Part shown: positions 1-63,640 of the stretch, in pieces
Position numbering within the stretch: position 1 is the stretch's first letter
Layout of the letters: each line of letters opens with the position of its first letter
From: Macrostomum lignano
Lineage: Eukaryota
Assembly (NCBI GenBank): GCA_002269645.1
Contig: NIVC01004033.1
Location: 1-63,640, forward strand
Length of the DNA: 63,640 nucleotides
Direction of reading: 5' to 3'
Translations under genes and position numbers: made by a program
Notes under the pieces: model-generated
Told to the model about the DNA's origin: nothing
The model's database searches: none
The model's input: the letters and a program-made list of their open reading frames with translations, nothing else

Positions 1-3000
1 TTCTGCTTGAACAGCAGCCGCCTGTCCGGGAACCGGGAGTCCGGCCCGCCGCCCAGCTGAAGGGCCACCCGAGCGAGCTGGCGGCTGCTGCTGCTGTTGC
101 TGGTCTTCGGGCAGCGAGTAAGCACCGTAGCGAACTGACAGAGTCTGCTGGGCCTTCGGCGCCCCGGACTGAGCGGCCGGCTCCGACATGACGTACTCCA
201 GCACCAGCACCACGGCAATGCCGGCCCGGGCGGCAGCTCCACCTGGGAGGGGGCGGATAGCGCGGTGAATGGCGAATGAGCAGGGCGGATGGAGCGGATG
301 AGCAGGGCGGATGGAGCGAGTGAGCAGGGCGGATGGAGCGGATGAGCAGGGCGGATGGAGCGGGAGAGCAGGGCGGATGGAGCGGATGAGCAGGGCGGAT
401 GGAGCGGGTGAGCAGGGCGGATGGAGCGGATGAGCAGGGCGGATGGAGCGGTGAGCAGGGCGGATGGAGCGGATGAGCAGGCGGATGGAGCGGGTGAGCA
501 GGGCGGATGGAGCGGATGAGCAGGGCGGATGGAGCGGGTGAGCAGGGCTGGACACAGGGCGGATGCATATAGCGGATGAGCGATGCCGCACCTGCACGGG
601 GTTCTTGGCCACCAGGACACCGCGCTCCAGCAGGGTGCTCATCTTGCGGCTGACAGCGAGCGTCGATGCGTCGTGGGCGTCGGGGCCGCAGCAGCCGCCG
701 AGTCCGAGCCTCCTGCGCAGGCACCAGGCCGATGCTGACCTCGTGGTCCAAATACTCCCAGCCGTTGTGGACGCCGACCTTCAGGCGACGCTCGGAGATC
801 TCCAGCGGCCGGCAGGAGGGATCCAGGACTCGCCGATCGTCGGTGAGAAGCCGCTTGAGCTCCTCCTCGAATGACAGCAGCGAGGGCGATACTGTGATGA
901 CCAGGTCTTCGAAGGTGTACTTCTGGCGCGGAGCCAGCTGCGGCTTGCGCAAGGGCTCTGTTGATGGGGTAAGGTAGCAGAGGTGCACTGGGATTGAGCC
1001 AATTTGCAAAGATTCTTCAATAAACAGTACAGGGTATTACCTGAGATGTAATAATTAAACCATAGTCAACGAAACGGGACTCACCAGCCCCGGGCACGAG
1101 TCCAGGTACGGGTTCGCGTCCGCCAACGATGGCGTTCTCTGGGAACGCGTCGGTGCAGGCCTCCAGAGAGGGGTGCCGGAACAGCTGGTAGCTCACGGAG
1201 CCAACAATGCGGCACTGGCCCAGACCTGAGGATCGGATGAGCTGCGATTGCCACGCCCCTCCGACGCCAACCCGCCCCCGACACCAATCCGCCCCCCCCC
1301 ACCCGACACCAATCCACCCCCCCCCGACACCAATCCTCCACCCTTCGACGCCAACCCCCCCCCGACACCAATCCGCCCCCCGACACCAATCCGCCCCTCC
1401 AACACCAATCGCCACCCTTCGACGCCAACCCGCTCCCCCGACACCAATCCGCCACCCTTCGACGCCAATCCGCCCCCCCGACACCAATCCGCCCCCCCGA
1501 CACCAACCCGCCCCCTCGACACCAATCCGCCCCTCCAACACCAATCCGCCACCCTTCGACGCCAACCCGCCCCCCCCTCGACACCAATCCCCCCCCGACA
1601 CCAACCCGCACCCTCGACACCAACCGCCCCCCCCCCGACACCAACCCGTCCCCCCCGACACCAATCCGCCCGTCCGATGCCAATCCGCCCCTCCAACACC
1701 AACCCGCCCCCCCCCGACACCAACCCGTCCCCCCCGACACCAATCCACCCCTCCGACACCAATCCGCCCCCCCCGACACCAATCCACCCCCCGACACCAA
1801 CCCGCACCCTCGACACCAACCCGCCCCCCCCCGACACCAACCCGTCCCCCCGACACCAATCCACCCCTCCGACACCAATCCGCCCCCCGACACCAATCCA
1901 CCCCCCGACACCAATCCGCCCGTCCGATGCAATCCGCCCCAACACCAACCCGCCCCCCCCGACACCAACCCGTCCCCCGACACCAATCCACCCTCCGACA
2001 CCAATCCGCCCCCCCCCCCCGACACCAATCCACCCCCCGACACCAATCCGCCCGTCCGATGCCAATCCGCCCCTCCGACACCAATCCGCCCCTCCGACAC
2101 CAATCCGCCCCTCCGACACCAATCCGCCCCTTACCGTCCTCCTTCATGCTAACGAAGCTACGACAGGAGCCTGCATACAGGCCGGCCTCCGTGGGCGTCG
2201 CCGCCTGCTGCTGCACCTTCTTCCTGAAATCCGGGAGCTGCCTGTACAGAGCCGCCGAAAACACTTTCAGCTGGCACCAGCCGCAGGAGAATCGACTTCC
2301 GGGTGCCATGTGTCCTACAACCTCCAGCAGCAGGCAGCCTGACTCATTGTTGCCCACCAGAGGCGACATGAAATACACGCTCTCGGGATATGCCAGTTTC
2401 AACTGGCTGCCATCCAGTGTGCCGTCCAGGGTCGGACCAGACCAGGCCCGGCCGAAGAATCTCTGATTGTAGCTATCGTACATGAACAGGTTTGCCTGGC
2501 ATTTCAACTGCCTCGCGCCCGCAATCTGAGCAGCATTAAAATAAAAGAATAATTTAGAAAAGGATGCTATACTAACAAAAAACTTGACTTAAGAATGTTT
2601 CTAAACAATAAATTGTACATTCTTCCTGAAAAATGTCATTATATCCAGTATTATAAAATTCTCATACTTTTTTCTGTAAATTTTTTTAAGTTCAATTTTA
2701 ATGCTCATGGGTTTTGCTTATTATGTGGTGTGGTGAATATTAGAAAAAACTACTGGTGCATCATAGATGGATAATGCTTGTTCTTATGATATTTCTGATA
2801 GTTTCCGGCGAACATATATTTTGTTTTTTGGCACGATTTCGACAAAAGACTGCTTTTGTGTTAGTCTCATTTGTCTTTTATGCATTATTTTGTATTTTGT
2901 TGAATTATTTTATTATTATTTGTATTTATTTACTAATAGCATTTACTAAAAAGTAAAAATGATAGAAAATAGAATTTGTGGTCTTAAAGGAAGACTTAAA

Positions 3001-3233
3001 AATTTTTGCATAGAAATGTCAGTAAAAATCAATTTAAAACATTTTCGTAAACTAAAATCAGACACACTCTCTTTGTATTCACTCACCTTAGCCTTTACTG
3101 CATCATTTAAAGTTACTTTAATGTTTTGAAATCGAATAGCGTAACCTCGGAGATTCTGATTATCTTGCGCAATATTTTGTTCACTTGGGGGGACATTATA
3201 GTTCAGTTTTACTATATCTTCCCACTTTGTCAT
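1..3233 (-). CDS. NPHP4: Nephrocystin-4, N-terminal part (exons 3087-3233, 2135-2525, 1085-1225, 592-957, 1-242+; continues past the left edge; apparent frameshifts in 60-730)
   Basis: Spliced peptides match remembered NPHP4 segments in order: MTKWEDIVKLNYNVPP (cf. MNDWHRIFTQNVLVPP), YDSYNQRFFGRAW, YQLFRHPSLEACTDAFPENAIVGGREPVPGL, EPLRKPQL..SFEEEL..LEISERRLKVGVHNG, GIAVVLVLEYVM, VALQLGGG. GT-AG junctions are in matching phases for exons 1-4. Confidence 0.9.
280..575. repeat. ~22-bp minisatellite (gagcagggcggatggagcggat) filling an NPHP4 intron
   Basis: Direct tandem copies visible between exon ends 242 and 592. Confidence 0.95.
1240..2130. repeat. C-rich ~17-20-bp minisatellite (ccgacaccaatccgcccc) filling an NPHP4 intron
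   Basis: About 45-50 degenerate tandem copies; explains the overlapping low-complexity ORFs 1017-2507. Confidence 0.95.
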
Positions 3234-4018
3234 TTTGATGCCGTTTTTGGCGCTTCTCAACTGTGATTTTCGCGCCAAGTAGCATCGCCAAAAATGCTAT
3301 CCCGTAGCAAATTTAAATTCTTGGATTCCAGTATAAATATTGACTTAATAAAACAAAAAATATCTTTGTGAAATTTTAGCGCATGATTCTTTAGAAAGGC
3401 GCTAATCTTATTAGTAGCATTTATATTCTACGTTTTAATTTTAATTCTAGTATTTAAAATTTAGACGTAACTTGGACTTTTCGTAAAGAATAGTATATAG
3501 TTAAGCACCAAAATTAACTTTCAGGATCACCTAAAATATCTTATACCTAAATAATATTAGTAGGTAGCCAACTGAAATATTAGCTAAATGCATTATTCGG
3601 GTATTTATGGTCGAAAGCAGCTCAATTAAGTTTTTCTAATATAAGGCTTGATTTAGAATTGCAGATTTATGTGCAAATTTTACTTCTACATGTATTTATT
3701 TAAATGAAAGAGACTTTTTGCGCAAGATGGTGCAGTCAGGTTTTCTGAAAGAATTTTGAATTTCAATAGGGAATCAGACACTATATGTTCACCCTTAGCT
3801 GCGCCAACGGTTGAGAGATCTAAAATTACATGTAAAGATATTTACATGCAGATCGGAAGTTGAGGTTGCGCATTTTTCTGAAAACATCCTCTTTATGGTG
3901 TACCATTTTGATCTTTGAGCGCATTATTAGTAGTATATAAACTGTACTTGCTAATAATGTATTGTATACTTTTAATATTTGAATTTGTGCAGTTTACTCG
4001 TACTTGGATTGTACAGTA

Positions 4019-7376
<3,358 letters not shown>

Positions 7377-8249
7377 TGGATGTACAGTACATGTAAATGT
7401 ATGTGCAACATTTGCATAGACGAAAATGTAACTCTGCACATACATGTAAGTGCATGCAGTAAAGTTTTGTGTTATATTTACATTTTGTAGTCCTTTTAGC
7501 CATAGAATATTTTCGCGTGGAATGTCAAAAGTAATTCGCGCAGCAACAATAAATGCAATATTAATTTTTTTCAATAGCTTTCTTATATTTTTTGCGGAAA
7601 ATTTGAACTAAAACAAAGAAAAAAACATGTCAACGCATCTTGTCTTTCTGTTTTTTGCTACTTGTCTCTTCACGCTGAATTCGCTTGGCAACTGTTGCAA
7701 GAAAAGTGAGTCTTTTATTCTTGAAGGCTTTATACTCGTATTTCGCTATTAAAAGCGATCGTGTACTTTCCGGTTGCGGCAATCTTTCGTTCGGAATCGA
7801 AGTACATGTAGTATCGTACATGTATAGGCGTACTCGTACATATGTTGTAATTTTTAATTACATGTAATTAACAAATTCATTATCGAGAGCTACAATGCAC
7901 CCAGTATTTCTAGAAACGCTAGTCGTTTTTCAGATGCAGACAAGAAATTGATCTGCGTCTTGCATTGTTAAAACTTTTGAGGTGCTCCTTCTGAAAAATT
8001 AGTAGGCGATGACTTAGAGCAAGCTCAGCGATTTAACGAAACAACCCTCGAGTCGACTCCATGTGGATAATTGTCCCGGAGTTGTCCTGCGATCCGCACC
8101 CATGAGGGACAACCCCGAAGGCGCAGACAGTGTACATGCCTGAGGATTAGACAGTCAGGGCTGCTGTTCACTCCGTGTGAGCGTGTGTATGAATGCGTGC
8201 CTGCATACAGTATTATAGCGCGCTTGTACGTGTTTAGGGAGTCAGCGGA

Positions 8250-8722
8250 ATGAGCAGAATTGCTCTATTGCTGGTTGTGTGACCTTGTCGCCGAAGGCGT
8301 TGCGGCAGTGCGCCCGCAGCCCTCCCCCTCCCCAATTATCACTATTATATTATTAAGGAGTCTCGCACTAAGTCCACGCGCGGTCTTTTACAACCGAACC
8401 GGCAGGCGACGAAGACAGAGAAAAGAACTACAAGTTCACCTACAAAGGCTGCTACATCGACCGAGAGGACGATCGCGACTTGGAAAAATTCCTCGGCGCG
8501 TCGCGCATGATGAGCCGGCGCGAGTGCACGGAGCGGTGCAAGCCGGAGAAGACGGCCTACATCGGCCTGCAGGCGGGGGACAGCTGCTACTGCGGCAACA
8601 ACTACGGCAAGCACGGCAAGGCCGACGATTCCTATTGCTTCACCACCTGCAAGGGCCACCCAGGAGAGTTCTGCGGTGGCAAGCCCTACAATTCCGTGTA
8701 CACTCTGGGCAAGGAAGTGTAA
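8250..8722 (+). CDS. Small secreted single-WSC-domain protein (two exons; lesion in the signal-peptide exon)
   Basis: Exon 2 from 8406: NYKFTYKGCYID..ECTERC..YIGLQAGDSCYCGNNYGKHG..CFTTCKGHPGEFCGG..NSVY, the WSC cysteine pattern. Exon 1 MSRIALLLVV..LVAEGVAA is signal-like but has an in-frame TGA or indels near 8280. Confidence 0.8.
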
Positions 8723-9299
8723 TTAAAAACGATAATTTAATTTTTTATGGACACGTCTTTTTTCATAACCATAGCGATAGGAAAGTTTTTAAACAGGAAA
8801 AATACACACTACTGAGGGCTTTGCCAACCAGTATTTTTGTTTTTACAGTTAGAACTATATTTGCTTAGAATTTGCAAAGTCGTAACCAGTTCTTAACTTT
8901 CTGACTTCACTCTTTAATAACCTGGTTAAATGATGCTAGACAGACAGGCAGGCAGAAAGGCAGGCTTCCGACTCGAACGCTGTAGTCTAGGCTAGGCTAG
9001 GGTCTCCGTATTTGACTCAACAAGATCTCGCTGTACATGCAGCTCTCGACTTCCCAAATTGGGATGCATGTGTGAATTGAAATTGAGATGGAGGTTTCTA
9101 GGCTGGACTCTACTACAGATGCTTTGCAAGTGGATTCTTATCAGCGTCGACCTAAACTGACTTGACACTAAGCTTTCAAACTAGGCTTATAGAGTTCATT
9201 CTAAGTAATTTCTTTATTTGGTATATAGAATGATTAGAGATTTAGTATAGGTAGATTGGGATCGTTAACAGTATAGATCTTTGTAGTTCCTGATTTCCG

Positions 9300-9405
9300 C
9301 AAGAAAACCTTGGCTGGCAAACCTCGGCAATTCGGCAAGCAAAATTTTTGCAAGCAAAATTCGGCAAGCAAAGTTCGGCAAGCAAACTTCCCGCAAGCAA
9401 ATTTC
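9300..9405. repeat. Short degenerate tandem repeat (ggcaagcaaa-type)
   Basis: Repeated ggcaagcaaa units. Confidence 0.7.
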
Positions 9406-9431
9406 ATAGACCCACTGGAACAATTTGCGTG

Positions 9432-9655
9432 CTTGAGCAAGATACTTAACTCTGCATTGCTTCAGTTCACCCAGCTTTAGAATGGGTGCCAGCTTAGCTT
9501 TGGTAACTGAGGGTGCGTGTGGCGACCCCCAGCAAGGACTACTTAAGAACACCTGTGTTCTTAAGTAGTCCTTGCCCCCCAGTCCTTGGACTGAACAGCC
9601 TTCAGATGCGCCGCGCAATAGCTGCGGCTGAGCTGTCGGTTACACATCTGGGCCA
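9432..9655 (+). mobile_element. SINE-like body fragment (cttgagcaagatacttaac central domain) containing a 44-bp palindrome
   Basis: cttgagcaagatacttaactctgcattgcttcagttcacccagc..aatgggtgcc resembles conserved central domains of invertebrate SINEs; no head seen. Confidence 0.5.
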
Positions 9656-10153
9656 ATTGGCTATTATTTTATATTATCATATAGGATGAATATTGTATGC
9701 ATGAGTTTCGAGCCAATCACGAGATGATGATCGGAAGGGAGCAGCTTGATTATTGGCTAATTTATAATACCAACAGCCCTAATAAAAATCGTATTCAACT
9801 CCTGCCCCGTGCTCAGTGCTGCTGAAAGCAAAGCCAAATAATTTTCTGCCAGAAGTTGGATTTATTTGCTTGTCCAGAGTCGCGGCGTTGCTATTAGCAA
9901 CGTGCATGCTATATGCAGTGTTTGACAGTGCACTGCGACTGCACTGTACAGCTCAGCTATTCAAAGCATATCTCTCTAATTAAATTTACCTTTGCCTCCG
10001 GACGCAGAAAGGTTTGAGCAAGGTTCGGGGATAAAAGTCGCCTGAGCAAATAAAATGCAGTCCTGTCTGTCCTACCCATTTATTAACACTGGACCTGGCG
10101 GTTCAGGTGACTAGCAGTGATTCCCAAGCTGGACACAATCGGAAAAGTGCAGA

Positions 10154-12280
10154 ATGCGCTCCCAATGCTTGGTCGAACCGCTTCCAGATCTGAAGGGCTC
10201 CTTCGATTCGGCTTTGTCCCGCGATATTGCCGACTGCGTTGAAGGCCATGACTTGCTGAAGCTTCTGCAACTGCTAGCCGAAAACGGGCTGGCCTCGGCC
10301 GACCTGGGGCGTCGGTTCACATTCGACTTGGACGACGAAGATCGTAATCAGAAGGAGCAGAAACGGCTGCAAAAAAAGAAAGGCTGTTGCAGCAGTTCAG
10401 ACAAGCCGGCTAATCCGCACAAGGGCGAAGACTTCAGGACCATCGCCCACATGAGCCTGTACTATCAATCGGCCGAAATCTTCCAGCACGTAGCTGCATG
10501 CGAGCCTTCACTGCTGCTGGCTGAAGACACCGACGGTAGCAACCTGCTGCACTCGCTGGCAAAGGCGCGGGTGCTCATTGGCACCTATAGCGGTCGCTCT
10601 GCTGGCGGCGGCGCGTCTGTCGATCCGCTAGGTCGGTTCGATGAGTTCGAGTTGCAAGTGATCAAGCTGCTGGCTGAGACCCCTGATCCGATGGCTACCA
10701 GTGCGACAAGTTTTGAGTGAGTATTAGCAAAATACCATGCATTCTCTTCTTAATTCCCCTGATGGAGACATCATTTCCTCGATTTCAGTGCCGTAGATTC
10801 AAGCAGCGGGACCAATTGCCTTCTGACGCTGTGCCGAGCGGAAAATGCTCAGCGCCTTCGTCCGCTCGAGTTTGCCATGAACATCGGCGCCTACGCGACT
10901 TTCAACCGACTGGCTGAGATCGACGGCTACCTGGTGACGCAGCGCAGCCACCGCGGTGCTAACCTGCACGTGACGTACGACCTGACCGAGTACGACCTGG
11001 TCTGCGGGGGTCGCCGAGACCGGAGCCCCCTGCTCATGCTGACTCTATTGCCCACTAGTCGAGTCGACGCGCTCGTCAAATCCGGTCTCACTGAAAAGCC
11101 GTTGCTGCGGCAGTGGGGGCGGCGGGCAAGACGCGACCTCCTACCGCTAAACACCGCCCGCACTGTCCTGTTTGCCATCCTGACGCTGCTAGTGAGCCCG
11201 CTGACGCCATTCTTCCCATTCATCGCCACGATGGTGCAGTACGGCTCCGAGGTGCACGACGGGTTCTACGCCTACGCTGGGTATGTAAACAGCACCCTGC
11301 TAAACAAAACGGGAAATGACAGTGGCGTTGACAGCGAAATCTTAAAAGACTTCTGCCGGGGTCAATACGTGTTGGACTTCTTGCGCGATCCCAATTACAA
11401 GGGTTTGGAGGTCGTGAAGACGTCACCAATCTTTTGGTTCCAAACTTTGACAAGAGCCGACCTCGTGAATCAGGGGCCCAATAACAGGATTATTGTAGGC
11501 GTGCTGCTGGTCTTGCAGCTAGCCGCCATCTTCTTTAGCAGCCTGGAGGCAATGCGGTTCAATGGACAGACCTGGTTGCAGAAGCACACAGGCGACAGCT
11601 ACGTTCAATGTCGCTTCTATCAGTTTGCCTACAACCTGGCCTTTCTATGCGGCATATTGCACCTGGCCTTCACACTGCCTGTCGATAGTCAATTGGACTG
11701 CACTGCTTGGCTCACGATGAATTCACCGAACCTGACGCTCTGGTGGTTCACCACGATCTCCGAGACCGCTGCCGTCCTGTACATCTACTTCTCTATGGTG
11801 TCACTGATGGAGGCCTTTGAGATGATCGGCGAACGAGTCGCCTTCCTCAACATCTGCTTCCGGAAGATGTGCTCCAGATTCCTGAGAGTTCTACCGCTAT
11901 TCTTCATCTGGGCCTACATTGTGTTCGGCACGGTCATGTACATGGTTGACTTCGAGAATTCAGAGTTCAAGTCGGCGGCTTATGTGTACTATTCGCCGCT
12001 GCGAATACTGCTCAACATGGCCAACCTGCCGGCCAGGCCCTCCACCGCCATCCTGCACACCCTGTTCGTGCTGGTTGTGTCAATCAACATCACCAACTTC
12101 CTCATTGCTATTGTGTCCAACGAGTTTGACGTGGCTGACCGGCACTTCCGCCTGCTGTACAGCCTCACGAAGCTCAACTACCTTCTGCTTACCTGGCGTC
12201 GCTATGGCAGCTTGCTCCGACTGACCCACCGCGGGCCAAGGAAGCTGGTGATTGACACGGTGAGGCTGCAGCTGGATTGA
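10154..12280 (+). CDS. Divergent TRPV-like cation channel (exons 10154-10716, 10789-12280; start tentative)
   Basis: Ankyrin-like SNLLHSL and QRLRPLEFAMNIG, TRPV motif YDLTEYD, six hydrophobic segments, S6 INITNFLIAIVSNEF. The 72-nt GT-AG intron joins the two ORFs in phase (GA|T). Confidence 0.8.
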
Positions 12281-13068
12281 ATTTGGACGAGTCGGTTGAC
12301 CACATTGCAAAGTGTACAGTGGCTATCTTGCGTGTAGAAAGCTTTTTCTCTGACAATATTGCTCACATAATTTTTGCTAATCCATGAACTATATGTTTTT
12401 CTATCATATCTATTTATAGCTATCCTACTTTTATTAATGATTACAAGCTATCCTGCATGATTTCGTTTATTCGAATCCATTGATATTATTCATAATGTGC
12501 TTAGGAACCGACTCTCGAAATGTGAAAAACTCAAGTAAATAAATACCGTATGCTGCAATATTATTGCAGTCTTAATTTGTAGCAGCAACATCGGCTACTA
12601 CGAGTGTATGTGCTTAAAAGTAGAAAATGATTTTCTTGGCGTGAATATTAACAAAAACATTTCTTGCGCTTAAATCACGTTTTTCTCTCTGCAACGCAAA
12701 GTCCATCTGCATTGATATTTGACAGAAAATGTAGACTTCACAAAAGCTTTTAGCACCCATACATTGAAGACAATATGGCAAAATACTTTAGTGACCTGCG
12801 CTCGGATATGTATATACTTTAATGTTATAATCTAGAAAATACTTCAATGTGCCGAACGCTTCTTGAAGAACGTTACAGTCAGAAATAATGTGAAATGAAT
12901 ACATTCAGATGAGTAGTATGGACGGCTGTACTTCAACACTTACGAGTATTTCAGCAGGTACGAGTAGGAAGACGATCTGAACCCACAGGGAAAATAATCT
13001 CAGTCATTAAGGTTTGCCACAAGGCAGGCGGCTCTCACACTCCATGCTGCCGAAGGCTCCAGCGAGTG

Positions 13069-14221
13069 CTAAGAGAAGCTGCCGAAGGTCATTTCGTCGC
13101 TGGAGACCGAAATCTGCCGCTCGCTGTCGTCGTCGAAGACCTTACTGACTCCGCGGCCGTCCGGGCCGAGGCCCGAGCTGGCGTAGAACTGGGGAAACTT
13201 GTCGTCGAACATCCGGCAGCATTTCTCCAGGCTGTGCAGGTCCGGCGCCCTGACGGTGATCCGGCGGAGGGCGACGGAGGCGGCGGCTGTGCGGATTGGC
13301 TGCGGGTCCAGCAGGATCTCCGAGTCGCAGGCGCGGGCGATGGCCTCGACGCGCCGGTCGGAGGCGTGGCAGAAGGCGCGCATGTTGGCGCGGGTCTCCG
13401 GCACCCGGAAGCTGTACTGGTAGATCGGCTGCAGCGGCGTGCTGGCCGAGGCCGCCAGGGTGGCGGCGCCCTCGTCGTAAAGCGCCATCGACGCCAAGGT
13501 CGATCTGTCGGTGTCACCGTCCGCTACGTCGCCGAATTCGTCGGCGCTGAGGCAGCGTCGCCGGCTGTTGCACTGCTTGCGCTCTGTTGGAGACGGGGCG
13601 ATGCGGCAGGAGGAGGCTGCAATGCAGAGAAGAGTTGCGAATCCGGCATTGGCCTGAGCACGCGGAACTTGGCTTTGCACTGCTGACATTCATACCCAGG
13701 ATAGTGAGGACAAGATTAGGGTGAATTAAGGCGTACAAAAACCCCAATTGGTTCACCCTAAACTATTTAAACCAGTTGCAAGTACCGTCCATCCTTGTGC
13801 GCACATCCGGGTCCTGCGGTCCGCTGGTCTGCCCAGCCATTTCGTGCAGCGGACTCGAAGGCTCCACCGCAACAGTGGCGTCGCCGCCACCGACTGCCTC
13901 CTTCCAGCTGCGCTGGCTCGGCTGCCAGACCGTCTCGCCGTGTCTCGCATCGTCTCGACTGCTGAGGCGCAGGGCTCGGAGTCGCTGAGGATTCACCAGC
14001 GGCTTCAGGGCTGGCAACTCCGACCATCGGGCCTCGGACTCGGGCACGGAGCAGCTGGTGCTTTGGCCACAGCTGTGCGAGCAGCTGCTTCCTGAGCTGA
14101 CACTGCTGGTGCGACTTTTGGGTCGGGGCAGCGAGGCCGGCTCCGCTTCCTGGGGCTTTGTGCCGACACTGCCTGTGGCGTTGGCTGCGACTGAGCTCTT
14201 TGTTCTGCTGGATGGATTCAT
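13069..14221 (-). CDS. Uncharacterised two-exon protein with C-terminal KH-like motif (exons 13786-14221, 13069-13682)
   Basis: GC-rich ORFs joined in phase by a GT-AG intron (NAGNAG acceptor). YQYSFRVP..RRVEAIARACDSEILL..RRITVRAPDLHSLEKC has a KH-like beta-alpha-alpha-beta-beta-alpha pattern but lacks GxxG. Confidence 0.65.
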
Positions 14222-14627
14222 CTTTGTGCTACAAAAACTTTCTTTTCGAGTCTATTAAAAACTATATGGTTAAAAATTAGGTATCATATGCTTATTGCAA
14301 ATCCTTTAATAGAGACTTACAATTTCTACAGCTTATAGAACTTTAAGTCTCGGATCTTCCAGTTTACAACTCCCGTGCCCAACTGAACCATAGAATACGA
14401 GTACAAAGCCAACTTCTCTATTTCGAGAAACATGAAGATCCTCAGATAATAAAGAAGTGTGGCACAATGCAGTAATTTCTGGATTCTCTTGTTCATGCTA
14501 ATCAGCAGTAGGAATATAAAGCCATTTTCCGCCCGTCGAACTACCAAACAACCCCCCCCCCCGAAAAGTTTTGCTGCGCGGAAGCGAAACAGCCGCGCAG
14601 GCGCACGAAATTCAAGAACACGGACTA

Positions 14628-15193
14628 GCGGGTCGCTATCATAAACCCGAAAAATCACAACTCCGAAAGCGCTTTCCATCATAAACCCAAAATATCATAA
14701 ACCCGAAATATCACGACTCCGAAAGCGCTTTCCATCATAAACCCAAAATATCATAAACCCGAAATATCACAAACCCGAAATATCACAAACCCGAAATATC
14801 ATAACTCCAAAAAACAAAATAGCAACACCCATCATAAACCCGAAATATCATAAACCCGAAAAATCACATCTCGGAAAACCAAAAGATGGCAAAATAGCAT
14901 TGCCCATCATAAACCCGAAAAATCACAACTCCGAAAACCAAAATAGTGTTATACGTTGCTAGAACTTTCGGAGTTATGATATTTCGGGTTTGTGATATTT
15001 CGGGTTTACATGTATGATGGGCAATGCTATTTTTGTTTTCGGAGTTGTGATTTTTCGGGTTTATGATAGTTCGGGTTTATGATGTGTGTTGCTATTAATT
15101 TCGGAGTTATGATATTTCGGGTTTGTGATATTTCGGGTTTATGATCGAAAGCGCTTTTCGGAGTTGTGATTTTTCGGGTTTGTGATGCCCCCG
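14628..15193. mobile_element. Foldback/MITE-like element whose long inverted arms are built from ~15-bp tandem units (tcataaacccgaaata)
   Basis: 14628-14940 is mirrored by 14960-15193; ends cgggtcgctatcataaacccg / cgggtttgtgatgcccccg. No TSD found. Confidence 0.8.
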
Positions 15194-16744
15194 GGCTCTT
15201 TGTTATATATATATTAGGACGCAGAGGGGAGGCCCCTTGCGCGCATGCGCTCGCAGAACAGGCGGGAGGGGCAGGCAGCAGCAGCCTGAGGGTTCAGCTC
15301 AAGCGCCTGCAAATCAGCGATGAGGCAGTCCGTTAGAGTGGCAGTGCGGGCCTGGCCGCGGCGCAATTGCTCTCTTTGTTGCGCATCTTCTAAAACGAGA
15401 ATCAAGTCGTTTTATCTCTGGACCGTCGAGATATTCGACGATTCTGCCAGAAAGTCGGATTTTTCCCATAAACGCTACTGTATTCATGCAATATACCCAT
15501 GTGCGCCAATCAGCACTCCGCCTCGGTGCAGCCTTGCCAAGCCTCCAAATTTCATCAGCACGTCGATCACATGTGCTTGTATCAGCTCTGACTTCTTTGG
15601 TCATTGGCCTTCACCCAAGGCGGAGCTTCTGGACCTTCAGCAAGCGACACCAGATTATTGTATACTGTATGGCCACCCTAGCTGTTTCGAATTTCTCTAG
15701 TTTCGCTGATCAAACCTCGACAGTGGGCAAACCTCAGCTGCTGGACAGCCTCAGCTTCTCTCTCTCTCTCTGTATGTAGCATTTCCGTCATCACCCCGAC
15801 GCCATCGGCACCTTCAACAGATGGCATCGAATCCCCCCTTGGTATTACAGTTCTACTTATAGATGGCTATTTGTCGGTCAGTATAGGATGGTAAGGTCAC
15901 TGATCGCGCCTCCTTTTGATTTCAGTAAGCCTTTTAGCTTAAATTGCTCTACTGTTCAAACGAAAGTTCCGACCTCAAGTTTGTCGGACGGCAAGTTGTT
16001 AGGCACCAGTTAAAATTTTTTTTCCTGCGCCTATATTTATATAAAAACTGCATCAGTCAGCGTTATTTTTAACCTATAGCAATAGTAGCAACAGAGTTCG
16101 AGAGCTACACAATAGCAAAAAAATCAGAGATTCATATTTGGCGAGAAAATTTTGGGCGTATATCCCATGTTTCGGCTAAATCGGCCCGGCACTCGTACGT
16201 AATTTTGCAGCTCCACCAGTGTTAATATAATACACCATATTATTTAATACTAATAAGTGATAACAGGCATAAGTATAGTAGCAAGGACTACTCAAGTAGA
16301 CTTTAACGTAGTCCTCGTTCCTTTTAGTAGGTGTAAGGTGTATCTCCCCGTGTTTGGTAGTCAATAAAGTTTAGTAAAACAAATTTCTTAAATTCAGCAG
16401 AATACTTGAAAAGGTCAGGCAAAAAAACAAATATTAATTTTTTTATACTTTTAATAATAAAGTAATTTTTTTAATTAGAGAGCAATGGCGCTAAAACTAG
16501 CACATTTTTAAACACGTCAATATCTAATAAAATTCGGCCGCGCGGCGATATTCGATATTTGCATGATCTGTTAACTGAAGAATTTTACACATTCGCTAGG
16601 CCTAACGAAGTGGGATGCAATAATAAAGATTCCATCTATAGGATAGATATAAATACATTGTCTTTTTTTGTGAGAAAACAAGGGTTTGACTTTGACAAGC
16701 GAACAATTAGATCTTCTTCACTAGCTTAACAAAACAAACAAAGT

Positions 16745-17585
16745 ATGGAAGAAAATGATGGGAACAATGGTAAATCAGATGATAGTGATATTGTGATTAA
16801 TAGGTATCCTGCTGGACCAAAACAGTCTCAAGTACGTCCACCACCTGTGCGGGGTCAAGTTAGGTATGAATACTTTTTACTTCTTACTTTTAATGTTGTA
16901 CTATTCAAATTTTATTTCCTATTTATATTAGACTTTAGTGAGGGTCGTGTGACTTGCCAATATGTATATGACAGGTAAATTTTAGTAAAAAGAAGTTTTT
17001 TGCAAATTAAAAACTTTACAATACAGTTACATTACATAGAATGAAAAATATAAACTAGAAATTAAAAAATTCTTTGCCATAGAGAAAAAACTTCTTTAAA
17101 AATATTTATCTGGTGTTTATTGCAATAACAGCAACTTTATCATTTGTAAAAATAAAAATGCCTTTTTTTAATTTTAACACTCACAAGTAAGTACTTTTCT
17201 ATTTTTAAAGTGAAAAAATAACTTCTAGTTCTAGCATTAAAACTTTATTTTAAAATACAAGCCACAAGGCCAATAATAAACAAAAAATAAGAAAGCAGTA
17301 AGAAATTCAATATGTTTTGTTTTGTAATTAAGCTACAAAATTAAATTATCTAGCAAAACTTAAAAACAAAACATATTACAAAATTATATATAAACTACAA
17401 ATATAATAATTAACCAAGTTGTATATTAACTAAGCACTATTTGGCCAGCAATGTCAGGGTAGGAGACAAATGACCTCAAATGATTGTAAATGTTAGGGAT
17501 AAAAGCAAAGTATAAAGGCAATAAAAAATCCCCCTCCAAGGGGGGACATGTCCCCAGTGTCCTCCCCCCTTTGGCTATACCCTTG
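16745..17585 (+). mobile_element. AT-rich hAT-like remnant
   Basis: Short ORF with RYPAGPKQSQVRPP..GQVR resembling hAT/ZMYM N-termini, and a terminal ggctatacccttg resembling CAGGG..TAGCC-type TIRs. The other end was not found. Confidence 0.35.
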
Positions 17586-17964
17586 GGCCCTGGCCAACAA
17601 CTGTATACTCATAGTCTAGATCATGCTAGGTATATGCCTGAACAAAAAATGAATAGTTACAAATGTATATCCAACAAGTGCATATCTATACTTTCAAATC
17701 TAGACTAATATCACTCTCCTGAAGGTGCTATTTAATCTATAAATTTGTGGTGTACATAAGGTAAAGGTTTTTAGCCCTTGGATTACTATATGCAATGATA
17801 GGGTTGATACTTTGCCTGCATTGGCATGTGCAAAAAATTTTTGGCATATAGCTATGCAAAATGGATTTTGAAATAAAACATAGGTTTGGATTTGGCTAGA
17901 CTATTGAAATTTGTAATTAGTAATGTTTTAATTTAAATAATTTTTTATAGCTTTAGTTATAACA

Positions 17965-19075
17965 CTAGCAATCTACGCCCCCCGTTGGGGAGCCAAAGAA
18001 ATGCAATACACGTTTTTTTAATAAGCTACATGTATCCTTGAAATCTTAAAAAATCTCCTGTCAAACCTTGTAAGCCTGGACATGTCAGTAATTCCCCCCC
18101 CCCCACAAGCTTTAACATATCAACTTTCCCCTTGACATCTCAGCAATGCCCCCAATAAGCCTTGGAAATCTAAAAATATCTGTCAACCTTCTAACCCTAA
18201 CCCTAGCCTAACCCTAACCCTAACCCTAACCTAACCCTAAAACATTGAAATTTCAGTAATTCTGAGTCATTATAGCACTACTACAGCATTATAGCGATTC
18301 CCTGCAAGCCTCGACATCGTAGGGATTCCCAAATGAATCTTCTTAACTTCGACATGAAGCTTCTTTTATTTTTTACATTACGCTTTTTCTATCAGCGATC
18401 CCTCCCCTGAGGAGGCATCAAATAATGTAATAAAAAGTTTTCAATAAACTACATGTAGCTTCTGACTTTAGCCTTGAAATCTCATTTATACCCCGTGAGC
18501 CTTGACATCTCAGCTATTCCCCCCGTAAGCCTTAACATGTCAGCGATGGCCCCCATAAACCTTGAAATCTAAAAAATCCCCTGTTATTCTGTTAACCTTG
18601 AAACCCGATAAAATATAACCCTCAACCCACACCTGACCTAAACGTAACTTTAACCCAACCTAAAGCCTTGAAATCTCAGCAATTCTTCTCCCCTAAGCCT
18701 TGACATTTTAGTGATTCCTTCTTTAAGAATCACAGCACTATAACAATTTCCACCAAGCTTTGACATTGTAGCAATTCCCAAATGAATATTTTAACTTCGA
18801 CATGACTTTTCTTTTATGTATACGTAGTGCTACTTTTATTTTTTACATGACTCTTCTTCTATCAGCACCCCCCGTGGCAAGCCAACAAAGAATGCAATAA
18901 AAAAATTGAGTAAAGTACATGAACTTTGAAGTAGCTTCTGACTTTTGCTTTGACATCTCAGAAACCCCCCCCGTAATCTCAGTTATTCTCTGAGAGCCTT
19001 GACGTCTCAGTAATTCTCCCCAGAACAGCACTGTACTATAGCTTCATTCAATTTTTACATGACACCTTTAATGTC
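17965..19075 (-). mobile_element. Helitron-like non-autonomous element, 3' portion (hairpin + CTAG at 17965), with a diverged ~450-bp internal duplication
   Basis: Minus strand reads CCCC-AAC-GGGG..tagattgCTAG|T. A near-identical terminus occurs at 58115. 18290-18360 is similar to 18740-18810. Confidence 0.55.
18191..18240. repeat. Interstitial telomere-like (TAACCC)n
   Basis: About 8 imperfect ctaacc/taaccc units. Confidence 0.85.
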
Positions 19076-19076
19076 T

Positions 19077-21404
19077 GACATGACACTTCTTATGATTTTT
19101 TAAATGACGCTTCTATGATTTTTATATGATGCTTCTACGATTTTTTACATGACGCTTCTATGACTTTTTTACATGACGCTTCTATGATTTTTTAAATGAC
19201 GCTTCTATGATTTTTATATGACGCTTCTACGATTTTTACATGACGCTTCTATGATTTTTTACATGACGCTTCTATGATTTTTTACATGACGCTTCTACGA
19301 TTCTTTACATGACGCTTCTACGATTCTTTACATGACGCTTCTATGATTGTTTACATGACGCTTCTATGATTGTTTACATGACGCTTCTATGATTGTTTAC
19401 ATGACGCTTCTATGATTGTTTACATGACGCTTCTACGATTTTTTACATGACGCTTCTATGATTGTTTACATGACGCTTCTATGACTTTTTACATGACGCT
19501 TCTATGATTTTTTACATGACGGTTCTATGATTGTTTACATGACGCTTCTATGATTTTTTAAATGACGCTTCTACGATTCTTTGCATGACGCTTTTATGAT
19601 TTTTTACATGACGCTTCTATGATTTTTTAAATGACGCTTCTATGATTTTTAAATGACGCTTCTACGATTTTTTACATGACGCTTCTATGACTTTTTTACA
19701 TGACGCTTCTATGATTTTTTACATGACGCTTCTATGATTGTTTACATGACGCTTCTACGATTTTTTACATGACGCTTCTATGATTTTTTACATGACGCTT
19801 CTATGATTGTTTACATGACGCTTCTATGATTTTTTAAATGACGCTTCTACGATTCTTTACATGACGCTTCTATGATTTTTTACATGACGCTTCTATGATT
19901 TTTTAAATGACGCTTCTATGATTTTTATATGACGCTTCTACGATTTTTTACATGACGCTTCTATGACTTTTTTACATGACGCTTCTATGATTTTTTACAT
20001 GACGCTTCTATGATTGTTTACATGACGCTTCTACGATTTTTTACATGACGCTTCTTTGATTGTTTACATGACGCTTCTATGACTTTTTACATGACGCTTC
20101 TATGATTTTTTACATGACGGTTCTATGATTGTTTACATGACGCTTCTATGATTTTTATATGACGCTTCTACGATTCTTTACATGACGCTTCTATGATTTT
20201 TTACATGACGCTTCTATGATTTTTTAAATGACGCTTCTATGATTTTTATATGACGCTTCTACGATTTTTTACATGACGCTTCTATGATTTTTTACATGAC
20301 GCTTCTATGATTTTTTACATGACGCTTCTACGATTGTTTACATGACGCTTCTATGACTTTTTTACATGACGCTTCTATGATTTTTTACATGACGCTTCTA
20401 TGATTTTTATATGACGCTTCTACGATTCTTTACATGACGCTTCTATGATTTTTTACATGACGCTTTTATGATTTTTTAAATGACGCTTCTAAGATTTTTA
20501 TATGACGCTTCTATGATTTTTTACATGACGCTTCTATGATTTTTTACATGACGCTTCTTTGGATTTTTACATGACGCTTCTATGATTGTTTACATGACGC
20601 TTCTATGATTGTTTACATGACGCTTCTATGGTTTTTTAAATGACGCTTCTATGATTTTTATATGACGCTTCTACGATTGTTTACATGACGCTTCTATGAC
20701 TTTTTTACATGACGCTTCTATGATTTTTTACATGACGCTTCTATGATTGTTTACATGACGCTTCTATGATTTTTACATGACGCTTCTACGATTTTTTACA
20801 TGACGCTTCTATGATTTTTTACATGACGCTTCTATGATTTTTTACATGACGCTTCTACGATTCTTTACATGACGCTTCTACGATTCTTTACATGACGCTT
20901 CTATGATTGTTTACATGACGCTTCTATGATTGTTTACATGACGCTTCTATGATTGTTTACATGACGCTTCTACGATTTTTTACATGACGCTTCTATGATT
21001 GTTTACATGACGCTTCTATGATTTTTATATGACGCTTCTACGATTTTTTACATGACGCTTCTATGATTTTTTACATGACGCTTCTATGATTTTTACATGA
21101 CGCTTCTATGATTTTTATATGACGCTTCTACGATTTTTTACATGACGCTTCTATGATTTTTTACATGACGCTTCTATGATCGTTTACATGACGCTTCTAT
21201 GATTTTTTACATGATGCTTCTATGATTTTTATATGACGCTTCTACGATTTTTTACATGACGCTTCTATGATTTTTTAGATGACGCTTCTATGATTGTTTA
21301 CATGACGCTTCTATGATTTTTTACATGACGCTTCTATGATTTTTACATGACGCTTCTATGATTTTTTATATGACGCTTCTATGATTTTTTTACATGACGC
21401 TTCT
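19077..21404. repeat. 23-bp satellite (acatgacgcttctatgatttttt), ~100 copies
   Basis: Continuous tandem array with variant monomers. Confidence 0.98.
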
Positions 21405-21470
21405 TTTTAAAAAGTCTTTTAGTTTTCCTGACGTTGAAAAGCTTTAATAAAAAAAATTATACTCTATGAA

Positions 21471-21524
21471 AATTCGAACCATCGTCGCTGCATTTAGCAG
21501 TTCAGTTTGTTCACCTCTAGGCTA
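21471..21524 (-). other. tRNA-like Pol III A/B box pair (SINE head or tRNA pseudogene)
   Basis: Minus strand TAGCCTAGAGG ... 33 nt ... GGTTCGAATT; no clean cloverleaf. Confidence 0.4.
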
Positions 21525-22621
21525 GCTCTCATCAAATTTTGCACTTATATAATTCAACACTTTAAAATCCAAGCATAGAGTAAATCACACAAAGCAGTTA
21601 TGACATAATCAGTTTCTCAGTCAGTCAGTATCAGTTAACAATATGGTTACGCAATTTAAATCAAGTCTGGTGCTACGCTTCCACACTGCATTTTCAATTC
21701 AAGTTGGAGTTACAATTCAGTTATGATGCAATCTATTTCAGAATCAGAATCAACCAGTCAGTTTTTTCTCTAGCATTCTTACAATGCATTTCAAGTCGAA
21801 AAGTTTGCTTGAACTTTGCAAAAAAGCATGTTTTTCGAATATTTAATGCCTTTAGCATCGAGCAATTTCTTAGCCACGATGCATGTACCGTCACAGGAAA
21901 ATTTCTGATATAATATACATTTTTTGTAACTTTGCAGCAAAATAAAAGACAAAAAAATAATCTAATCTGTTGAAAAGAATTTATTCAATTTGTTTAAAAA
22001 GGCTTTGTTGCTTTTACTAAAGCAAATCTCTTAAAAAATACTAGCATATTTTTGCTTTCAAGTTATTTTGCTAGTCTTGCATGTACCGTGCAATGCAGAT
22101 GAGGCCCTTAGGGTACAATGTGCAGTGTATATAAGATTTCCAAATAATCTTGGTGTGCAGTATATAGGATCAAGTTTTGTGTCATGCATGGAATATCTTT
22201 GGGACTATGGGACTAATATTGCAAAAATGAATCATATTGTATAAAAGACTCTTTTTGGCATATAATTTGGTTGATTGTTTATCTTTCTTGTCTATACTAT
22301 TTATAGCAAAAATCAATATGCTTAAATATTTGTTTAAATGCTTTATTACAAGCTTAAAATCTAAAAAGCTTAAAATTTATGCCTAAAAGTGAACTTTCTA
22401 ATCTTTTTTCCGTTTAACGCTAACTTTCCCATGTGATTTTATGAATTGCATACTAGAATACCAAAGTTATTCCAAAGAATACCAAAGTATATTATAAGAT
22501 ATATATCTGCCATACAACCACACTCTAGAACACTTAAAAATTTGGGTATACATTAGCCTAGAATACCAAAGTTAGGCAAGCACAGTTGGTGTGCATGATT
22601 CCTAAAAAATATATATACAAC

Positions 22622-22722
22622 CTATAATTTGGTTGTATATACAATAATATATAATTTGGTTGTATATACAATAATATATAATTTGGTTGTATATACAATA
22701 ATATATAATTTGGTTGTATATA
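22622..22722. repeat. 27-bp tandem repeat x~4 inside the hAT
   Basis: tataatttggttgtatatacaataata units. Confidence 0.9.
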
Positions 22723-24838
22723 CATTTTCGACCATGACCTTGTTAAGCACTTGTTGCTTTTTTCATTGCCAAGCACGTTGCTCAGTAATTGGATGGTGTT
22801 GTATGTAGAATTCCAGCGGATAGTGTTTGGCACAACTAGTTTCCAACCAATGGCTTTGTAAATATTATCAAATACATTGCTATTGCAACCCTGAGCTTTC
22901 CACAATGCCTGAGCTTTGTCCATTGTCTTGTGCAACTGGGTTTTCAATATAGAGTCTGAATTGATTGCTGCAATACTGTTTGTAGCAGCTACTAAGTTCA
23001 GTGTGTAAGTAGCGCATTGCATGTGAGCTGGTAAGTGGTTGTAGGTATTCAGGGGAAGCAGTCCCCAGTTCCTCATCAACAGACTATTACCAATGGCAGG
23101 TACTCCTTAGTTTCACTGTTGTCATCACTAGTTTTTGACTCTCCAATAGAATCTAGTTTGTCACCATCTGCAGTCCCTCTGCCAGTCTTAGGCTCAGCAT
23201 CTTCTGAATAATATTGACTTAATTGAATATTGACTTAATTGTTGTTTCAAATTTCTTTTATGTTGATGAATGATGAATTGATGATGTACCAATTTAATTT
23301 TGCTTTGTAATTATAAGTTTAACTTAGTAGCATATAGCTTAGAGTATCAGCAGCAGCCTACAAGCACTAAGAAAGAACTTAAGAAGTGGGCAAGTGGCAA
23401 ACCTTCACAAATTAGAGCCATTGTCCATAGTTGTTTGAACTATTTTTGTCTCAATCCCAAACTTCGTATGCACAGCCAGCAGTGCTTATGCAAGGGCAAT
23501 ACCGGTATGACTGCCAAATAGGCATACAAAAGCAATTACTGCAAATTGGCGGGTTCTATGCTTATTTAACCAGTGGACTATCACACTGAGATAGGAGCGC
23601 TGAGTGCTAGATGTCCAGTAGTCTACAGTCATTGCTACATGCTTTGCTTGGCCTAAGAGCCTATTTGAAATTTAAATTTGAAATTTAATTAGAATTCAAA
23701 CAGGTCTAAAAATTGAGGTTCATACAAGTTTAAGTAGTTAAGGCTAGGCTAGAATACTTAACTGATAAGATGCTGTTCCATTAAAGCATGTTTCTAACTT
23801 AGACAACAACCTAATATGCCGCGTGATGGCAGGGTCCTTTGTGGGTTGAGTCCACTCACATAGTAAGCAAAATCCTCTGACTCCACAATCTGCAAAGGTA
23901 GTATGCAGCTCACTATGCAGCTCAGTAAGCGACTGTTGGCCTCTTTTTGTGAAACATCTAGATTAGAGCAACTGAAACACTAGGACAAGCTGAGCTGTTA
24001 AGCCTGTTGCACTTTTTGGCGAGGGCTTGGACTTGGACCAGTAGCTCTTAGAGAAGGACTGGCCCTTGGTGCCAATGCCAATGATGGCAAAGGTGAAACT
24101 GCTGATACTAATGCACTTGCACTAGCAGATGATGATGATGATTGCAACATAGAAATCTGGTTGGAACTTGGTATTTTCATAGCAAGATGTAGTCTTGGAA
24201 GCAGATTGAGACTCAGACTCAGTAGCTGGTAGACCACTAGTGCAGGTTGGATCAGGACCAGAAGAAGCTGATCACATATTAAGAAAAGAAAAGGATAGCT
24301 CAATGATTAATAATGAATTAAATAAATTACTTACGTAAGTGATAAGTCAATGCTAAGAAATTAAGAATATTACAAATATATTTCTGTTTAGTCTTTACTT
24401 TATATACTAGATTTCTAGTTTGTGTATAGTTCTGGTCTAAATATTAAGTTTATTTGTATATGTTTAAGTATGTATTATAATTTTTTTACTTCTCATCTCA
24501 ATATTTATTTTATTTACTTTTTGTTATTATTTACAGGCAAATTGGTAATCTAGAAATTAGAATATATATTTATTTTTTATGAGTCATGACTCATAATTAA
24601 AAATTCATTGCTTATTAAATATAATATATGACATTAGTTTATTCTTAATCTTAATTAATAATTAGTATAATTTATAAGTAAACTAGTAGTAACTAATAAG
24701 CCTTAGTCTTTGACTCCTTAGAAAATTAGTTATAGTAGAGACGTAGGTTGTAGAGTAAGAGTATGTATAGAGCAAGAAATTCTAGAATCAACCTATTACC
24801 TAACCTACAGCTACAAAAACAAGGCAAGCTATTTGACT

Positions 24839-25248
24839 TCTTCTTCATATTTGGGTCACGGACATTATAGCTGTAGCTAATAGGACTGGGTGCCTAGCAC
24901 CATACAGCTGGGTCGCTAACTCACGTGGGCGGACAGTAGACAACGGAATCCAATTTGCGGCCTGCGGCGGGTGGCCAGAGAGTGTGGGGACCCAAATCCC
25001 GGTGCGCAGGGCTCCTCCACAGACCGACTTACACTGTTAAAACCGCCATCCACCACCAACCCAGCAGTGGGGGACAACTCTCCCAGGCAGCATACCCAGG
25101 GGTGAGACCAATTCGTCACCCCAGGGACATACAGGGACGCACAAAGCTCCTGCCACATTGGCGAGGTGTCCAGGGGCGCAACGTGGACGCTGGTCTTGTG
25201 CCACCCGCTGTTTGACTTGTTGACATTGCTGCAGCTGCAGCCCCTTTC
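24839..25248 (-). mobile_element. ~410-bp non-autonomous retroelement (ribozyme head, GAA tail) inserted in the hAT
   Basis: GC-rich island in AT-rich DNA; ends ..gacccaaatatGAAGAAGA; flanked by the direct repeat tttgact (24832-24838, 25249-25255); no credible ORF. Confidence 0.75.
25105..25245 (-). ncRNA. HDV-like ribozyme
   Basis: Minus strand: P1 AGGGGC (25245-40) / GCCCCT (25177-72); P2 AGACCA (25196-91) / TGGTCT (25110-05); P3 GCG/TGC; L3 TCCACGT; P1.1 GG; P4 CACCTC/GGGGTG with inner stems; J4/2 A-CGAA-T (catalytic C at 25115). Confidence 0.88.
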
Positions 25249-26299
25249 TTTGACTGCTTAGAGTTTGAGGAAGAACTAGAATAGACATTCTTATTCTTCA
25301 CTTCCCATTTTTGAAAAACAAAATACTTTTTAATATGAGGAGAAAGATTAGGGTTTTGATTCTGCAATTCTTGTGCTTCATCATTGTCATCAGTGACTTC
25401 AATTATGTGAGTGTCAGCAATAGCATCAGCATTGGTATTCAAATTCTTGGACTTAGTAGAATCTGACTCTGTTTCTGACATGATGACAATTGACAATGAG
25501 TTGATGACAATGTCACAAATCAGTGAATCACAATTTATTCACGTATCAAATCAAATCAAATCAGATCACAATGATGATCAGCTGGCTGAGTGGCCTGTAT
25601 GGCTGTATGCTGTATTATTTTATATTATTAGTTATTAACTTATTACTTATTATTATTATTAATAATTATTTAATTACAAAATAGCCTAAAGAAAGGAAAG
25701 CAAAACTGCAAAAGCCTACATAGTAATTCAGTAAATTCCTGTAAATTCTAAATACTATTATGTTACGTACATTAAAAAAGATTGTAAAAGTTAAAATCAG
25801 TAAAACAAAATTGTTTAGAAGACTGAGAACCCTAAAAAACAATGTAAAAGAAAATTTGTTGTCTAAAATTTAGCAAATTTCAATTTTAGCAAATTTGAGC
25901 TAAATGTAATGGCACTTTTGTAGCATATGCTAAGTTATTCAATTTAGCAATATTAGCGAATTTCAAAAATCATAGCAGTGCTATATTCAAATTTAGCACC
26001 CGTTATGCCCATCACTGTTAAGAGCATGTAATATATATCCAAAAATTTAGGCACACATTGGCTTTGCAGTTTATATGGTAAATAGAAAAAATTAATAATA
26101 AGTTTATATATCGTAATTTCTTGACAAATATTTAAATAGACAATTCAAATAAACAAGTCCTCTTTTTAACAAGGATGCTCAATGCAGGCTTTATTTTAGC
26201 CATCTTTTTACACATTTGTAAGCTTTATTTTGATAGAAAAAATATTTTATTTAATTATAGGAAAATGTAAAAGACTACAGTTTAGGAACACAAAAGTTT

Positions 26300-28250
26300 A
26301 TAGTATTACAACTCTGCTTTAAGTTTGAAGGGAATTTTCTAATTTTTTATAAAGATCTTTTTGAATAGAGAATAATTTCTATACCTCTATGCCTATTTTG
26401 GCAACAATTATATGTTTCACACATATAGTATAGTGCTTCCTCTAAGGAGATTTTTTGTTTAAAACATTATTGTATATTTCCTATTCAACTCTAAGTCAAA
26501 AAAAGACTCCTGCTTTTGCTAAAAATATTTGCTTGTTGTTAGTTAAATTTCAAGGGAAAGCTTTTGCATGTCCTTGCTTTTAATTGACATTACAAGTGCT
26601 CCTAATCAACATTTAATTTAGAAAAAATTGCACTTGAAATGTGTCTACAATGAATTTTTAAAGGCCTTAGTAATAGTTCATGGATTTTTTGTTGCAATAT
26701 AGTGCTGAATAGTTTTGTCTTTGAGTCCTAAATACCAATTACAATTTTTATGCATTTCTCAACTATAAACTAAGGCCTTTAGCAATTAAAATGACTGAGA
26801 AGTTTTGTTGATACTTAAAAGTATCAAAGCAAAGCAAAAGCAAAGTCAAAGCAAACTATCAAGGTGTAACATGAGCCAAAGTTATTAAACAAAACAATGG
26901 CAATAAAGTAAGAAAAAAATACAGTGTGCTAGTTCTCCTAATTTTTTTCAATTGTCTTAGCTATTGATCTATAGATAGCACTCTGCATATGCTAGAATTA
27001 ATAGATAAAGGCCAGCAAGACTTATGATACCAAAATAGACACAAGGGGCATTCAATCTACATTGAAGAAATATTAAAAGTTGGACCTTTTTTGAGCAATA
27101 ACATTAAGAATATAGTCAAATTTGTTAACCTTATCCAATCTATTTCTGTATCCCTCCTAGGTGGATCCTCAAATCAACATTGACCTTGAATAAAAGTTGC
27201 ACATCACCAGTATGAGACTTTTTACCTAACAAGAAATTTTGAAAGGCATAGTGCAGATTATTGGACAAAGAAAAGTAGATATAGTTGCCATTTCACATTG
27301 CTTTGACTTGTGGATAAGAGTTAGAAATGTATCATTGAAATGCAAAATATGTTGTTGGGATTTCTATACCAAACCTAGCAAGAAGTTGAAGAAGGAAGAT
27401 AATTGCAGAGCAGGGAAGGGTTGAAGAGAAGAAAAAAGTGTGCATAACTCTGGAAATATGCTACCATTTCTTGGTTGTACACTACTAGCAGCACAACCAT
27501 TAGAAAAAGTAGGCTTGGCTAATTGTTCTTCAATATTAACAATAGTCTTGTCTGCAACACCCACAGCATCCTCATCCACAATACTTGTGGCATCCTCATC
27601 CACAATACCTGTGGCATCTTTGTCCAAAAAACGGCTGCTTCCAAATTGCTTAAATCATAGTCCTCCTTAGGCAGAAAGAGCTTACCAAGAAAAGACGCCA
27701 CACTGCAAAACTGATGTGCATGGCAAAGATGGCAAAGGACATTCCAGCTTGAGATCTAGAGCAGGTGTTGACTGGCATTCTAGGTGTGACAGTTTAAAAG
27801 CCCAGCTCATGCAAACTTTAGGATTGCCATTAGTTTCAGCGCCATCAGTGATGAAATGATCTAAAGGCTTGTGTCAAAAATGCTTTTTTGGATCAGAAAG
27901 TCTTTCGACATATTCAATTTCATGCAGCATTGATTCAATTGGCCACTTTTTATATGTCTTATGCTGTGCTAAATGATCCCAATAAGTCTAACGATTGATA
28001 GTCATCTTCACACTAAAAAATGGTTGCATACTGTTTGACTCCATCAGAAGTAGCCATTACAATTGTCTTCCAAGATGGATTCTCCTTTTGGTATTTGTAT
28101 TTTGTTTCATTCCAATCAATGCATGTCTTTTGATACAATTTTAAATGTCTTGTCACTTATGAAGAACACTAGTAGGACTTTGCATTGTTCAAATTGAATG
28201 AACATCTAAAATAAGAAATAATGCATGAATTAGACTTTAGACAACATGTT
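26300..28250 (-). mobile_element. Second, heavily decayed AT-rich hAT-like remnant
   Basis: Fragment EEQLAKPTFSNGCAASSVQ resembles the CxxH region after an acidic loop; the rest is stop-riddled. Confidence 0.35.
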
Positions 28251-28622
28251 GTTTATTTGGCTTATAATTTATACGGATATTTGTTTGGCCCTTTTACTCC
28301 CTCTTACATAAAAAATATTTTAATTCCCACAAAAACTTTTCTTTCTCCCATTCATATAGTCTTCTCCTCCCCTTTCTACCACTTCTATAGTTTTATCTTC
28401 TATATCTGCTTGTCTAATTTATATCTACTATTCTCCAATACCAGTCTTTTCTTCTGCTAGAATCTTAGCTAAACTGACTACTTAGATTGGCAATCCTTGT
28501 AGGTTATAATTTAATTCTTAATTCAGAGATCCACTTGCTAGACTGTAAATTATGCAGCAACAGCCATTTAGCCTCCTATTTTGCTTTCATGCATTTTTCA
28601 TAAATTTATTTTGATCTGGCAG

Positions 28623-29793
28623 GCCGCCCCTAGGCGGACCAGGCGGTTCCTTTGGTCCAGCGCCTCTGCGTCCGCCGCCGATGCAGCAGCAGCAGCAGCA
28701 GCAGAGCTTCCGCGGTCCTCCGCCTAGAGGTCCTCCACCGCGGGGACCGCCGCCTAACAGCGCCGGAATCCGTAGTGGCGGCGGCAGCGGGGGCGGAGGT
28801 GGTGGAGGAGGCAGCCTGCCGCCTATGCTTCGCGGCCAGCCGCCTCCTGGCTGGCGGCCTCCGATAAGTGGCCCGCCGCCATCGCCGCAGCAGCAGCGCG
28901 GCGCTCCCCGCCGCTTGGCGGCCTGAGCGGATCCCGGCCGATGCCACCGGGCGGGGTTGGGCCTCCGCAGCAGCAGCAGCAGCAGCCTCGCCCTCCAATG
29001 CCAGGCCAGGGCGGCTCCGGCCAGCAGCAGCAGTCGGGTATGCCACCAGCGCCGCCAAATCTTAGCGTGCCGCCGCCCGGCATGCCGACAGACCGGTCCG
29101 GGATGCCGCCTCCGCCCGGCTTCATGCCCTCCGGCCCGCCGCCGCCCACGCCAGTCTCTATGGTTGGCGGCGGCTCCGGGGGGCCGCCCGGCCAGCATGC
29201 CATGCAGCAGCCGCCGCCGCACATGGCCTCGCCTATGGGTCTGCGCGGGGCCCCGCCGCCTGGCATGCCGCCGCATCGTCAGCAGGCGCCGCCGCAGCAT
29301 TTGATGCCGAATCAGAATTCCTCCTCATCCGGGATGATGCGGCCGCCTATGCCGCACATGATGGGCGGCCCGATGCAGCAGCAGCAGCAGCCTCATCCGC
29401 AGCATCTCGGCCCTCCCGGGTACGGAATGCCGCCGCCGTCGTTTGGTGGCCCGCCGCCGCCTCATCTGATGGGCCCGCCGCCCAACTCAATGATGGGCGG
29501 CGCCCCGCCGCCGCCGCCTCCGCCGCCGCCAGAGAATGTGTGGGTTGAGAACTGCACGCCGGAAGGAAAGCCGTACTTTTATCATCTGCGCAGCCGCGAG
29601 ACTCGCTGGGAACGGCCTGAAGGGGCTCGGATTATGACTCAGGTAGGCATGACTGCTCCGATAGCAACCAGACCATGTAAGCTGGCAGACAGATTTAAAT
29701 ATGTAATAGGAATGTAGGTAACCGCTTAGTAAGATGAAAGCATATAGCCAAATCGTGAGGTGGTCAGACAGATCTACTGATAATAGTCTTGTG

Positions 29794-29887
<94 letters not shown>

Positions 29888-32800
29888 GAGACGCTAAGGC
29901 AGGCAGACAGGACAGACGCTAAGGGAGACAGACAGGCCGACAGACAAGGCAAAAGCACTAGCATGCTGCATGCTGCACCATTTTTCAGGCGGAGGTCGAC
30001 GCTGTAGCCGAAGGCGCCCCTCCAGGTGCGGCGGCTGGCGGCCCCATGTCTGCCGGAGGGTCGGCCGTCCGATCCGGCATGCCGCCGGCGACTTCGGCTC
30101 CGCCTCTGTTCGGCATGTCCGGCGGGCTGCCATCCATGAGCCAGCAACAGCAGCAGCAGCCGCCGCCGCCCAACGGTCCCGCCAAGCCGCCAGAAGTGGC
30201 CGAATGGGCCGAGTACCGGGCGGACGATGGCCGGCCATATTATCATAACCTGCGCACCAGCGAAACCGTCTGGGAGAAGCCGGCCCCGCTGCTAGCCTGG
30301 GAGGCTGGCGGCAAGCCGCCTGCGCCGGCCGCGGCACCGCCGCCTATTATGAAAGAGACTCAGGCGGCGGCTTCCTTGACGGCGGCCAAAGATGGAGCAG
30401 TTCCGACCAGCGTTGCCACGACTGGCGTCAGTCAGCAGGTGGCGGAGGTGGACAAGCGGCAAGCGGCTGCTCAGTCTCAGCAGCAGCAGCAGGACAAGTC
30501 CCGGCCCGTGAAGAGCCAGCCGGTGCCCGGCACCCCCTGGTGTGTTGTTTGGACAGGCGACGATCGGGTGTTCTTCTTCAATCCATCCAAGCGGCTGTCG
30601 CTGTGGGACCGGCCGGAGGAGCTGGTTGGCGTCAAGGAGGTCGAAAAAATTCTCGGCAAAGGCGCGGCAGCGGAGAAACGCGCGGCCGGCAAATCGGCCA
30701 CCGGCGCGTCGGCAGCTAAAAAAAAGAAAGTCTCTTCTGCTAAGCTTGATACAAAAAAGAAAAAGACCGCCGACGGGCAGAAGAAGAAGAAAAGAAAGCG
30801 CAGCGGCTCGGACGACGACGATGACGATGAAGAAGACGGCGAAGACGACGAGTCCGGCACCGACGAGGACGGCGACGATTCCAATGACGACGACGACGAT
30901 GACGATGACGAGGATCGAAGAAAGGTGAAGCGGCGCCGCCGGGCCGCTGCCGAGAAGAAGCGGCAGCAGCTGCAGAAGAAGCGACGCCGAGACAGCGGCA
31001 GCAGCGGCTCTAATCAGGATGACGACGACGAGGACGACGATGAGGACAAAGAAGACAAGGAGGACGAGGAGAACGAGGACCTCGGCGAAGATGACGATGA
31101 CGACAAGCCGCTGCTGGAGCGGGACAAGATTGAGCCGGGAAAGGTAAACGCGTTCGAGGCGGAGGTGCAGGCGGCGCGGGAGCGGGCCAGCCTGCCGTTG
31201 GACGCCCGGATGCAGCAGTTCCGGGAGATGCTGGCGGAGAAGCAGGTGTCAGCTTTCAGCACTTGGGACAAAGAGCTGCACAAGATCGTGTTTGACCCGC
31301 GCTATCTGCTGCTGCCCAGCAAGGAGCGCAAGCTGGTGTTCGACCAGTACATGAAGGAGAGGGCCGAGGAGGAGCGGCTGGAGAAGAACAGGAAGCTGAG
31401 GGAGAAGAAGGAGGCCTACAAAGCGCTGCTCGAGGAGGCTAAAGTTAGCGCCAAGTGAGTAGCGGATTAGTTTAGTTTATTAGTGATTTAAGGTAAAGGT
31501 CATTGTTCTAACTTTTTAAAAAGGTATATGGAAAATGCCTTCCGTAAAATGCCTTTGTAAATATCAAAGTCGTTTTCGCACTACCAAAGTTGGCCAATTT
31601 ATTAGCAGACTCAAATCCAGTGTTTCACGCATCCTATCTGTACAGGTGTCGTTTTCAAAACTTATTCTGTTGAACAGAACCTTGCTTACATTGAAAAAAC
31701 GAAGACACAAACACTGTTGCGGGAGTGAGAAAGTAGATCACTGTAAGATTATTGGTCGGTGCCAGTCAGACTTTTGACTAAAAATACTTGAATCAATGTA
31801 CATAAAAACACAAACCTAGTCTCAGTGCTCAACTGCAACATTGCTTTAAACTGTTCTTGCTTGAGTCCAATTTATTAATTAATAGTTTAATCAACAGCCA
31901 GTCACCCTGCAGATGACTAACCCGTTGAAAACTTTACCGTGCTTAGGAGAGTCGCGAAAAAGTCGTCCTGGATTCGTGTTAGCGCTTAACTTTCTATTAA
32001 CTCTAGTAGACTAGTAGAGTTGTTATAAATGCGAAATGCGATTTTCATCGATAAAGTGACGCAGATGCACTTTAGACGCAACTCAGTTATTCCACAGCGA
32101 CTCTACGACCCCAGAGTCAGTTGCGTCGCCCCAGAGTCGCAGACAATAAAACGCCTTAGTTTGACTCCTAGGCGACTTTTTGACGACTTTTTGGCGACTT
32201 GTAGTTGTAACGCGACGTCACGTCGTTTTAGAGTCGTCTAAAGTTCTTTCCTATTTTATGTTACCTGCAACGAATCTTGGGCGACGCAAGTGACTCTGGG
32301 ACGCTACTTGGCCTCGAAACCCCTCCAAAATAACACCTATTTTGATAACACCAATAATCTTTCTAATGCTTTTAAAGGCAGATTCTATCCCTCTGAGTTA
32401 AGTTACTTCTTCATCTGTAAATGATCTTTGGTTTTCTATTATTGGTTTCATTTAGTGCCTATATTATCGCCAACTTGCAGAACCACGTTCCAGGACTTCT
32501 CGGCCAGATGGGGCAAAGACGACCGGTTCAAGGGCATCGAAAAGGCTCGCGAACGGGAGCTGCTGTTTCACGATTACATCACGGAGGATTTGAAGAAACA
32601 GGAGAGGGAGGAGAGGCAGCGTGAGAAGGAAAAGGTGAGTCCAAATTATTGGGATAAGTTTTGTGCATTCTTAACAAACAATTTCCATGTCTGCTTGGCA
32701 TAATTAACTAAGGTTTAGTAATAGTTATATGGAAGAATATGTTTGCATTCGTGTCTGGATTGCCCGGGCCTAGCTGTCAGGGAGTTGGGTCTATCTGGAC

Positions 32801-35800
32801 TTTTGTAGAGTGGGTGGGTGTTTGAAGGAGTAGGGTGGGTATTTAAAGGAGTGGGGTGGGTGTTTGAAGGAGTGGGGTGGGTGTTTGAAAGAGTGCGTGG
32901 GTGTTTGAAGGAGGCGGTGGGTGTTTGAAGGAGTGGGGTGGGTGTTTGAAGGAGTGGGGTGGGTGTTTGAAGGAGTGGGGTGGGTGTTTGAAGGAGTGGT
33001 TGGGTGTTTGAAGGAGTGGTTGGGTGTTTGAAGGAGTGGTTGGGTGTTTGAAGGAGTGGTTGGGTGTTTGAAGGAGTGGTTGGGTGTTTGAAGGAGTGGT
33101 TGGGTGTTTGAAGGAGTGGAGTAGATGTTTTAAAGAGTGGGGTGGGTGTTTGAAGAGTGGGGTGGGTGTTTGAAGAGTGGAGTGGGTGTTTAAAAGAGTG
33201 AGGGGTGTTTGGATGTATGGGGAGAGGATTGGGATGTCTAGAAATGAGTGGCGTGTCTAGATAGAAGAGTGGATGTCTAGAGAAAGAGGAGTGGGGTGTC
33301 TAGATTAATGAGTGGGTTGTCTGGAGAGAGAGAAGTGGGGTGTTCGGAGAGAGAGGAGTGGGGTGTCTGCAGAGAGATGAGTGGGGTGTCTGGAAAGACG
33401 AGTGAGGTGTCTGGAGAGAGAGGAATGAGGTGTCTGGAGAGAGGAGTGAGGTGTCTGGAGAGAGGAGTGAGGTGTCTGGAGAGAGAGGAATGAGGTGTCT
33501 GGAGAGAGGAGTGAGGTGTCTGGAGAGAGAGGAATGAGGTGTCTGGAGAGAGGAGTGAGGTGTCTGGAGAGAGAGGAATGAGGTGTCTGGAGAGAGGAAT
33601 GAGGTGTCTGGAGAGAGGAGTGAGGTGTCTGGAGAGAGAGGAATGAGGTGTCTGGAGAGAGGAGTGAGGTGTCTGGAGAGAGAGGAGTGGGATATCTGGA
33701 GAAAGTTAAGCGAGTAGTTCGCAGTGCGAATTAGTTTCTGAAATCTCATTATGCGCCGAAGCTTGACGCGCCTGTCTCAAGTAAATGACGCTCAAACACC
33801 AAAGCTAGCCGAAGAAGTTAATGAATAATCTATATTGTTCCTATGCACATCGAACTGCGTAGTCGCATGTGCCACTCCATTGGCTATCCTTAGTAGTAAA
33901 TGTGTCACATTTTACTGATTGCTATGTTCTGTTTGTTCATAGCGAATATTTCTGTCGCTTGAACTAACTGTATTGATTTTTTCGTTACAACAAGTTTATT
34001 GCTTTTTACACACAAGCTTCAACAACTCGCGTATTAATAAATTAATGGATTCATGAATCGAGGAACTATGGAAGAATATTTAAATTAGTGTACTATTATG
34101 AGCATTCGTTTGCTAAATCAATTTCTGTAGTACTGTTTCTATTTCATGAGTGCATAAGTAGTAAAGACAGGATAATTTTATATGAGACTTATTAGGTAAT
34201 TTAAGAGAACAGGTTAGTAATAAATTGTATATTAGAATTGCATATATTGATTACCAGAGCTGGAATACTGACTACTTTTACTAGGCTAATTTTTCAGTCC
34301 GTATTTTTTCTACTAAGAGGAATTCACCACACAGTTTTATTTGCACTACATGTACTACTACAATGCCGGCACGCGAAATTCCAGAATGCTGTCCTAATAT
34401 TGTGCGGGCATTCATAAGCATCGAGATATTTAATGGCTCTTTCATGGCAGGATTTTTCCCTAGGTACGAAAATGCCAACCAGTTATTACGAGTAGGATAA
34501 CTTGATGGGCCACTTGATGCATATCATTGCTTAGTGTAAAATAGCTTCTCTACTTCAGTTCAGTAGCAAGGAAGAATTTGTAAGCTTTTTTACGAAAAAA
34601 AAGACTACTGACTTGCAGACGTAAGGAACTCGCTATTGGTGCGCAGTTATAAATGTACATTAGCTAGCGCTACTGAAATGTACATGGCAGGCAGATTTAG
34701 ACTAGAACACCAAGGAAGGCAATAAAAACTGGGCGGCGGGGCGGGGGTAGAGATTTTTAGGGTTCAGCTGGGAGGGGGTTAAGTGAGCCAATAAACGAGC
34801 CTTTATGTGTGTGTACATGGCAGATTGGGCCTAAGGGTTAAGAGGTCTATTAAATGTGTCTATATAGTATTCTAGGCTGGAAGCCCCAAGAAAGATAGTA
34901 AAAACAAGGGAGTCAATAAACGAGTCGTTCCCTAAAGTACATTAAAAAATGTTTCTATTTGACTTTCTACTGAACTGAAAGTAGCTTACAAGTAAATTTG
35001 TTAAAATCTATAGCATCTGTTGTTCCAATCCAATTTGGCAACATCCGTTATATGACTTGCGTAGATTTGCTTTAGATTTGTAACATTATAAATTATAACG
35101 CATACGATACTTAGAGAATTTTACGCTATTCGTCATTTCCCACAAAGTCCCACATGAGCAGCTTAGATAGATTTTATTAATTCAGTTATCGAACTCTTAT
35201 AGGTATGATAGTTAGGACATTCCAATCTCGTAACAATCAAACGAGTCAGTTTTATTAATCAAACAAACAAATAACTCAATTACTTATTTACGTGAGAGAA
35301 AAAAACAAGTATTAATGCTTTTATTTGCTTCTTTTATCAAGTGCTAGTAGTATGTACATCATATTCTATTTTGGTTGATTATTTGAATTCTTGTACCGTG
35401 CGTTCGTGACCCATGCCATACGCGCTCCTTGCTCCGACTGTTAAACTAAGCGAAACTAATAGCACCGCAGCTTCTCATTTGTCGCATTCCGACCCACCCT
35501 GTCTCTTTCTCTTTCTATCCAATCGCTAATATTATTGCTCACCCGTGACGGACGAACGGCAGACATCTATGGCGCCATTGCTTGACACTGCCGAAGAGTG
35601 AAAGATGAGAAAATCAAGGTTTGTGCCACGAATCTGTCTGCATTGCAATTCTAAGGGGCAAGAATTGGAAGTCCTGTGTTAGCATTTTACCTTTCGGGCT
35701 GCAAGCAAGCCCGGTTGAGACTTCGGAGGATCAATAAGTTTTGCTCGATTGTTCGCTTCTCTAATTCCCCTTCCAGTACTGAAGTACTAAGTTATTTGTC

Positions 35801-38786
35801 TCGCATTCTGAGTACTGTTTTTGAATAAAAGCCTTTTTTTAACAAAACAAATAGGCTATAAACCAGCAAATGTGAATGTACTCCTATGTCAAGTAATGTG
35901 TACACTGCGCGTCATTCAATTTTTTATCGAGTGATATTCCATGTACATTGCGTGTCGTGCAATGTACACTGCGCGACAATGTACATCAGTGTCAATCAGT
36001 GTACATTGCGTGTCAATCAATGTACAGGCATATAATATTTCGTATAGTACCGTATGTACTTAAAATAAAATAAATTATTCTTAACTTTGACAATTTTTAC
36101 TGTAAAATAGATATTCTGTTTAATTTTGTGTGCACAGGTTATTATTAAAACTTTTAATAATCGCCTGTCTGTGCTATTTCTGTGTTTGCGCGTGCCTGGC
36201 TGCAGAGGATGAGGTACTTTAATCTTCGGTCGGGTGGCTTGATTGATATTTATATCGAGTGCCCATACTGACAACTTGTCACTATCGTGTTTTGCAATCT
36301 ACTTGAAATCTTGCCATTGATTGTTCTAATGTTAGTTTTGCACATTTAATAATGAAATTTACATGTATGTTATTTTTATAGGTAGATCAATCTGATTTAG
36401 GTCCTGATCATTCTGATAGTTAATAATTGCTTATATTTTCATATTTCGTTAACCAGTCATACCATACCAGTCTCAGGTTATGTCTACCATTCTTCAGGGT
36501 ATGTCTGCCATTCTTCAGGTTATGTTTACCATTCCTCAGGGTATGTCTGCCATTCTTCAGGTTACTTTTACCATTCCTCAGGGTATGTCTGCCATTCTTC
36601 AGGTTATGTTTACCATTCCTCAGGGTATGTCTGCCATTCTTTAGGTTATGTCTGCCATTCTTCAGGGAATGTCTACCATTCTTCAGGTTGTCTGCCATTC
36701 TTCAGGGAATGTCTACCATTCTCCAGGTTATGTCTACCATTTTTCAGGTTATGTCTGCCATTCTTCAGGGAATGTCTACCATTCTTCAGGTTATGTTTAC
36801 CATTCCTCATGGTATGTCTGCCATTCTTCAGGTTATGTCTGCCATTCTTCAGGGAATGTCTACCATTCTTCAGGTTATGTCTGCTATTATTCAGGTTGTG
36901 TCTGCCATTCTTCAGGTTATGTCTGCCATTCTTCAGGTTATGTCTGCCATTCTTCAGGGAATGTGTACCATTCTTCAGGTTATGTCTGATATTATTCAGG
37001 TTATGTCTGGGATTCTTCAGGGAATGGGAATGTTCTTCAAGTTGGATGTCTGCCTTTGTTATTAATTTATGTCTTATAAGTATGTAGTTAACCTTATTGA
37101 TTTTTATTTTTAATATTTGCTCCTTAAAAGTTCGAATCTGTTTTCACGACAGCAAAGTAAATAATAAGTATTATGAAGTATAGTTACGGAGTTCTCGCTA
37201 AAAGTATTAAAACTCATTTGAGCCGAAAACAACGCTCAAGTTTTTTTAGTAATTTGTTCTGAATGTAAAAGTTCGTTAAAGTTCGTTTGTTTGAGCAAAA
37301 GTTTTTTTTTGAGAAAAAAACTTCTATGAGACATGTCTATGTCTATGTCTTTGAGACAAAAAAGTGTCTCATAGACATTTGGGCCAGTTAATATTTATAT
37401 ATTTTGTACCTGATTCGGCAATCATGGGCTCCGGTTTTTGCTTGCGCGCGGTCTCGTTTGCACTTTTAAATTAATTAATTGACTACTAAAGGCTTACTAG
37501 TGCTATCTTGTGGCTATTTATACTTTACTTAGCCCCTTATGCAAGATTGATAATTTCTTAGCGCACCTGCTTTTGTGTAGTTAATTAACTCACAAGAACC
37601 TGTTCTTGATCGATTGACCAATCGCATGCCTGGTGCCTAAATGACTAGCTTGCGGCAGCTTGCTGCAGCTTGCCATGATCAATAGCTTGTTTTATTGTTT
37701 TCCTTCATGCTCTATTTATTGGTTCTCGGCTGATTCATTCGGCTGTATTGGTAAGCCAGGGACCTCTGGATACAGCTGGACTGGAAGCAGGCCCGCACCC
37801 ATCATGAACTATACTAGTGACCCCTGGAGCTGGACTGGAAGCGGACCCGCGCCATCCTGAACTCTACCAGGGACCTCTAGGTAGAGTTGGACCGGAAGCA
37901 GGCCCGCACCCATCCTGAACTCTACCAGGGACCTCTTGGTAGAGTTGGACCGGAAGCAGGCCCGCACCCATCCTGAACTCTACCAGGGACCTCTTGGTAG
38001 AGTTGGACCGGAAGCAGGCCCGCACCCATCCTGAACTCTACCAGGGACCTCTAGGTAGAGTTGGACCGGAAGCAGGCCCGCACCCATCATGAACTATACT
38101 AGTGACCCCTGGAGCTGGACTGGAAGCAGGCCCGCACCCATCCTGAACTCTACCAGGGACCTCTGGATACAGCTGGACTGGAAGCAGCGGACCCGCGCCT
38201 ATCCTGAACTCTACCAGGGACCTCTAGATAGAGGTGGACTGGAAGTGACAGACCCGCGCCTATCCTGAACTCTGCCAGGGACCTCTGGATAGAGCTGGAC
38301 TGGAAGCGGAATCTTACGGCCGAATCTCAGCTAGAACTAGAATAGAGTGCCTGCTTTCAGTTCTGGCTTGTTCTTAGTCACTAGGCTAATTCAACCATGA
38401 CTTGAATTGAAGCCACAGATAGAAAGCAAAATTTACATTGTAGCTACTAACTAAAGTGAGTAGCTGGACTGGATAGCGTGACCAGAAAAGAAGTGTATTG
38501 TAATATTGCAAAAGCCGTTGGAATTATTCAACTGTGGGAAGACAGGCAGCGTCCCTACTCAGTAGTGAAGCACTGCACCTCATTTAATTTTAGTCTTGGC
38601 CTGCCAATAAGTTTGCCGCGTTTACAGATTTAATTTGCACGCTAATACGTTTTATTTAGAATTTGACGACTGCCTGTTGGTTGATATTAATATCGTTTGA
38701 ACTGCGAGCGTGATTAACAGCTGGCTATCAATTGAGTTTTCGTCTTTTTGTCATTCTATGATAATTATCATATTATTACGTATAAC

Positions 38787-38821
<35 letters not shown>

Positions 38822-39235
38822 TAACTTGACGCCCTCCAAGGCCTGGGCGTGTGTTTTTCTTTTGTACACTTCTTTTAAGTGCCAAATAATTTCTTGTTGT
38901 GGACCTCACCTCGCGCACTAATCCGAATTTAATCACCCGATCCTTCCCAAATCTCGGGAGCCGTTTTGCACGTAGCGCACTGGGGGGGGGACAGATTTGT
39001 CATCATCAATGCCGAATTTATAGTTAACTGTATTATTTTACCTGCTCTAGTCAGATGTCAATCTGATTTATTACTGACGTTTGTCTTCTGATGCCTTTAT
39101 TGTATTCGTACGCGCTTCAGTCTTAGCATTTCTTGCTTCAGCAACAACTCAGTGTCGCTGCTGCTGCTAGTGGAAAAGTTTAATGCTTTTATTATTGATA
39201 TCAAAGTGACTAATGATGCTTTAATTAACTAGCGA

Positions 39236-39269
<34 letters not shown>

Positions 39270-39289
39270 CCTGTCTGTCTGTCTGTCCC

Positions 39290-39321
<32 letters not shown>

Positions 39322-39355
39322 CCTGTCTGTCTGTCCCTGTCTGTCTGTCTGTCCC

Positions 39356-39407
<52 letters not shown>

Positions 39408-39471
39408 CCTGTCTGTCTGTCCCTGTCTGTCTGTCTTTCTGTCTGTCTGTCCCTGTCTGTCTGTCTGTCCC

Positions 39472-39511
<40 letters not shown>

Positions 39512-39593
39512 CCTGTCTGTCTGTCCCTGTCTGTCTGTCTGTCTGTCTGTCCCTGTCTGTCTGTCTGTCCCTGTCTGTCTGTCTGTCTGTCCC

Positions 39594-39633
<40 letters not shown>

Positions 39634-40058
39634 CCTGTCTGTCTGTCCCTGTCTGTCTGTCTGTCTGTGACTTCTATCAGTTTCTATCTTTCATTAACTC
39701 AGTAAAAATGCAAAGTTTTAAAATCGTTTTGCCATTTTTCTGCACACAATATTATCTTAACGATCCTTCCCAAATCTCGGGAGCCGTTTTGCACGTAGCG
39801 CACTGGGGGGGGGACAGATTTGTCATCATCAATGCCGAATTTATAGTTAACTGTATTATTTTACCTGCTCTAGTCAGATGTCAATCTGATTTATTACTGA
39901 CGTTTGTCTTCTGATGCCTTTATTGTATTCGTACGCGCTTCAGTCTTAGCATTTCTTGCTTCAGCAACAACTCAGTGTCGCTGCTGCTGCTAGTGGAAAA
40001 GTTTAATGCTTTTATTATTGATATCAAAGTGACTAATGATGCTTTAATTAACTAGCGA

Positions 40059-40092
<34 letters not shown>

Positions 40093-40134
40093 CCTGTCTG
40101 TCTGTCTGTCCCTGTCTGTCTGTCTGTCTGTCCC

Positions 40135-40174
<40 letters not shown>

Positions 40175-40190
40175 CCTGTCTGTCTGTCCC

Positions 40191-40237
<47 letters not shown>

Positions 40238-40335
40238 GTCTGTCTGTCTGTCTGTCTGTGTCTGTCTGCCTGTCTGTCTGTCTGTCTGCCTGTCTGTCTG
40301 TCTGTCTGTGTCTGTCTGTCTGTCTGTCTCTCTGC

Positions 40336-40378
<43 letters not shown>

Positions 40379-40440
40379 GTCTGTCTGTCTCTCTGCTGTC
40401 TGTCTTTCTGTCTGTCTGTCTGTCTGTCTGTGTGTCTGAC

Positions 40441-40472
<32 letters not shown>

Positions 40473-43400
40473 CGCCTGCCTGTCTGTCTCTCTGACAGAC
40501 TGTCTGACTGTTTGTGAGCCTCTATGACTTCTATCAGTTTCTATCTTTCATTAACTCAGTAAAAATGCAAAGTTTTAAAATCGTTTTGCCATTTTTCTGC
40601 ACACAATATTATCTTAACGATTCAAATTGCTACAAAAGACAAGTGTGGCAAATTTGCTAGCCAAAACTCGTCCCTTGTTTTCATGCCGTGACCCAGAAGT
40701 CAGGTCGCTACTCTTCGCATTGAGACAAAAATAATGATATATTGAATTATGTTACGTCACCAATGCAGCAATACTCTCGTAACAAAGTTTTGTATTATTT
40801 ATTAAACTGCCGAAATCATAAACTAGTTTGTAATGACAATTAGCCAGGAATGCAGGACCCAGCCTAGAATCTGCTAGTCGCATACAGTGCACGCATTGAT
40901 TATTGATACAGTTTCAGGGAGATTATCATCACGAAAGTTGCTTTCACTTCAGGCAAAGAAAATCGACTTGTTTGTTGCGTTTTTTTCATTTTTCCAGTTT
41001 CTTAATTATGATGTGCGATTAATAAAAAAATGCAAGTTATTTACTTTTCATTTGTATCCCCAATCCAGGTGTCTGTTTCGAAGAGTTAAGTACATTAGTG
41101 TGCTCTTTCCCTAGCAGATCATCGACCAGTTGTATTTTTAGTATTAAGAGCCAGTCAGTTTTTATGGTATATTTAATACATAAGAATGATTGGTTTATCT
41201 GCAGACTTTATAGTCGCTATCAAATATTCGTGCTAGATGTCTATGCAAATTATTTTGTTTCAAAACAATGACCTAAAATTATCTATAATTTTTCTTTAAA
41301 ATGAACGAACTGGGGAACTGAGAGGGTGTAGCATTTTTTAACTCAGGCCATGTACATTCAGGACTCATTCTTACACCCTCCATATCGGCGGGCGCTCCGT
41401 CCTCCGGTCCACCGCTCCCGTTTTAGGCGAAGTCAGACTTCCTCAAGCTGCTGAAGGAGCAGTCGGGCCTCAGTCGGTCGTCGCGTTGGAGCGAGGTCCG
41501 CAAGACCATCGACTCAGATCCGCGCTACCGGGCAGTGGAGAGCAGCTCAAGGCGGGAGGACTACTTCAAGGATTACATCAAAGGATTAGATAGTGTGAGC
41601 TCATCAATCTGTTTGAGAATTTGTTTCTTTGAGAAGGCTTGTGTCTGGACTGGGGTCCTAGATGGCCACTACCGCTGTTTAGTTGGGTTAGATAAGTGGG
41701 TGAAGGTAGGTAGATAATGTGAGGTAGATAAGCAGGTGAGGTAGCTTAGCAGGTGAGGTAGATAAGCAGGTTAGGTAGATAAGCAGGTGAGGTAGCTAAG
41801 CAGGTGAGGTAGATAAGAAGGTGAGGTAGATAAGCAAGTGAGGTAGATAAGCAGGTGAGGTAGATAAGCAGGTGAGGTATTGCATAAATAAGCAGGTGAG
41901 GTAGATAAGCAGGTGAGGTAGATAAGCAGGTTAGGTAGATAAGCAGGTGAGGTAGCTAAGCAGGTTAGGTAGCTAAGCAGGTTAGGTAGATAAGCAGGTG
42001 AGATAGATAAGCAGGTGAGGTAGATAAGCAGGTGAGGTAGATAAGCAAGTGAGGTAGAAAAGCAGGTGAGGTAGATAAGCAGGTGAGGTAGCTAAGCAGG
42101 TGAGGTAGCTAAGCAGGTTAGGTAGATAAGCAGGTGAGGTAGATAAGCAGGTGAGGTAGATAAGCAGGTGAGGTAGATAAGCAAGTGAGGTAGATAAGCA
42201 GGTGAGGTAGATAAGCAGGTGAGGTAGATAAGCAGGTGAGGTAGATAAGCAAGTGAGGTAGATAAGCAGGTGAGGTAGATAAGCAGGTGAGGTAGATAAG
42301 CAGGCGATTTAGATAAGCAAGTGAGGTAGATAAGCAGGTGAGGTAGATAAGCAGGTGAGGTAGATAAGCAGGTGAGGTAGATAAGCAGGTGAGGTAGATA
42401 AGCGAGGTAGGATAGATAATCTAGGTAAGCAGAGGAGCCAGTTAAGGTAGGTGGATAATCCGATCCCAATCCTCTATCCTCTATCCTTCATCAGAAGAGC
42501 GACCGGCACCACGGTCACCGCGGTGAAGCTTTAGAGAAGTCCAGCGCTGGTGATACCAGCACCAAAGATGGTCAACAGAGCGGCGAGCCTGCCGCTGGCG
42601 CCTCGGCCGCCGCTTCAGATGACGAAGCCGACAATGAGGAAGCCGAAGACGAGGAGACTCGGCGCGTTCGGGAGCGCCGCGAGCGCCAAGAGGCCAGCAT
42701 TAGGGAGCGCCAGAAGGCCGTCAAAGAGGAGATGGCGTCTATTCTGCGCGAGCGGGACAAGGTAAACATGTCTAGCTGATGTTCTCCTCGGGTTCGTATA
42801 TATTTAATATATAAGCCGTTAGGTAGAGATGTGAGGAGATGGGGAAGATAGGGGAGAAAATGGGAAAGGTAAGGACAGGATGGGGAAGCTGAAGGAGAGG
42901 ATGGGGAAGCTGATGGAGAGGATGGGGAAGATGAGGGAGATGATGGGGAACATAAGGGAGAGGATGGGGAACATGAGGGAGAGGATGAGGAACATGAGGG
43001 AGAGGATGTGGAAGAAGGGAGGGTGGGGGAGTAGAAGGGAAAGATAAGGGAGAGGATATGGAAGGGTATTGAAAAGATAGAGGAGAGGGTGAGGGAGGGG
43101 ATGGAAAGATGGGGAGAGGGTGGGAAAGATGGGGGAGAGGATGGGAAAGATGGGGAGAGGGTGGGGAAGATGGGGGAGAGGGTCTGGAAGATGGGGAAGA
43201 GGGTGGGGAAGATGGGGAAGAGGATGGGAAAGATGGGGGAGGGGATGGGAAAGATGGGGGAGGATGGGAAAGATGGGGGAGAGGGTGGGGAAGATGGGGG
43301 AGAGGGTGGGGAAGATGGGGGAGAGGATGGGAAAGATGGGGGAGGGGATGGGAAAGATGGGGGAGAGGGTGGGGAAGATGGGGGAGAGGATGGGAAAGAT

Positions 43401-45116
43401 GGGGGAGGGGATGGGAAAGATGGGGAGAGGGTGGGGAAGATGGGGGAAGAGGATGGGAAAGATGGGGGAGAGGGTGGGGAAGATGGGGGAGAGGATGGGA
43501 AGATAGGAAGGATGGGGGAAGAGGATGGGAGATGTTGGGGAGAGAGTGAGAATGTGGAAAAATTATTCAGTTAGTAAGAGATAATGAGGATCTCCTTGCG
43601 GTTATTAATAAAATTTATAGAAGCATATACATTATTTACTCACTAAATTGTCTTGTTTCACATCCCTAAACAAAGGAGCGCGACGCTCATAAGCACACGG
43701 AAGCTGCCGACATGTTCCGCGCCCTGCTCTCCGACATGGTGCGCCACCCCGATGCTACCTGGCGTGAAGTGAAAAAAGCGCTGCGCCGTGACACCCGCTG
43801 GCAGGCGTGCGAAGCCCTCAGCCGGGACGAAAAGGCGGCCATCTTTGACGATCATTTGAAGACTCTTATTGGCAAAAGCAAAGAGATGTTCCACCGCCTC
43901 CTAGACGAGACCGACGGCATCGGGTTGGACATCACCTGGCACCAGGTGAAGCAATGCATTTGCGTGGCCTGAGAGCAAAGCAAAGCAAAATATTAAAGCT
44001 TTGATGTGCTTCGTATCTTAGTCAGTTAGCCCGAAACAAGCACTCCAGTTTTCTTCTGATAAGCTGTTTTAGTTTATCACAATGTTTATTAAGTAGTAAT
44101 GTACGTTTTGCCTCATTGCCTGTTAATCTGCAACAGAGGCAAATAAATTACTGTTGGATTAACCAATATGTACTTTTGTAGCTACTGTTTTCACTACTGT
44201 AGTGAAACAAAGTTTTACTCGTTTGAATACAAAAACAAACTATAGTTTATTAGAAATCATGATAAAAAGCGTCATAATAATCGCTAGAGTCATTGCAAAC
44301 AACTCACTAGGATTCTAGCAAGTTAGCAACTCTGTAGCGACTCCTGTGACTTCCTCTGATTCGTTATAAATGCAAAATGCGATTCCAATATTCATGAAGT
44401 GGCGCAGATGCACTTTAGACGCAACAACTCTGTGATTCTACAACGATTTTAGCACGTCTTAAACACGACTCTGCGGCCCCACAGTCATCATAGAAGCGCC
44501 CCAGAGTCACGGACAATAAAACGCCTTAAATTGACCCTTAGACGACTATTTGACGACTTTTTGGCGTCTTGCACTGTGACGTCGCGTCGTTTTAGAGTTG
44601 TCTAGAGTCACATTACCTATTTTACCTGTTACTGGTAACGATTCTCGGGCAACGCAAGTGACCCTGGGACGCTTCTTGGTCTGGGCACCGTCTGATCTGA
44701 GTGCCCAAAGCCCTCGCCTGCGAAGTAGGCAGCTAAATAAACCATATTAATTTCATTGACAGGCCCGCCGGCTCATACGCGACGATCCGCGCTACAAGCG
44801 ATTCTCCAGCAGCGAAAAGAAACGCGAGCGCGAGTTCAACGCCTGGCTGGAAGGCCGGCTAGATCGAGCCCGCCAGGAGCTCCGCCGCCTCCTAGACGAG
44901 TGCAAGTTCATCACGCACGAGACCGGGCGGCGCTACGAGGAGAGCGAAACGGTCCGCCGCGACCTGACCTCAGCTCTGGCCAAGGACCGGCGCTACCTGG
45001 TGTTCGAGCCGCTGCCCGCCCAGCGGGATCGCATCATTCTGGACTATTTGCGCGAGTGCGAGGCCAAGGGACCGCCGCCGCCGCCTACGGCTAGCGAGCC
45101 GGGCAAGCGAAAGTAA
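28623..45116 (+). CDS. TCERG1: Transcription elongation regulator 1 (CA150); exons 28623-29642, 29989-31454, 32481-32634, 41427-41594, 42495-42761, 43676-43945, 44763-45116; first exon not located; -1 frameshift near 28905
   Basis: Pro/Gln-rich N-terminus, three WW domains (ENVWVE..YFY..TRWERP; EWAEY..YYHN..TVWEKP; [23 protein letters not shown]), FF repeats ([29 protein letters not shown]), C-terminal [11 protein letters not shown]. All junctions are GT-AG and in phase. Confidence 0.95.
29795..29890 (+). repeat. (GACA)n microsatellite
   Basis: Perfect array in a TCERG1 intron. Confidence 0.98.
32000..32315 (+). repeat. Dispersed repeat, copy 1 (copy 2 at ~44360-44680)
   Basis: Shared blocks ttataaatgc.aaatgcgatt, gcagatgcactttagacgcaac, gacaataaaacgcctta, cgcaagtgac.ctgggacgct. 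Confidence 0.8.
32810..33700. repeat. Two adjacent G/purine-rich minisatellites (20-21-bp tgggtgtttgaaggagtggt; ~21-23-bp gaggtgtctggagagagga)
   Basis: Visible tandem arrays. Confidence 0.95.
34660..34800. repeat. Dispersed repeat, inverted copy at ~48730-48890
   Basis: Shared actgaaatgtacatggcag..aaggcaataaaaa.tg.g.cggggcgggggtag..gagccaataaa. Confidence 0.7.
36445..37025. repeat. 21-bp minisatellite (tgccattcttcaggttatgtc), ~28 copies
   Basis: Tandem array; explains ORFs 36420-37087. Confidence 0.95.
37760..38310. repeat. 58-bp tandem repeat, ~9 copies
   Basis: gggacctct recurs at 37870, 37928 and 37986. Confidence 0.95.
38938..40621. repeat. Tandem duplication of a ~0.82-0.86-kb unit (300-bp unique + (TCTG)n + ~95-bp unique)
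   Basis: cgatccttcccaaatc starts at 38938 and 39761; the 95-bp block recurs at ~39668 and ~40525. Confidence 0.95.
41718..42405. repeat. 17-bp minisatellite (gtagataagcaggtgag), ~40 copies
   Basis: Tandem array. Confidence 0.97.
42830..43545. repeat. Purine-rich degenerate ~21-bp minisatellite (gggaaagatgggggagagga)
   Basis: Nearly pyrimidine-free tandem array filling an intron. Confidence 0.95.
44360..44680 (+). repeat. Dispersed repeat, copy 2 (see 32000-32315)
   Basis: Co-linear similarity to 32000-32315. Confidence 0.8.
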
Positions 45117-46666
45117 CCGGAAGTAGCCGGAAGTGGCCGGATATCATTAGTATAGCGGATATTCGATCTGTAAAATGTCACCCATCCTGTCATCGTGTCT
45201 TATAGCGCAGATCTGTCTAATACTCGTACTAGATGATGAACCACTCCAGGTGTTCGATTTTTTCCCAAACTCGGTACCAAAACCCGACCCCGAACCCCAG
45301 ACACCCCTAGGAACAAGCAACCACAGTAAAATCATATTTCTCCGAGGTTGTGCTGACTTTTCATCTCCAAGATGTCACTTCATCAGAGAAAGACGCTAAT
45401 GGCGTCTGCTTTAATACTGAAGTATAAATAGGAGACAGGAAAATTATAGTGTGTTTTTTGGAGAAATAATATGTTTAAGTGGCAAGCTCTCAACATCACC
45501 AGATTATATTATCGACACCACAATTTGCAGATCGAAATTCGCTTCTTTTTTGTTGTTTCACTCGCCATAATTTAAATCTGTGACCTGATGCTACTGTTAG
45601 TAGCACTGTCGATTGCATCAAGTTTTCGGTCAAATATATTGTGTAAAACTGGGCATAAGCTGTTGCTAAGCAAGACCAATGATAGCTGAATTGATTGCAT
45701 CTTTTTGTTCTCCCTTCCCTTGTCTCGTTTATGTATCTTTTCTGATGAATAACTTAATAATACATATTCCATTTGTGTCCGTATTACCAGTTTCTTCAAT
45801 TGTCATTCTTTGCCTCCCCTGTGTAGAATTTTTAAACTGTTTCCTAGGCATCCACAGTTGTTGTCAGCGACGTTTATTAAATTATTATTGTTATATAGCT
45901 AACTTACATTCTGGCCTATGCTATTTTATTGTATGTTTTTGCCCCCCCCCCATGCGCTTAGTCAGTAGCATGTAACGCATAGTGTTGCCTGCAATTCATT
46001 ATTAAGCTAATTACCGTACCAATTTGACCTGCTTATCCGATTGTCCCGTTACTGACGCTTAGCAGCAACCTTTGCTCGTGTTTTTTTATATTGTAATAAA
46101 CTATATCCATTGGAAGTATGTTCCTTATTGTGTGAACGGTAACGGTTTCTGCGTTCTGGTTTAATCCTTTTCATCACAGATTAAAGATCAAATTGAGGAC
46201 CTTCGGAATAATAGCTTCCTTTATAATTGTTTCCTTCTTTTAAGTTTAGTAGCTCGGAGGGTTTGCAAAACTTTTCTCGGGGACCCAACTCTCACCTATT
46301 GCTAGCCAGTTTCCCCTCTACTTAAAAAACTTAACTACAGAATACTCCTAATAGTAGTGTAAATTGAAAGTTGCAACTTTTTATTCCTACTTTAACCCAT
46401 GGGCTTCGTTATAAATCAAATTCTTTAAATTCTTATAATCAACGAAATCCAGCGAGGAATAAAGAAGTCACTTCGCTTCCATATCTCCTGTGTTCCCTGA
46501 TCTGCAAGAGAAGGGGGCGGAGGACGGCAGCAAGGCCTTTTCATTTCTGAGCAGTCGCTCAACAGACTAAGCAATAGGAGCGCATTTTACACAGCTTTCC
46601 ACGCGAACTGTTAGCTGCTTAGTAAATAATAGACGGAAAATTAGGATTTTTTTATGATAGGGCCCT

Positions 46667-48570
46667 ATGTCTGCTATTCCAGTCTTTCAATAGCGAACAG
46701 GCCGAGCTCGGCAATCCGTTTTTGCCCAGTCGGCGACTTGCCCGCAGCCCTCCGCCAGCAGCGACGCCGACGGCGGTTGAGGGCGCGATGGCGCCGCTAG
46801 CGTCTTCGCAGCCGCACGACTTTGTAAAATCGACTGACAGTGACGGAGATGCGGTCTGTAGCAAGCCTTTGACGGTGAGAGTTTTTGTTAGTGTATGTTG
46901 GATGTTGGATTAATGCTTTTAATTGTGACAGTATTTATCATGGTTTTATTTGTACTTTGTAGGCTCCTGCAGTGACTATTTCGGAACCGGAAGTGGAGGC
47001 AAAAATCGAGTCACGGCTTGATACGAAATCGAATTCGGTAGCAAATCCGGAGAATGTATCGGCAGGACTGGAAGTAGCGCCTGAAATTCCGAAAGAAGCA
47101 GAGCTAGAAGCGGCGCCAGAAGTTCCACAGGAAGAGGAACCTGAAGTTCCGCCGGATGTTCCACAGGAAGAGGAACCTGAAGTTCCGCCGGATGTTCCAC
47201 AGGAAGAGGAACCTGAAGTTCCGCCGGATGTTCCACAGGAAGAGGAACCTGAAGTTCCGCCGGATGTTCCACAGGAAGAGGAACCGGAAGTTTCGCCGGA
47301 TGTTCCACAGGAAGCGAAACTGGAAAGGACGCCGGAATCGGGAAGAAAAAACGAGGAAAATTCTGCTGATTCCTTGACGACAGCTAACCCGATTGCTGTC
47401 CAGGCTGCCACCCAGGGCGACCCGGAGCTGCACCGGCGGCTGCTGGAAGCCGAGGCCCAGGTTGCGCGCCTGGTTGAAGAGAACGGTCGCCTGCGATTCG
47501 ATGTGGACTGCTCACACCTGGTGTTCGGCGAATTCGACCGCTGCCTGCGCAGGCTCAACGAGCAGAAGCTGACAGGCGATCGACAGGTTGAAGGCATTCT
47601 TAGGGAGAAGATTCAGGTAAGATATTCTCATCCATGTTTTCTGCATGTTTGGTATATGAGGATAAGCGGTTTTATATTATGCCGCTCTGTCGCATGGCAG
47701 GCTCTCGAGGATCTCCGATCGATGGAGGCGGCATTCACCGAGTTGCATAGGCGCTTCGAACGGTCAAAACTGGTTGTTGAGGCTCTGCGAAATAAGGAGG
47801 CTGCACTTAATCGGTGTGCGAGCGAGTGTCAGGTTAGTAAATGTGCAGGGATGTGCCGATATGCCAGTGAGAGGGGCGATGCTGGTGAGCAGGGAGAGGA
47901 GATGCCAGTGAGAGAGGGGAGATGGCAGTGAAAGTGGAGAAGCCAGTGAGAGAGGGGAGAAGCCAGTGAGAGGGGAGGTGCTAGTGAGCAGGGAGAGGAG
48001 ATGCCAGTGAGAGGGGAGATGCCAGTGAGCAGGGGAGGAGATGCCAGGAAGAGGGAACGGAACTGTCATACGTTAAGACCGGGATGGATCAAATAGGTTT
48101 TCTGTGAGATAGATGGCAAGCAAGGAAGAACGAGAAAGCAACCCATCATCTAAGAACCATTTTCTCGTAAAATTTTTGACACAATCAATAAAGTAAATGG
48201 TAGCATGGTAGTCTGAAAGATAGTTAATAAACATATGTAGAGCACTGCATCAACGTCGACGACGTTAATTGTTTAAACAAAGCCAACACCTGACCTCACC
48301 TGACAGACTCGCCTCGCGCGCAACGAGCAGCGCTATCACGATTTGAAGGCGCTCGCCGAGACCCGGCTGGAGGCGGCCAGCCGTTACTTGGCTGAGCAGC
48401 GCCGCGCCGCCGACGCTGACGTGGCCCGGCTGCAGGCGGTGCTGCGCAAGGCGGAGCTGCGAACTCACAATCTGCAGGCTGAGCTCGACCAGCGGGTGCG
48501 GGAGAATGCCGAGCTCACGAGCATCTGCGATGAGCTCATTCGTCAGGTGGGACAGGATAGTGACGCCTGA
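46667..48570 (+). CDS. TACC: TACC-family coiled-coil protein (exons ~46667/46683-46874, 46963-47616, 47701-47832, 48307-48570; start uncertain)
   Basis: C-terminus ALEDLRSMEAAFTELHRRFERSKLVVEALRNKEAALNRC..EQRYHDLKALAETRL..LQAVLRKAE..ENAELTSICDELI matches the TACC domain. Junctions are phase 0. The ATG at 46667 needs a 1-nt correction, or an acceptor at 46682 is used. Confidence 0.9.
47122..47310 (+). repeat. Coding 36-bp repeat x~5 (VPQEEEPEVPPD)
   Basis: In-frame tandem copies in TACC exon 2. Confidence 0.95.
47860..48050. repeat. Purine-rich intronic minisatellite (gatgccagtgagagggga)
   Basis: About 8 degenerate copies. Confidence 0.85.
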
Positions 48571-49959
48571 CTTTGTCTGCCTGTCACCGTGTAAAATAGT
48601 GTAAAATAACTCCCAGTTCTGAGCCTGTTTCAGTTGATACCACAGATACTAGAATAACTGGATGGCCCACTCAGCACATTTGCGTGTAAGCTACTTTCAG
48701 TTCAGTAGTAAGTTAAAGTGAAGCGTTTTAATGTATTTTTAAAGACATGGCTCATTTATTGGCTCTTACCCCAGATTAAAACCTTCCAACCGCGCCTTTC
48801 CACACTACCCCCGCCCCGCCGCAATTTTTATTGCCTTTCTCGGAATTCAAGCCTAAAGCTGCCATGTACATTTCAGTGGGCTAATGTACAGTATTACTGC
48901 TAAACCAATCAGCAAGCTGTTTAAGCCCGCAAGCTTGGTCGAACTTGGTAAGCTTATGAAAGTCATTTCAGCTGCCTTTATTCTTATAAAATAGCTTATG
49001 TATTCTTCTTTGCTACTGAACTGAAAGTAGAAAGCTGTTTTACTGACTATATATGCCTGAGTGGCCCATCTAGTTATTTTAGAATCTGTGATTGATACTT
49101 TGCTAGCTATTGGTTTCTTCTGAGCTGAGCTGCTGAGCTGCAGTTTCACACATTTTTATTTTATCATTTTCATTTTTATCAATAATCATTCTATAATTTG
49201 TCCTAACTATTCTTGTGTTACACATTCCGCATGCAGTTTGCTTTTGCAAGCCCGTGCATTATTGGGTGATATTGCGTGCAGGTCTTTTGCCTCTGATCTA
49301 TTTGTTGGAAAACTTTTAAATGTTACTTTTTGCACACAGCTTATTGTAGAATGCGTCTGTGCAACCGAACTCTTTGTTTTGTCTTCTATTGTCTAAATCT
49401 GTACGTTAAGCAGCTGATCGTGGCAATTGGTCTTTTGTCTTTATTTTCCTCTTAGTCTTGCTGCTGGTTCCGGTGCAATCACCTTCTGTTTTATAATTGT
49501 CCGATATCTTCTGTTCTTATCGCTAAACCAATTTGTGTTCAACATTTCCTAGTGCCTTGCGCAGTTAGGAATAGTCACATTATTGTTAGTCAGTTTTTGG
49601 CGAAAATATATTTGCTTTTTTGTAATTGAATAAAACCTAAACGCTTTTAGAGTTTTTTGAATATCAAATCATGAACTGGAATCTCGACCTCTGTGGTCAA
49701 AATGAAAATTTATTAAATGTTTTCAGATAGGCTCCTTATAAGACTGCTTTTTTTCAGCAACACCATCGAGCACAAGCAACGTGTAGAAAACAAGCTTCTA
49801 CCTCTATAAGGTAGTATTTTCAGGATTTTTTTAACAGTGAAGACGAACACTTTGCTACAGATACATCGGCCATACTCGTACATATACGCTCGTACATCCC
49901 ATTGGGATGAGAATTGTGTTGTGGGCAAATCTTGCGATAAAACTCAATAAGTCTCCATT

Positions 49960-52000
49960 AGGGAATACAAAATCCCGAGTTTTGCCAATCCCGGGATTCT
50001 CGGGATCGGGATATCCCGGAGATGGAGAGCTGGTAGCCTAGGTTGTGGTCCGATGGCAAGGTCCAACTCCAACTGTTCTAATCCCAACTACGATCAAGGA
50101 GTTTTGAAGGTATAGGGACTTACTAATACAAAATCGAGAGTTTTGCCAATCCCGGGATTCTCGGGATCGGGATATCCCGGACTTTGCCAATCCCGGGATC
50201 CCGACAAATTGGGCCGGGATCCCGGGATTTAAAAAGTTTAATCTTTGTTGATGCAACTTTGGTTTACGAAGCCATCTAATCTGATTTTATAGGGCTTTCA
50301 AAATAAAGTAGAACAAAACAAAATATTTTGCTAACAAGAAACTGACAATGAGCTCTGAATTTGGAGTGTGATGTACGAACTGGCATAGTAGACGTTCTTT
50401 TTTACATGCCAGGATCAGCTCAGGAAAATCCCACTTTAATGTGATGTCAACTGAGGATTGGGGAATGATAGCTTACAGAGCTATGGCCCGAGGCACTGTT
50501 CCAATCCCAACTACGGCCAAGGAGTTTTGAAGGTACGGACTGCTTAAAGTACATGTAGTTCTGCCACCACCCCTAAGCTGGGAATCTAAAAGGTGTCCTG
50601 ACAGTGCTGAGAATGAGGTCTTTTGCATAGGGGGCAGGGGCTTCTGATCTGCGCAAGGTCGAGGCCCCCTGATTTTACGCTCGTAGCTGGGTTTGAGATA
50701 GAGGGGGGGGGGTTCAAATCAACAATGATTTGATTCCCGTCTGGCAAGCTATAGCGCTGCATGTGATCGGAGACAATGAAGAATTGGCCTCTATTGCTTT
50801 AGGCTCTGTGCACAGGTTTTAGAATAACAATAAGTACATTAGTCTGCGAGTAACATTCACACACTTGCATAACTCGTATGTACATTTTTACACCTGAAAT
50901 CTCCTTCGATATGCCAATGCTAACAGCTTCAGTTTTGTATCCCTGTAGCCCTAGCCTTCTCACTAGCCTGCATGTTTAAAAGATTAATAAATCAAAGCAG
51001 GCCGACTCGGTTATGATTATGAATTATGATTTTCACCTGACAGTAGCTCAGCTGCAGATACTATACTACTCGAGAATGAATGATTGAATTATTGCAAACC
51101 GGGATTGGGATCCCGATGGTCGATACCGGGATTTTCGAATCCCAGACAAGTGTGATCCCGGTAGAATCCCGGGATGAAATTTATGAAGCTTATGAAATTT
51201 CGAGCTTATGAAAGCAACCCGGATAAGGGAATACAATCCCGGGATCCCGAAATCCCGGGATTAGGTCCAAATCCCGGGCCGGGATTTCGATTATGCCTGA
51301 GGGTTGCTTTCACAAGCTCGAAATTTCACAACCTCGAAACCAGTTACTTTCATAAGCTCGAAATTTCATAAGTTCAAAATTTCACAACCTCGAAAACCAT
51401 TCTAGCAGCCCACTTTCACAAACCCGAAACTTCACAAGCTCGAAATTTCATATCCTCGAAAATTATCCGCGAAGTCGGCTGCTAAAATGGTTTTCGAGGT
51501 TGTGAAATTTCGAGCTTGTGAAGCGGCCCCCCTTATCCCGGCCCGGGATCCCACGGGATCGAAAATGTTTCTGATTTTTTTGGTGTAATTTTGGTTTACG
51601 CAGCCATCTAACATGATTTTAAAGGGCTTTCAATGATAAAGGTAGAACAGAAAAAAATATTTTGCAAGCGCAATGAGCTCTGAATTGATGTGTGATGTAC
51701 GGGCTGGCGTAATAGACGTGCTTTTTTACATGCCAGTTTCAGCTCAGGAAAATCACACTTGAATTTGATGTCAACTGGGGATTGGGGAATGATAGCTTAC
51801 AGAGCTATGGCCCGAGGTACTGATACCAGGGTAGAAGGGTATCAGACCTCACCCTCCCAGGGGCACCCGCCACCCGCCCTAGATGGAGAATTGGTAGCTT
51901 CGGTTGTGGGTGGTCCAATCGCAAGGTCCCACTATTCTAATCCCAACTTCATGTGGATGTGGCCAAGGAGTTTCGAAGGTAGGGAGCTAGTAGAATGAAT
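49960..52000. mobile_element. Mosaic of MITE-like pieces (atcccgggat family, foldback arms) and duplicated spacer blocks
   Basis: Repeated palindromic atcccgggat; 50255-50500 is similar to 51585-51830; 50020-50115 is similar to 51880-51985. Confidence 0.65.
51300..51530. mobile_element. Foldback-like element related to 14628-15193 (unit tcacaagctcgaaatt)
   Basis: gggttgctttcacaagctcgaaatttcacaacctcgaaa is mirrored by ttttcgaggttgtgaaatttcgagcttgtgaagcggcccc; an orphan arm lies at 51174-51222. Confidence 0.7.
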
Positions 52001-55000
52001 GACCTCAACCTCGATTTTCTATTTTCTGCTGTAAGCCTGTAACATGTGTGTGTAATGTAAGCAAAGAGAGAATTTGATTAGTTTCATTTTCAAGCTTTTG
52101 GATTCTAGAAAAAAGCTCCAGAGGTCAGCTCTTGAGGAGATGCTAAGTTTAAGGCATCCATTAAATAGTTCAGAGTGTCCGTCTGACTTATTTTCATTTG
52201 TAAAAATGGAAGCTCTTACTCGTACGATATAGCTTCAGTGAAATTGGTTAACTCTCCGTGCAGACGCCTTATCAACTTTACAACTCCCGCAAGTCTTAAA
52301 CTGTCTTTCTTTCCCTCTCTGTCCCTTTGATCTGATTGGCTGGGACTGGCCCCGTGTTTTATTGTGTTTAATGGCTTTCAAGGCCACCCGGCCGGCTTTT
52401 TCAACAAACGCGCACCCCCAACCCCCTTCAATTCTTGCATTCAAAGTCAGCATGCAGTGTATTTTATCAGCCCCCCCCTCGATTTCGGTTACAATTATCG
52501 ATCGACTTTCTGCCTGCCTTATCTCTTGGTGGGGTTGGTTTGGTAGGCCGCGCCAGTCAGCCAATAAAAGATTTGAGACCATAATAAAGGCTGCTGCATG
52601 CTTTAATGAATACCGACTCTTGCCAATTTCGTGATGGCCTTCGGCCATTTACGTGCAAGATGGCATCGCGAACACATCTTTCCCTATCCTTCAGTAGATA
52701 ATCCTTGCATTCTGCAGGCAGAAATCTTCGAGGTCACTACAAATCTGGTGAGAATACTGGATTAGTGCTGATTTGCATTTTATATTTTGTGCATTTTTAT
52801 TTTATTAAATTAGTCATTTCAAGCCATGGAAAAGTACAGTAGGTACGCAGCAATAATTTAACGCAGCAAAGTAGGACTTTGCCGGTCAGTGCTACTTTAG
52901 ATCTGATTATGTTAACCATGACTCCAAGCCTTTTGCCTATATATAGTAATACTAATGTAATAGAATATACAATATAGGGATTATAGTAGTACTATATATT
53001 CAAATGTTTTGAATATCCTAAGCAAGTTCTAGGGCTACGATTCCTACGAATCAAGGTCTTTTGAGTTAGTTTTAGGGAAATGTAGTTTACATTACAACAG
53101 AGCCAGAACAGAAGCAGAAGCAAACGGTTTTTATTTAATAAATTTTACCTGAAATACAGACAATTCCAGATGTAATTCTTTTTTAATGTTTTTATCTATA
53201 CTGGCCTATATCTTCGAGATATAGTCGATTTTGTATTCTACTAACTACTTCTATACCACATGCTACTATGCTACTGCTACTATCTATAATGTGAACTCTA
53301 CTTTATACCTGCACCTTCTGCCTAGAGAAGATTGCTTGGAGATCACAAAGTGAAAAATTGGGTGGGTAGCAAATTTTCCAAATTTGAAATTATACTTTCA
53401 AAAGCTGGCAAAATGGCAACCCGACCAAAAATAAGTTTTCCATTTATAAAGTAACGGTGGCAACAGTGCCACAATTCCCGTCGTTCTTGGCCTCCACCCT
53501 ATCCTCACAGCGGAGGCCAGTCAGCTGATACGAGCCGTGGAGACCAAGGTGGAGGGTTGAGCCATGCGGGAGCTGTCCATCCGAGGGTGACGGTGGCCTT
53601 GGTTGTACCCTTGTGGTACACGATACCACTTGCATCAACATTCAGGTGCCGCTTGAGCAGAAGCTGCCGTAGCTGCTCCCTGGACTTGATTGCGCTAGCT
53701 TCTCAGTATCAATTCAATCCTCTCAGTATCAATCTTCTCGGTACCTATAGTCGTATAGAATGTAATAATACAAATCAAGAATTTTAGCCATTTAGAAAAG
53801 GCTTTCTTGAGCTTTTTTTCCCAGTCAAGAGACAATCGACCATACGAGCTAGTATGGGGGAGTTATCACAGCATTCTATTGTTTAGTTTTAGATTGGTTG
53901 CGGCGCGGAGCGCTGGAAACTTTCTCCAAAACAAACGATTGACTATCCAGCTAATACAACCAAGCAGATACCCATTATTAGACCCAAGAGTTTTTGTTAA
54001 AGCGCACACTTGGTGAAAAGGGATCAAGTGCTACACAGTAAAAGCGCGGTGCAGGAGGAATTTGATGAACCCAACTTTCAAGTTAGCCACCACGGCATCA
54101 AAGTATAAAAGCAGCCTAGTGAACGCGGTAGACTTAACTGGCGACTCTGTCCGGAGCAGTCAACCTCTGTCCAGAAAAGGAAGCTTCTTTTATCCACCCT
54201 CAACTGTGAACTTTTGATGGCCTCAAAAAATTCCGAATGGTCTTTCTAATTCCCAAACATGGCAAACGTGTCATCCACGTAGTGCTTGTAAAACAGCGAT
54301 TCACATGATATTTTTGACCTCTTTTCTTCCCATGAGCATGTACAGATAGCAAGAGTAGGGAATTACGGGCTACCAATGGCACAGCCATCGATTTGGCAGT
54401 TATATTAGTTCTCAAACATATAAATCCCAGAAACGGCCAATCCTATCTTTCTTAAAAATACAAATCTAGAGTAGTCAGAGGATCACATTGGTAGATCTAG
54501 TCGGAGAAAAGATCGATAGCACATTTAACAGTGATGTTGGTAAACAGATATGCCACAAACTAAACACTAAATCACTCCCATTGCCATTCCCATGACCAAT
54601 ATATTTCATAAATTCTCTGTTCGATCTCAGAATAATTCTGAGCAACCTTCTAAGGCGGTGCTGTGACAAATAAAAAAATAAGCCTGTAGAGAGCCTTTGC
54701 ACTGAGCCGAACACTGCTGCAGAGGACGGAAAATGCTGACAGACCTTAGGATTAGGATAGAGAAGGGGAGGGGTGTTTCACGCCGTAAAAATTAACACTG
54801 TATTGCTTCCACTAAAGCAGTTAAGTGGCAGTTGTACAAATTTAAGTGCTTGATGCACGTACTGCACGAGTACAACACTGTCGCAATGTGATGTATGCGC
54901 GTTCCACTTCGTATTGTGGCGCGTCGTCCAACGTCAGCCAGAAGAAAAACGACGACAGCAAGTTGAAATGCTGTGCGCACATGTCGGGGAACACCATCGG

Positions 55001-55300
55001 ACCGTTCAGTAGAAATCTGGCTTCCAGCTCTTGACCCCCCGAGATAACCGAGGTCGCGCAGATTCCGTGGTAGTCTCTGTACCGCGCCCCTCGGAATGCG
55101 GATCAAGGCAGTCGTCAGAGCGTCGGCGAGTTAAATAGATCCTTGTGGATATAGATTAACTGCATTTTGGCCGCAGTTTTTCTGATTGCAAATAAATCGG
55201 GAACGACTAATAGGCAGAATTCACTCATAAACCTGCACTCGAATCTCCCCCTTAAGTGAGCTGCGTGAGCTTCCACTTGACAGGTAGGTCCCTTGCACAG

Positions 55301-55506
55301 CTGAAGGAGCCACTACGGTGGGGTTGGTGTTAAAATATGGGGATTTTTACTACAAGCTTATGTGCGGTTGCTGGCAGCCACGCTCTGTAGCTAGGGCGAC
55401 ATCTTCACCAACGGGAACAGTATACGGATGTAATATTTGTCGCACCATGGACACCGTTAGTGTTCGACACCGATTGCCTAAGTCCACTGTAGTGCGTCCA
55501 TCATGA
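55301..55506 (+). pseudogene. Possible RPA70 DBD-C-like zinc-ribbon exon
   Basis: ATTVGLVLKYGDFYYKLMCGC..VYGCNIC..VRHRL after an acceptor gcacag; moderate resemblance only. Confidence 0.35.
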
Positions 55507-56312
55507 ATTGCATTAGACGAATAGGAGATACGCTGCAGAATTCAGCTTTTTGTCTACTGCACCAGTAGCCGCATGTCACCACGCGGTTAGATTTTAGGCG
55601 GTCCGGTAGTTCCACCACGTACAGGTGGACAGATTTTCAATAGGGCTTGCAATATTATAATAGTAGTACCTACGAGTACTGATAGCTGATCGCGGAACTA
55701 TAATATTTAGTTATAGTTACAGAACAGGCGTGAGGACGCGCTGCCCTTTAGTGATACGGTACGGTAGCACAGTCCTGGCAATTCCAAAGGAGGAACACAG
55801 AAAAGGCAGCGCTTACCGGTCGAGTCACGTGATTTCGCTTTTCTTAGTGTTGGCCACAAAGTTCGTCCTTTTATTTCTTTACTTCTACAATTTAGTAACG
55901 TTTAGAAGGAATATACTCAAATGTACTCGAAACTAAAAAATTAAGTATTTTGGGATGGTACTCACCGTTCTTCCGCATGGGCTGCCACCGCTGCGCAGAA
56001 AGTTTGTGCTTTATGCATTTTGTTTTATTGTACTAATAGAAATAACAATATATAGGTAGTCTACTGTATATTATTTTTTAAATATAGGCACTAAAACTAA
56101 GGTGCAGGAGTGAATAAAATAGGGCCGGGTTATGATTGTGAGTGATCGCTTCAGCAGTGATTGTATCAGTTGGTTAAGGAGAGTCTGGCTTCACTGAGCC
56201 TTAAGCTTTATTATGAAGCTAAAGCTTATCATTGTTTAGAAAACTTTAATTGCACGTCAGAGTTAAAGCTTCCTAAAGTGACGGAGCCTGAAAACTGCTC
56301 AAAGTCAAAGAG

Positions 56313-57104
56313 TTAGTCAACCAGAGTCAATTTGGCAACTTTAACCTTCTCAGCACGCGTTAAGACTTCTTCAGGCTGTTGCCTGGCATTGATTACTCCA
56401 AGCACATCGACGATCCTATAGTGAAAAAGGGCAAAGCTTTAAAGGTATTTGCACACTAACATGAGAATCACACCAAAAATGAGCAAGGATTTCTATACTG
56501 GTACACTAACAGGAGCATCAGAACTGATTCAGAACACACCATTGGCCAAGAATTCGTACGGCGTTTATGATTAACAATGTAAAACACAAGAGAAAATAAC
56601 TGTCACCCCTAAACATGATTATTTTCACTCCGCGATGTTTGATATTTGACAAAAACTACTAAATCCATTAGTCGCTCACTCGTCCAATCCGGTCCATTCA
56701 AGTTGATTAATTTTAATATACAATCATTCAAAACTACATGTAACTCGAGCTAGCGGCAAATCGTTGCTTCTACAGATGAAGCCGTTAGAATCCACGGAAA
56801 CGCTTATTTCAATTAGATTGTCTGTACACTTAAACTGTGGCTTCGCAGTATTCCAGTCCGCCGGATATGCGAACGGCTTCAGTACTATATTGCATACTTC
56901 CCAGACAGCTTGCAGGTTTTTACCGAAGACGCTGACTGGTATCTCAGATGAGTCGTCCACCCGGATGAAAGAAAACACTTGGCCCTGACCTTTCTCGTTA
57001 TTATAGGTGTAAATTTCCATCAGCTTCGTCACAAGGCCAGTGATAGGCGCAGGCATTAGACCGACTTTTAGAGCAGCGATTCCAACTTTCGACTTCTTGC
57101 TCAC
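56313..57104 (-). pseudogene. RPA70-like OB-fold fragments (DBD-A-like and DBD-B-like exons)
   Basis: ITGLVTKLMEIYTYNNEKGQGQVFSFIRVDDSSEIPVSVFG (cf. [40 protein letters not shown]); IVDVLGVINA..VAKLTLVD* (cf. LVDIIGIC..VAKRNIYLMD). Confidence 0.65.
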
Positions 57105-58114
57105 AGTCGACTCTAAGAGACAATTTTGCGCAACAAAAATTCAATATTTGAAATTTAGTATTAATCAAAGTTTTTTTGATAAGCTGTTGGCTCCCCAAAG
57201 GGGGGGGCGCTAATTGCTAGGATAAATTCCATAAAGCTACAATGGGTGTCTCAAATTAAAGAAATTTTGTAAGAAATAAATGGAGTTCTACGCTCGTATT
57301 TAAGTGAATTTACCTAATACGGAATAATTCTTTCTGTATTGCGAGTTCACCCTATGCTTACTTCATCCCAGTTTAATTAGTTTACTCGTTTCTAAGAGAC
57401 GGTAATACAGCAAACAGAAAAGCATGAGTGTACAAAACCAACAATGAGGTAAAAACTTACTGGTCTGACCAAATTTGTGGTTTTCGTGGTTGACGGCTGA
57501 TTCCACCGGCTCATCCTCTCGTCTCGATTAGGTGGTCATCGCAGAGAATTTTTATTAGAAAAAAAAGCGATATTCAGTGAAGAAAACAATGCTGCGGAAA
57601 CTTCAGATTAAATTTGTTTTTTAATAAATTCTAAACTTTTGGCCAGTTAAATAAATTTAACCCAAAAGCAATTCTATCGGGGATTAAGTAATAGATGTTC
57701 AGCACTACGAGTTTTATGGAGCATTCGCGCCATTCTAAACATTGGGTATCGTTTATTATCAATCTCATAGTATACTCATAGAGTCATAGAGTTTAGCATA
57801 TGTTGTGAATTCAAGCTTAATTCTATAAGCTAATGAACTTACAACTTCTTCGAAAATTTTCGTTTAATGAAATGGAACGAGCCATGAATTCAACTAAGTC
57901 CATAGCACTAAGCTTTATTGACCCATATTTCGTTAAAGCATTTCCGGATGCAAAAATCATGCTCACTAGAATCCATCTACTAAGCTGCTCATTAAAGCTT
58001 TTTAAAAATAGGTTAAAATAGCAAGTCCAAACCTTTTTGTTTTTCAGTCTTTTTAGGATATCAATGAGAAAACTGCAAGAGCACGATAAAGTACAACGTT
58101 CTTTTTAGTTAATA

Positions 58115-58560
58115 CTAGCAATCTTCGCCCCCGTTGGGGGACATCTAGATAGAATCTCTATTCTCTACAAGTAACAAAAAGACAGCCAAATAAAGCCTTC
58201 ACAAAGACAACAGACAAACTGCTCACATAAAGTGCAATGCAAAAAGAAATCATCTCAAGACAGCAAGCATCCCCCAGATAGCAAACATCCCCCAGATTGC
58301 AAGCATCCCCCAGATAGCAAGCATCCCCCAGATAGCAAGCATCCCCCAAATAGCAAGCATCCTCCCGATAGCAAGCATCCCCCAAATAGCAAGCACCCCC
58401 AGATAGCAAGCATCCCCCAGATAGCAAGCATCCCCAAATATAGCATTTCCCGGTCAATTTGGTCCTAGAAGCACTCAATTTAATCCGCAATAGAGAATTC
58501 CAATTCATTCCACCGTCACTAGAGATATGTCTATGGCCAAATATGCTGTTTCGTTCCACT
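58115..58560 (-). mobile_element. Helitron-like 3' end (hairpin + CTAG) with an 18-bp minisatellite (agcaagcatcccccagat, 58258-58440)
   Basis: Minus strand CCCCC-AAC-GGGGG..gaagattgCTAG|T, same family as 17965. Confidence 0.55.
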
Positions 58561-58598
58561 CAATTTAATCCTGGGGCACTTATTTCGCGTATTTATGA

Positions 58599-60788
58599 TG
58601 TAACCACGCTCTGGTCGCGGGATAGGGCATGGGAACTTTTTTGAAAGTGCCTCCTATCCCGTGCACCCTCTGCACAGAGCTGTCGAGACTCGGCCAGGTC
58701 TCCGACCGGGCCTGGAGACTCCCGCTCTGCTGCACCCCTCCTGCTGCCTTGGTCCCGTCTCTCCTGCCGCCACACCTGCCTTTCCGGAGCCCCTACCCCT
58801 TTCTGTACCTCCCCCTCTACCCTATCTCTTCTGTTCCCGCCCTATTCTTCCTGTACTTTCTCTACCTCCTCCCTTTTTTGTCTCCCTCTGCACTCTTTTC
58901 CTGCGCTGTCCCCTCTTTCCCTGTGTCTACTTACAGTACTTTGTGTGCTCACCGTCTCCCCATCCCCTCTCAAACTCCCAAACGGTGACGCAAGTCGTGT
59001 GACCCCTTCTCCCCCTCGGTGACTCATCGATGACTCATCCCCCTCTCTTGCGCAACCTTTTCTCACGCTATTGTTCTCCTTCCCAAATTTCTCATGTGAC
59101 ACCCACCCCACCTCCGCTTCTATTGTTCTCGTTTTTGCTTCTTTTGTTCTCTCGACCCCACCAATTATCACATTTTCTCCGATTTTCTCTTTCTTTTGTT
59201 CTCGTTTTCGCACCTAATTATCACCTTTTCTCCAATGTTTACTTTTCCATTGTTCTCAGTTTTCCCCAATTATCCCCGATTTCCAATTCCTTTGTTCTCG
59301 ACCCCAGCCCTATTGTTCTCAATGTTTGCTTGCGCAACACTTTCGCGACCACCCGCTGCGCCAATTATCCCCCACCCCACCTCCGGATTGCGCAATTTCC
59401 CGATTTCTCATGTTGCTATGCCGGTCTCATGCTTCTCATCATGACTCATTCTGACGTCATTCTGCCGGCAGCCAATCAGAGAGAGGGAGCCATGGTAACG
59501 ACCTTGAGGAGGCGGCTGTGAGGTCTATAAAAGGAAGCGATTTCGGCATGAGAATACTCAACTGAGTTTATCTCTGTTCCTCTCCTCGTCCTTCTTTGGA
59601 CTTGCTGTCAGATTGAGTTCTGACCCATTCGTCTATAAGACGAATCCCTGCCGGTCCGCGGTCTGTTACCGCCAAGTTATCCTTAGCTCCCCAAGTGAGC
59701 TCGCCTATCGGCCAGCGGTCTGATACCGCCCAGCATCATCAGCATCGCCTGATCTACATCAGCGCCTCGTCGCTCCAGCGCATCGCCGCTTCACCGTCTG
59801 CCTGACTGCAGCCTACAGCCGCCCTCGGTCACTCCGCCTCTCTCTCTCTCTGTGCAGCTGCCGGTAAGTTCCTACTACTAATTTGGGCTCTAATTGCCTT
59901 TGCTTATCCGGGGTTTGCCTATTTTCCATTGTCTGATTAGAGAGCTGAGCCAATTGTGATACCGTATCTTTTGCTGTATTTTACTCAATAGTGAAGCCGC
60001 CTAATTGCCTGCTTATTTGCCTAAGGGCCTAATTATTAACTATTAACTAACTTCATCATTATTCAATCTTTCACCATCATTTCACTCATGGCTTGCTAAG
60101 CCTTTCTCCCGGGGTGGCAAAGCATAAGGAAGTTTGGGTAAGCTAATGGCCTCTCCCCGTGCAAAGCCCGCCTGTGAGTGCGTGCTGCGGGGCCGCGTGT
60201 GCGTGCAGTAGAGGGATTAGCGAGTCTTGGCACAGAATGGCAGTAGGAAGGTTGCAACCCCATGCTAACGCGTCCCTTCGCCATGTTCGCCATGTTCGCC
60301 TCATACTACTCTTAGTAATCAAAGTCGCAAGTCAGCCTCGCTCACAGCCACAAAGGATCCCCTGCTGAGAAATCCTCCAGGATTGAGCCCAGAGTTCCCG
60401 ATCATGCCCCAAGCAGAGTCCCTGTACTCGGCTGCATGCGTCTCCCCTGTTAGCCTAAATCCCCTGGTAACCAATCCAGGCGGGGCTCTAGCCTCGAGAG
60501 GTCTGGTAGAAAGATCCAGGTGCGCCAGGTCACATAGAGTGGTGGCAGCCACTCGGTCATACCATGACCGAGTGACCAACTATTGCACCTTGGCTACAGG
60601 TGGGGTCCATGTGGGTCCTTGGCCCTCTGGTCACGAAGCGCTACCAAAGCTACTAATCATGTGGGCGGGACAGTCTGGTGCTGGAGGTCCGTCAGGTCAT
60701 TGCCCGGTCATAGGCAGCCTACGGTCATTGCCCCTCTAGCCATGCGTTCGTCTCTCTACGGAGCGGACAGGCGACGAGGGCGGTTACA
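58599..60788 (+). mobile_element. 5' LTR (~2.19 kb) of a Ty3/Gypsy-like retrotransposon
   Basis: Bounded by the perfect inverted termini TGTAACC / GGTTACA and followed 6 nt later by a PBS. Confidence 0.85.
59442..59533 (+). promoter_or_regulatory. LTR U3 promoter: TGACTCA, TGACGTCA, CCAAT, TATAAAAG
   Basis: Motifs at 59442, 59452, 59472 and 59526 in canonical order; two more TGACTCA at 59020 and 59031. Confidence 0.6.
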
Positions 60789-60794
60789 TCAAAA

Positions 60795-60811
60795 TGGTGC
60801 AGCGGTGGGAT
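60795..60811 (+). other. Primer-binding site, tRNA-Leu(AAG/TAG)-like
   Basis: TGGTGCAGCGGTGGGAT matches the complement of the tRNA-Leu 3' end (TGGTGGCAGCGGTGGGAT) minus one G. Confidence 0.8.
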
Positions 60812-63157
60812 CTGGTGCAAACAGCGCTGAGTTTCGGACTGGTGGTTTAGATGTGACAAGCGCACCTGTGGCATCCCTCAGAATGGTGGCCGAAGCGCAA
60901 AGAGTGCCATGTCTAAATCTACCAATCGTAAAAATCGCCAATCGTCATTCTCTTCTCCCATGGCGTGAGGCAACAAAATCCAAAAATATTAATGTAACTT
61001 TTCAAATTTTTCGGGCTGCGAATTCGTTCAATTCATTCGAAATTTCCAAATTCATTCATTCGCCAAAAGCCCCTGATTCAATTTAAAATTAATTTAGCCG
61101 ATCAGTTTCAGCGCTAGAAAGTGTGAAGTGGTAGACGAGCGGATTTGATTACAATCAGAATAGCTACCTGGTAACGGAGTGTGTGAAGAACTGCGAAAGT
61201 GAATTTTCCGGACTCACTTTCTATTTCATGGTAATATGCTTTATTTCCCCTCCCTTTCTTTCTCTCGCCTAGCCTACAGCAGAACTGTGTGAGTGTTGAG
61301 GTGGACAGCCAGCCAGGTACGGAAGCCTCATCACGCAAGCCCAGGGAAGCTGGAAGCGAAGCATTTCTTTCCTTTGTCCTACCTCTTTCTTTTACTCGGG
61401 GAGTGTAACAGTCGCTCTCCCTGATCGCTCAGTTAATCCTAGAAATGCGTAGAGACCGGAGCGTGTTTTGTTTGTCCATTAGAATGAACAGCTATCAAGG
61501 GCTATGGGGAACTCGCTATATATGCATAGTAAGGGAAGCAGTAGTCATGGCCTTGGAAACATTGGGGGATACCAAAGTCTCGCAGGAATGGGAATAGCGG
61601 TGTGATTGTATCTCTGTAGGGTATCAGTGTGACTCAAAAATCTCGGGCTAAAAAAAGTGTCACCTCCTATGGAATACCTGCGATCAGCCCGGACCTGAAT
61701 TCTGCGGTAACCCCTGGTGCCTTCATGGCTGGGATTCGATCCCAACGTGTCTGCTGACTCTCCCCACTGTATTGCAGACCCGGTAGTAACTGCTTTGGTT
61801 GCATTTGGGCTGGTGCAGTGGCTGGAAATAGTAGATCCCATAGTATCCTATTGATAGTGGAGTTCAGTGAGTATTGGAATGGTGTACTGGAAGTCTGGTG
61901 GCCCCCAGTGATCTCGTAATGTTTCCTGCTGCATTCTCCTCCTTTAGTAATTCCTCCCCCCTGCTGTCAGTCTGATAGGGGAGGTGGGTGTGCCAATCAG
62001 CCCGACCGGTAGAACGGCGCTCCTGCCCGACTTGTCAGCCTGGCCCAGGAAGGCGCTATTGCGCAACTCTTTTCCCCTCTGGCCACTGCAGCCCACTAAG
62101 CGCTTAGACGCAGGGTTGCATGCAGTCCCCTAATGTAAAGCCCCGGTACATAGAGTGCCACCCCAGTGCCCCGCAAGGTCAATAAGACGGGTTGACGTCT
62201 CTGGCAACTTGGAATAACCTAGATGGAGGTACCGCTGTCTCCTGGTAGAACCGGGCGTTCAAGTACAGTAAAGTGGAGAGGCTGACAACTGTAGGACTTT
62301 CTCCGCCATCAGATAAAGGTCCCAAGTATGCTATTTCGAGCTGCAGCAAAGGTGGAGTATCGGAGGGGCAAGCATTTCAGGAAGATACTCACTTAGGTCT
62401 GTTTATCCTAGGAAAGCGGGCGAGAGTTTCAGGCTTGTAATCCGCCTAACCTGAAAACTTCGGGGACAGTTTAGTCTGGACTCCCGCTGCGCGCCTTCGC
62501 TCTGAACAGAAGGGGGAGGTCTTGGTTTTTGTGGATTCTGCTAGACGTAGGGGAGCTGGATTCCCGCCTTTTGTGAAGCTGCGTGTACAAGATTGGTAGT
62601 CCTGAGGTGGAAGCCCACTGGACTCCGACGGTTTTCCGGCTGTGCAAGGGCAGTAAAGTGGGAGGACCTCCATGGGATTGCTCCGCCACTTGGGTTTTTG
62701 GGTCCAGGCGCCAACGCTTCTTCGTAGTGGCTTTCTTAAGGAAATGGGGTCCGGCGCGCAACCCTAGGGGAGAATTTGTACAGGTGCCGTAAGTCCGTTT
62801 ACGGTCGGCATTTGGGTTCCCTAGCATGGCCGCAAAATGAAGGTCAAGTCTCTCTGAATAGCCAATTTTTCCCTGTCAGGATGTGCCATAGACAACTGGT
62901 AGTGGTAGCCGCAGTTTGAGTCAGTGTGCTTTGCCGAGTGAAGCCGTTAGGACTGCCTAAATGGAATTATGTGGAGCCACCCGTTTTTCAATTTGTTTTC
63001 TTCGACGCCGCAAGTATGTGGGTTTTGTCTGTGTTTGTGTGTGTGTGAGTGTGTTTGTGTGTTTCGGATCAACTTTTCGGTCTTTACCTGTAGTTGCCCC
63101 GGTTTTCTTTTCTTTTCCTTCCCGGTGGTGGGTACTCCCCAGCTATCCGGCATTCAC

Positions 63158-63640
63158 ATGTCACGGGCGCGTGGAGATAGGGTCGTAGAAGCTGTGTGCG
63201 CAGACGCCCCTGGTCAACCACCCTCGGCCGCTGACACCCCAGCAGTTGGCCGCCCCCAGCCGCAATGGCCGCAGCCCTGGTAACCAGGTCCCTCAGCCTC
63301 AGAAGCAGTAGTAGTTGAGGAACCAGATGAAGGAGTAGCAGCTCCCGCTCCCAATCAGGGTGCGCAGCAGCCGCCGCTGCTCCCCGGACGCAGCCCAGAA
63401 TCCTCCTCAGGCAGTCCCGCAGCTAGGAGACTTAGTTGCCGCTATAGCCAATGCGTTTAAGCCAGCTAAACATGGGCCAAGACGCCCAGAGGCCGAAAAT
63501 CTACGTAGAAAAGTTCTCTCCGGCGAACACTGTTTTGTGCAATGGGTAGAGAGAATATCTACAAGCTGGACGCGGAGAGAACTGTAGGAGATCAGGCTAG
63601 GAAGCAGGTGCTCATCTCGCACCTCCCAGGTGAATTTCAG
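63158..63640 (+). pseudogene. Frameshifted gag of the LTR element (runs off the right edge)
   Basis: Pro/Ala-rich N-terminus, then PKIYVEKFSGE..FVQWVER..YKLDAE..DQARKQVLISHLPG pieced across frames. Confidence 0.7.

Follow-up and report, generated by a model that had tools for sequence, protein, structure and literature searches.

The window analysed here comprises 63,640 nucleotides of Macrostomum lignano DNA (contig NIVC01004033.1), and the features described below lie on its minus strand unless stated otherwise. About 3.5 kb from TCERG1, an exon of which is 96% identical to a Macrostomum lignano protein, a GC-rich, ORF-less island of about 370 bases, read here as a retroelement copy, is located within a decayed hAT-like transposon. 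Remnants of the hAT-type transposase that hosts the insertion span 22561..25538, and TVDYWTS, CATYTLNLV (of the form C..YTLNLV) and IRWNSTY, which we take to be hAT transposase motifs, are visible in its minus-strand frames. The hallmarks of hAT elements are the D.W.S, C..H.LNL and RWNS blocks, an 8-bp duplication and short terminal inverted repeats (TIRs). Pfam and PDB sequence searches gave no match, and a search for TIRs with an 8-bp duplication returned AT-rich noise only. The hAT copy is riddled with stops and frameshifts. The island has the same orientation as the decayed transposase, as the earlier note on this DNA had stated; since the hAT copy is dead, the proposal that the element cuts itself out of the transposase transcript at this locus is speculation.

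The GC content of the island is 57-67% (30-nt bins, 25210 to 24880), compared with 23-37% in the surroundings. A GC-rich island of about 410 bp had been described before; its existence and its lack of ORFs are borne out, whereas its 5' boundary was off by about 38-42 nt and an extent of 372 bp is preferred. No protein family of Pfam matched the open frames of the element. The absence of a tRNA, 7SL or 5S head was also confirmed: ARAGORN detected no tRNA in the island, Rfam gave no match to tRNA, 5S or 7SL even at E<=10, no B box is present in the island, and A-box-like strings occur only with 2 mismatches. The island does not carry the tRNA-, 7SL- or 5S-derived Pol III head with A and B boxes of a classical SINE. 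No terminal inverted repeat was seen on reading the two ends of the element by eye, and blastn (word size 7) revealed no further copies inside the window. Neither the whole element (z = 0.0) nor the 152 nt at its 3' end (z = +1.3) folds more stably than shuffled sequences.

The minus-strand end of the island reads ...ATATGAAGAAGA (24846-24839) and is followed without a gap by AGTCAAA (24838-24832), the putative 3' target-site duplication. The 3' tail GAAGAAGA (24839..24846), which consists of about 2.7 GAA units as read on the sequence, agrees with the GAA tail reported earlier. The AGTCAAA copies proposed as the flanking pair (25255-25249 and 24838-24832) are both present, and they are not unique: the minus strand carries four copies within 540 bp (25255, 25217, 24838 and 24715), compared with 13 across the whole window. 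The tail and the flanking 7-mer expected of a retroposon insertion are present, while the local enrichment of AGTCAAA makes the target-site duplication ambiguous and weaker evidence than it appears. A 16-nt imperfect repeat, TCTAAGnAGTCAAAGA, which recurs inverted at ~26487, includes those at 25255 and 24715 and looks like a hAT-internal motif. The inner copy (25211..25217), which precedes the predicted cut by 4 nt, is the preferred 5' target-site duplication; once 25218 is counted, the inner duplication is 8 nt long, AAGTCAAA. The segment 25218..25255, which consists of the outer AGTCAAA (25255-25249) and 31 nt with a GC content of about 50%, may be either hAT sequence or, in the 410-bp version, a leader of the element.

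Since an HDV-like fold starts at G25206, 4 nt past the inner AGTCAAA, 25210-24839 is the more likely extent of the element. These 372 bp (24839..25210) comprise CAGC (4 nt), the candidate ribozyme, the body and the GAA tail, and they are delimited by AGTCAAA at both sides, with the GC jump and the similarity to a second copy, in protein A0A1I8HT69, from 25206 as further evidence. Within the body (24849..25104), the exonised second copy stops at a GTGAGT (24923-24918) that resembles a splice donor. An empty hAT site would read ...CAACAAGTCAAATAGCTTGCC..., with a single AGTCAAA, under the inner boundary and ...CTAAGCAGTCAAATAGC... under the outer one.

The candidate HDV-like self-cleaving ribozyme is 102 nt long (25105..25206), with its predicted cut between C25207 and G25206. 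The island had been said to start 3 nt before the cut; instead, the one HDV-like fold that could be built starts 42 nt inside the earlier boundary at 25248. P1 is formed by 6 bp between GGGUGGC (25200..25206), in which U25203 is bulged, and GCCCCU (25172..25177), and its first pair is G25206.U25172. P2 is formed by 6 bp between AGACCA (25191..25196) and UGGUCU (25105..25110), a duplex of -7.0 kcal/mol, and the 3-bp P3 (25178..25190) pairs GCG (25190-25188) with UGC (25180-25178) around the loop L3, UCCACGU (25187-25181). P1.1, as traced on the fold, consists of two pairs, C25186 and C25185 with G25170 and G25171. The P4 domain (25117..25168) is closed by a 7-bp helix of CACCUCG (25168-25162) with UGGGGUG (25123-25117). 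J4/2 (A-CGAAU, 25111..25116) contains the candidate catalytic C25115; C25115-G-A-A-U immediately precedes the P2 3' strand and, as a sequence pattern only, fits the C-N-A-A-U of the Rfam consensus. The sequence of P3 and L3 (UCC-CG) also resembles the Rfam HDV consensus. A complete nested double pseudoknot can be drawn over 25206-25105, with P1, P1.1, P2, P3 and P4 in canonical order and standard pairs, and it shows both a G.U wobble as the first P1 pair and a J4/2 of the C-N-A-A type, as is expected of HDV-like ribozymes. This fold was modelled on one nucleotide sequence, the second copy being known as a protein.

An HDV-like descriptor, composed after the candidate had been seen, matched in 127 kb the candidate site and one other site, 51288-51126(-), which sits in a CCCGGG-palindrome repeat and was rejected as an artefact. 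Neither 40 block-shuffled versions of the window nor 3000 shuffled versions of the element produced a match to the same descriptor; when the 5' half was held constant, a matching 3' half arose in 14-74 of 20000 shuffles (0.07-0.37%). The nested helices (-24.3 kcal/mol) together with P2 approximate the unconstrained minimum free energy of -36.0 kcal/mol. A strong competing hairpin at 25126-25095 (-18.1 kcal/mol) rivals the active fold. A start at G25244, near the 410-bp boundary, was rejected by hand, because P1 would have only 4 contiguous pairs; the descriptor excludes a J1/2 as long as this start needs.

A ribozyme head in place of a Pol III promoter had been proposed previously, and a predicted HDV-like fold is indeed found at the 5' end, but it does not reach the Rfam gathering thresholds. 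The scores were 19 bits for HDV_ribozyme (RF00094; gathering 50) and 13.9 bits for CPEB3 (RF00622; gathering 35), the drz families drz-Agam-1 and drz-Agam-2-2 of Rfam gave no match at E<=10, and no match at the gathering threshold occurred in the whole window. Sub-gathering scores are expected for divergent members, because the Rfam models rest on narrow seed sets, and the HDV and CPEB3 models independently fall on the same 5' core and strand as the candidate. Rfam's own alignment uses another, nearer J4/2 (GCCAAU, 25162-25157) and essentially lacks P4. This short alignment was not preferred, as its best P2 duplex is -2.1 kcal/mol, compared with -7.0 kcal/mol in the long model. The case for the predicted ribozyme is made up of the sub-threshold Rfam matches and our own descriptor.

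A single-copy island with no partner LINE would have spoken against a mobile element. A further copy, in which head and body are arranged in the same short form, was found exonised in the M. lignano WD-repeat protein A0A1I8HT69 (UniRef100_A0A1I8HT69), so that at least two loci are documented. The similarity begins exactly at 25206, the head-body junction is as in the island, and no LINE ORF lies between the two parts. The element-matching part of A0A1I8HT69 is located outside its WD40 domains. The copy is without ~53-57 nt (25143-25091), which correspond to the P4 3' strand, J4/2 and the P2 3' strand of the long model. On comparison of the two sequences, a deletion in A0A1I8HT69 appears to be the simpler reading of this gap of about 57 nt, because a 57-nt insertion that completed a canonical fold by chance would be odd. 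A word-index protein search with the sense frame gave no match, though seven 5-mers are common to this frame and A0A1I8HT69; a search with a composite of all six frames returned A0A1I8HT69 as its sole match, which was confirmed by an exhaustive search of 1.84 billion representative proteins, where no other protein shares the frames of the element. Metagenome scans with a degenerate peptide pattern and with an exact 23-mer of the ribozyme core revealed no relative.

Taken together, the island is probably a dead copy of a short, non-coding, non-LTR-type M. lignano retroelement, the first ~100 nt of which would be an HDV-like self-cleaving ribozyme, and we hold this reading with moderate confidence. 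What the in silico analysis shows is the fold, the tail and the direct repeats, the lack of both coding capacity and a Pol III head, and the second copy of the same short architecture. The fold starts 4 nt past one direct repeat and the partner repeat follows the GAA tail, which argues in favour; Rfam scores far below gathering, the bulged U in P1, the limitation to two documented copies, the failure to find a partner LINE in the sequences searched and a tail of fewer than three repeat units argue against. By analogy with R2, RTE, baggins and L1Tc/NARTc, we infer self-cleavage, a partner LINE, read-through transcription and target-primed reverse transcription (TPRT). A source copy within a Pol II transcription unit would be transcribed by read-through, and the ribozyme would fold and cut directly 5' of its own G+1 (here G25206), generating a 5' end although the element has no promoter. 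An autonomous LINE might then supply the reverse transcriptase that recognises the 3' end and its short tail of GAA repeats, and TPRT at an AGTCAAA site would result in the insertion and a duplication of 7-8 bp. The partner LINE was previously assigned to the RTE or Ingi/Vingi type; the basis of this assignment is the tail, a motif that is non-diagnostic. A GC-rich LINE remnant at ~4000-7380(+) was considered as the partner and rejected, as it has no nucleotide similarity to the island and its 5' end, unlike that of the island, gave no ribozyme match.

Two of the competing explanations retain a retroelement and differ in how its 5' end arose. The element might extend over 410 bp (25248-24839), with the outer AGTCAAA at its flank, the ribozyme 42 nt inside and the leader inherited, which implies either copies made from uncleaved RNA or a 5' end that is not set by the ribozyme. 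The GC content already rises to ~47% from ~25270-25250, the outer AGTCAAA matches perfectly over its 7 nt, and the residues that precede GW in A0A1I8HT69 (..QQQQQQPQR) might, in another frame, have CAGC and possibly a CAG/CAA-rich stretch in common with 25248-25207, a weak resemblance. However, the outer AGTCAAA is within the 16-nt TCTAAGnAGTCAAAGA, which recurs at 24722-24707 and, inverted, near 26487, and is therefore probably hAT sequence; moreover, the poor P1 from G25244, the clear protein similarity only from 25206, and the loss of the leader upstream of an active HDV-type cut in each copying round make this version unlikely in our judgement. We give an equally small chance to a genuine retroelement in which the HDV-like motif either resembles a ribozyme without functioning as one or has decayed, the 5' end of the element being made by an internal Pol II promoter, by 5' truncation of a longer LINE or by another ribozyme register, such as the P4-less one of Rfam. 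The sub-threshold scores, the bulged P1, the competing hairpin, the very weak P2 of the short model (-2.1 kcal/mol) and the absence of J4/2 and the P2 3' region from the A0A1I8HT69 copy are consistent with it, whereas the long model satisfies all helices as well as the conserved J4/2 and L3 features, the fold is positioned at the extreme 5' end in sense orientation, and a chance 57-nt insertion completing it would be odd.

It is also conceivable, and in our view improbable, that part of the WD-repeat gene (the A0A1I8HT69 exon and adjacent intron) was duplicated at the DNA level and entered the hAT copy by capture or repair, with a fortuitous HDV-like fold. Host fragments can be acquired by hAT-family elements, the single other documented locus is annotated as coding, and the island runs beyond the GTGAGT donor of the exon, as genomic sequence would. 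On the other hand, a complete HDV-like fold has a joint chance of about 1e-4 to 1e-5 per such sequence, the start of the similarity and that of the fold coincide exactly, and the island possesses a GAA tail as well as direct repeats on both sides. In A0A1I8HT69, moreover, the part that matches is outside the WD40 domains and without a relative among the 1.84 billion representative proteins, as would be expected for a young transposon-derived exon.

If the preferred reading of a ribozyme-headed retroelement holds, the island looks like a fresh example of a known mechanism rather than a new kind of element. Ribozyme-headed R2, RTE, baggins and L1Tc/NARTc elements and their internally deleted derivatives have been described (PMC6765202, PMC3414825, PMC3185411, PMC4035085), so the earlier suggestion of an undescribed family may hold at the level of the family but not for the mechanism. 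The Drosophila R2 SIDEs and R2/R1 hybrid SIDEs (Eickbush & Eickbush 2012, PMC3414825) are likewise short and ORF-less, join a 5' HDV-like ribozyme to a LINE-type 3' end, and combine TPRT in trans with a 5' end produced by self-cleavage of a co-transcript, as proposed for the island by analogy. R2 SIDEs insert site-specifically in rDNA and have both ends in common with a known R2 or R1 parent, whereas the island is located in a transposon within ordinary chromosomal DNA and has a GAA tail, an apparent 7-8-bp duplication and no known parent. In trypanosomatids, NARTc/L1Tc (also RIME/ingi and SIDER) carry the Pr77/L1TcRz HDV-like ribozyme (PMC3185411, PMC3383444, PMC4035085). NARTc resembles the island, on the preferred reading, as a short, non-autonomous, genome-dispersed element, freed from long co-transcripts, with an HDV-like head at +1 in common with its LINE. 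It differs in its protist hosts with polycistronic transcription, in a 77-nt head that is also a promoter and in its poly(A) tail; the island shows no sequence relationship to such elements, and its P4 is much longer (52 nt).

Ruminski et al. 2011, as summarised in PMC6765202, reported HDV-like ribozymes at the 5' ends of RTE and baggins LINEs. These promoter-less non-LTR elements rely on read-through from introns or upstream elements and on an HDV-like 5' cut, and RTE-type tails are often short repeats; unlike the island, they are autonomous and coding, and the Rfam families drz-Agam-1 and drz-Agam-2-2 have no match in the island at E<=10. The Perere-3/SR3 LINEs of Schistosoma mansoni, from the same phylum, carry 5' twister-variant ribozymes (PMC8501958); they share with the proposed element a 5' self-cleaving ribozyme on a non-LTR element and non-specific insertion with target-site duplications, and they differ in ribozyme class (twister, not HDV-like) and in being autonomous. 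Classical SINEs and the Sm-alpha hammerhead SINE-like elements are also short, non-coding and, as proposed for the island, LINE-mobilised in trans, but the former have Pol III heads (tRNA, 7SL, 5S) and the latter a hammerhead, neither of which is present in the island. In the literature searched, flatworm retrotransposon ribozymes are twister variants and hammerheads only (PMC8501958, PMC6765202), and no report of HDV-like ribozymes in Macrostomum was found.

Confirmation would make a free-living flatworm a further host of retroelements headed by an HDV-like ribozyme, provide a dispersed counterpart, outside rDNA, to the rare R2 SIDEs and represent a case of ribozyme-bearing transposon sequence exonised into a host protein, while the accepted view of how such elements work would be unchanged. 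A bolder proposal, for which we see some prospect but which we consider doubtful, is that a still-active M. lignano family of promoter-less, ORF-less retroposons obtains its 5' ends wholly through an HDV-like ribozyme on host read-through transcripts, as a SINE analogue without Pol III that is dispersed in ordinary chromosomal DNA instead of rDNA, and also supplies host genes, such as the one for A0A1I8HT69, with splice sites and coding sequence. In a stranger variant of this proposal, the 4-42 nt preceding the cut would be inherited, implying a role of the ribozyme other than defining the 5' end. M. lignano is amenable to transgenesis, and if such a family were active, ribozyme-dependent retrotransposition could therefore be tested in a live animal.

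The GC-rich, ORF-less island on the minus strand is probably a non-autonomous non-LTR retroelement copy that is now dead, with an HDV-like ribozyme at its 5' end and a GAA-tailed 3' end. The ribozyme would cut the read-through transcript to give the element's 5' end, and some LINE acting in trans would make use of the GAA-tailed 3' end. Ribozyme-made 5' ends from read-through transcripts are established for R2, RTE, baggins, and L1Tc (PMC6765202, PMC3185411) as well as for NARTc and SIDER (PMC3383444, PMC4035085), and short derivatives using such a mechanism include the R2 SIDEs (PMC3414825). In the flatworm element Perere-3, the analogous role is filled by twister variants (PMC8501958), unlike the HDV-like candidate found here. 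Literature searches on HDV-like ribozymes in Macrostomum found none, so the family may be undescribed, although elements of this kind are already known.

Along the minus strand, GC content climbs from 23-27% to ~47% near 25270-25211, holds at 57-67% from 25210 to ~24880, and then returns to 30-37%. The 3' end reads ...CCCAAATATGAAGAAGA, followed by AGTCAAA (24838-24832); the GC profile and the sequence reading thus bear out an island ending in CCCAAATATGAAGAAGA, as an earlier note had described. The lack of a tRNA/7SL/5S head claimed there was likewise confirmed, as no tRNA was found within the element and Rfam gave no tRNA, 5S, or 7SL match to it even at E<=10. The element contains no B box, nucleotide comparison found no further copy inside the window, and its open frames matched no protein family.

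At gathering thresholds, Rfam returned zero matches in the whole window. A permissive-threshold run on 24700-25400, with E-values computed for all 4227 families, gave three matches, two of them on one minus-strand site: HDV_ribozyme (25208-25149, 19 bits) and CPEB3_ribozyme (25217-25151, 13.9 bits), with E-values of 3.2 and 1.3. The alignment is good over P1, P3, L3, and the P1 return strand and skips P4; it takes the nearest GCCAAU as J4/2, a register in which the best P2 is very weak (-2.1 kcal/mol). Reading further downstream, a complete canonical HDV-like fold can be modelled, making the site a candidate ribozyme. In this model, P1 pairs GGGUGGC (25206-25200) with GCCCCU (25177-25172) through six pairs, with U25203 bulged and a first G.U pair; J1/2 is ACA; P2 pairs AGACCA (25196-25191) with UGGUCU (25110-25105); P3 pairs GCG with UGC, with UCCACGU as L3; P1.1 consists of C25186-G25170 and C25185-G25171; the P4 closing helix pairs CACCUCG (25168-25162) with UGGGGUG (25123-25117); and J4/2 is A-CGAAU (25116-25111), with C25115 at the putative catalytic position. 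Together, P2 (-7.0 kcal/mol) and the nested helices (-24.3 kcal/mol) come to roughly the unconstrained minimum (-36.0 kcal/mol). A minus-strand hairpin at 25126-25095 (-18.1 kcal/mol) competes with the active fold and may be an alternative, inactive conformer; it would sequester J4/2 together with the P4 and P2 3' strands, and it draws on CACCCCUG, which nearly duplicates the CACCUCG of P4.

A six-frame composite of element translations had one match among 5.8 billion proteins, UniRef100_A0A1I8HT69 (P0121), a WD-repeat protein of M. lignano that is 428 residues long. Searching 1.84 billion representatives exhaustively with HMMER brought up this protein again and none besides, and metagenome scans found no relatives. 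A word-index protein search with the sense frame (113 residues) came back empty even though that frame and P0121 have seven 5-residue words in common, so such negatives on short queries are weak. Residues 271-291 (GWHETSVHVAPLDTPPMWQEL) are identical to window 25206-25144 at 19/21 positions, and residues 291-347 correspond to 25090-24920, read in another of the sense frames. Within residues 270-347, ~75 residues are translated from an element copy, ribozyme core included. The similarity starts exactly at the predicted cut site (25206), which could alternatively reflect use of a CAG acceptor at 25210-25208, and the residues immediately upstream (..PQR) would allow for a shared CAGC. The match stops at the element's GTGAGT (24923-24918), which fits exonisation via a splice donor from the element. 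This part of the protein looks like an exonised transposon, though a gene-model artefact is possible. As in the window copy, the head is followed by the body without an intervening LINE coding region, so the short form itself appears to have been propagated.

P0121 bears on two rival readings. That the element arose as a DNA-level duplication of a piece of the WD-repeat gene is quite improbable: the element-derived part lies outside the WD40 domains, which stop near residue 200. That the HDV-like motif is a look-alike, or decayed and non-cleaving, is unlikely, if somewhat less so. The P0121 copy is without ~53-57 nt (25143-25091), a gap flanked by GCT microhomology that takes in the modelled P4 3' strand, J4/2, and P2 3' strand, and this weakens the ribozyme case; in our reading, the stretch was deleted from an old, exonised copy, because an insertion completing a canonical fold by accident is very unlikely. 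The 5' half of the fold alone is not rare: 3.6% of element shuffles contain it, as do five sites of the real window. When that half was kept as it stands in the element, a P4, J4/2, and P2 that fit it arose in 0.37% of shuffles for a P2 of at least 5 bp and in 0.07% for at least 6 bp. A descriptor of HDV-like fold features, composed after the candidate was seen, gave no match in 3000 element shuffles or in 40 window block shuffles that preserved dinucleotides; on both window strands it matched only the element site and 51288-51126(-). The latter consists of successive CCCGGG palindromes and was judged a low-complexity artefact: at this locus (51120-51300 (-)), densely packed ATCCCGGGAT-type palindromes satisfy the descriptor with perfect 7-bp P1 and P2. 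The 16-nt periodic repeats beside them (51310-51462) resemble those at 14623-14953.

The remaining rival concerns the 5' boundary. The earlier note had the island start 3 nt before the cut, at 25248; the fold instead begins at G25206, so that the predicted cut (C25207/G25206) lies 42 nt inside that boundary, with four nucleotides (CAGC) between it and the inner AGTCAAA upstream. A P1 from G25244, which would fit the 3-nt claim, has by hand reading four contiguous pairs only. For these reasons, we prefer an extent of 25210-24839 (372 bp) with AGTCAAA flanks (AAGTCAAA counting the last A of the tail). The longer version of 410 bp, in which an inherited leader reaches the outer AGTCAAA, is doubtful but stays a candidate because AGTCAAA is locally enriched. 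The 7-bp flanks are present as claimed at 25255-25249 and 24838-24832, but two further copies lie at 25217-25211 and 24715-24709, making four in 540 bp against 13 on the minus strand of the 63.6-kb window. The copies at 25255 and 24715 are embedded in a 16-nt imperfect repeat, TCTAAGnAGTCAAAGA, and appear to be a short motif native to the hAT transposon, since this repeat recurs inverted near 26487. The motif CTCTAAG(n)AGTCAAA(G) has three copies in or near the hAT N-terminal region (25262-25247 (-), 24722-24707 (-), and ~26487-26500 (+)); it may be a repeat internal to the hAT, or a site favoured by the element's endonuclease, and its local repetition makes the target-site duplication ambiguous.

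As for the claimed hAT host, translated minus-strand frames, on the element's own strand, carry TVDYWTS (~23630) and CATYTLNLV and IRWNSTY (23106-22561), which we take to be hAT transposase hallmarks, and an N-terminal ORF runs from 25496 (-). However, Pfam and PDB sequence searches gave these frames no support, and TIRs with an 8-bp duplication were searched for and not found. The frames are interrupted by stops and frameshifts, and the host copy is dead; nesting in a decayed hAT copy is a reasonable reading of the motifs. A 2.3-kb minisatellite at 19091-21400 (23-bp unit TATGATTTTTTACATGACGCTTC) adjoins the hAT remnants, and an inverted unit lies at 25955-25992, on the far side of the transposase; these units may be hAT subterminal repeats.

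The window also holds an internally deleted GC-rich LINE remnant (~4000-7380(+)), with weak Pfam signals at 6048-6380 (endonuclease) and 6567-7358 (RNase H, C-terminal part). Considered as the partner, it was rejected, having no sequence in common with the element and, under permissive Rfam thresholds, no ribozyme signal at the 5' end. Placement of the partner in RTE or Ingi/Vingi, drawn from the tail only, is therefore unsupported guesswork. The remnant ends in a tandem 9-mer (TAAGTCAAG)x2 (~7359-7376), whose unit resembles the AGTCAAA flanking the element; on either side of the remnant lies a direct repeat of the TGTACAGTA type.

The window is animal DNA of sharply alternating composition with numerous minisatellites. 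A 470-codon open exon at 30046-31458(+) encodes the WW and FF domains of TCERG1. Its product is 96% identical to TCERG1 from Macrostomum lignano, a free-living flatworm, which places the window in that species or a very close relative; the element lies ~3.5 kb away on the opposite strand, within an AT-rich block. The TCERG1 region is flanked by long (GACA)n / (CTGT)n arrays (29790-29910, 39220-39700, and 40050-40540), which have CCCTGT interruptions and mutually inverted orientation.

What the first reader, a model, noticed from the sequence alone, without database searches (positions are those of the whole stretch)
25105..25245. Intact-looking HDV-like self-cleaving ribozyme on the minus strand
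Seen: all elements of the nested double pseudoknot fall in the right order: P1 AGGGGC/GCCCCT, P2 AGACCA/TGGTCT, P3 GCG/TGC, L3 UCCACGU, P1.1 CC/GG, branched P4 and J4/2 CGAA with the catalytic C. Known: HDV-like ribozymes process the 5' ends of several non-LTR retrotransposon clades (R2, RTE, ingi/L1Tc). Unusual here: an A-U pair rather than G.U at +1, a 6-bp P1, and a 43-nt J1/2. No ORF track or gene annotation would reveal it.
Basis: partly seen in the sequence, partly recalled or inferred. Interest (0 to 1): 0.9.

Follow-up and report, generated by a model that had tools for sequence, protein, structure and literature searches.

The report
HDV-like ribozyme heading a flatworm retroposon
A 141-base stretch has nearly all the hallmarks of a hepatitis-delta-type self-cutting RNA and sits at the start of a short retroposed insertion in a Macrostomum flatworm genome, a known way for such elements to trim their own RNA; this copy carries a change at the cut site that probably weakens it.

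Summary
A generic HDV-like descriptor hits only this site in the window. A strict version found 0 loci in 1500 composition-preserving shuffles. Rfam does not confirm it: nothing reaches the gathering score. HDV_ribozyme (19 of 50 bits) and CPEB3 (13.9 of 35 bits) match the core only at noise-level E-values.

The strongest independent support is position. The predicted cut site lies 1 nt from the end of the only 15/16 direct repeat in the surrounding 1.4 kb. That repeat brackets a 524-bp insertion with no recognisable protein-coding content. The window is from Macrostomum.

I read it as the 5'-processing ribozyme of a short non-autonomous retroposon, like R2 SIDEs or NARTc. The 6-bp P1 and 43-nt J1/2 are within known ranges.

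"Intact" is doubtful. A at +1 replaces G1; the same change cuts rat CPEB3 cleavage from 92% to 3%. A compact alternative P1, GGG(U)GGC, keeps the G.U wobble but has a bulge.

No other copy could be retrieved, so covariation is untested. This is a new member of a known kind, of moderate interest.

The parts
25247..25262 (-). Upstream copy of the putative target-site duplication, TCTAAGCAGTCAAAGA
   Evidence: the repeat finder family D9. It is the only 16-mer pair with at most 1 mismatch in 24300-25700.
25246..25246 (-). Single A between the duplication and the predicted +1. It is either an untemplated or junctional base, or position -1.
   Evidence: Read directly from the sequence.
25240..25245 (-). 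P1 5' strand AGGGGC. Predicted scission is 5' of A25245, which forms an A-U pair instead of a G.U pair.
   Evidence: -10.8 kcal/mol with GCCCCU. It is the only [AG]GGGG[CT] 6-mer in the 8-kb AT-rich neighbourhood.
25197..25239 (-). J1/2, 43 nt and weakly structured. It contains the alternative compact P1 strand GGG(U)GGC at 25206-25200 (U25203 bulged), followed by ACA.
   Evidence: MFE -6.9 kcal/mol, z = +1.62; alternative P1 -7.0 kcal/mol. The Rfam HDV model places its P1 here.
25191..25196 (-). P2 5' strand AGACCA
25178..25190 (-). P3 GCG, L3 UCCACGU (U25187 and G25182 occupy the positions of the reverse-wobble pair; C25186 and C25185 form P1.1) and P3' UGC
   Evidence: 11 of 13 bases match the CPEB3 consensus GCGUUCACGUCGC shown.
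25170..25177 (-). P1 3' strand GCCCCU, followed by the GG of P1.1
25117..25168 (-). P4 domain, closed by CACCUCG (25168-25162) and UGGGGUG (25123-25117)
   Evidence: Its stability is not better than that of shuffles (z = -0.62).
25112..25115 (-). J4/2 CGAA, with the candidate catalytic cytosine C25115
   Evidence: CGAAUU is identical to the CPEB3 consensus shown.
25105..25110 (-). P2 3' strand UGGUCU
24723..25104 (-). Rest of the inserted element. It is GC-rich to about 24843 (59% GC for 25206-24843), then has a 120-nt AT-rich tail. There is no recognisable ORF, poly(A) or tRNA-like part.
   Evidence: Its ORFs have no protein homologues.
24707..24722 (-). Downstream copy of the putative target-site duplication, TCTAAGGAGTCAAAGA
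   Evidence: (D9).
25207..25221 (-). Inner direct repeat AACAAGTCAAACAGC. It ends exactly at G25206, the start of the alternative P1. Its partner is at 24828-24842.
   Evidence: D10. It matches 13/15, one of 21 such pairs in 1.4 kb, so it is weak on its own.
24828..24842 (-). Partner of the inner direct repeat, AAGAAGTCAAATAGC

Best explanation
The segment 25245-25105 (minus strand) is a genuine HDV-like, double-pseudoknot, self-cleaving ribozyme sequence. It forms the first 141 nt of a roughly 524-bp retroposed element (25246-24723) with no recognisable protein-coding content. That element inserted, with a 16-bp target-site duplication, into AT-rich transposon-like DNA of a Macrostomum flatworm.

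Inferred mechanism:
1. The element is co-transcribed with upstream host sequence.
2. P1 (AGGGGC/GCCCCU), P2, P3, P1.1 and P4 fold.
3. C25115 acts as general acid, with a bound Mg2+.
4. The RNA cuts itself 5' of A25245.
5. The released element RNA has a 5'-OH end with no host leader.
6. It is copied into new sites by target-primed reverse transcription, using the proteins of an autonomous LINE supplied in trans.

This is the same logic as R2 SIDEs or NARTc.

What is shown: the motif, its statistical excess and the insertion boundaries.

What is inferred: cleavage, the catalytic role of C25115 and mobilisation in trans.

This particular copy is probably slow or inactive, because +1 is A (an A-U pair instead of G.U) and the 43-nt J1/2 is poorly structured.
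For: - All helices and conserved core positions are in the right order.
- It is the only hit of a generic descriptor in the window.
- The strict descriptor gave 0 of 1500 shuffles, and the looser-L3 version 1 of 1500.
- Of 4227 Rfam families, the only two minus-strand matches at E<=10 are the two HDV-class models, HDV_ribozyme and CPEB3.
- The P3-L3-P3' block matches the CPEB3 consensus at 11 of 13 bases, and J4/2 CGAAUU is identical to it.
- The only 15/16 direct repeat in 1.4 kb brackets 25246-24723 and ends 1 nt from the predicted +1.
- GC content jumps from 33% to 52-59% at that boundary.
- AGGGGC is the only P1-compatible 6-mer in 8 kb of local sequence.
- There are no terminal inverted repeats (read directly from the ends), and a 16-bp duplication fits target-primed reverse transcription (established knowledge).
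- Precedents exist: a P1 of 6-7 bp and a P1-to-P1' separation of 23 to over 700 nt (PMC3774820), and short elements made of a ribozyme plus a 3' end (PMC3414825, PMC3383444).
Against: - Rfam scores are far below the gathering thresholds. An unrelated bacterial sRNA model (Hrs1) scores a similar E-value.
- G1 and the G.U wobble are absent (PMC8495972, PMC8233481).
- J1/2 is less stable than its shuffles (z = +1.62), and the whole RNA prefers a competing fold. Long unstructured J1/2 linkers slow catalysis (PMC4908430).
- Position -1 is A, a poor choice: the order is U>C>A>G (PMC1874588).
- No second copy was found, either in the window or in any searchable collection. There is therefore no covariation evidence and no proof that a repeat family exists.
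- No RT partner or shared 3' tail was identified.
- There is one extra A between the duplication and +1.
- A second candidate P1 exists.
Confidence: 0.6

Rival explanations
1. The real (ancestral) ribozyme is the compact 102-nt form 25206-25105. Its P1 is GGG(U)GGC/GCCCCU with the canonical G1.U wobble, its J1/2 is ACA, and it cuts 5' of G25206. On this reading the distal AGGGGC is either fortuitous or was recruited later. One version is that a 364-nt element (25206-24843) first inserted elsewhere, with the 15-bp inner repeat as its duplication. A read-through transcript was then cleaved at the upstream AGGGGC and was retroposed here together with both flanks, which would explain the two nested repeat pairs.
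For: - The Rfam HDV and CPEB3 models both place P1 on GGGUGGC.
- This P1 keeps G1.U, has C at -1 and has a short J1/2, as in most family members (PMC4908430).
- The inner repeat 25221-25207 / 24842-24828 ends exactly at G25206.
- 25206-24843 is compositionally uniform at 59% GC, while 24842-24723 is 33% GC like the host.
- Upstream shifts of the cleavage site by changes in P1 have been proposed for R2 (PMC3774820).
Against: - This P1 needs a bulged U in mid-helix and is weaker (-7.0 against -10.8 kcal/mol). P1 imperfections usually abolish cleavage (PMC3774820, PMC8495972).
- The inner repeat is only 13/15, one of 21 such pairs in 1.4 kb.
- Taken alone, this model leaves two things as unlikely coincidences: the 15/16 outer repeat next to AGGGGC, and the local uniqueness of AGGGGC.
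- The nested version needs 3' read-through to be tolerated by the reverse transcriptase.
Confidence: 0.2
2. It is a chance resemblance. The motif is not a ribozyme or ribozyme relic, and the flanking repeat is coincidental.
For: - Rfam E-values are at noise level (0.3-4), comparable to an unrelated model.
- The loose descriptor occurs by chance about once per 19 windows.
- Extrapolating the strict descriptor (about 4e-5 per window, inferred) gives roughly one chance hit per large genome.
- There is no folding-energy signal, no second copy, and G1 is missing.
Against: - The strict descriptor gave 0 of 1500 shuffles.
- Both HDV-class models pick the same core out of 4227 families.
- The predicted cut site independently coincides with the end of the only 15/16 repeat and with a composition step.
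- AGGGGC is unique in 8 kb.
Confidence: 0.12
3. The GC-rich block is a protein-coding exon, or a retrocopied mRNA fragment, and the pairings are incidental. One frame is open from 25257 to 24919 and ends at a consensus-like 5' splice site, CAC|GTGAGT, near 24923.
For: - A 113-codon open frame (24919-25257) and a 140-codon open frame (25119-25538) exist.
- Exons in this window are GC-rich while intergenic DNA is AT-rich.
Against: - There are no homologues in 5.8 billion proteins, a set that does hold Macrostomum lignano UniRef entries.
- There are none among 1.84 billion representative proteins for the opposite-strand ORF.
- There is no Pfam match.
- This reading does not explain the descriptor match or the flanking repeat.
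Confidence: 0.04

Closest known systems
R2 SIDEs (short internally deleted elements) and the R2 5' ribozyme (PMC3414825, PMC3774820)
   Same: - A short non-coding element consisting of a 5' HDV-like ribozyme plus a 3' end.
- The ribozyme defines the element's RNA 5' end.
- P1 of 6-7 bp, long variable J1/2 and variable P4.
- Junction variation of a base or two.
   Different: - It is not in 28S rDNA; there is no rRNA in the window.
- The 16-bp duplication suggests an AP-endonuclease-type LINE partner rather than R2 (inference).
- +1 is A.
- No autonomous parent was identified.
L1Tc/NARTc Pr77-L1TcRz of trypanosomatids (PMC3185411, PMC3383444, PMC4035085)
   Same: A non-autonomous element (NARTc) shares with its LINE a 5'-terminal HDV-like ribozyme that releases the element RNA from co-transcripts.
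   Different: - The host phylum is different.
- That ribozyme is a compact 77 nt and doubles as an internal promoter. No promoter function was tested here.
- No sequence relationship was shown.
Mammalian CPEB3 ribozyme (Rfam RF00622)
   Same: - P3-L3-P3' matches the consensus at 11 of 13 bases, and J4/2 CGAAUU is identical.
- Natural A1-U (G1A) variants exist in mammals, and they cleave poorly (PMC8233481).
   Different: - The score is 13.9 bits against a threshold of 35.
- CPEB3 is a single-copy intronic ribozyme with a 7-bp P1 and a short J1/2.
- This one heads a retroposed insertion in a flatworm. Convergence on the core cannot be distinguished from homology.
drz-Agam-2 large HDV-like ribozymes (PMC4908430)
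   Same: A large J1/2 insertion between P1 and P2.
   Different: - Agam-2 has a stable P1.2 helix and a 12-bp P2 that together accelerate cleavage.
- Here J1/2 is poorly structured (z = +1.62) and P2 is 6 bp.
- No Rfam drz-Agam model matched at E<=10.

Membership tests
HDV-like self-cleaving ribozymes | Nested double pseudoknot in the order P1-J1/2-P2-P3-L3-P3'-P1'-P1.1-P4-J4/2-P2' | tested here: met
   It is the unique descriptor hit in the window. The strict version gave 0 of 1500 shuffles.
HDV-like self-cleaving ribozymes | P1 of at least 6 bp without internal mismatches (PMC8495972, PMC3774820) | tested here: met
   AGGGGC/GCCCCU forms 6 Watson-Crick pairs. The alternative proximal P1 has a bulged U.
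HDV-like self-cleaving ribozymes | G at +1 forming a G.U wobble at the cleavage site. G1 is called invariant for activity (PMC8495972). | tested here: not met
   +1 is A25245, paired with U25172. Natural CPEB3 G1A variants are still counted in the family but cleave about 3% instead of 92% (PMC8233481). The feature is met only in the alternative register starting at G25206, which has a bulge.
HDV-like self-cleaving ribozymes | Catalytic C in J4/2 followed by purine-A-A; L3 with the U...G reverse-wobble positions and CC pairing to GG (P1.1) | tested here: met
   C25115-G-A-A, L3 UCCACGU and GG 25171-25170. The conserved L3 G is described in PMC3774820.
HDV-like self-cleaving ribozymes | Score at or above the gathering threshold of an Rfam HDV-class covariance model | tested here: not met
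   HDV_ribozyme scores 19 of 50 bits and CPEB3 13.9 of 35 bits. No drz-Agam or F. prausnitzii model matched. These models do not score P2 or P1.1 (pseudoknots), and they aligned J4/2-P2' to a decoy within P4 and P1 to the proximal GGGUGGC rather than across the 43-nt J1/2.
HDV-like self-cleaving ribozymes | Pairings conserved through compensatory changes among homologues | not testable with these tools
   No other copy was found in the window, in metagenome or viral contigs, or through protein-level searches of the element's ORFs.
HDV-like self-cleaving ribozymes | Mg2+-dependent self-scission giving 5'-OH and 2',3'-cyclic phosphate ends, abolished by mutating the catalytic C | not testable with these tools
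   This needs an experiment.
Non-LTR retroposon with a 5' processing ribozyme (SIDE/NARTc-like, non-autonomous) | Insertion flanked by a target-site duplication, with the ribozyme +1 at the element's 5' end | tested here: met
   A 15/16 repeat at 25262-25247 and 24722-24707, unique in 1.4 kb. +1 lies 1 nt inside it.
Non-LTR retroposon with a 5' processing ribozyme (SIDE/NARTc-like, non-autonomous) | Multiple dispersed copies, and a 3' end shared with an autonomous LINE | tested here: inconclusive
   It is single-copy in the 63.6-kb window. It shows no similarity to the LINE-like remnant at about 4300-7400. The host genome is not searchable here.
Autonomous R2 / RTE / ingi-L1Tc elements | Reverse transcriptase and endonuclease ORF downstream of the ribozyme; for R2, insertion in 28S rDNA | tested here: not met
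   There is no long ORF and no Pfam domain downstream. There is no rRNA in the window.

The most novel reading that the evidence does not exclude
The locus may record a shift of the ribozyme cleavage site. A 364-nt element with a compact, G1.U-type ribozyme (starting at G25206) lost its proximal P1 through a U insertion. A chance AGGGGC in its upstream flank then took over as P1. The resulting RNA was longer at both ends and was retroposed here. That would leave two nested pairs of flanking repeats and two alternative P1 strands in one copy, and would show how ribozyme-headed retroposons capture flanking sequence and move their 5' boundary.
Probability: 0.15. Interest if true: 0.6.

Novelty: new member of a known kind. 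Interest (0 to 1): 0.4.

Why it matters
HDV-like ribozymes are known to trim the 5' ends of several non-LTR retrotransposon lineages. In flatworms, the papers I could search report them only for planarian R2 (PMC3774820).

A confirmed ribozyme-headed, non-coding retroposon in Macrostomum would matter in three ways:
- It would extend the SIDE/NARTc strategy (ribozyme plus 3' end, mobilised in trans) to another phylum and to a non-rDNA context.
- It would give a marker for annotating a repeat family in a very repeat-rich model genome.
- It would offer a natural A1-U, long-J1/2 variant for testing how strict the G1.U requirement is.

It does not change the general picture of what these ribozymes do.

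Tried and rejected
- **Rfam.** The gathering scan of the whole window gave nothing. The E-value scans gave only sub-threshold HDV and CPEB3 hits plus an unrelated sRNA.
- **Copies in the window.** blastn at word sizes 9 and 7 and a 3-mismatch core search found none.
- **Copies elsewhere.**
  - Two metagenome scans and one viral scan with core patterns returned 0.
  - Translated element ORFs had no homologues in the 5.8-billion-protein set or in the 1.84-billion representative set.
  - Two window ORFs were not on record in the assemblies.
  - Literature searches for the core sequence strings returned only unrelated primers.
- **tRNA-derived SINE.** ARAGORN found nothing.
- **DNA transposon or MITE.** There are no terminal inverted repeats at either candidate boundary, and a 15-16-bp duplication is atypical for these (read directly from the sequence, plus established knowledge).
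- **Thermodynamic support.** The z-scores are not significant.
- **'hAT transposon' host context.** I saw hAT-like motifs in ORF fragments at 22561-23979. Pfam, NCBIfam and PDB searches did not confirm them, so this stays an unverified impression.
- **Genome-wide background for flanking repeats.** The background was swamped by satellites, so I used the local pair counts instead.

Full report
**Observation**

| Element | Sequence | Coordinates |
|---|---|---|
| P1 | AGGGGC | 25245-25240 |
| J1/2 | 43 nt | 25239-25197 |
| P2 | AGACCA | 25196-25191 |
| P3 / L3 / P3' | GCG / UCCACGU / UGC | 25190-25178 |
| P1' | GCCCCU | 25177-25172 |
| P1.1 partner | GG | 25171-25170 |
| P4 domain | closed by CACCUCG/UGGGGUG | 25168-25117 |
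| J4/2 | CGAA (C25115) | 25115-25112 |
| P2' | UGGUCU | 25110-25105 |

P1 and P2 are each six perfect Watson-Crick pairs (-10.8 and -7.0 kcal/mol). The L3 loop has U and G at the positions of the conserved reverse wobble. It also has the two Cs that can pair with the GG to form P1.1.

A 'branched' P4 is not established. Neither P4 nor the whole RNA folds better than shuffled sequence, and the unconstrained minimum-free-energy fold is a competing structure.

**Is it more than chance?**

- I wrote a generic HDV-like descriptor: P1 6-7 bp, J1/2 up to 60 nt, P2 5-7 bp, P3 3 bp, L3 NCC..., GG, CNRA, then P2'. It hits only this locus in the window on either strand. It also hits 0.053 loci per composition-preserving shuffled window, so that version is weak.
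- Requiring P2 of at least 6 bp, a P4 closing stem and C[AG]AA left 1 locus in 1500 shuffles. Adding the L3 U...G positions left 0 in 1500.
- By extrapolation the strict motif is expected about 4e-5 times per window. That is negligible for one window but of the order of one per very large genome. The motif alone is therefore not proof.

**Rfam**

No family reaches its gathering score anywhere in the window. With relaxed thresholds, HDV_ribozyme (19 bits, threshold 50) and CPEB3_ribozyme (13.9 bits, threshold 35) both match the core at 25149-25217. Their E-values are 0.3-4, and an unrelated bacterial sRNA model scores similarly.

This failure has an explanation. The models do not score the P2 and P1.1 pseudoknots, and they aligned J4/2-P2' to a decoy inside P4 and P1 to the proximal GGGUGGC rather than across the 43-nt J1/2.

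It is still notable that the only two minus-strand matches out of 4227 families are both HDV-class. The P3-L3-P3' block also matches the CPEB3 consensus at 11 of 13 bases, and CGAAUU is identical to it.

**Context**

- The window is eukaryotic. A TCERG1-like ORF at 29962-31455 is 95% identical to a Macrostomum lignano protein, so the source is a Macrostomum flatworm.
- The candidate opens a GC-rich block (52-59% GC) set in DNA of 17-33% GC.
- The only 16-mer direct repeat with at most one mismatch in the surrounding 1.4 kb is TCTAAG[C/G]AGTCAAAGA, at 25262-25247 and 24722-24707. It brackets a 524-bp segment, 25246-24723.
- The predicted +1 nucleotide (A25245) is the second base of that segment.
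- The segment has no recognisable protein-coding content, no tRNA-like part and no poly(A). It has no terminal inverted repeats (read directly from the ends), and nothing else in the window resembles it.
- AGGGGC is the only P1-compatible hexamer in 8 kb of local sequence.

The cut site was predicted from RNA pairing alone. Its coincidence with an insertion boundary defined by a flanking duplication and a composition step is the strongest evidence that this is a real retroelement 5' ribozyme.

**Mechanism (inferred)**

1. The element is co-transcribed from upstream DNA.
2. It folds into the double pseudoknot.
3. It cleaves 5' of +1, with C25115 as general acid.
4. This releases an element RNA with a defined 5'-OH end.
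5. A LINE-encoded reverse transcriptase copies the RNA into new sites by target-primed reverse transcription, which fits the 16-bp duplication.

With no ORF of its own, the element would be non-autonomous. It resembles Drosophila R2 SIDEs, which consist of a ribozyme plus a 3' end (PMC3414825), and NARTc relative to L1Tc (PMC3383444).

- A 6-bp P1 is standard. R2 ribozymes separate P1 from P1' by 23 to over 700 nt (PMC3774820), and most family members have a P1 of 6-7 bp (PMC4908430).
- The A-U pair at +1 is the real problem. A review calls the G.U wobble essential and G1 invariant (PMC8495972). In CPEB3 ribozymes the natural G1A change alone lowers rat cleavage from 92% to 3% (PMC8233481).
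- Position -1 is A, a poor choice (PMC1874588).
- The J1/2 is less structured than its shuffles. Long unstructured linkers slow these ribozymes (PMC4908430).

So 'intact-looking' overstates the case. This copy is probably weak or dead, possibly after a G-to-A change, although the RNA that created it must once have been processed near this position.

**A second P1**

It can pair with the same GCCCCU. It restores a G1.U wobble, a 3-nt J1/2 (ACA) and C at -1, at the cost of a bulged U and 3.8 kcal/mol. The Rfam models put P1 here.

A 13/15 direct repeat (25221-25207 and 24842-24828) ends exactly at G25206 and would bracket a compositionally uniform 364-nt element. That repeat is one of 21 equally good pairs in 1.4 kb, so it is weak alone.

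Weighing the coincidences each model requires:
- The distal-P1 model is clearly favoured over a purely proximal model.
- A nested history cannot be excluded. In it, a compact element lost its proximal P1, a flank-encoded P1 took over, and the longer RNA was retroposed.

**What could not be done**

No other copy could be retrieved.
- The element's ORFs have no protein homologues.
- Core-pattern scans of metagenome and viral contigs returned nothing.
- The host genome is not in any DNA collection available here.

Covariation, the family consensus at +1, the true 5' boundary and the autonomous partner therefore remain untested.

I found no paper describing HDV-like ribozymes in Macrostomum.

**Verdict**

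- Most likely (about 0.6) this is a genuine HDV-like ribozyme at the head of a short non-autonomous retroposon, and probably an impaired copy.
- It is a new member of a known kind, of moderate interest.

Noticed in passing
window 19078-21404: A satellite array of about 102 copies of a 23-bp unit (ACATGACGCTTCTATGATTTTTT), 91% matching. It lies about 3.7 kb from the element.
   Followed up: no
window 28776-31455 (+): A TCERG1-like gene with WW and FF domains. It is 95% identical over half its length to a Macrostomum lignano UniRef protein, which identifies the source organism. The 5% difference may mean a paralogue, a homeologue or a sister species.
   Followed up: partly
window 22561-23979 and 25119-25538 (-): Broken ORF fragments with motifs that I recall from hAT-type transposases (such as ...YTLNLVA... 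and ...RWNSTY...), plus a 121-codon ATG-initiated ORF that runs into the ribozyme. Pfam, NCBIfam and PDB searches gave no support.
   Followed up: partly
window ~4300-7400 (+): A GC-rich block with an ORF (6567-7358) that has a weak RNase H match (16.9 bits, below threshold). It may be a LINE remnant. It shows no similarity to the ribozyme-bearing element.
   Followed up: partly
window 24919-24925 (-): The 113-codon open frame through the GC-rich block ends at a consensus-like 5' splice site, CAC|GTGAGT. I considered an exon reading and judged it unlikely, because there are no protein homologues.
   Followed up: partly
window 1-2600, 32700-33800, 36400-37100, 39200-40550, 42500-43600: Long low-complexity or microsatellite tracts, such as (GTCT)n-like arrays and proline-rich pseudo-ORFs open in several frames on both strands. 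They dominate the GC-skew extremes.
   Followed up: no
window 24577-24596: A perfect 20-nt palindrome (TGAGTCATGACTCA core) in the AT-rich DNA downstream of the element.
   Followed up: no
window 25254-25246, 25218-25208, 24839-24829, 24715-24707 (-): The heptamer AGTCAAA occurs four times, once in each of the outer and inner flanking repeats. It could be a preferred endonuclease target or a trace of nested insertions.
   Followed up: partly
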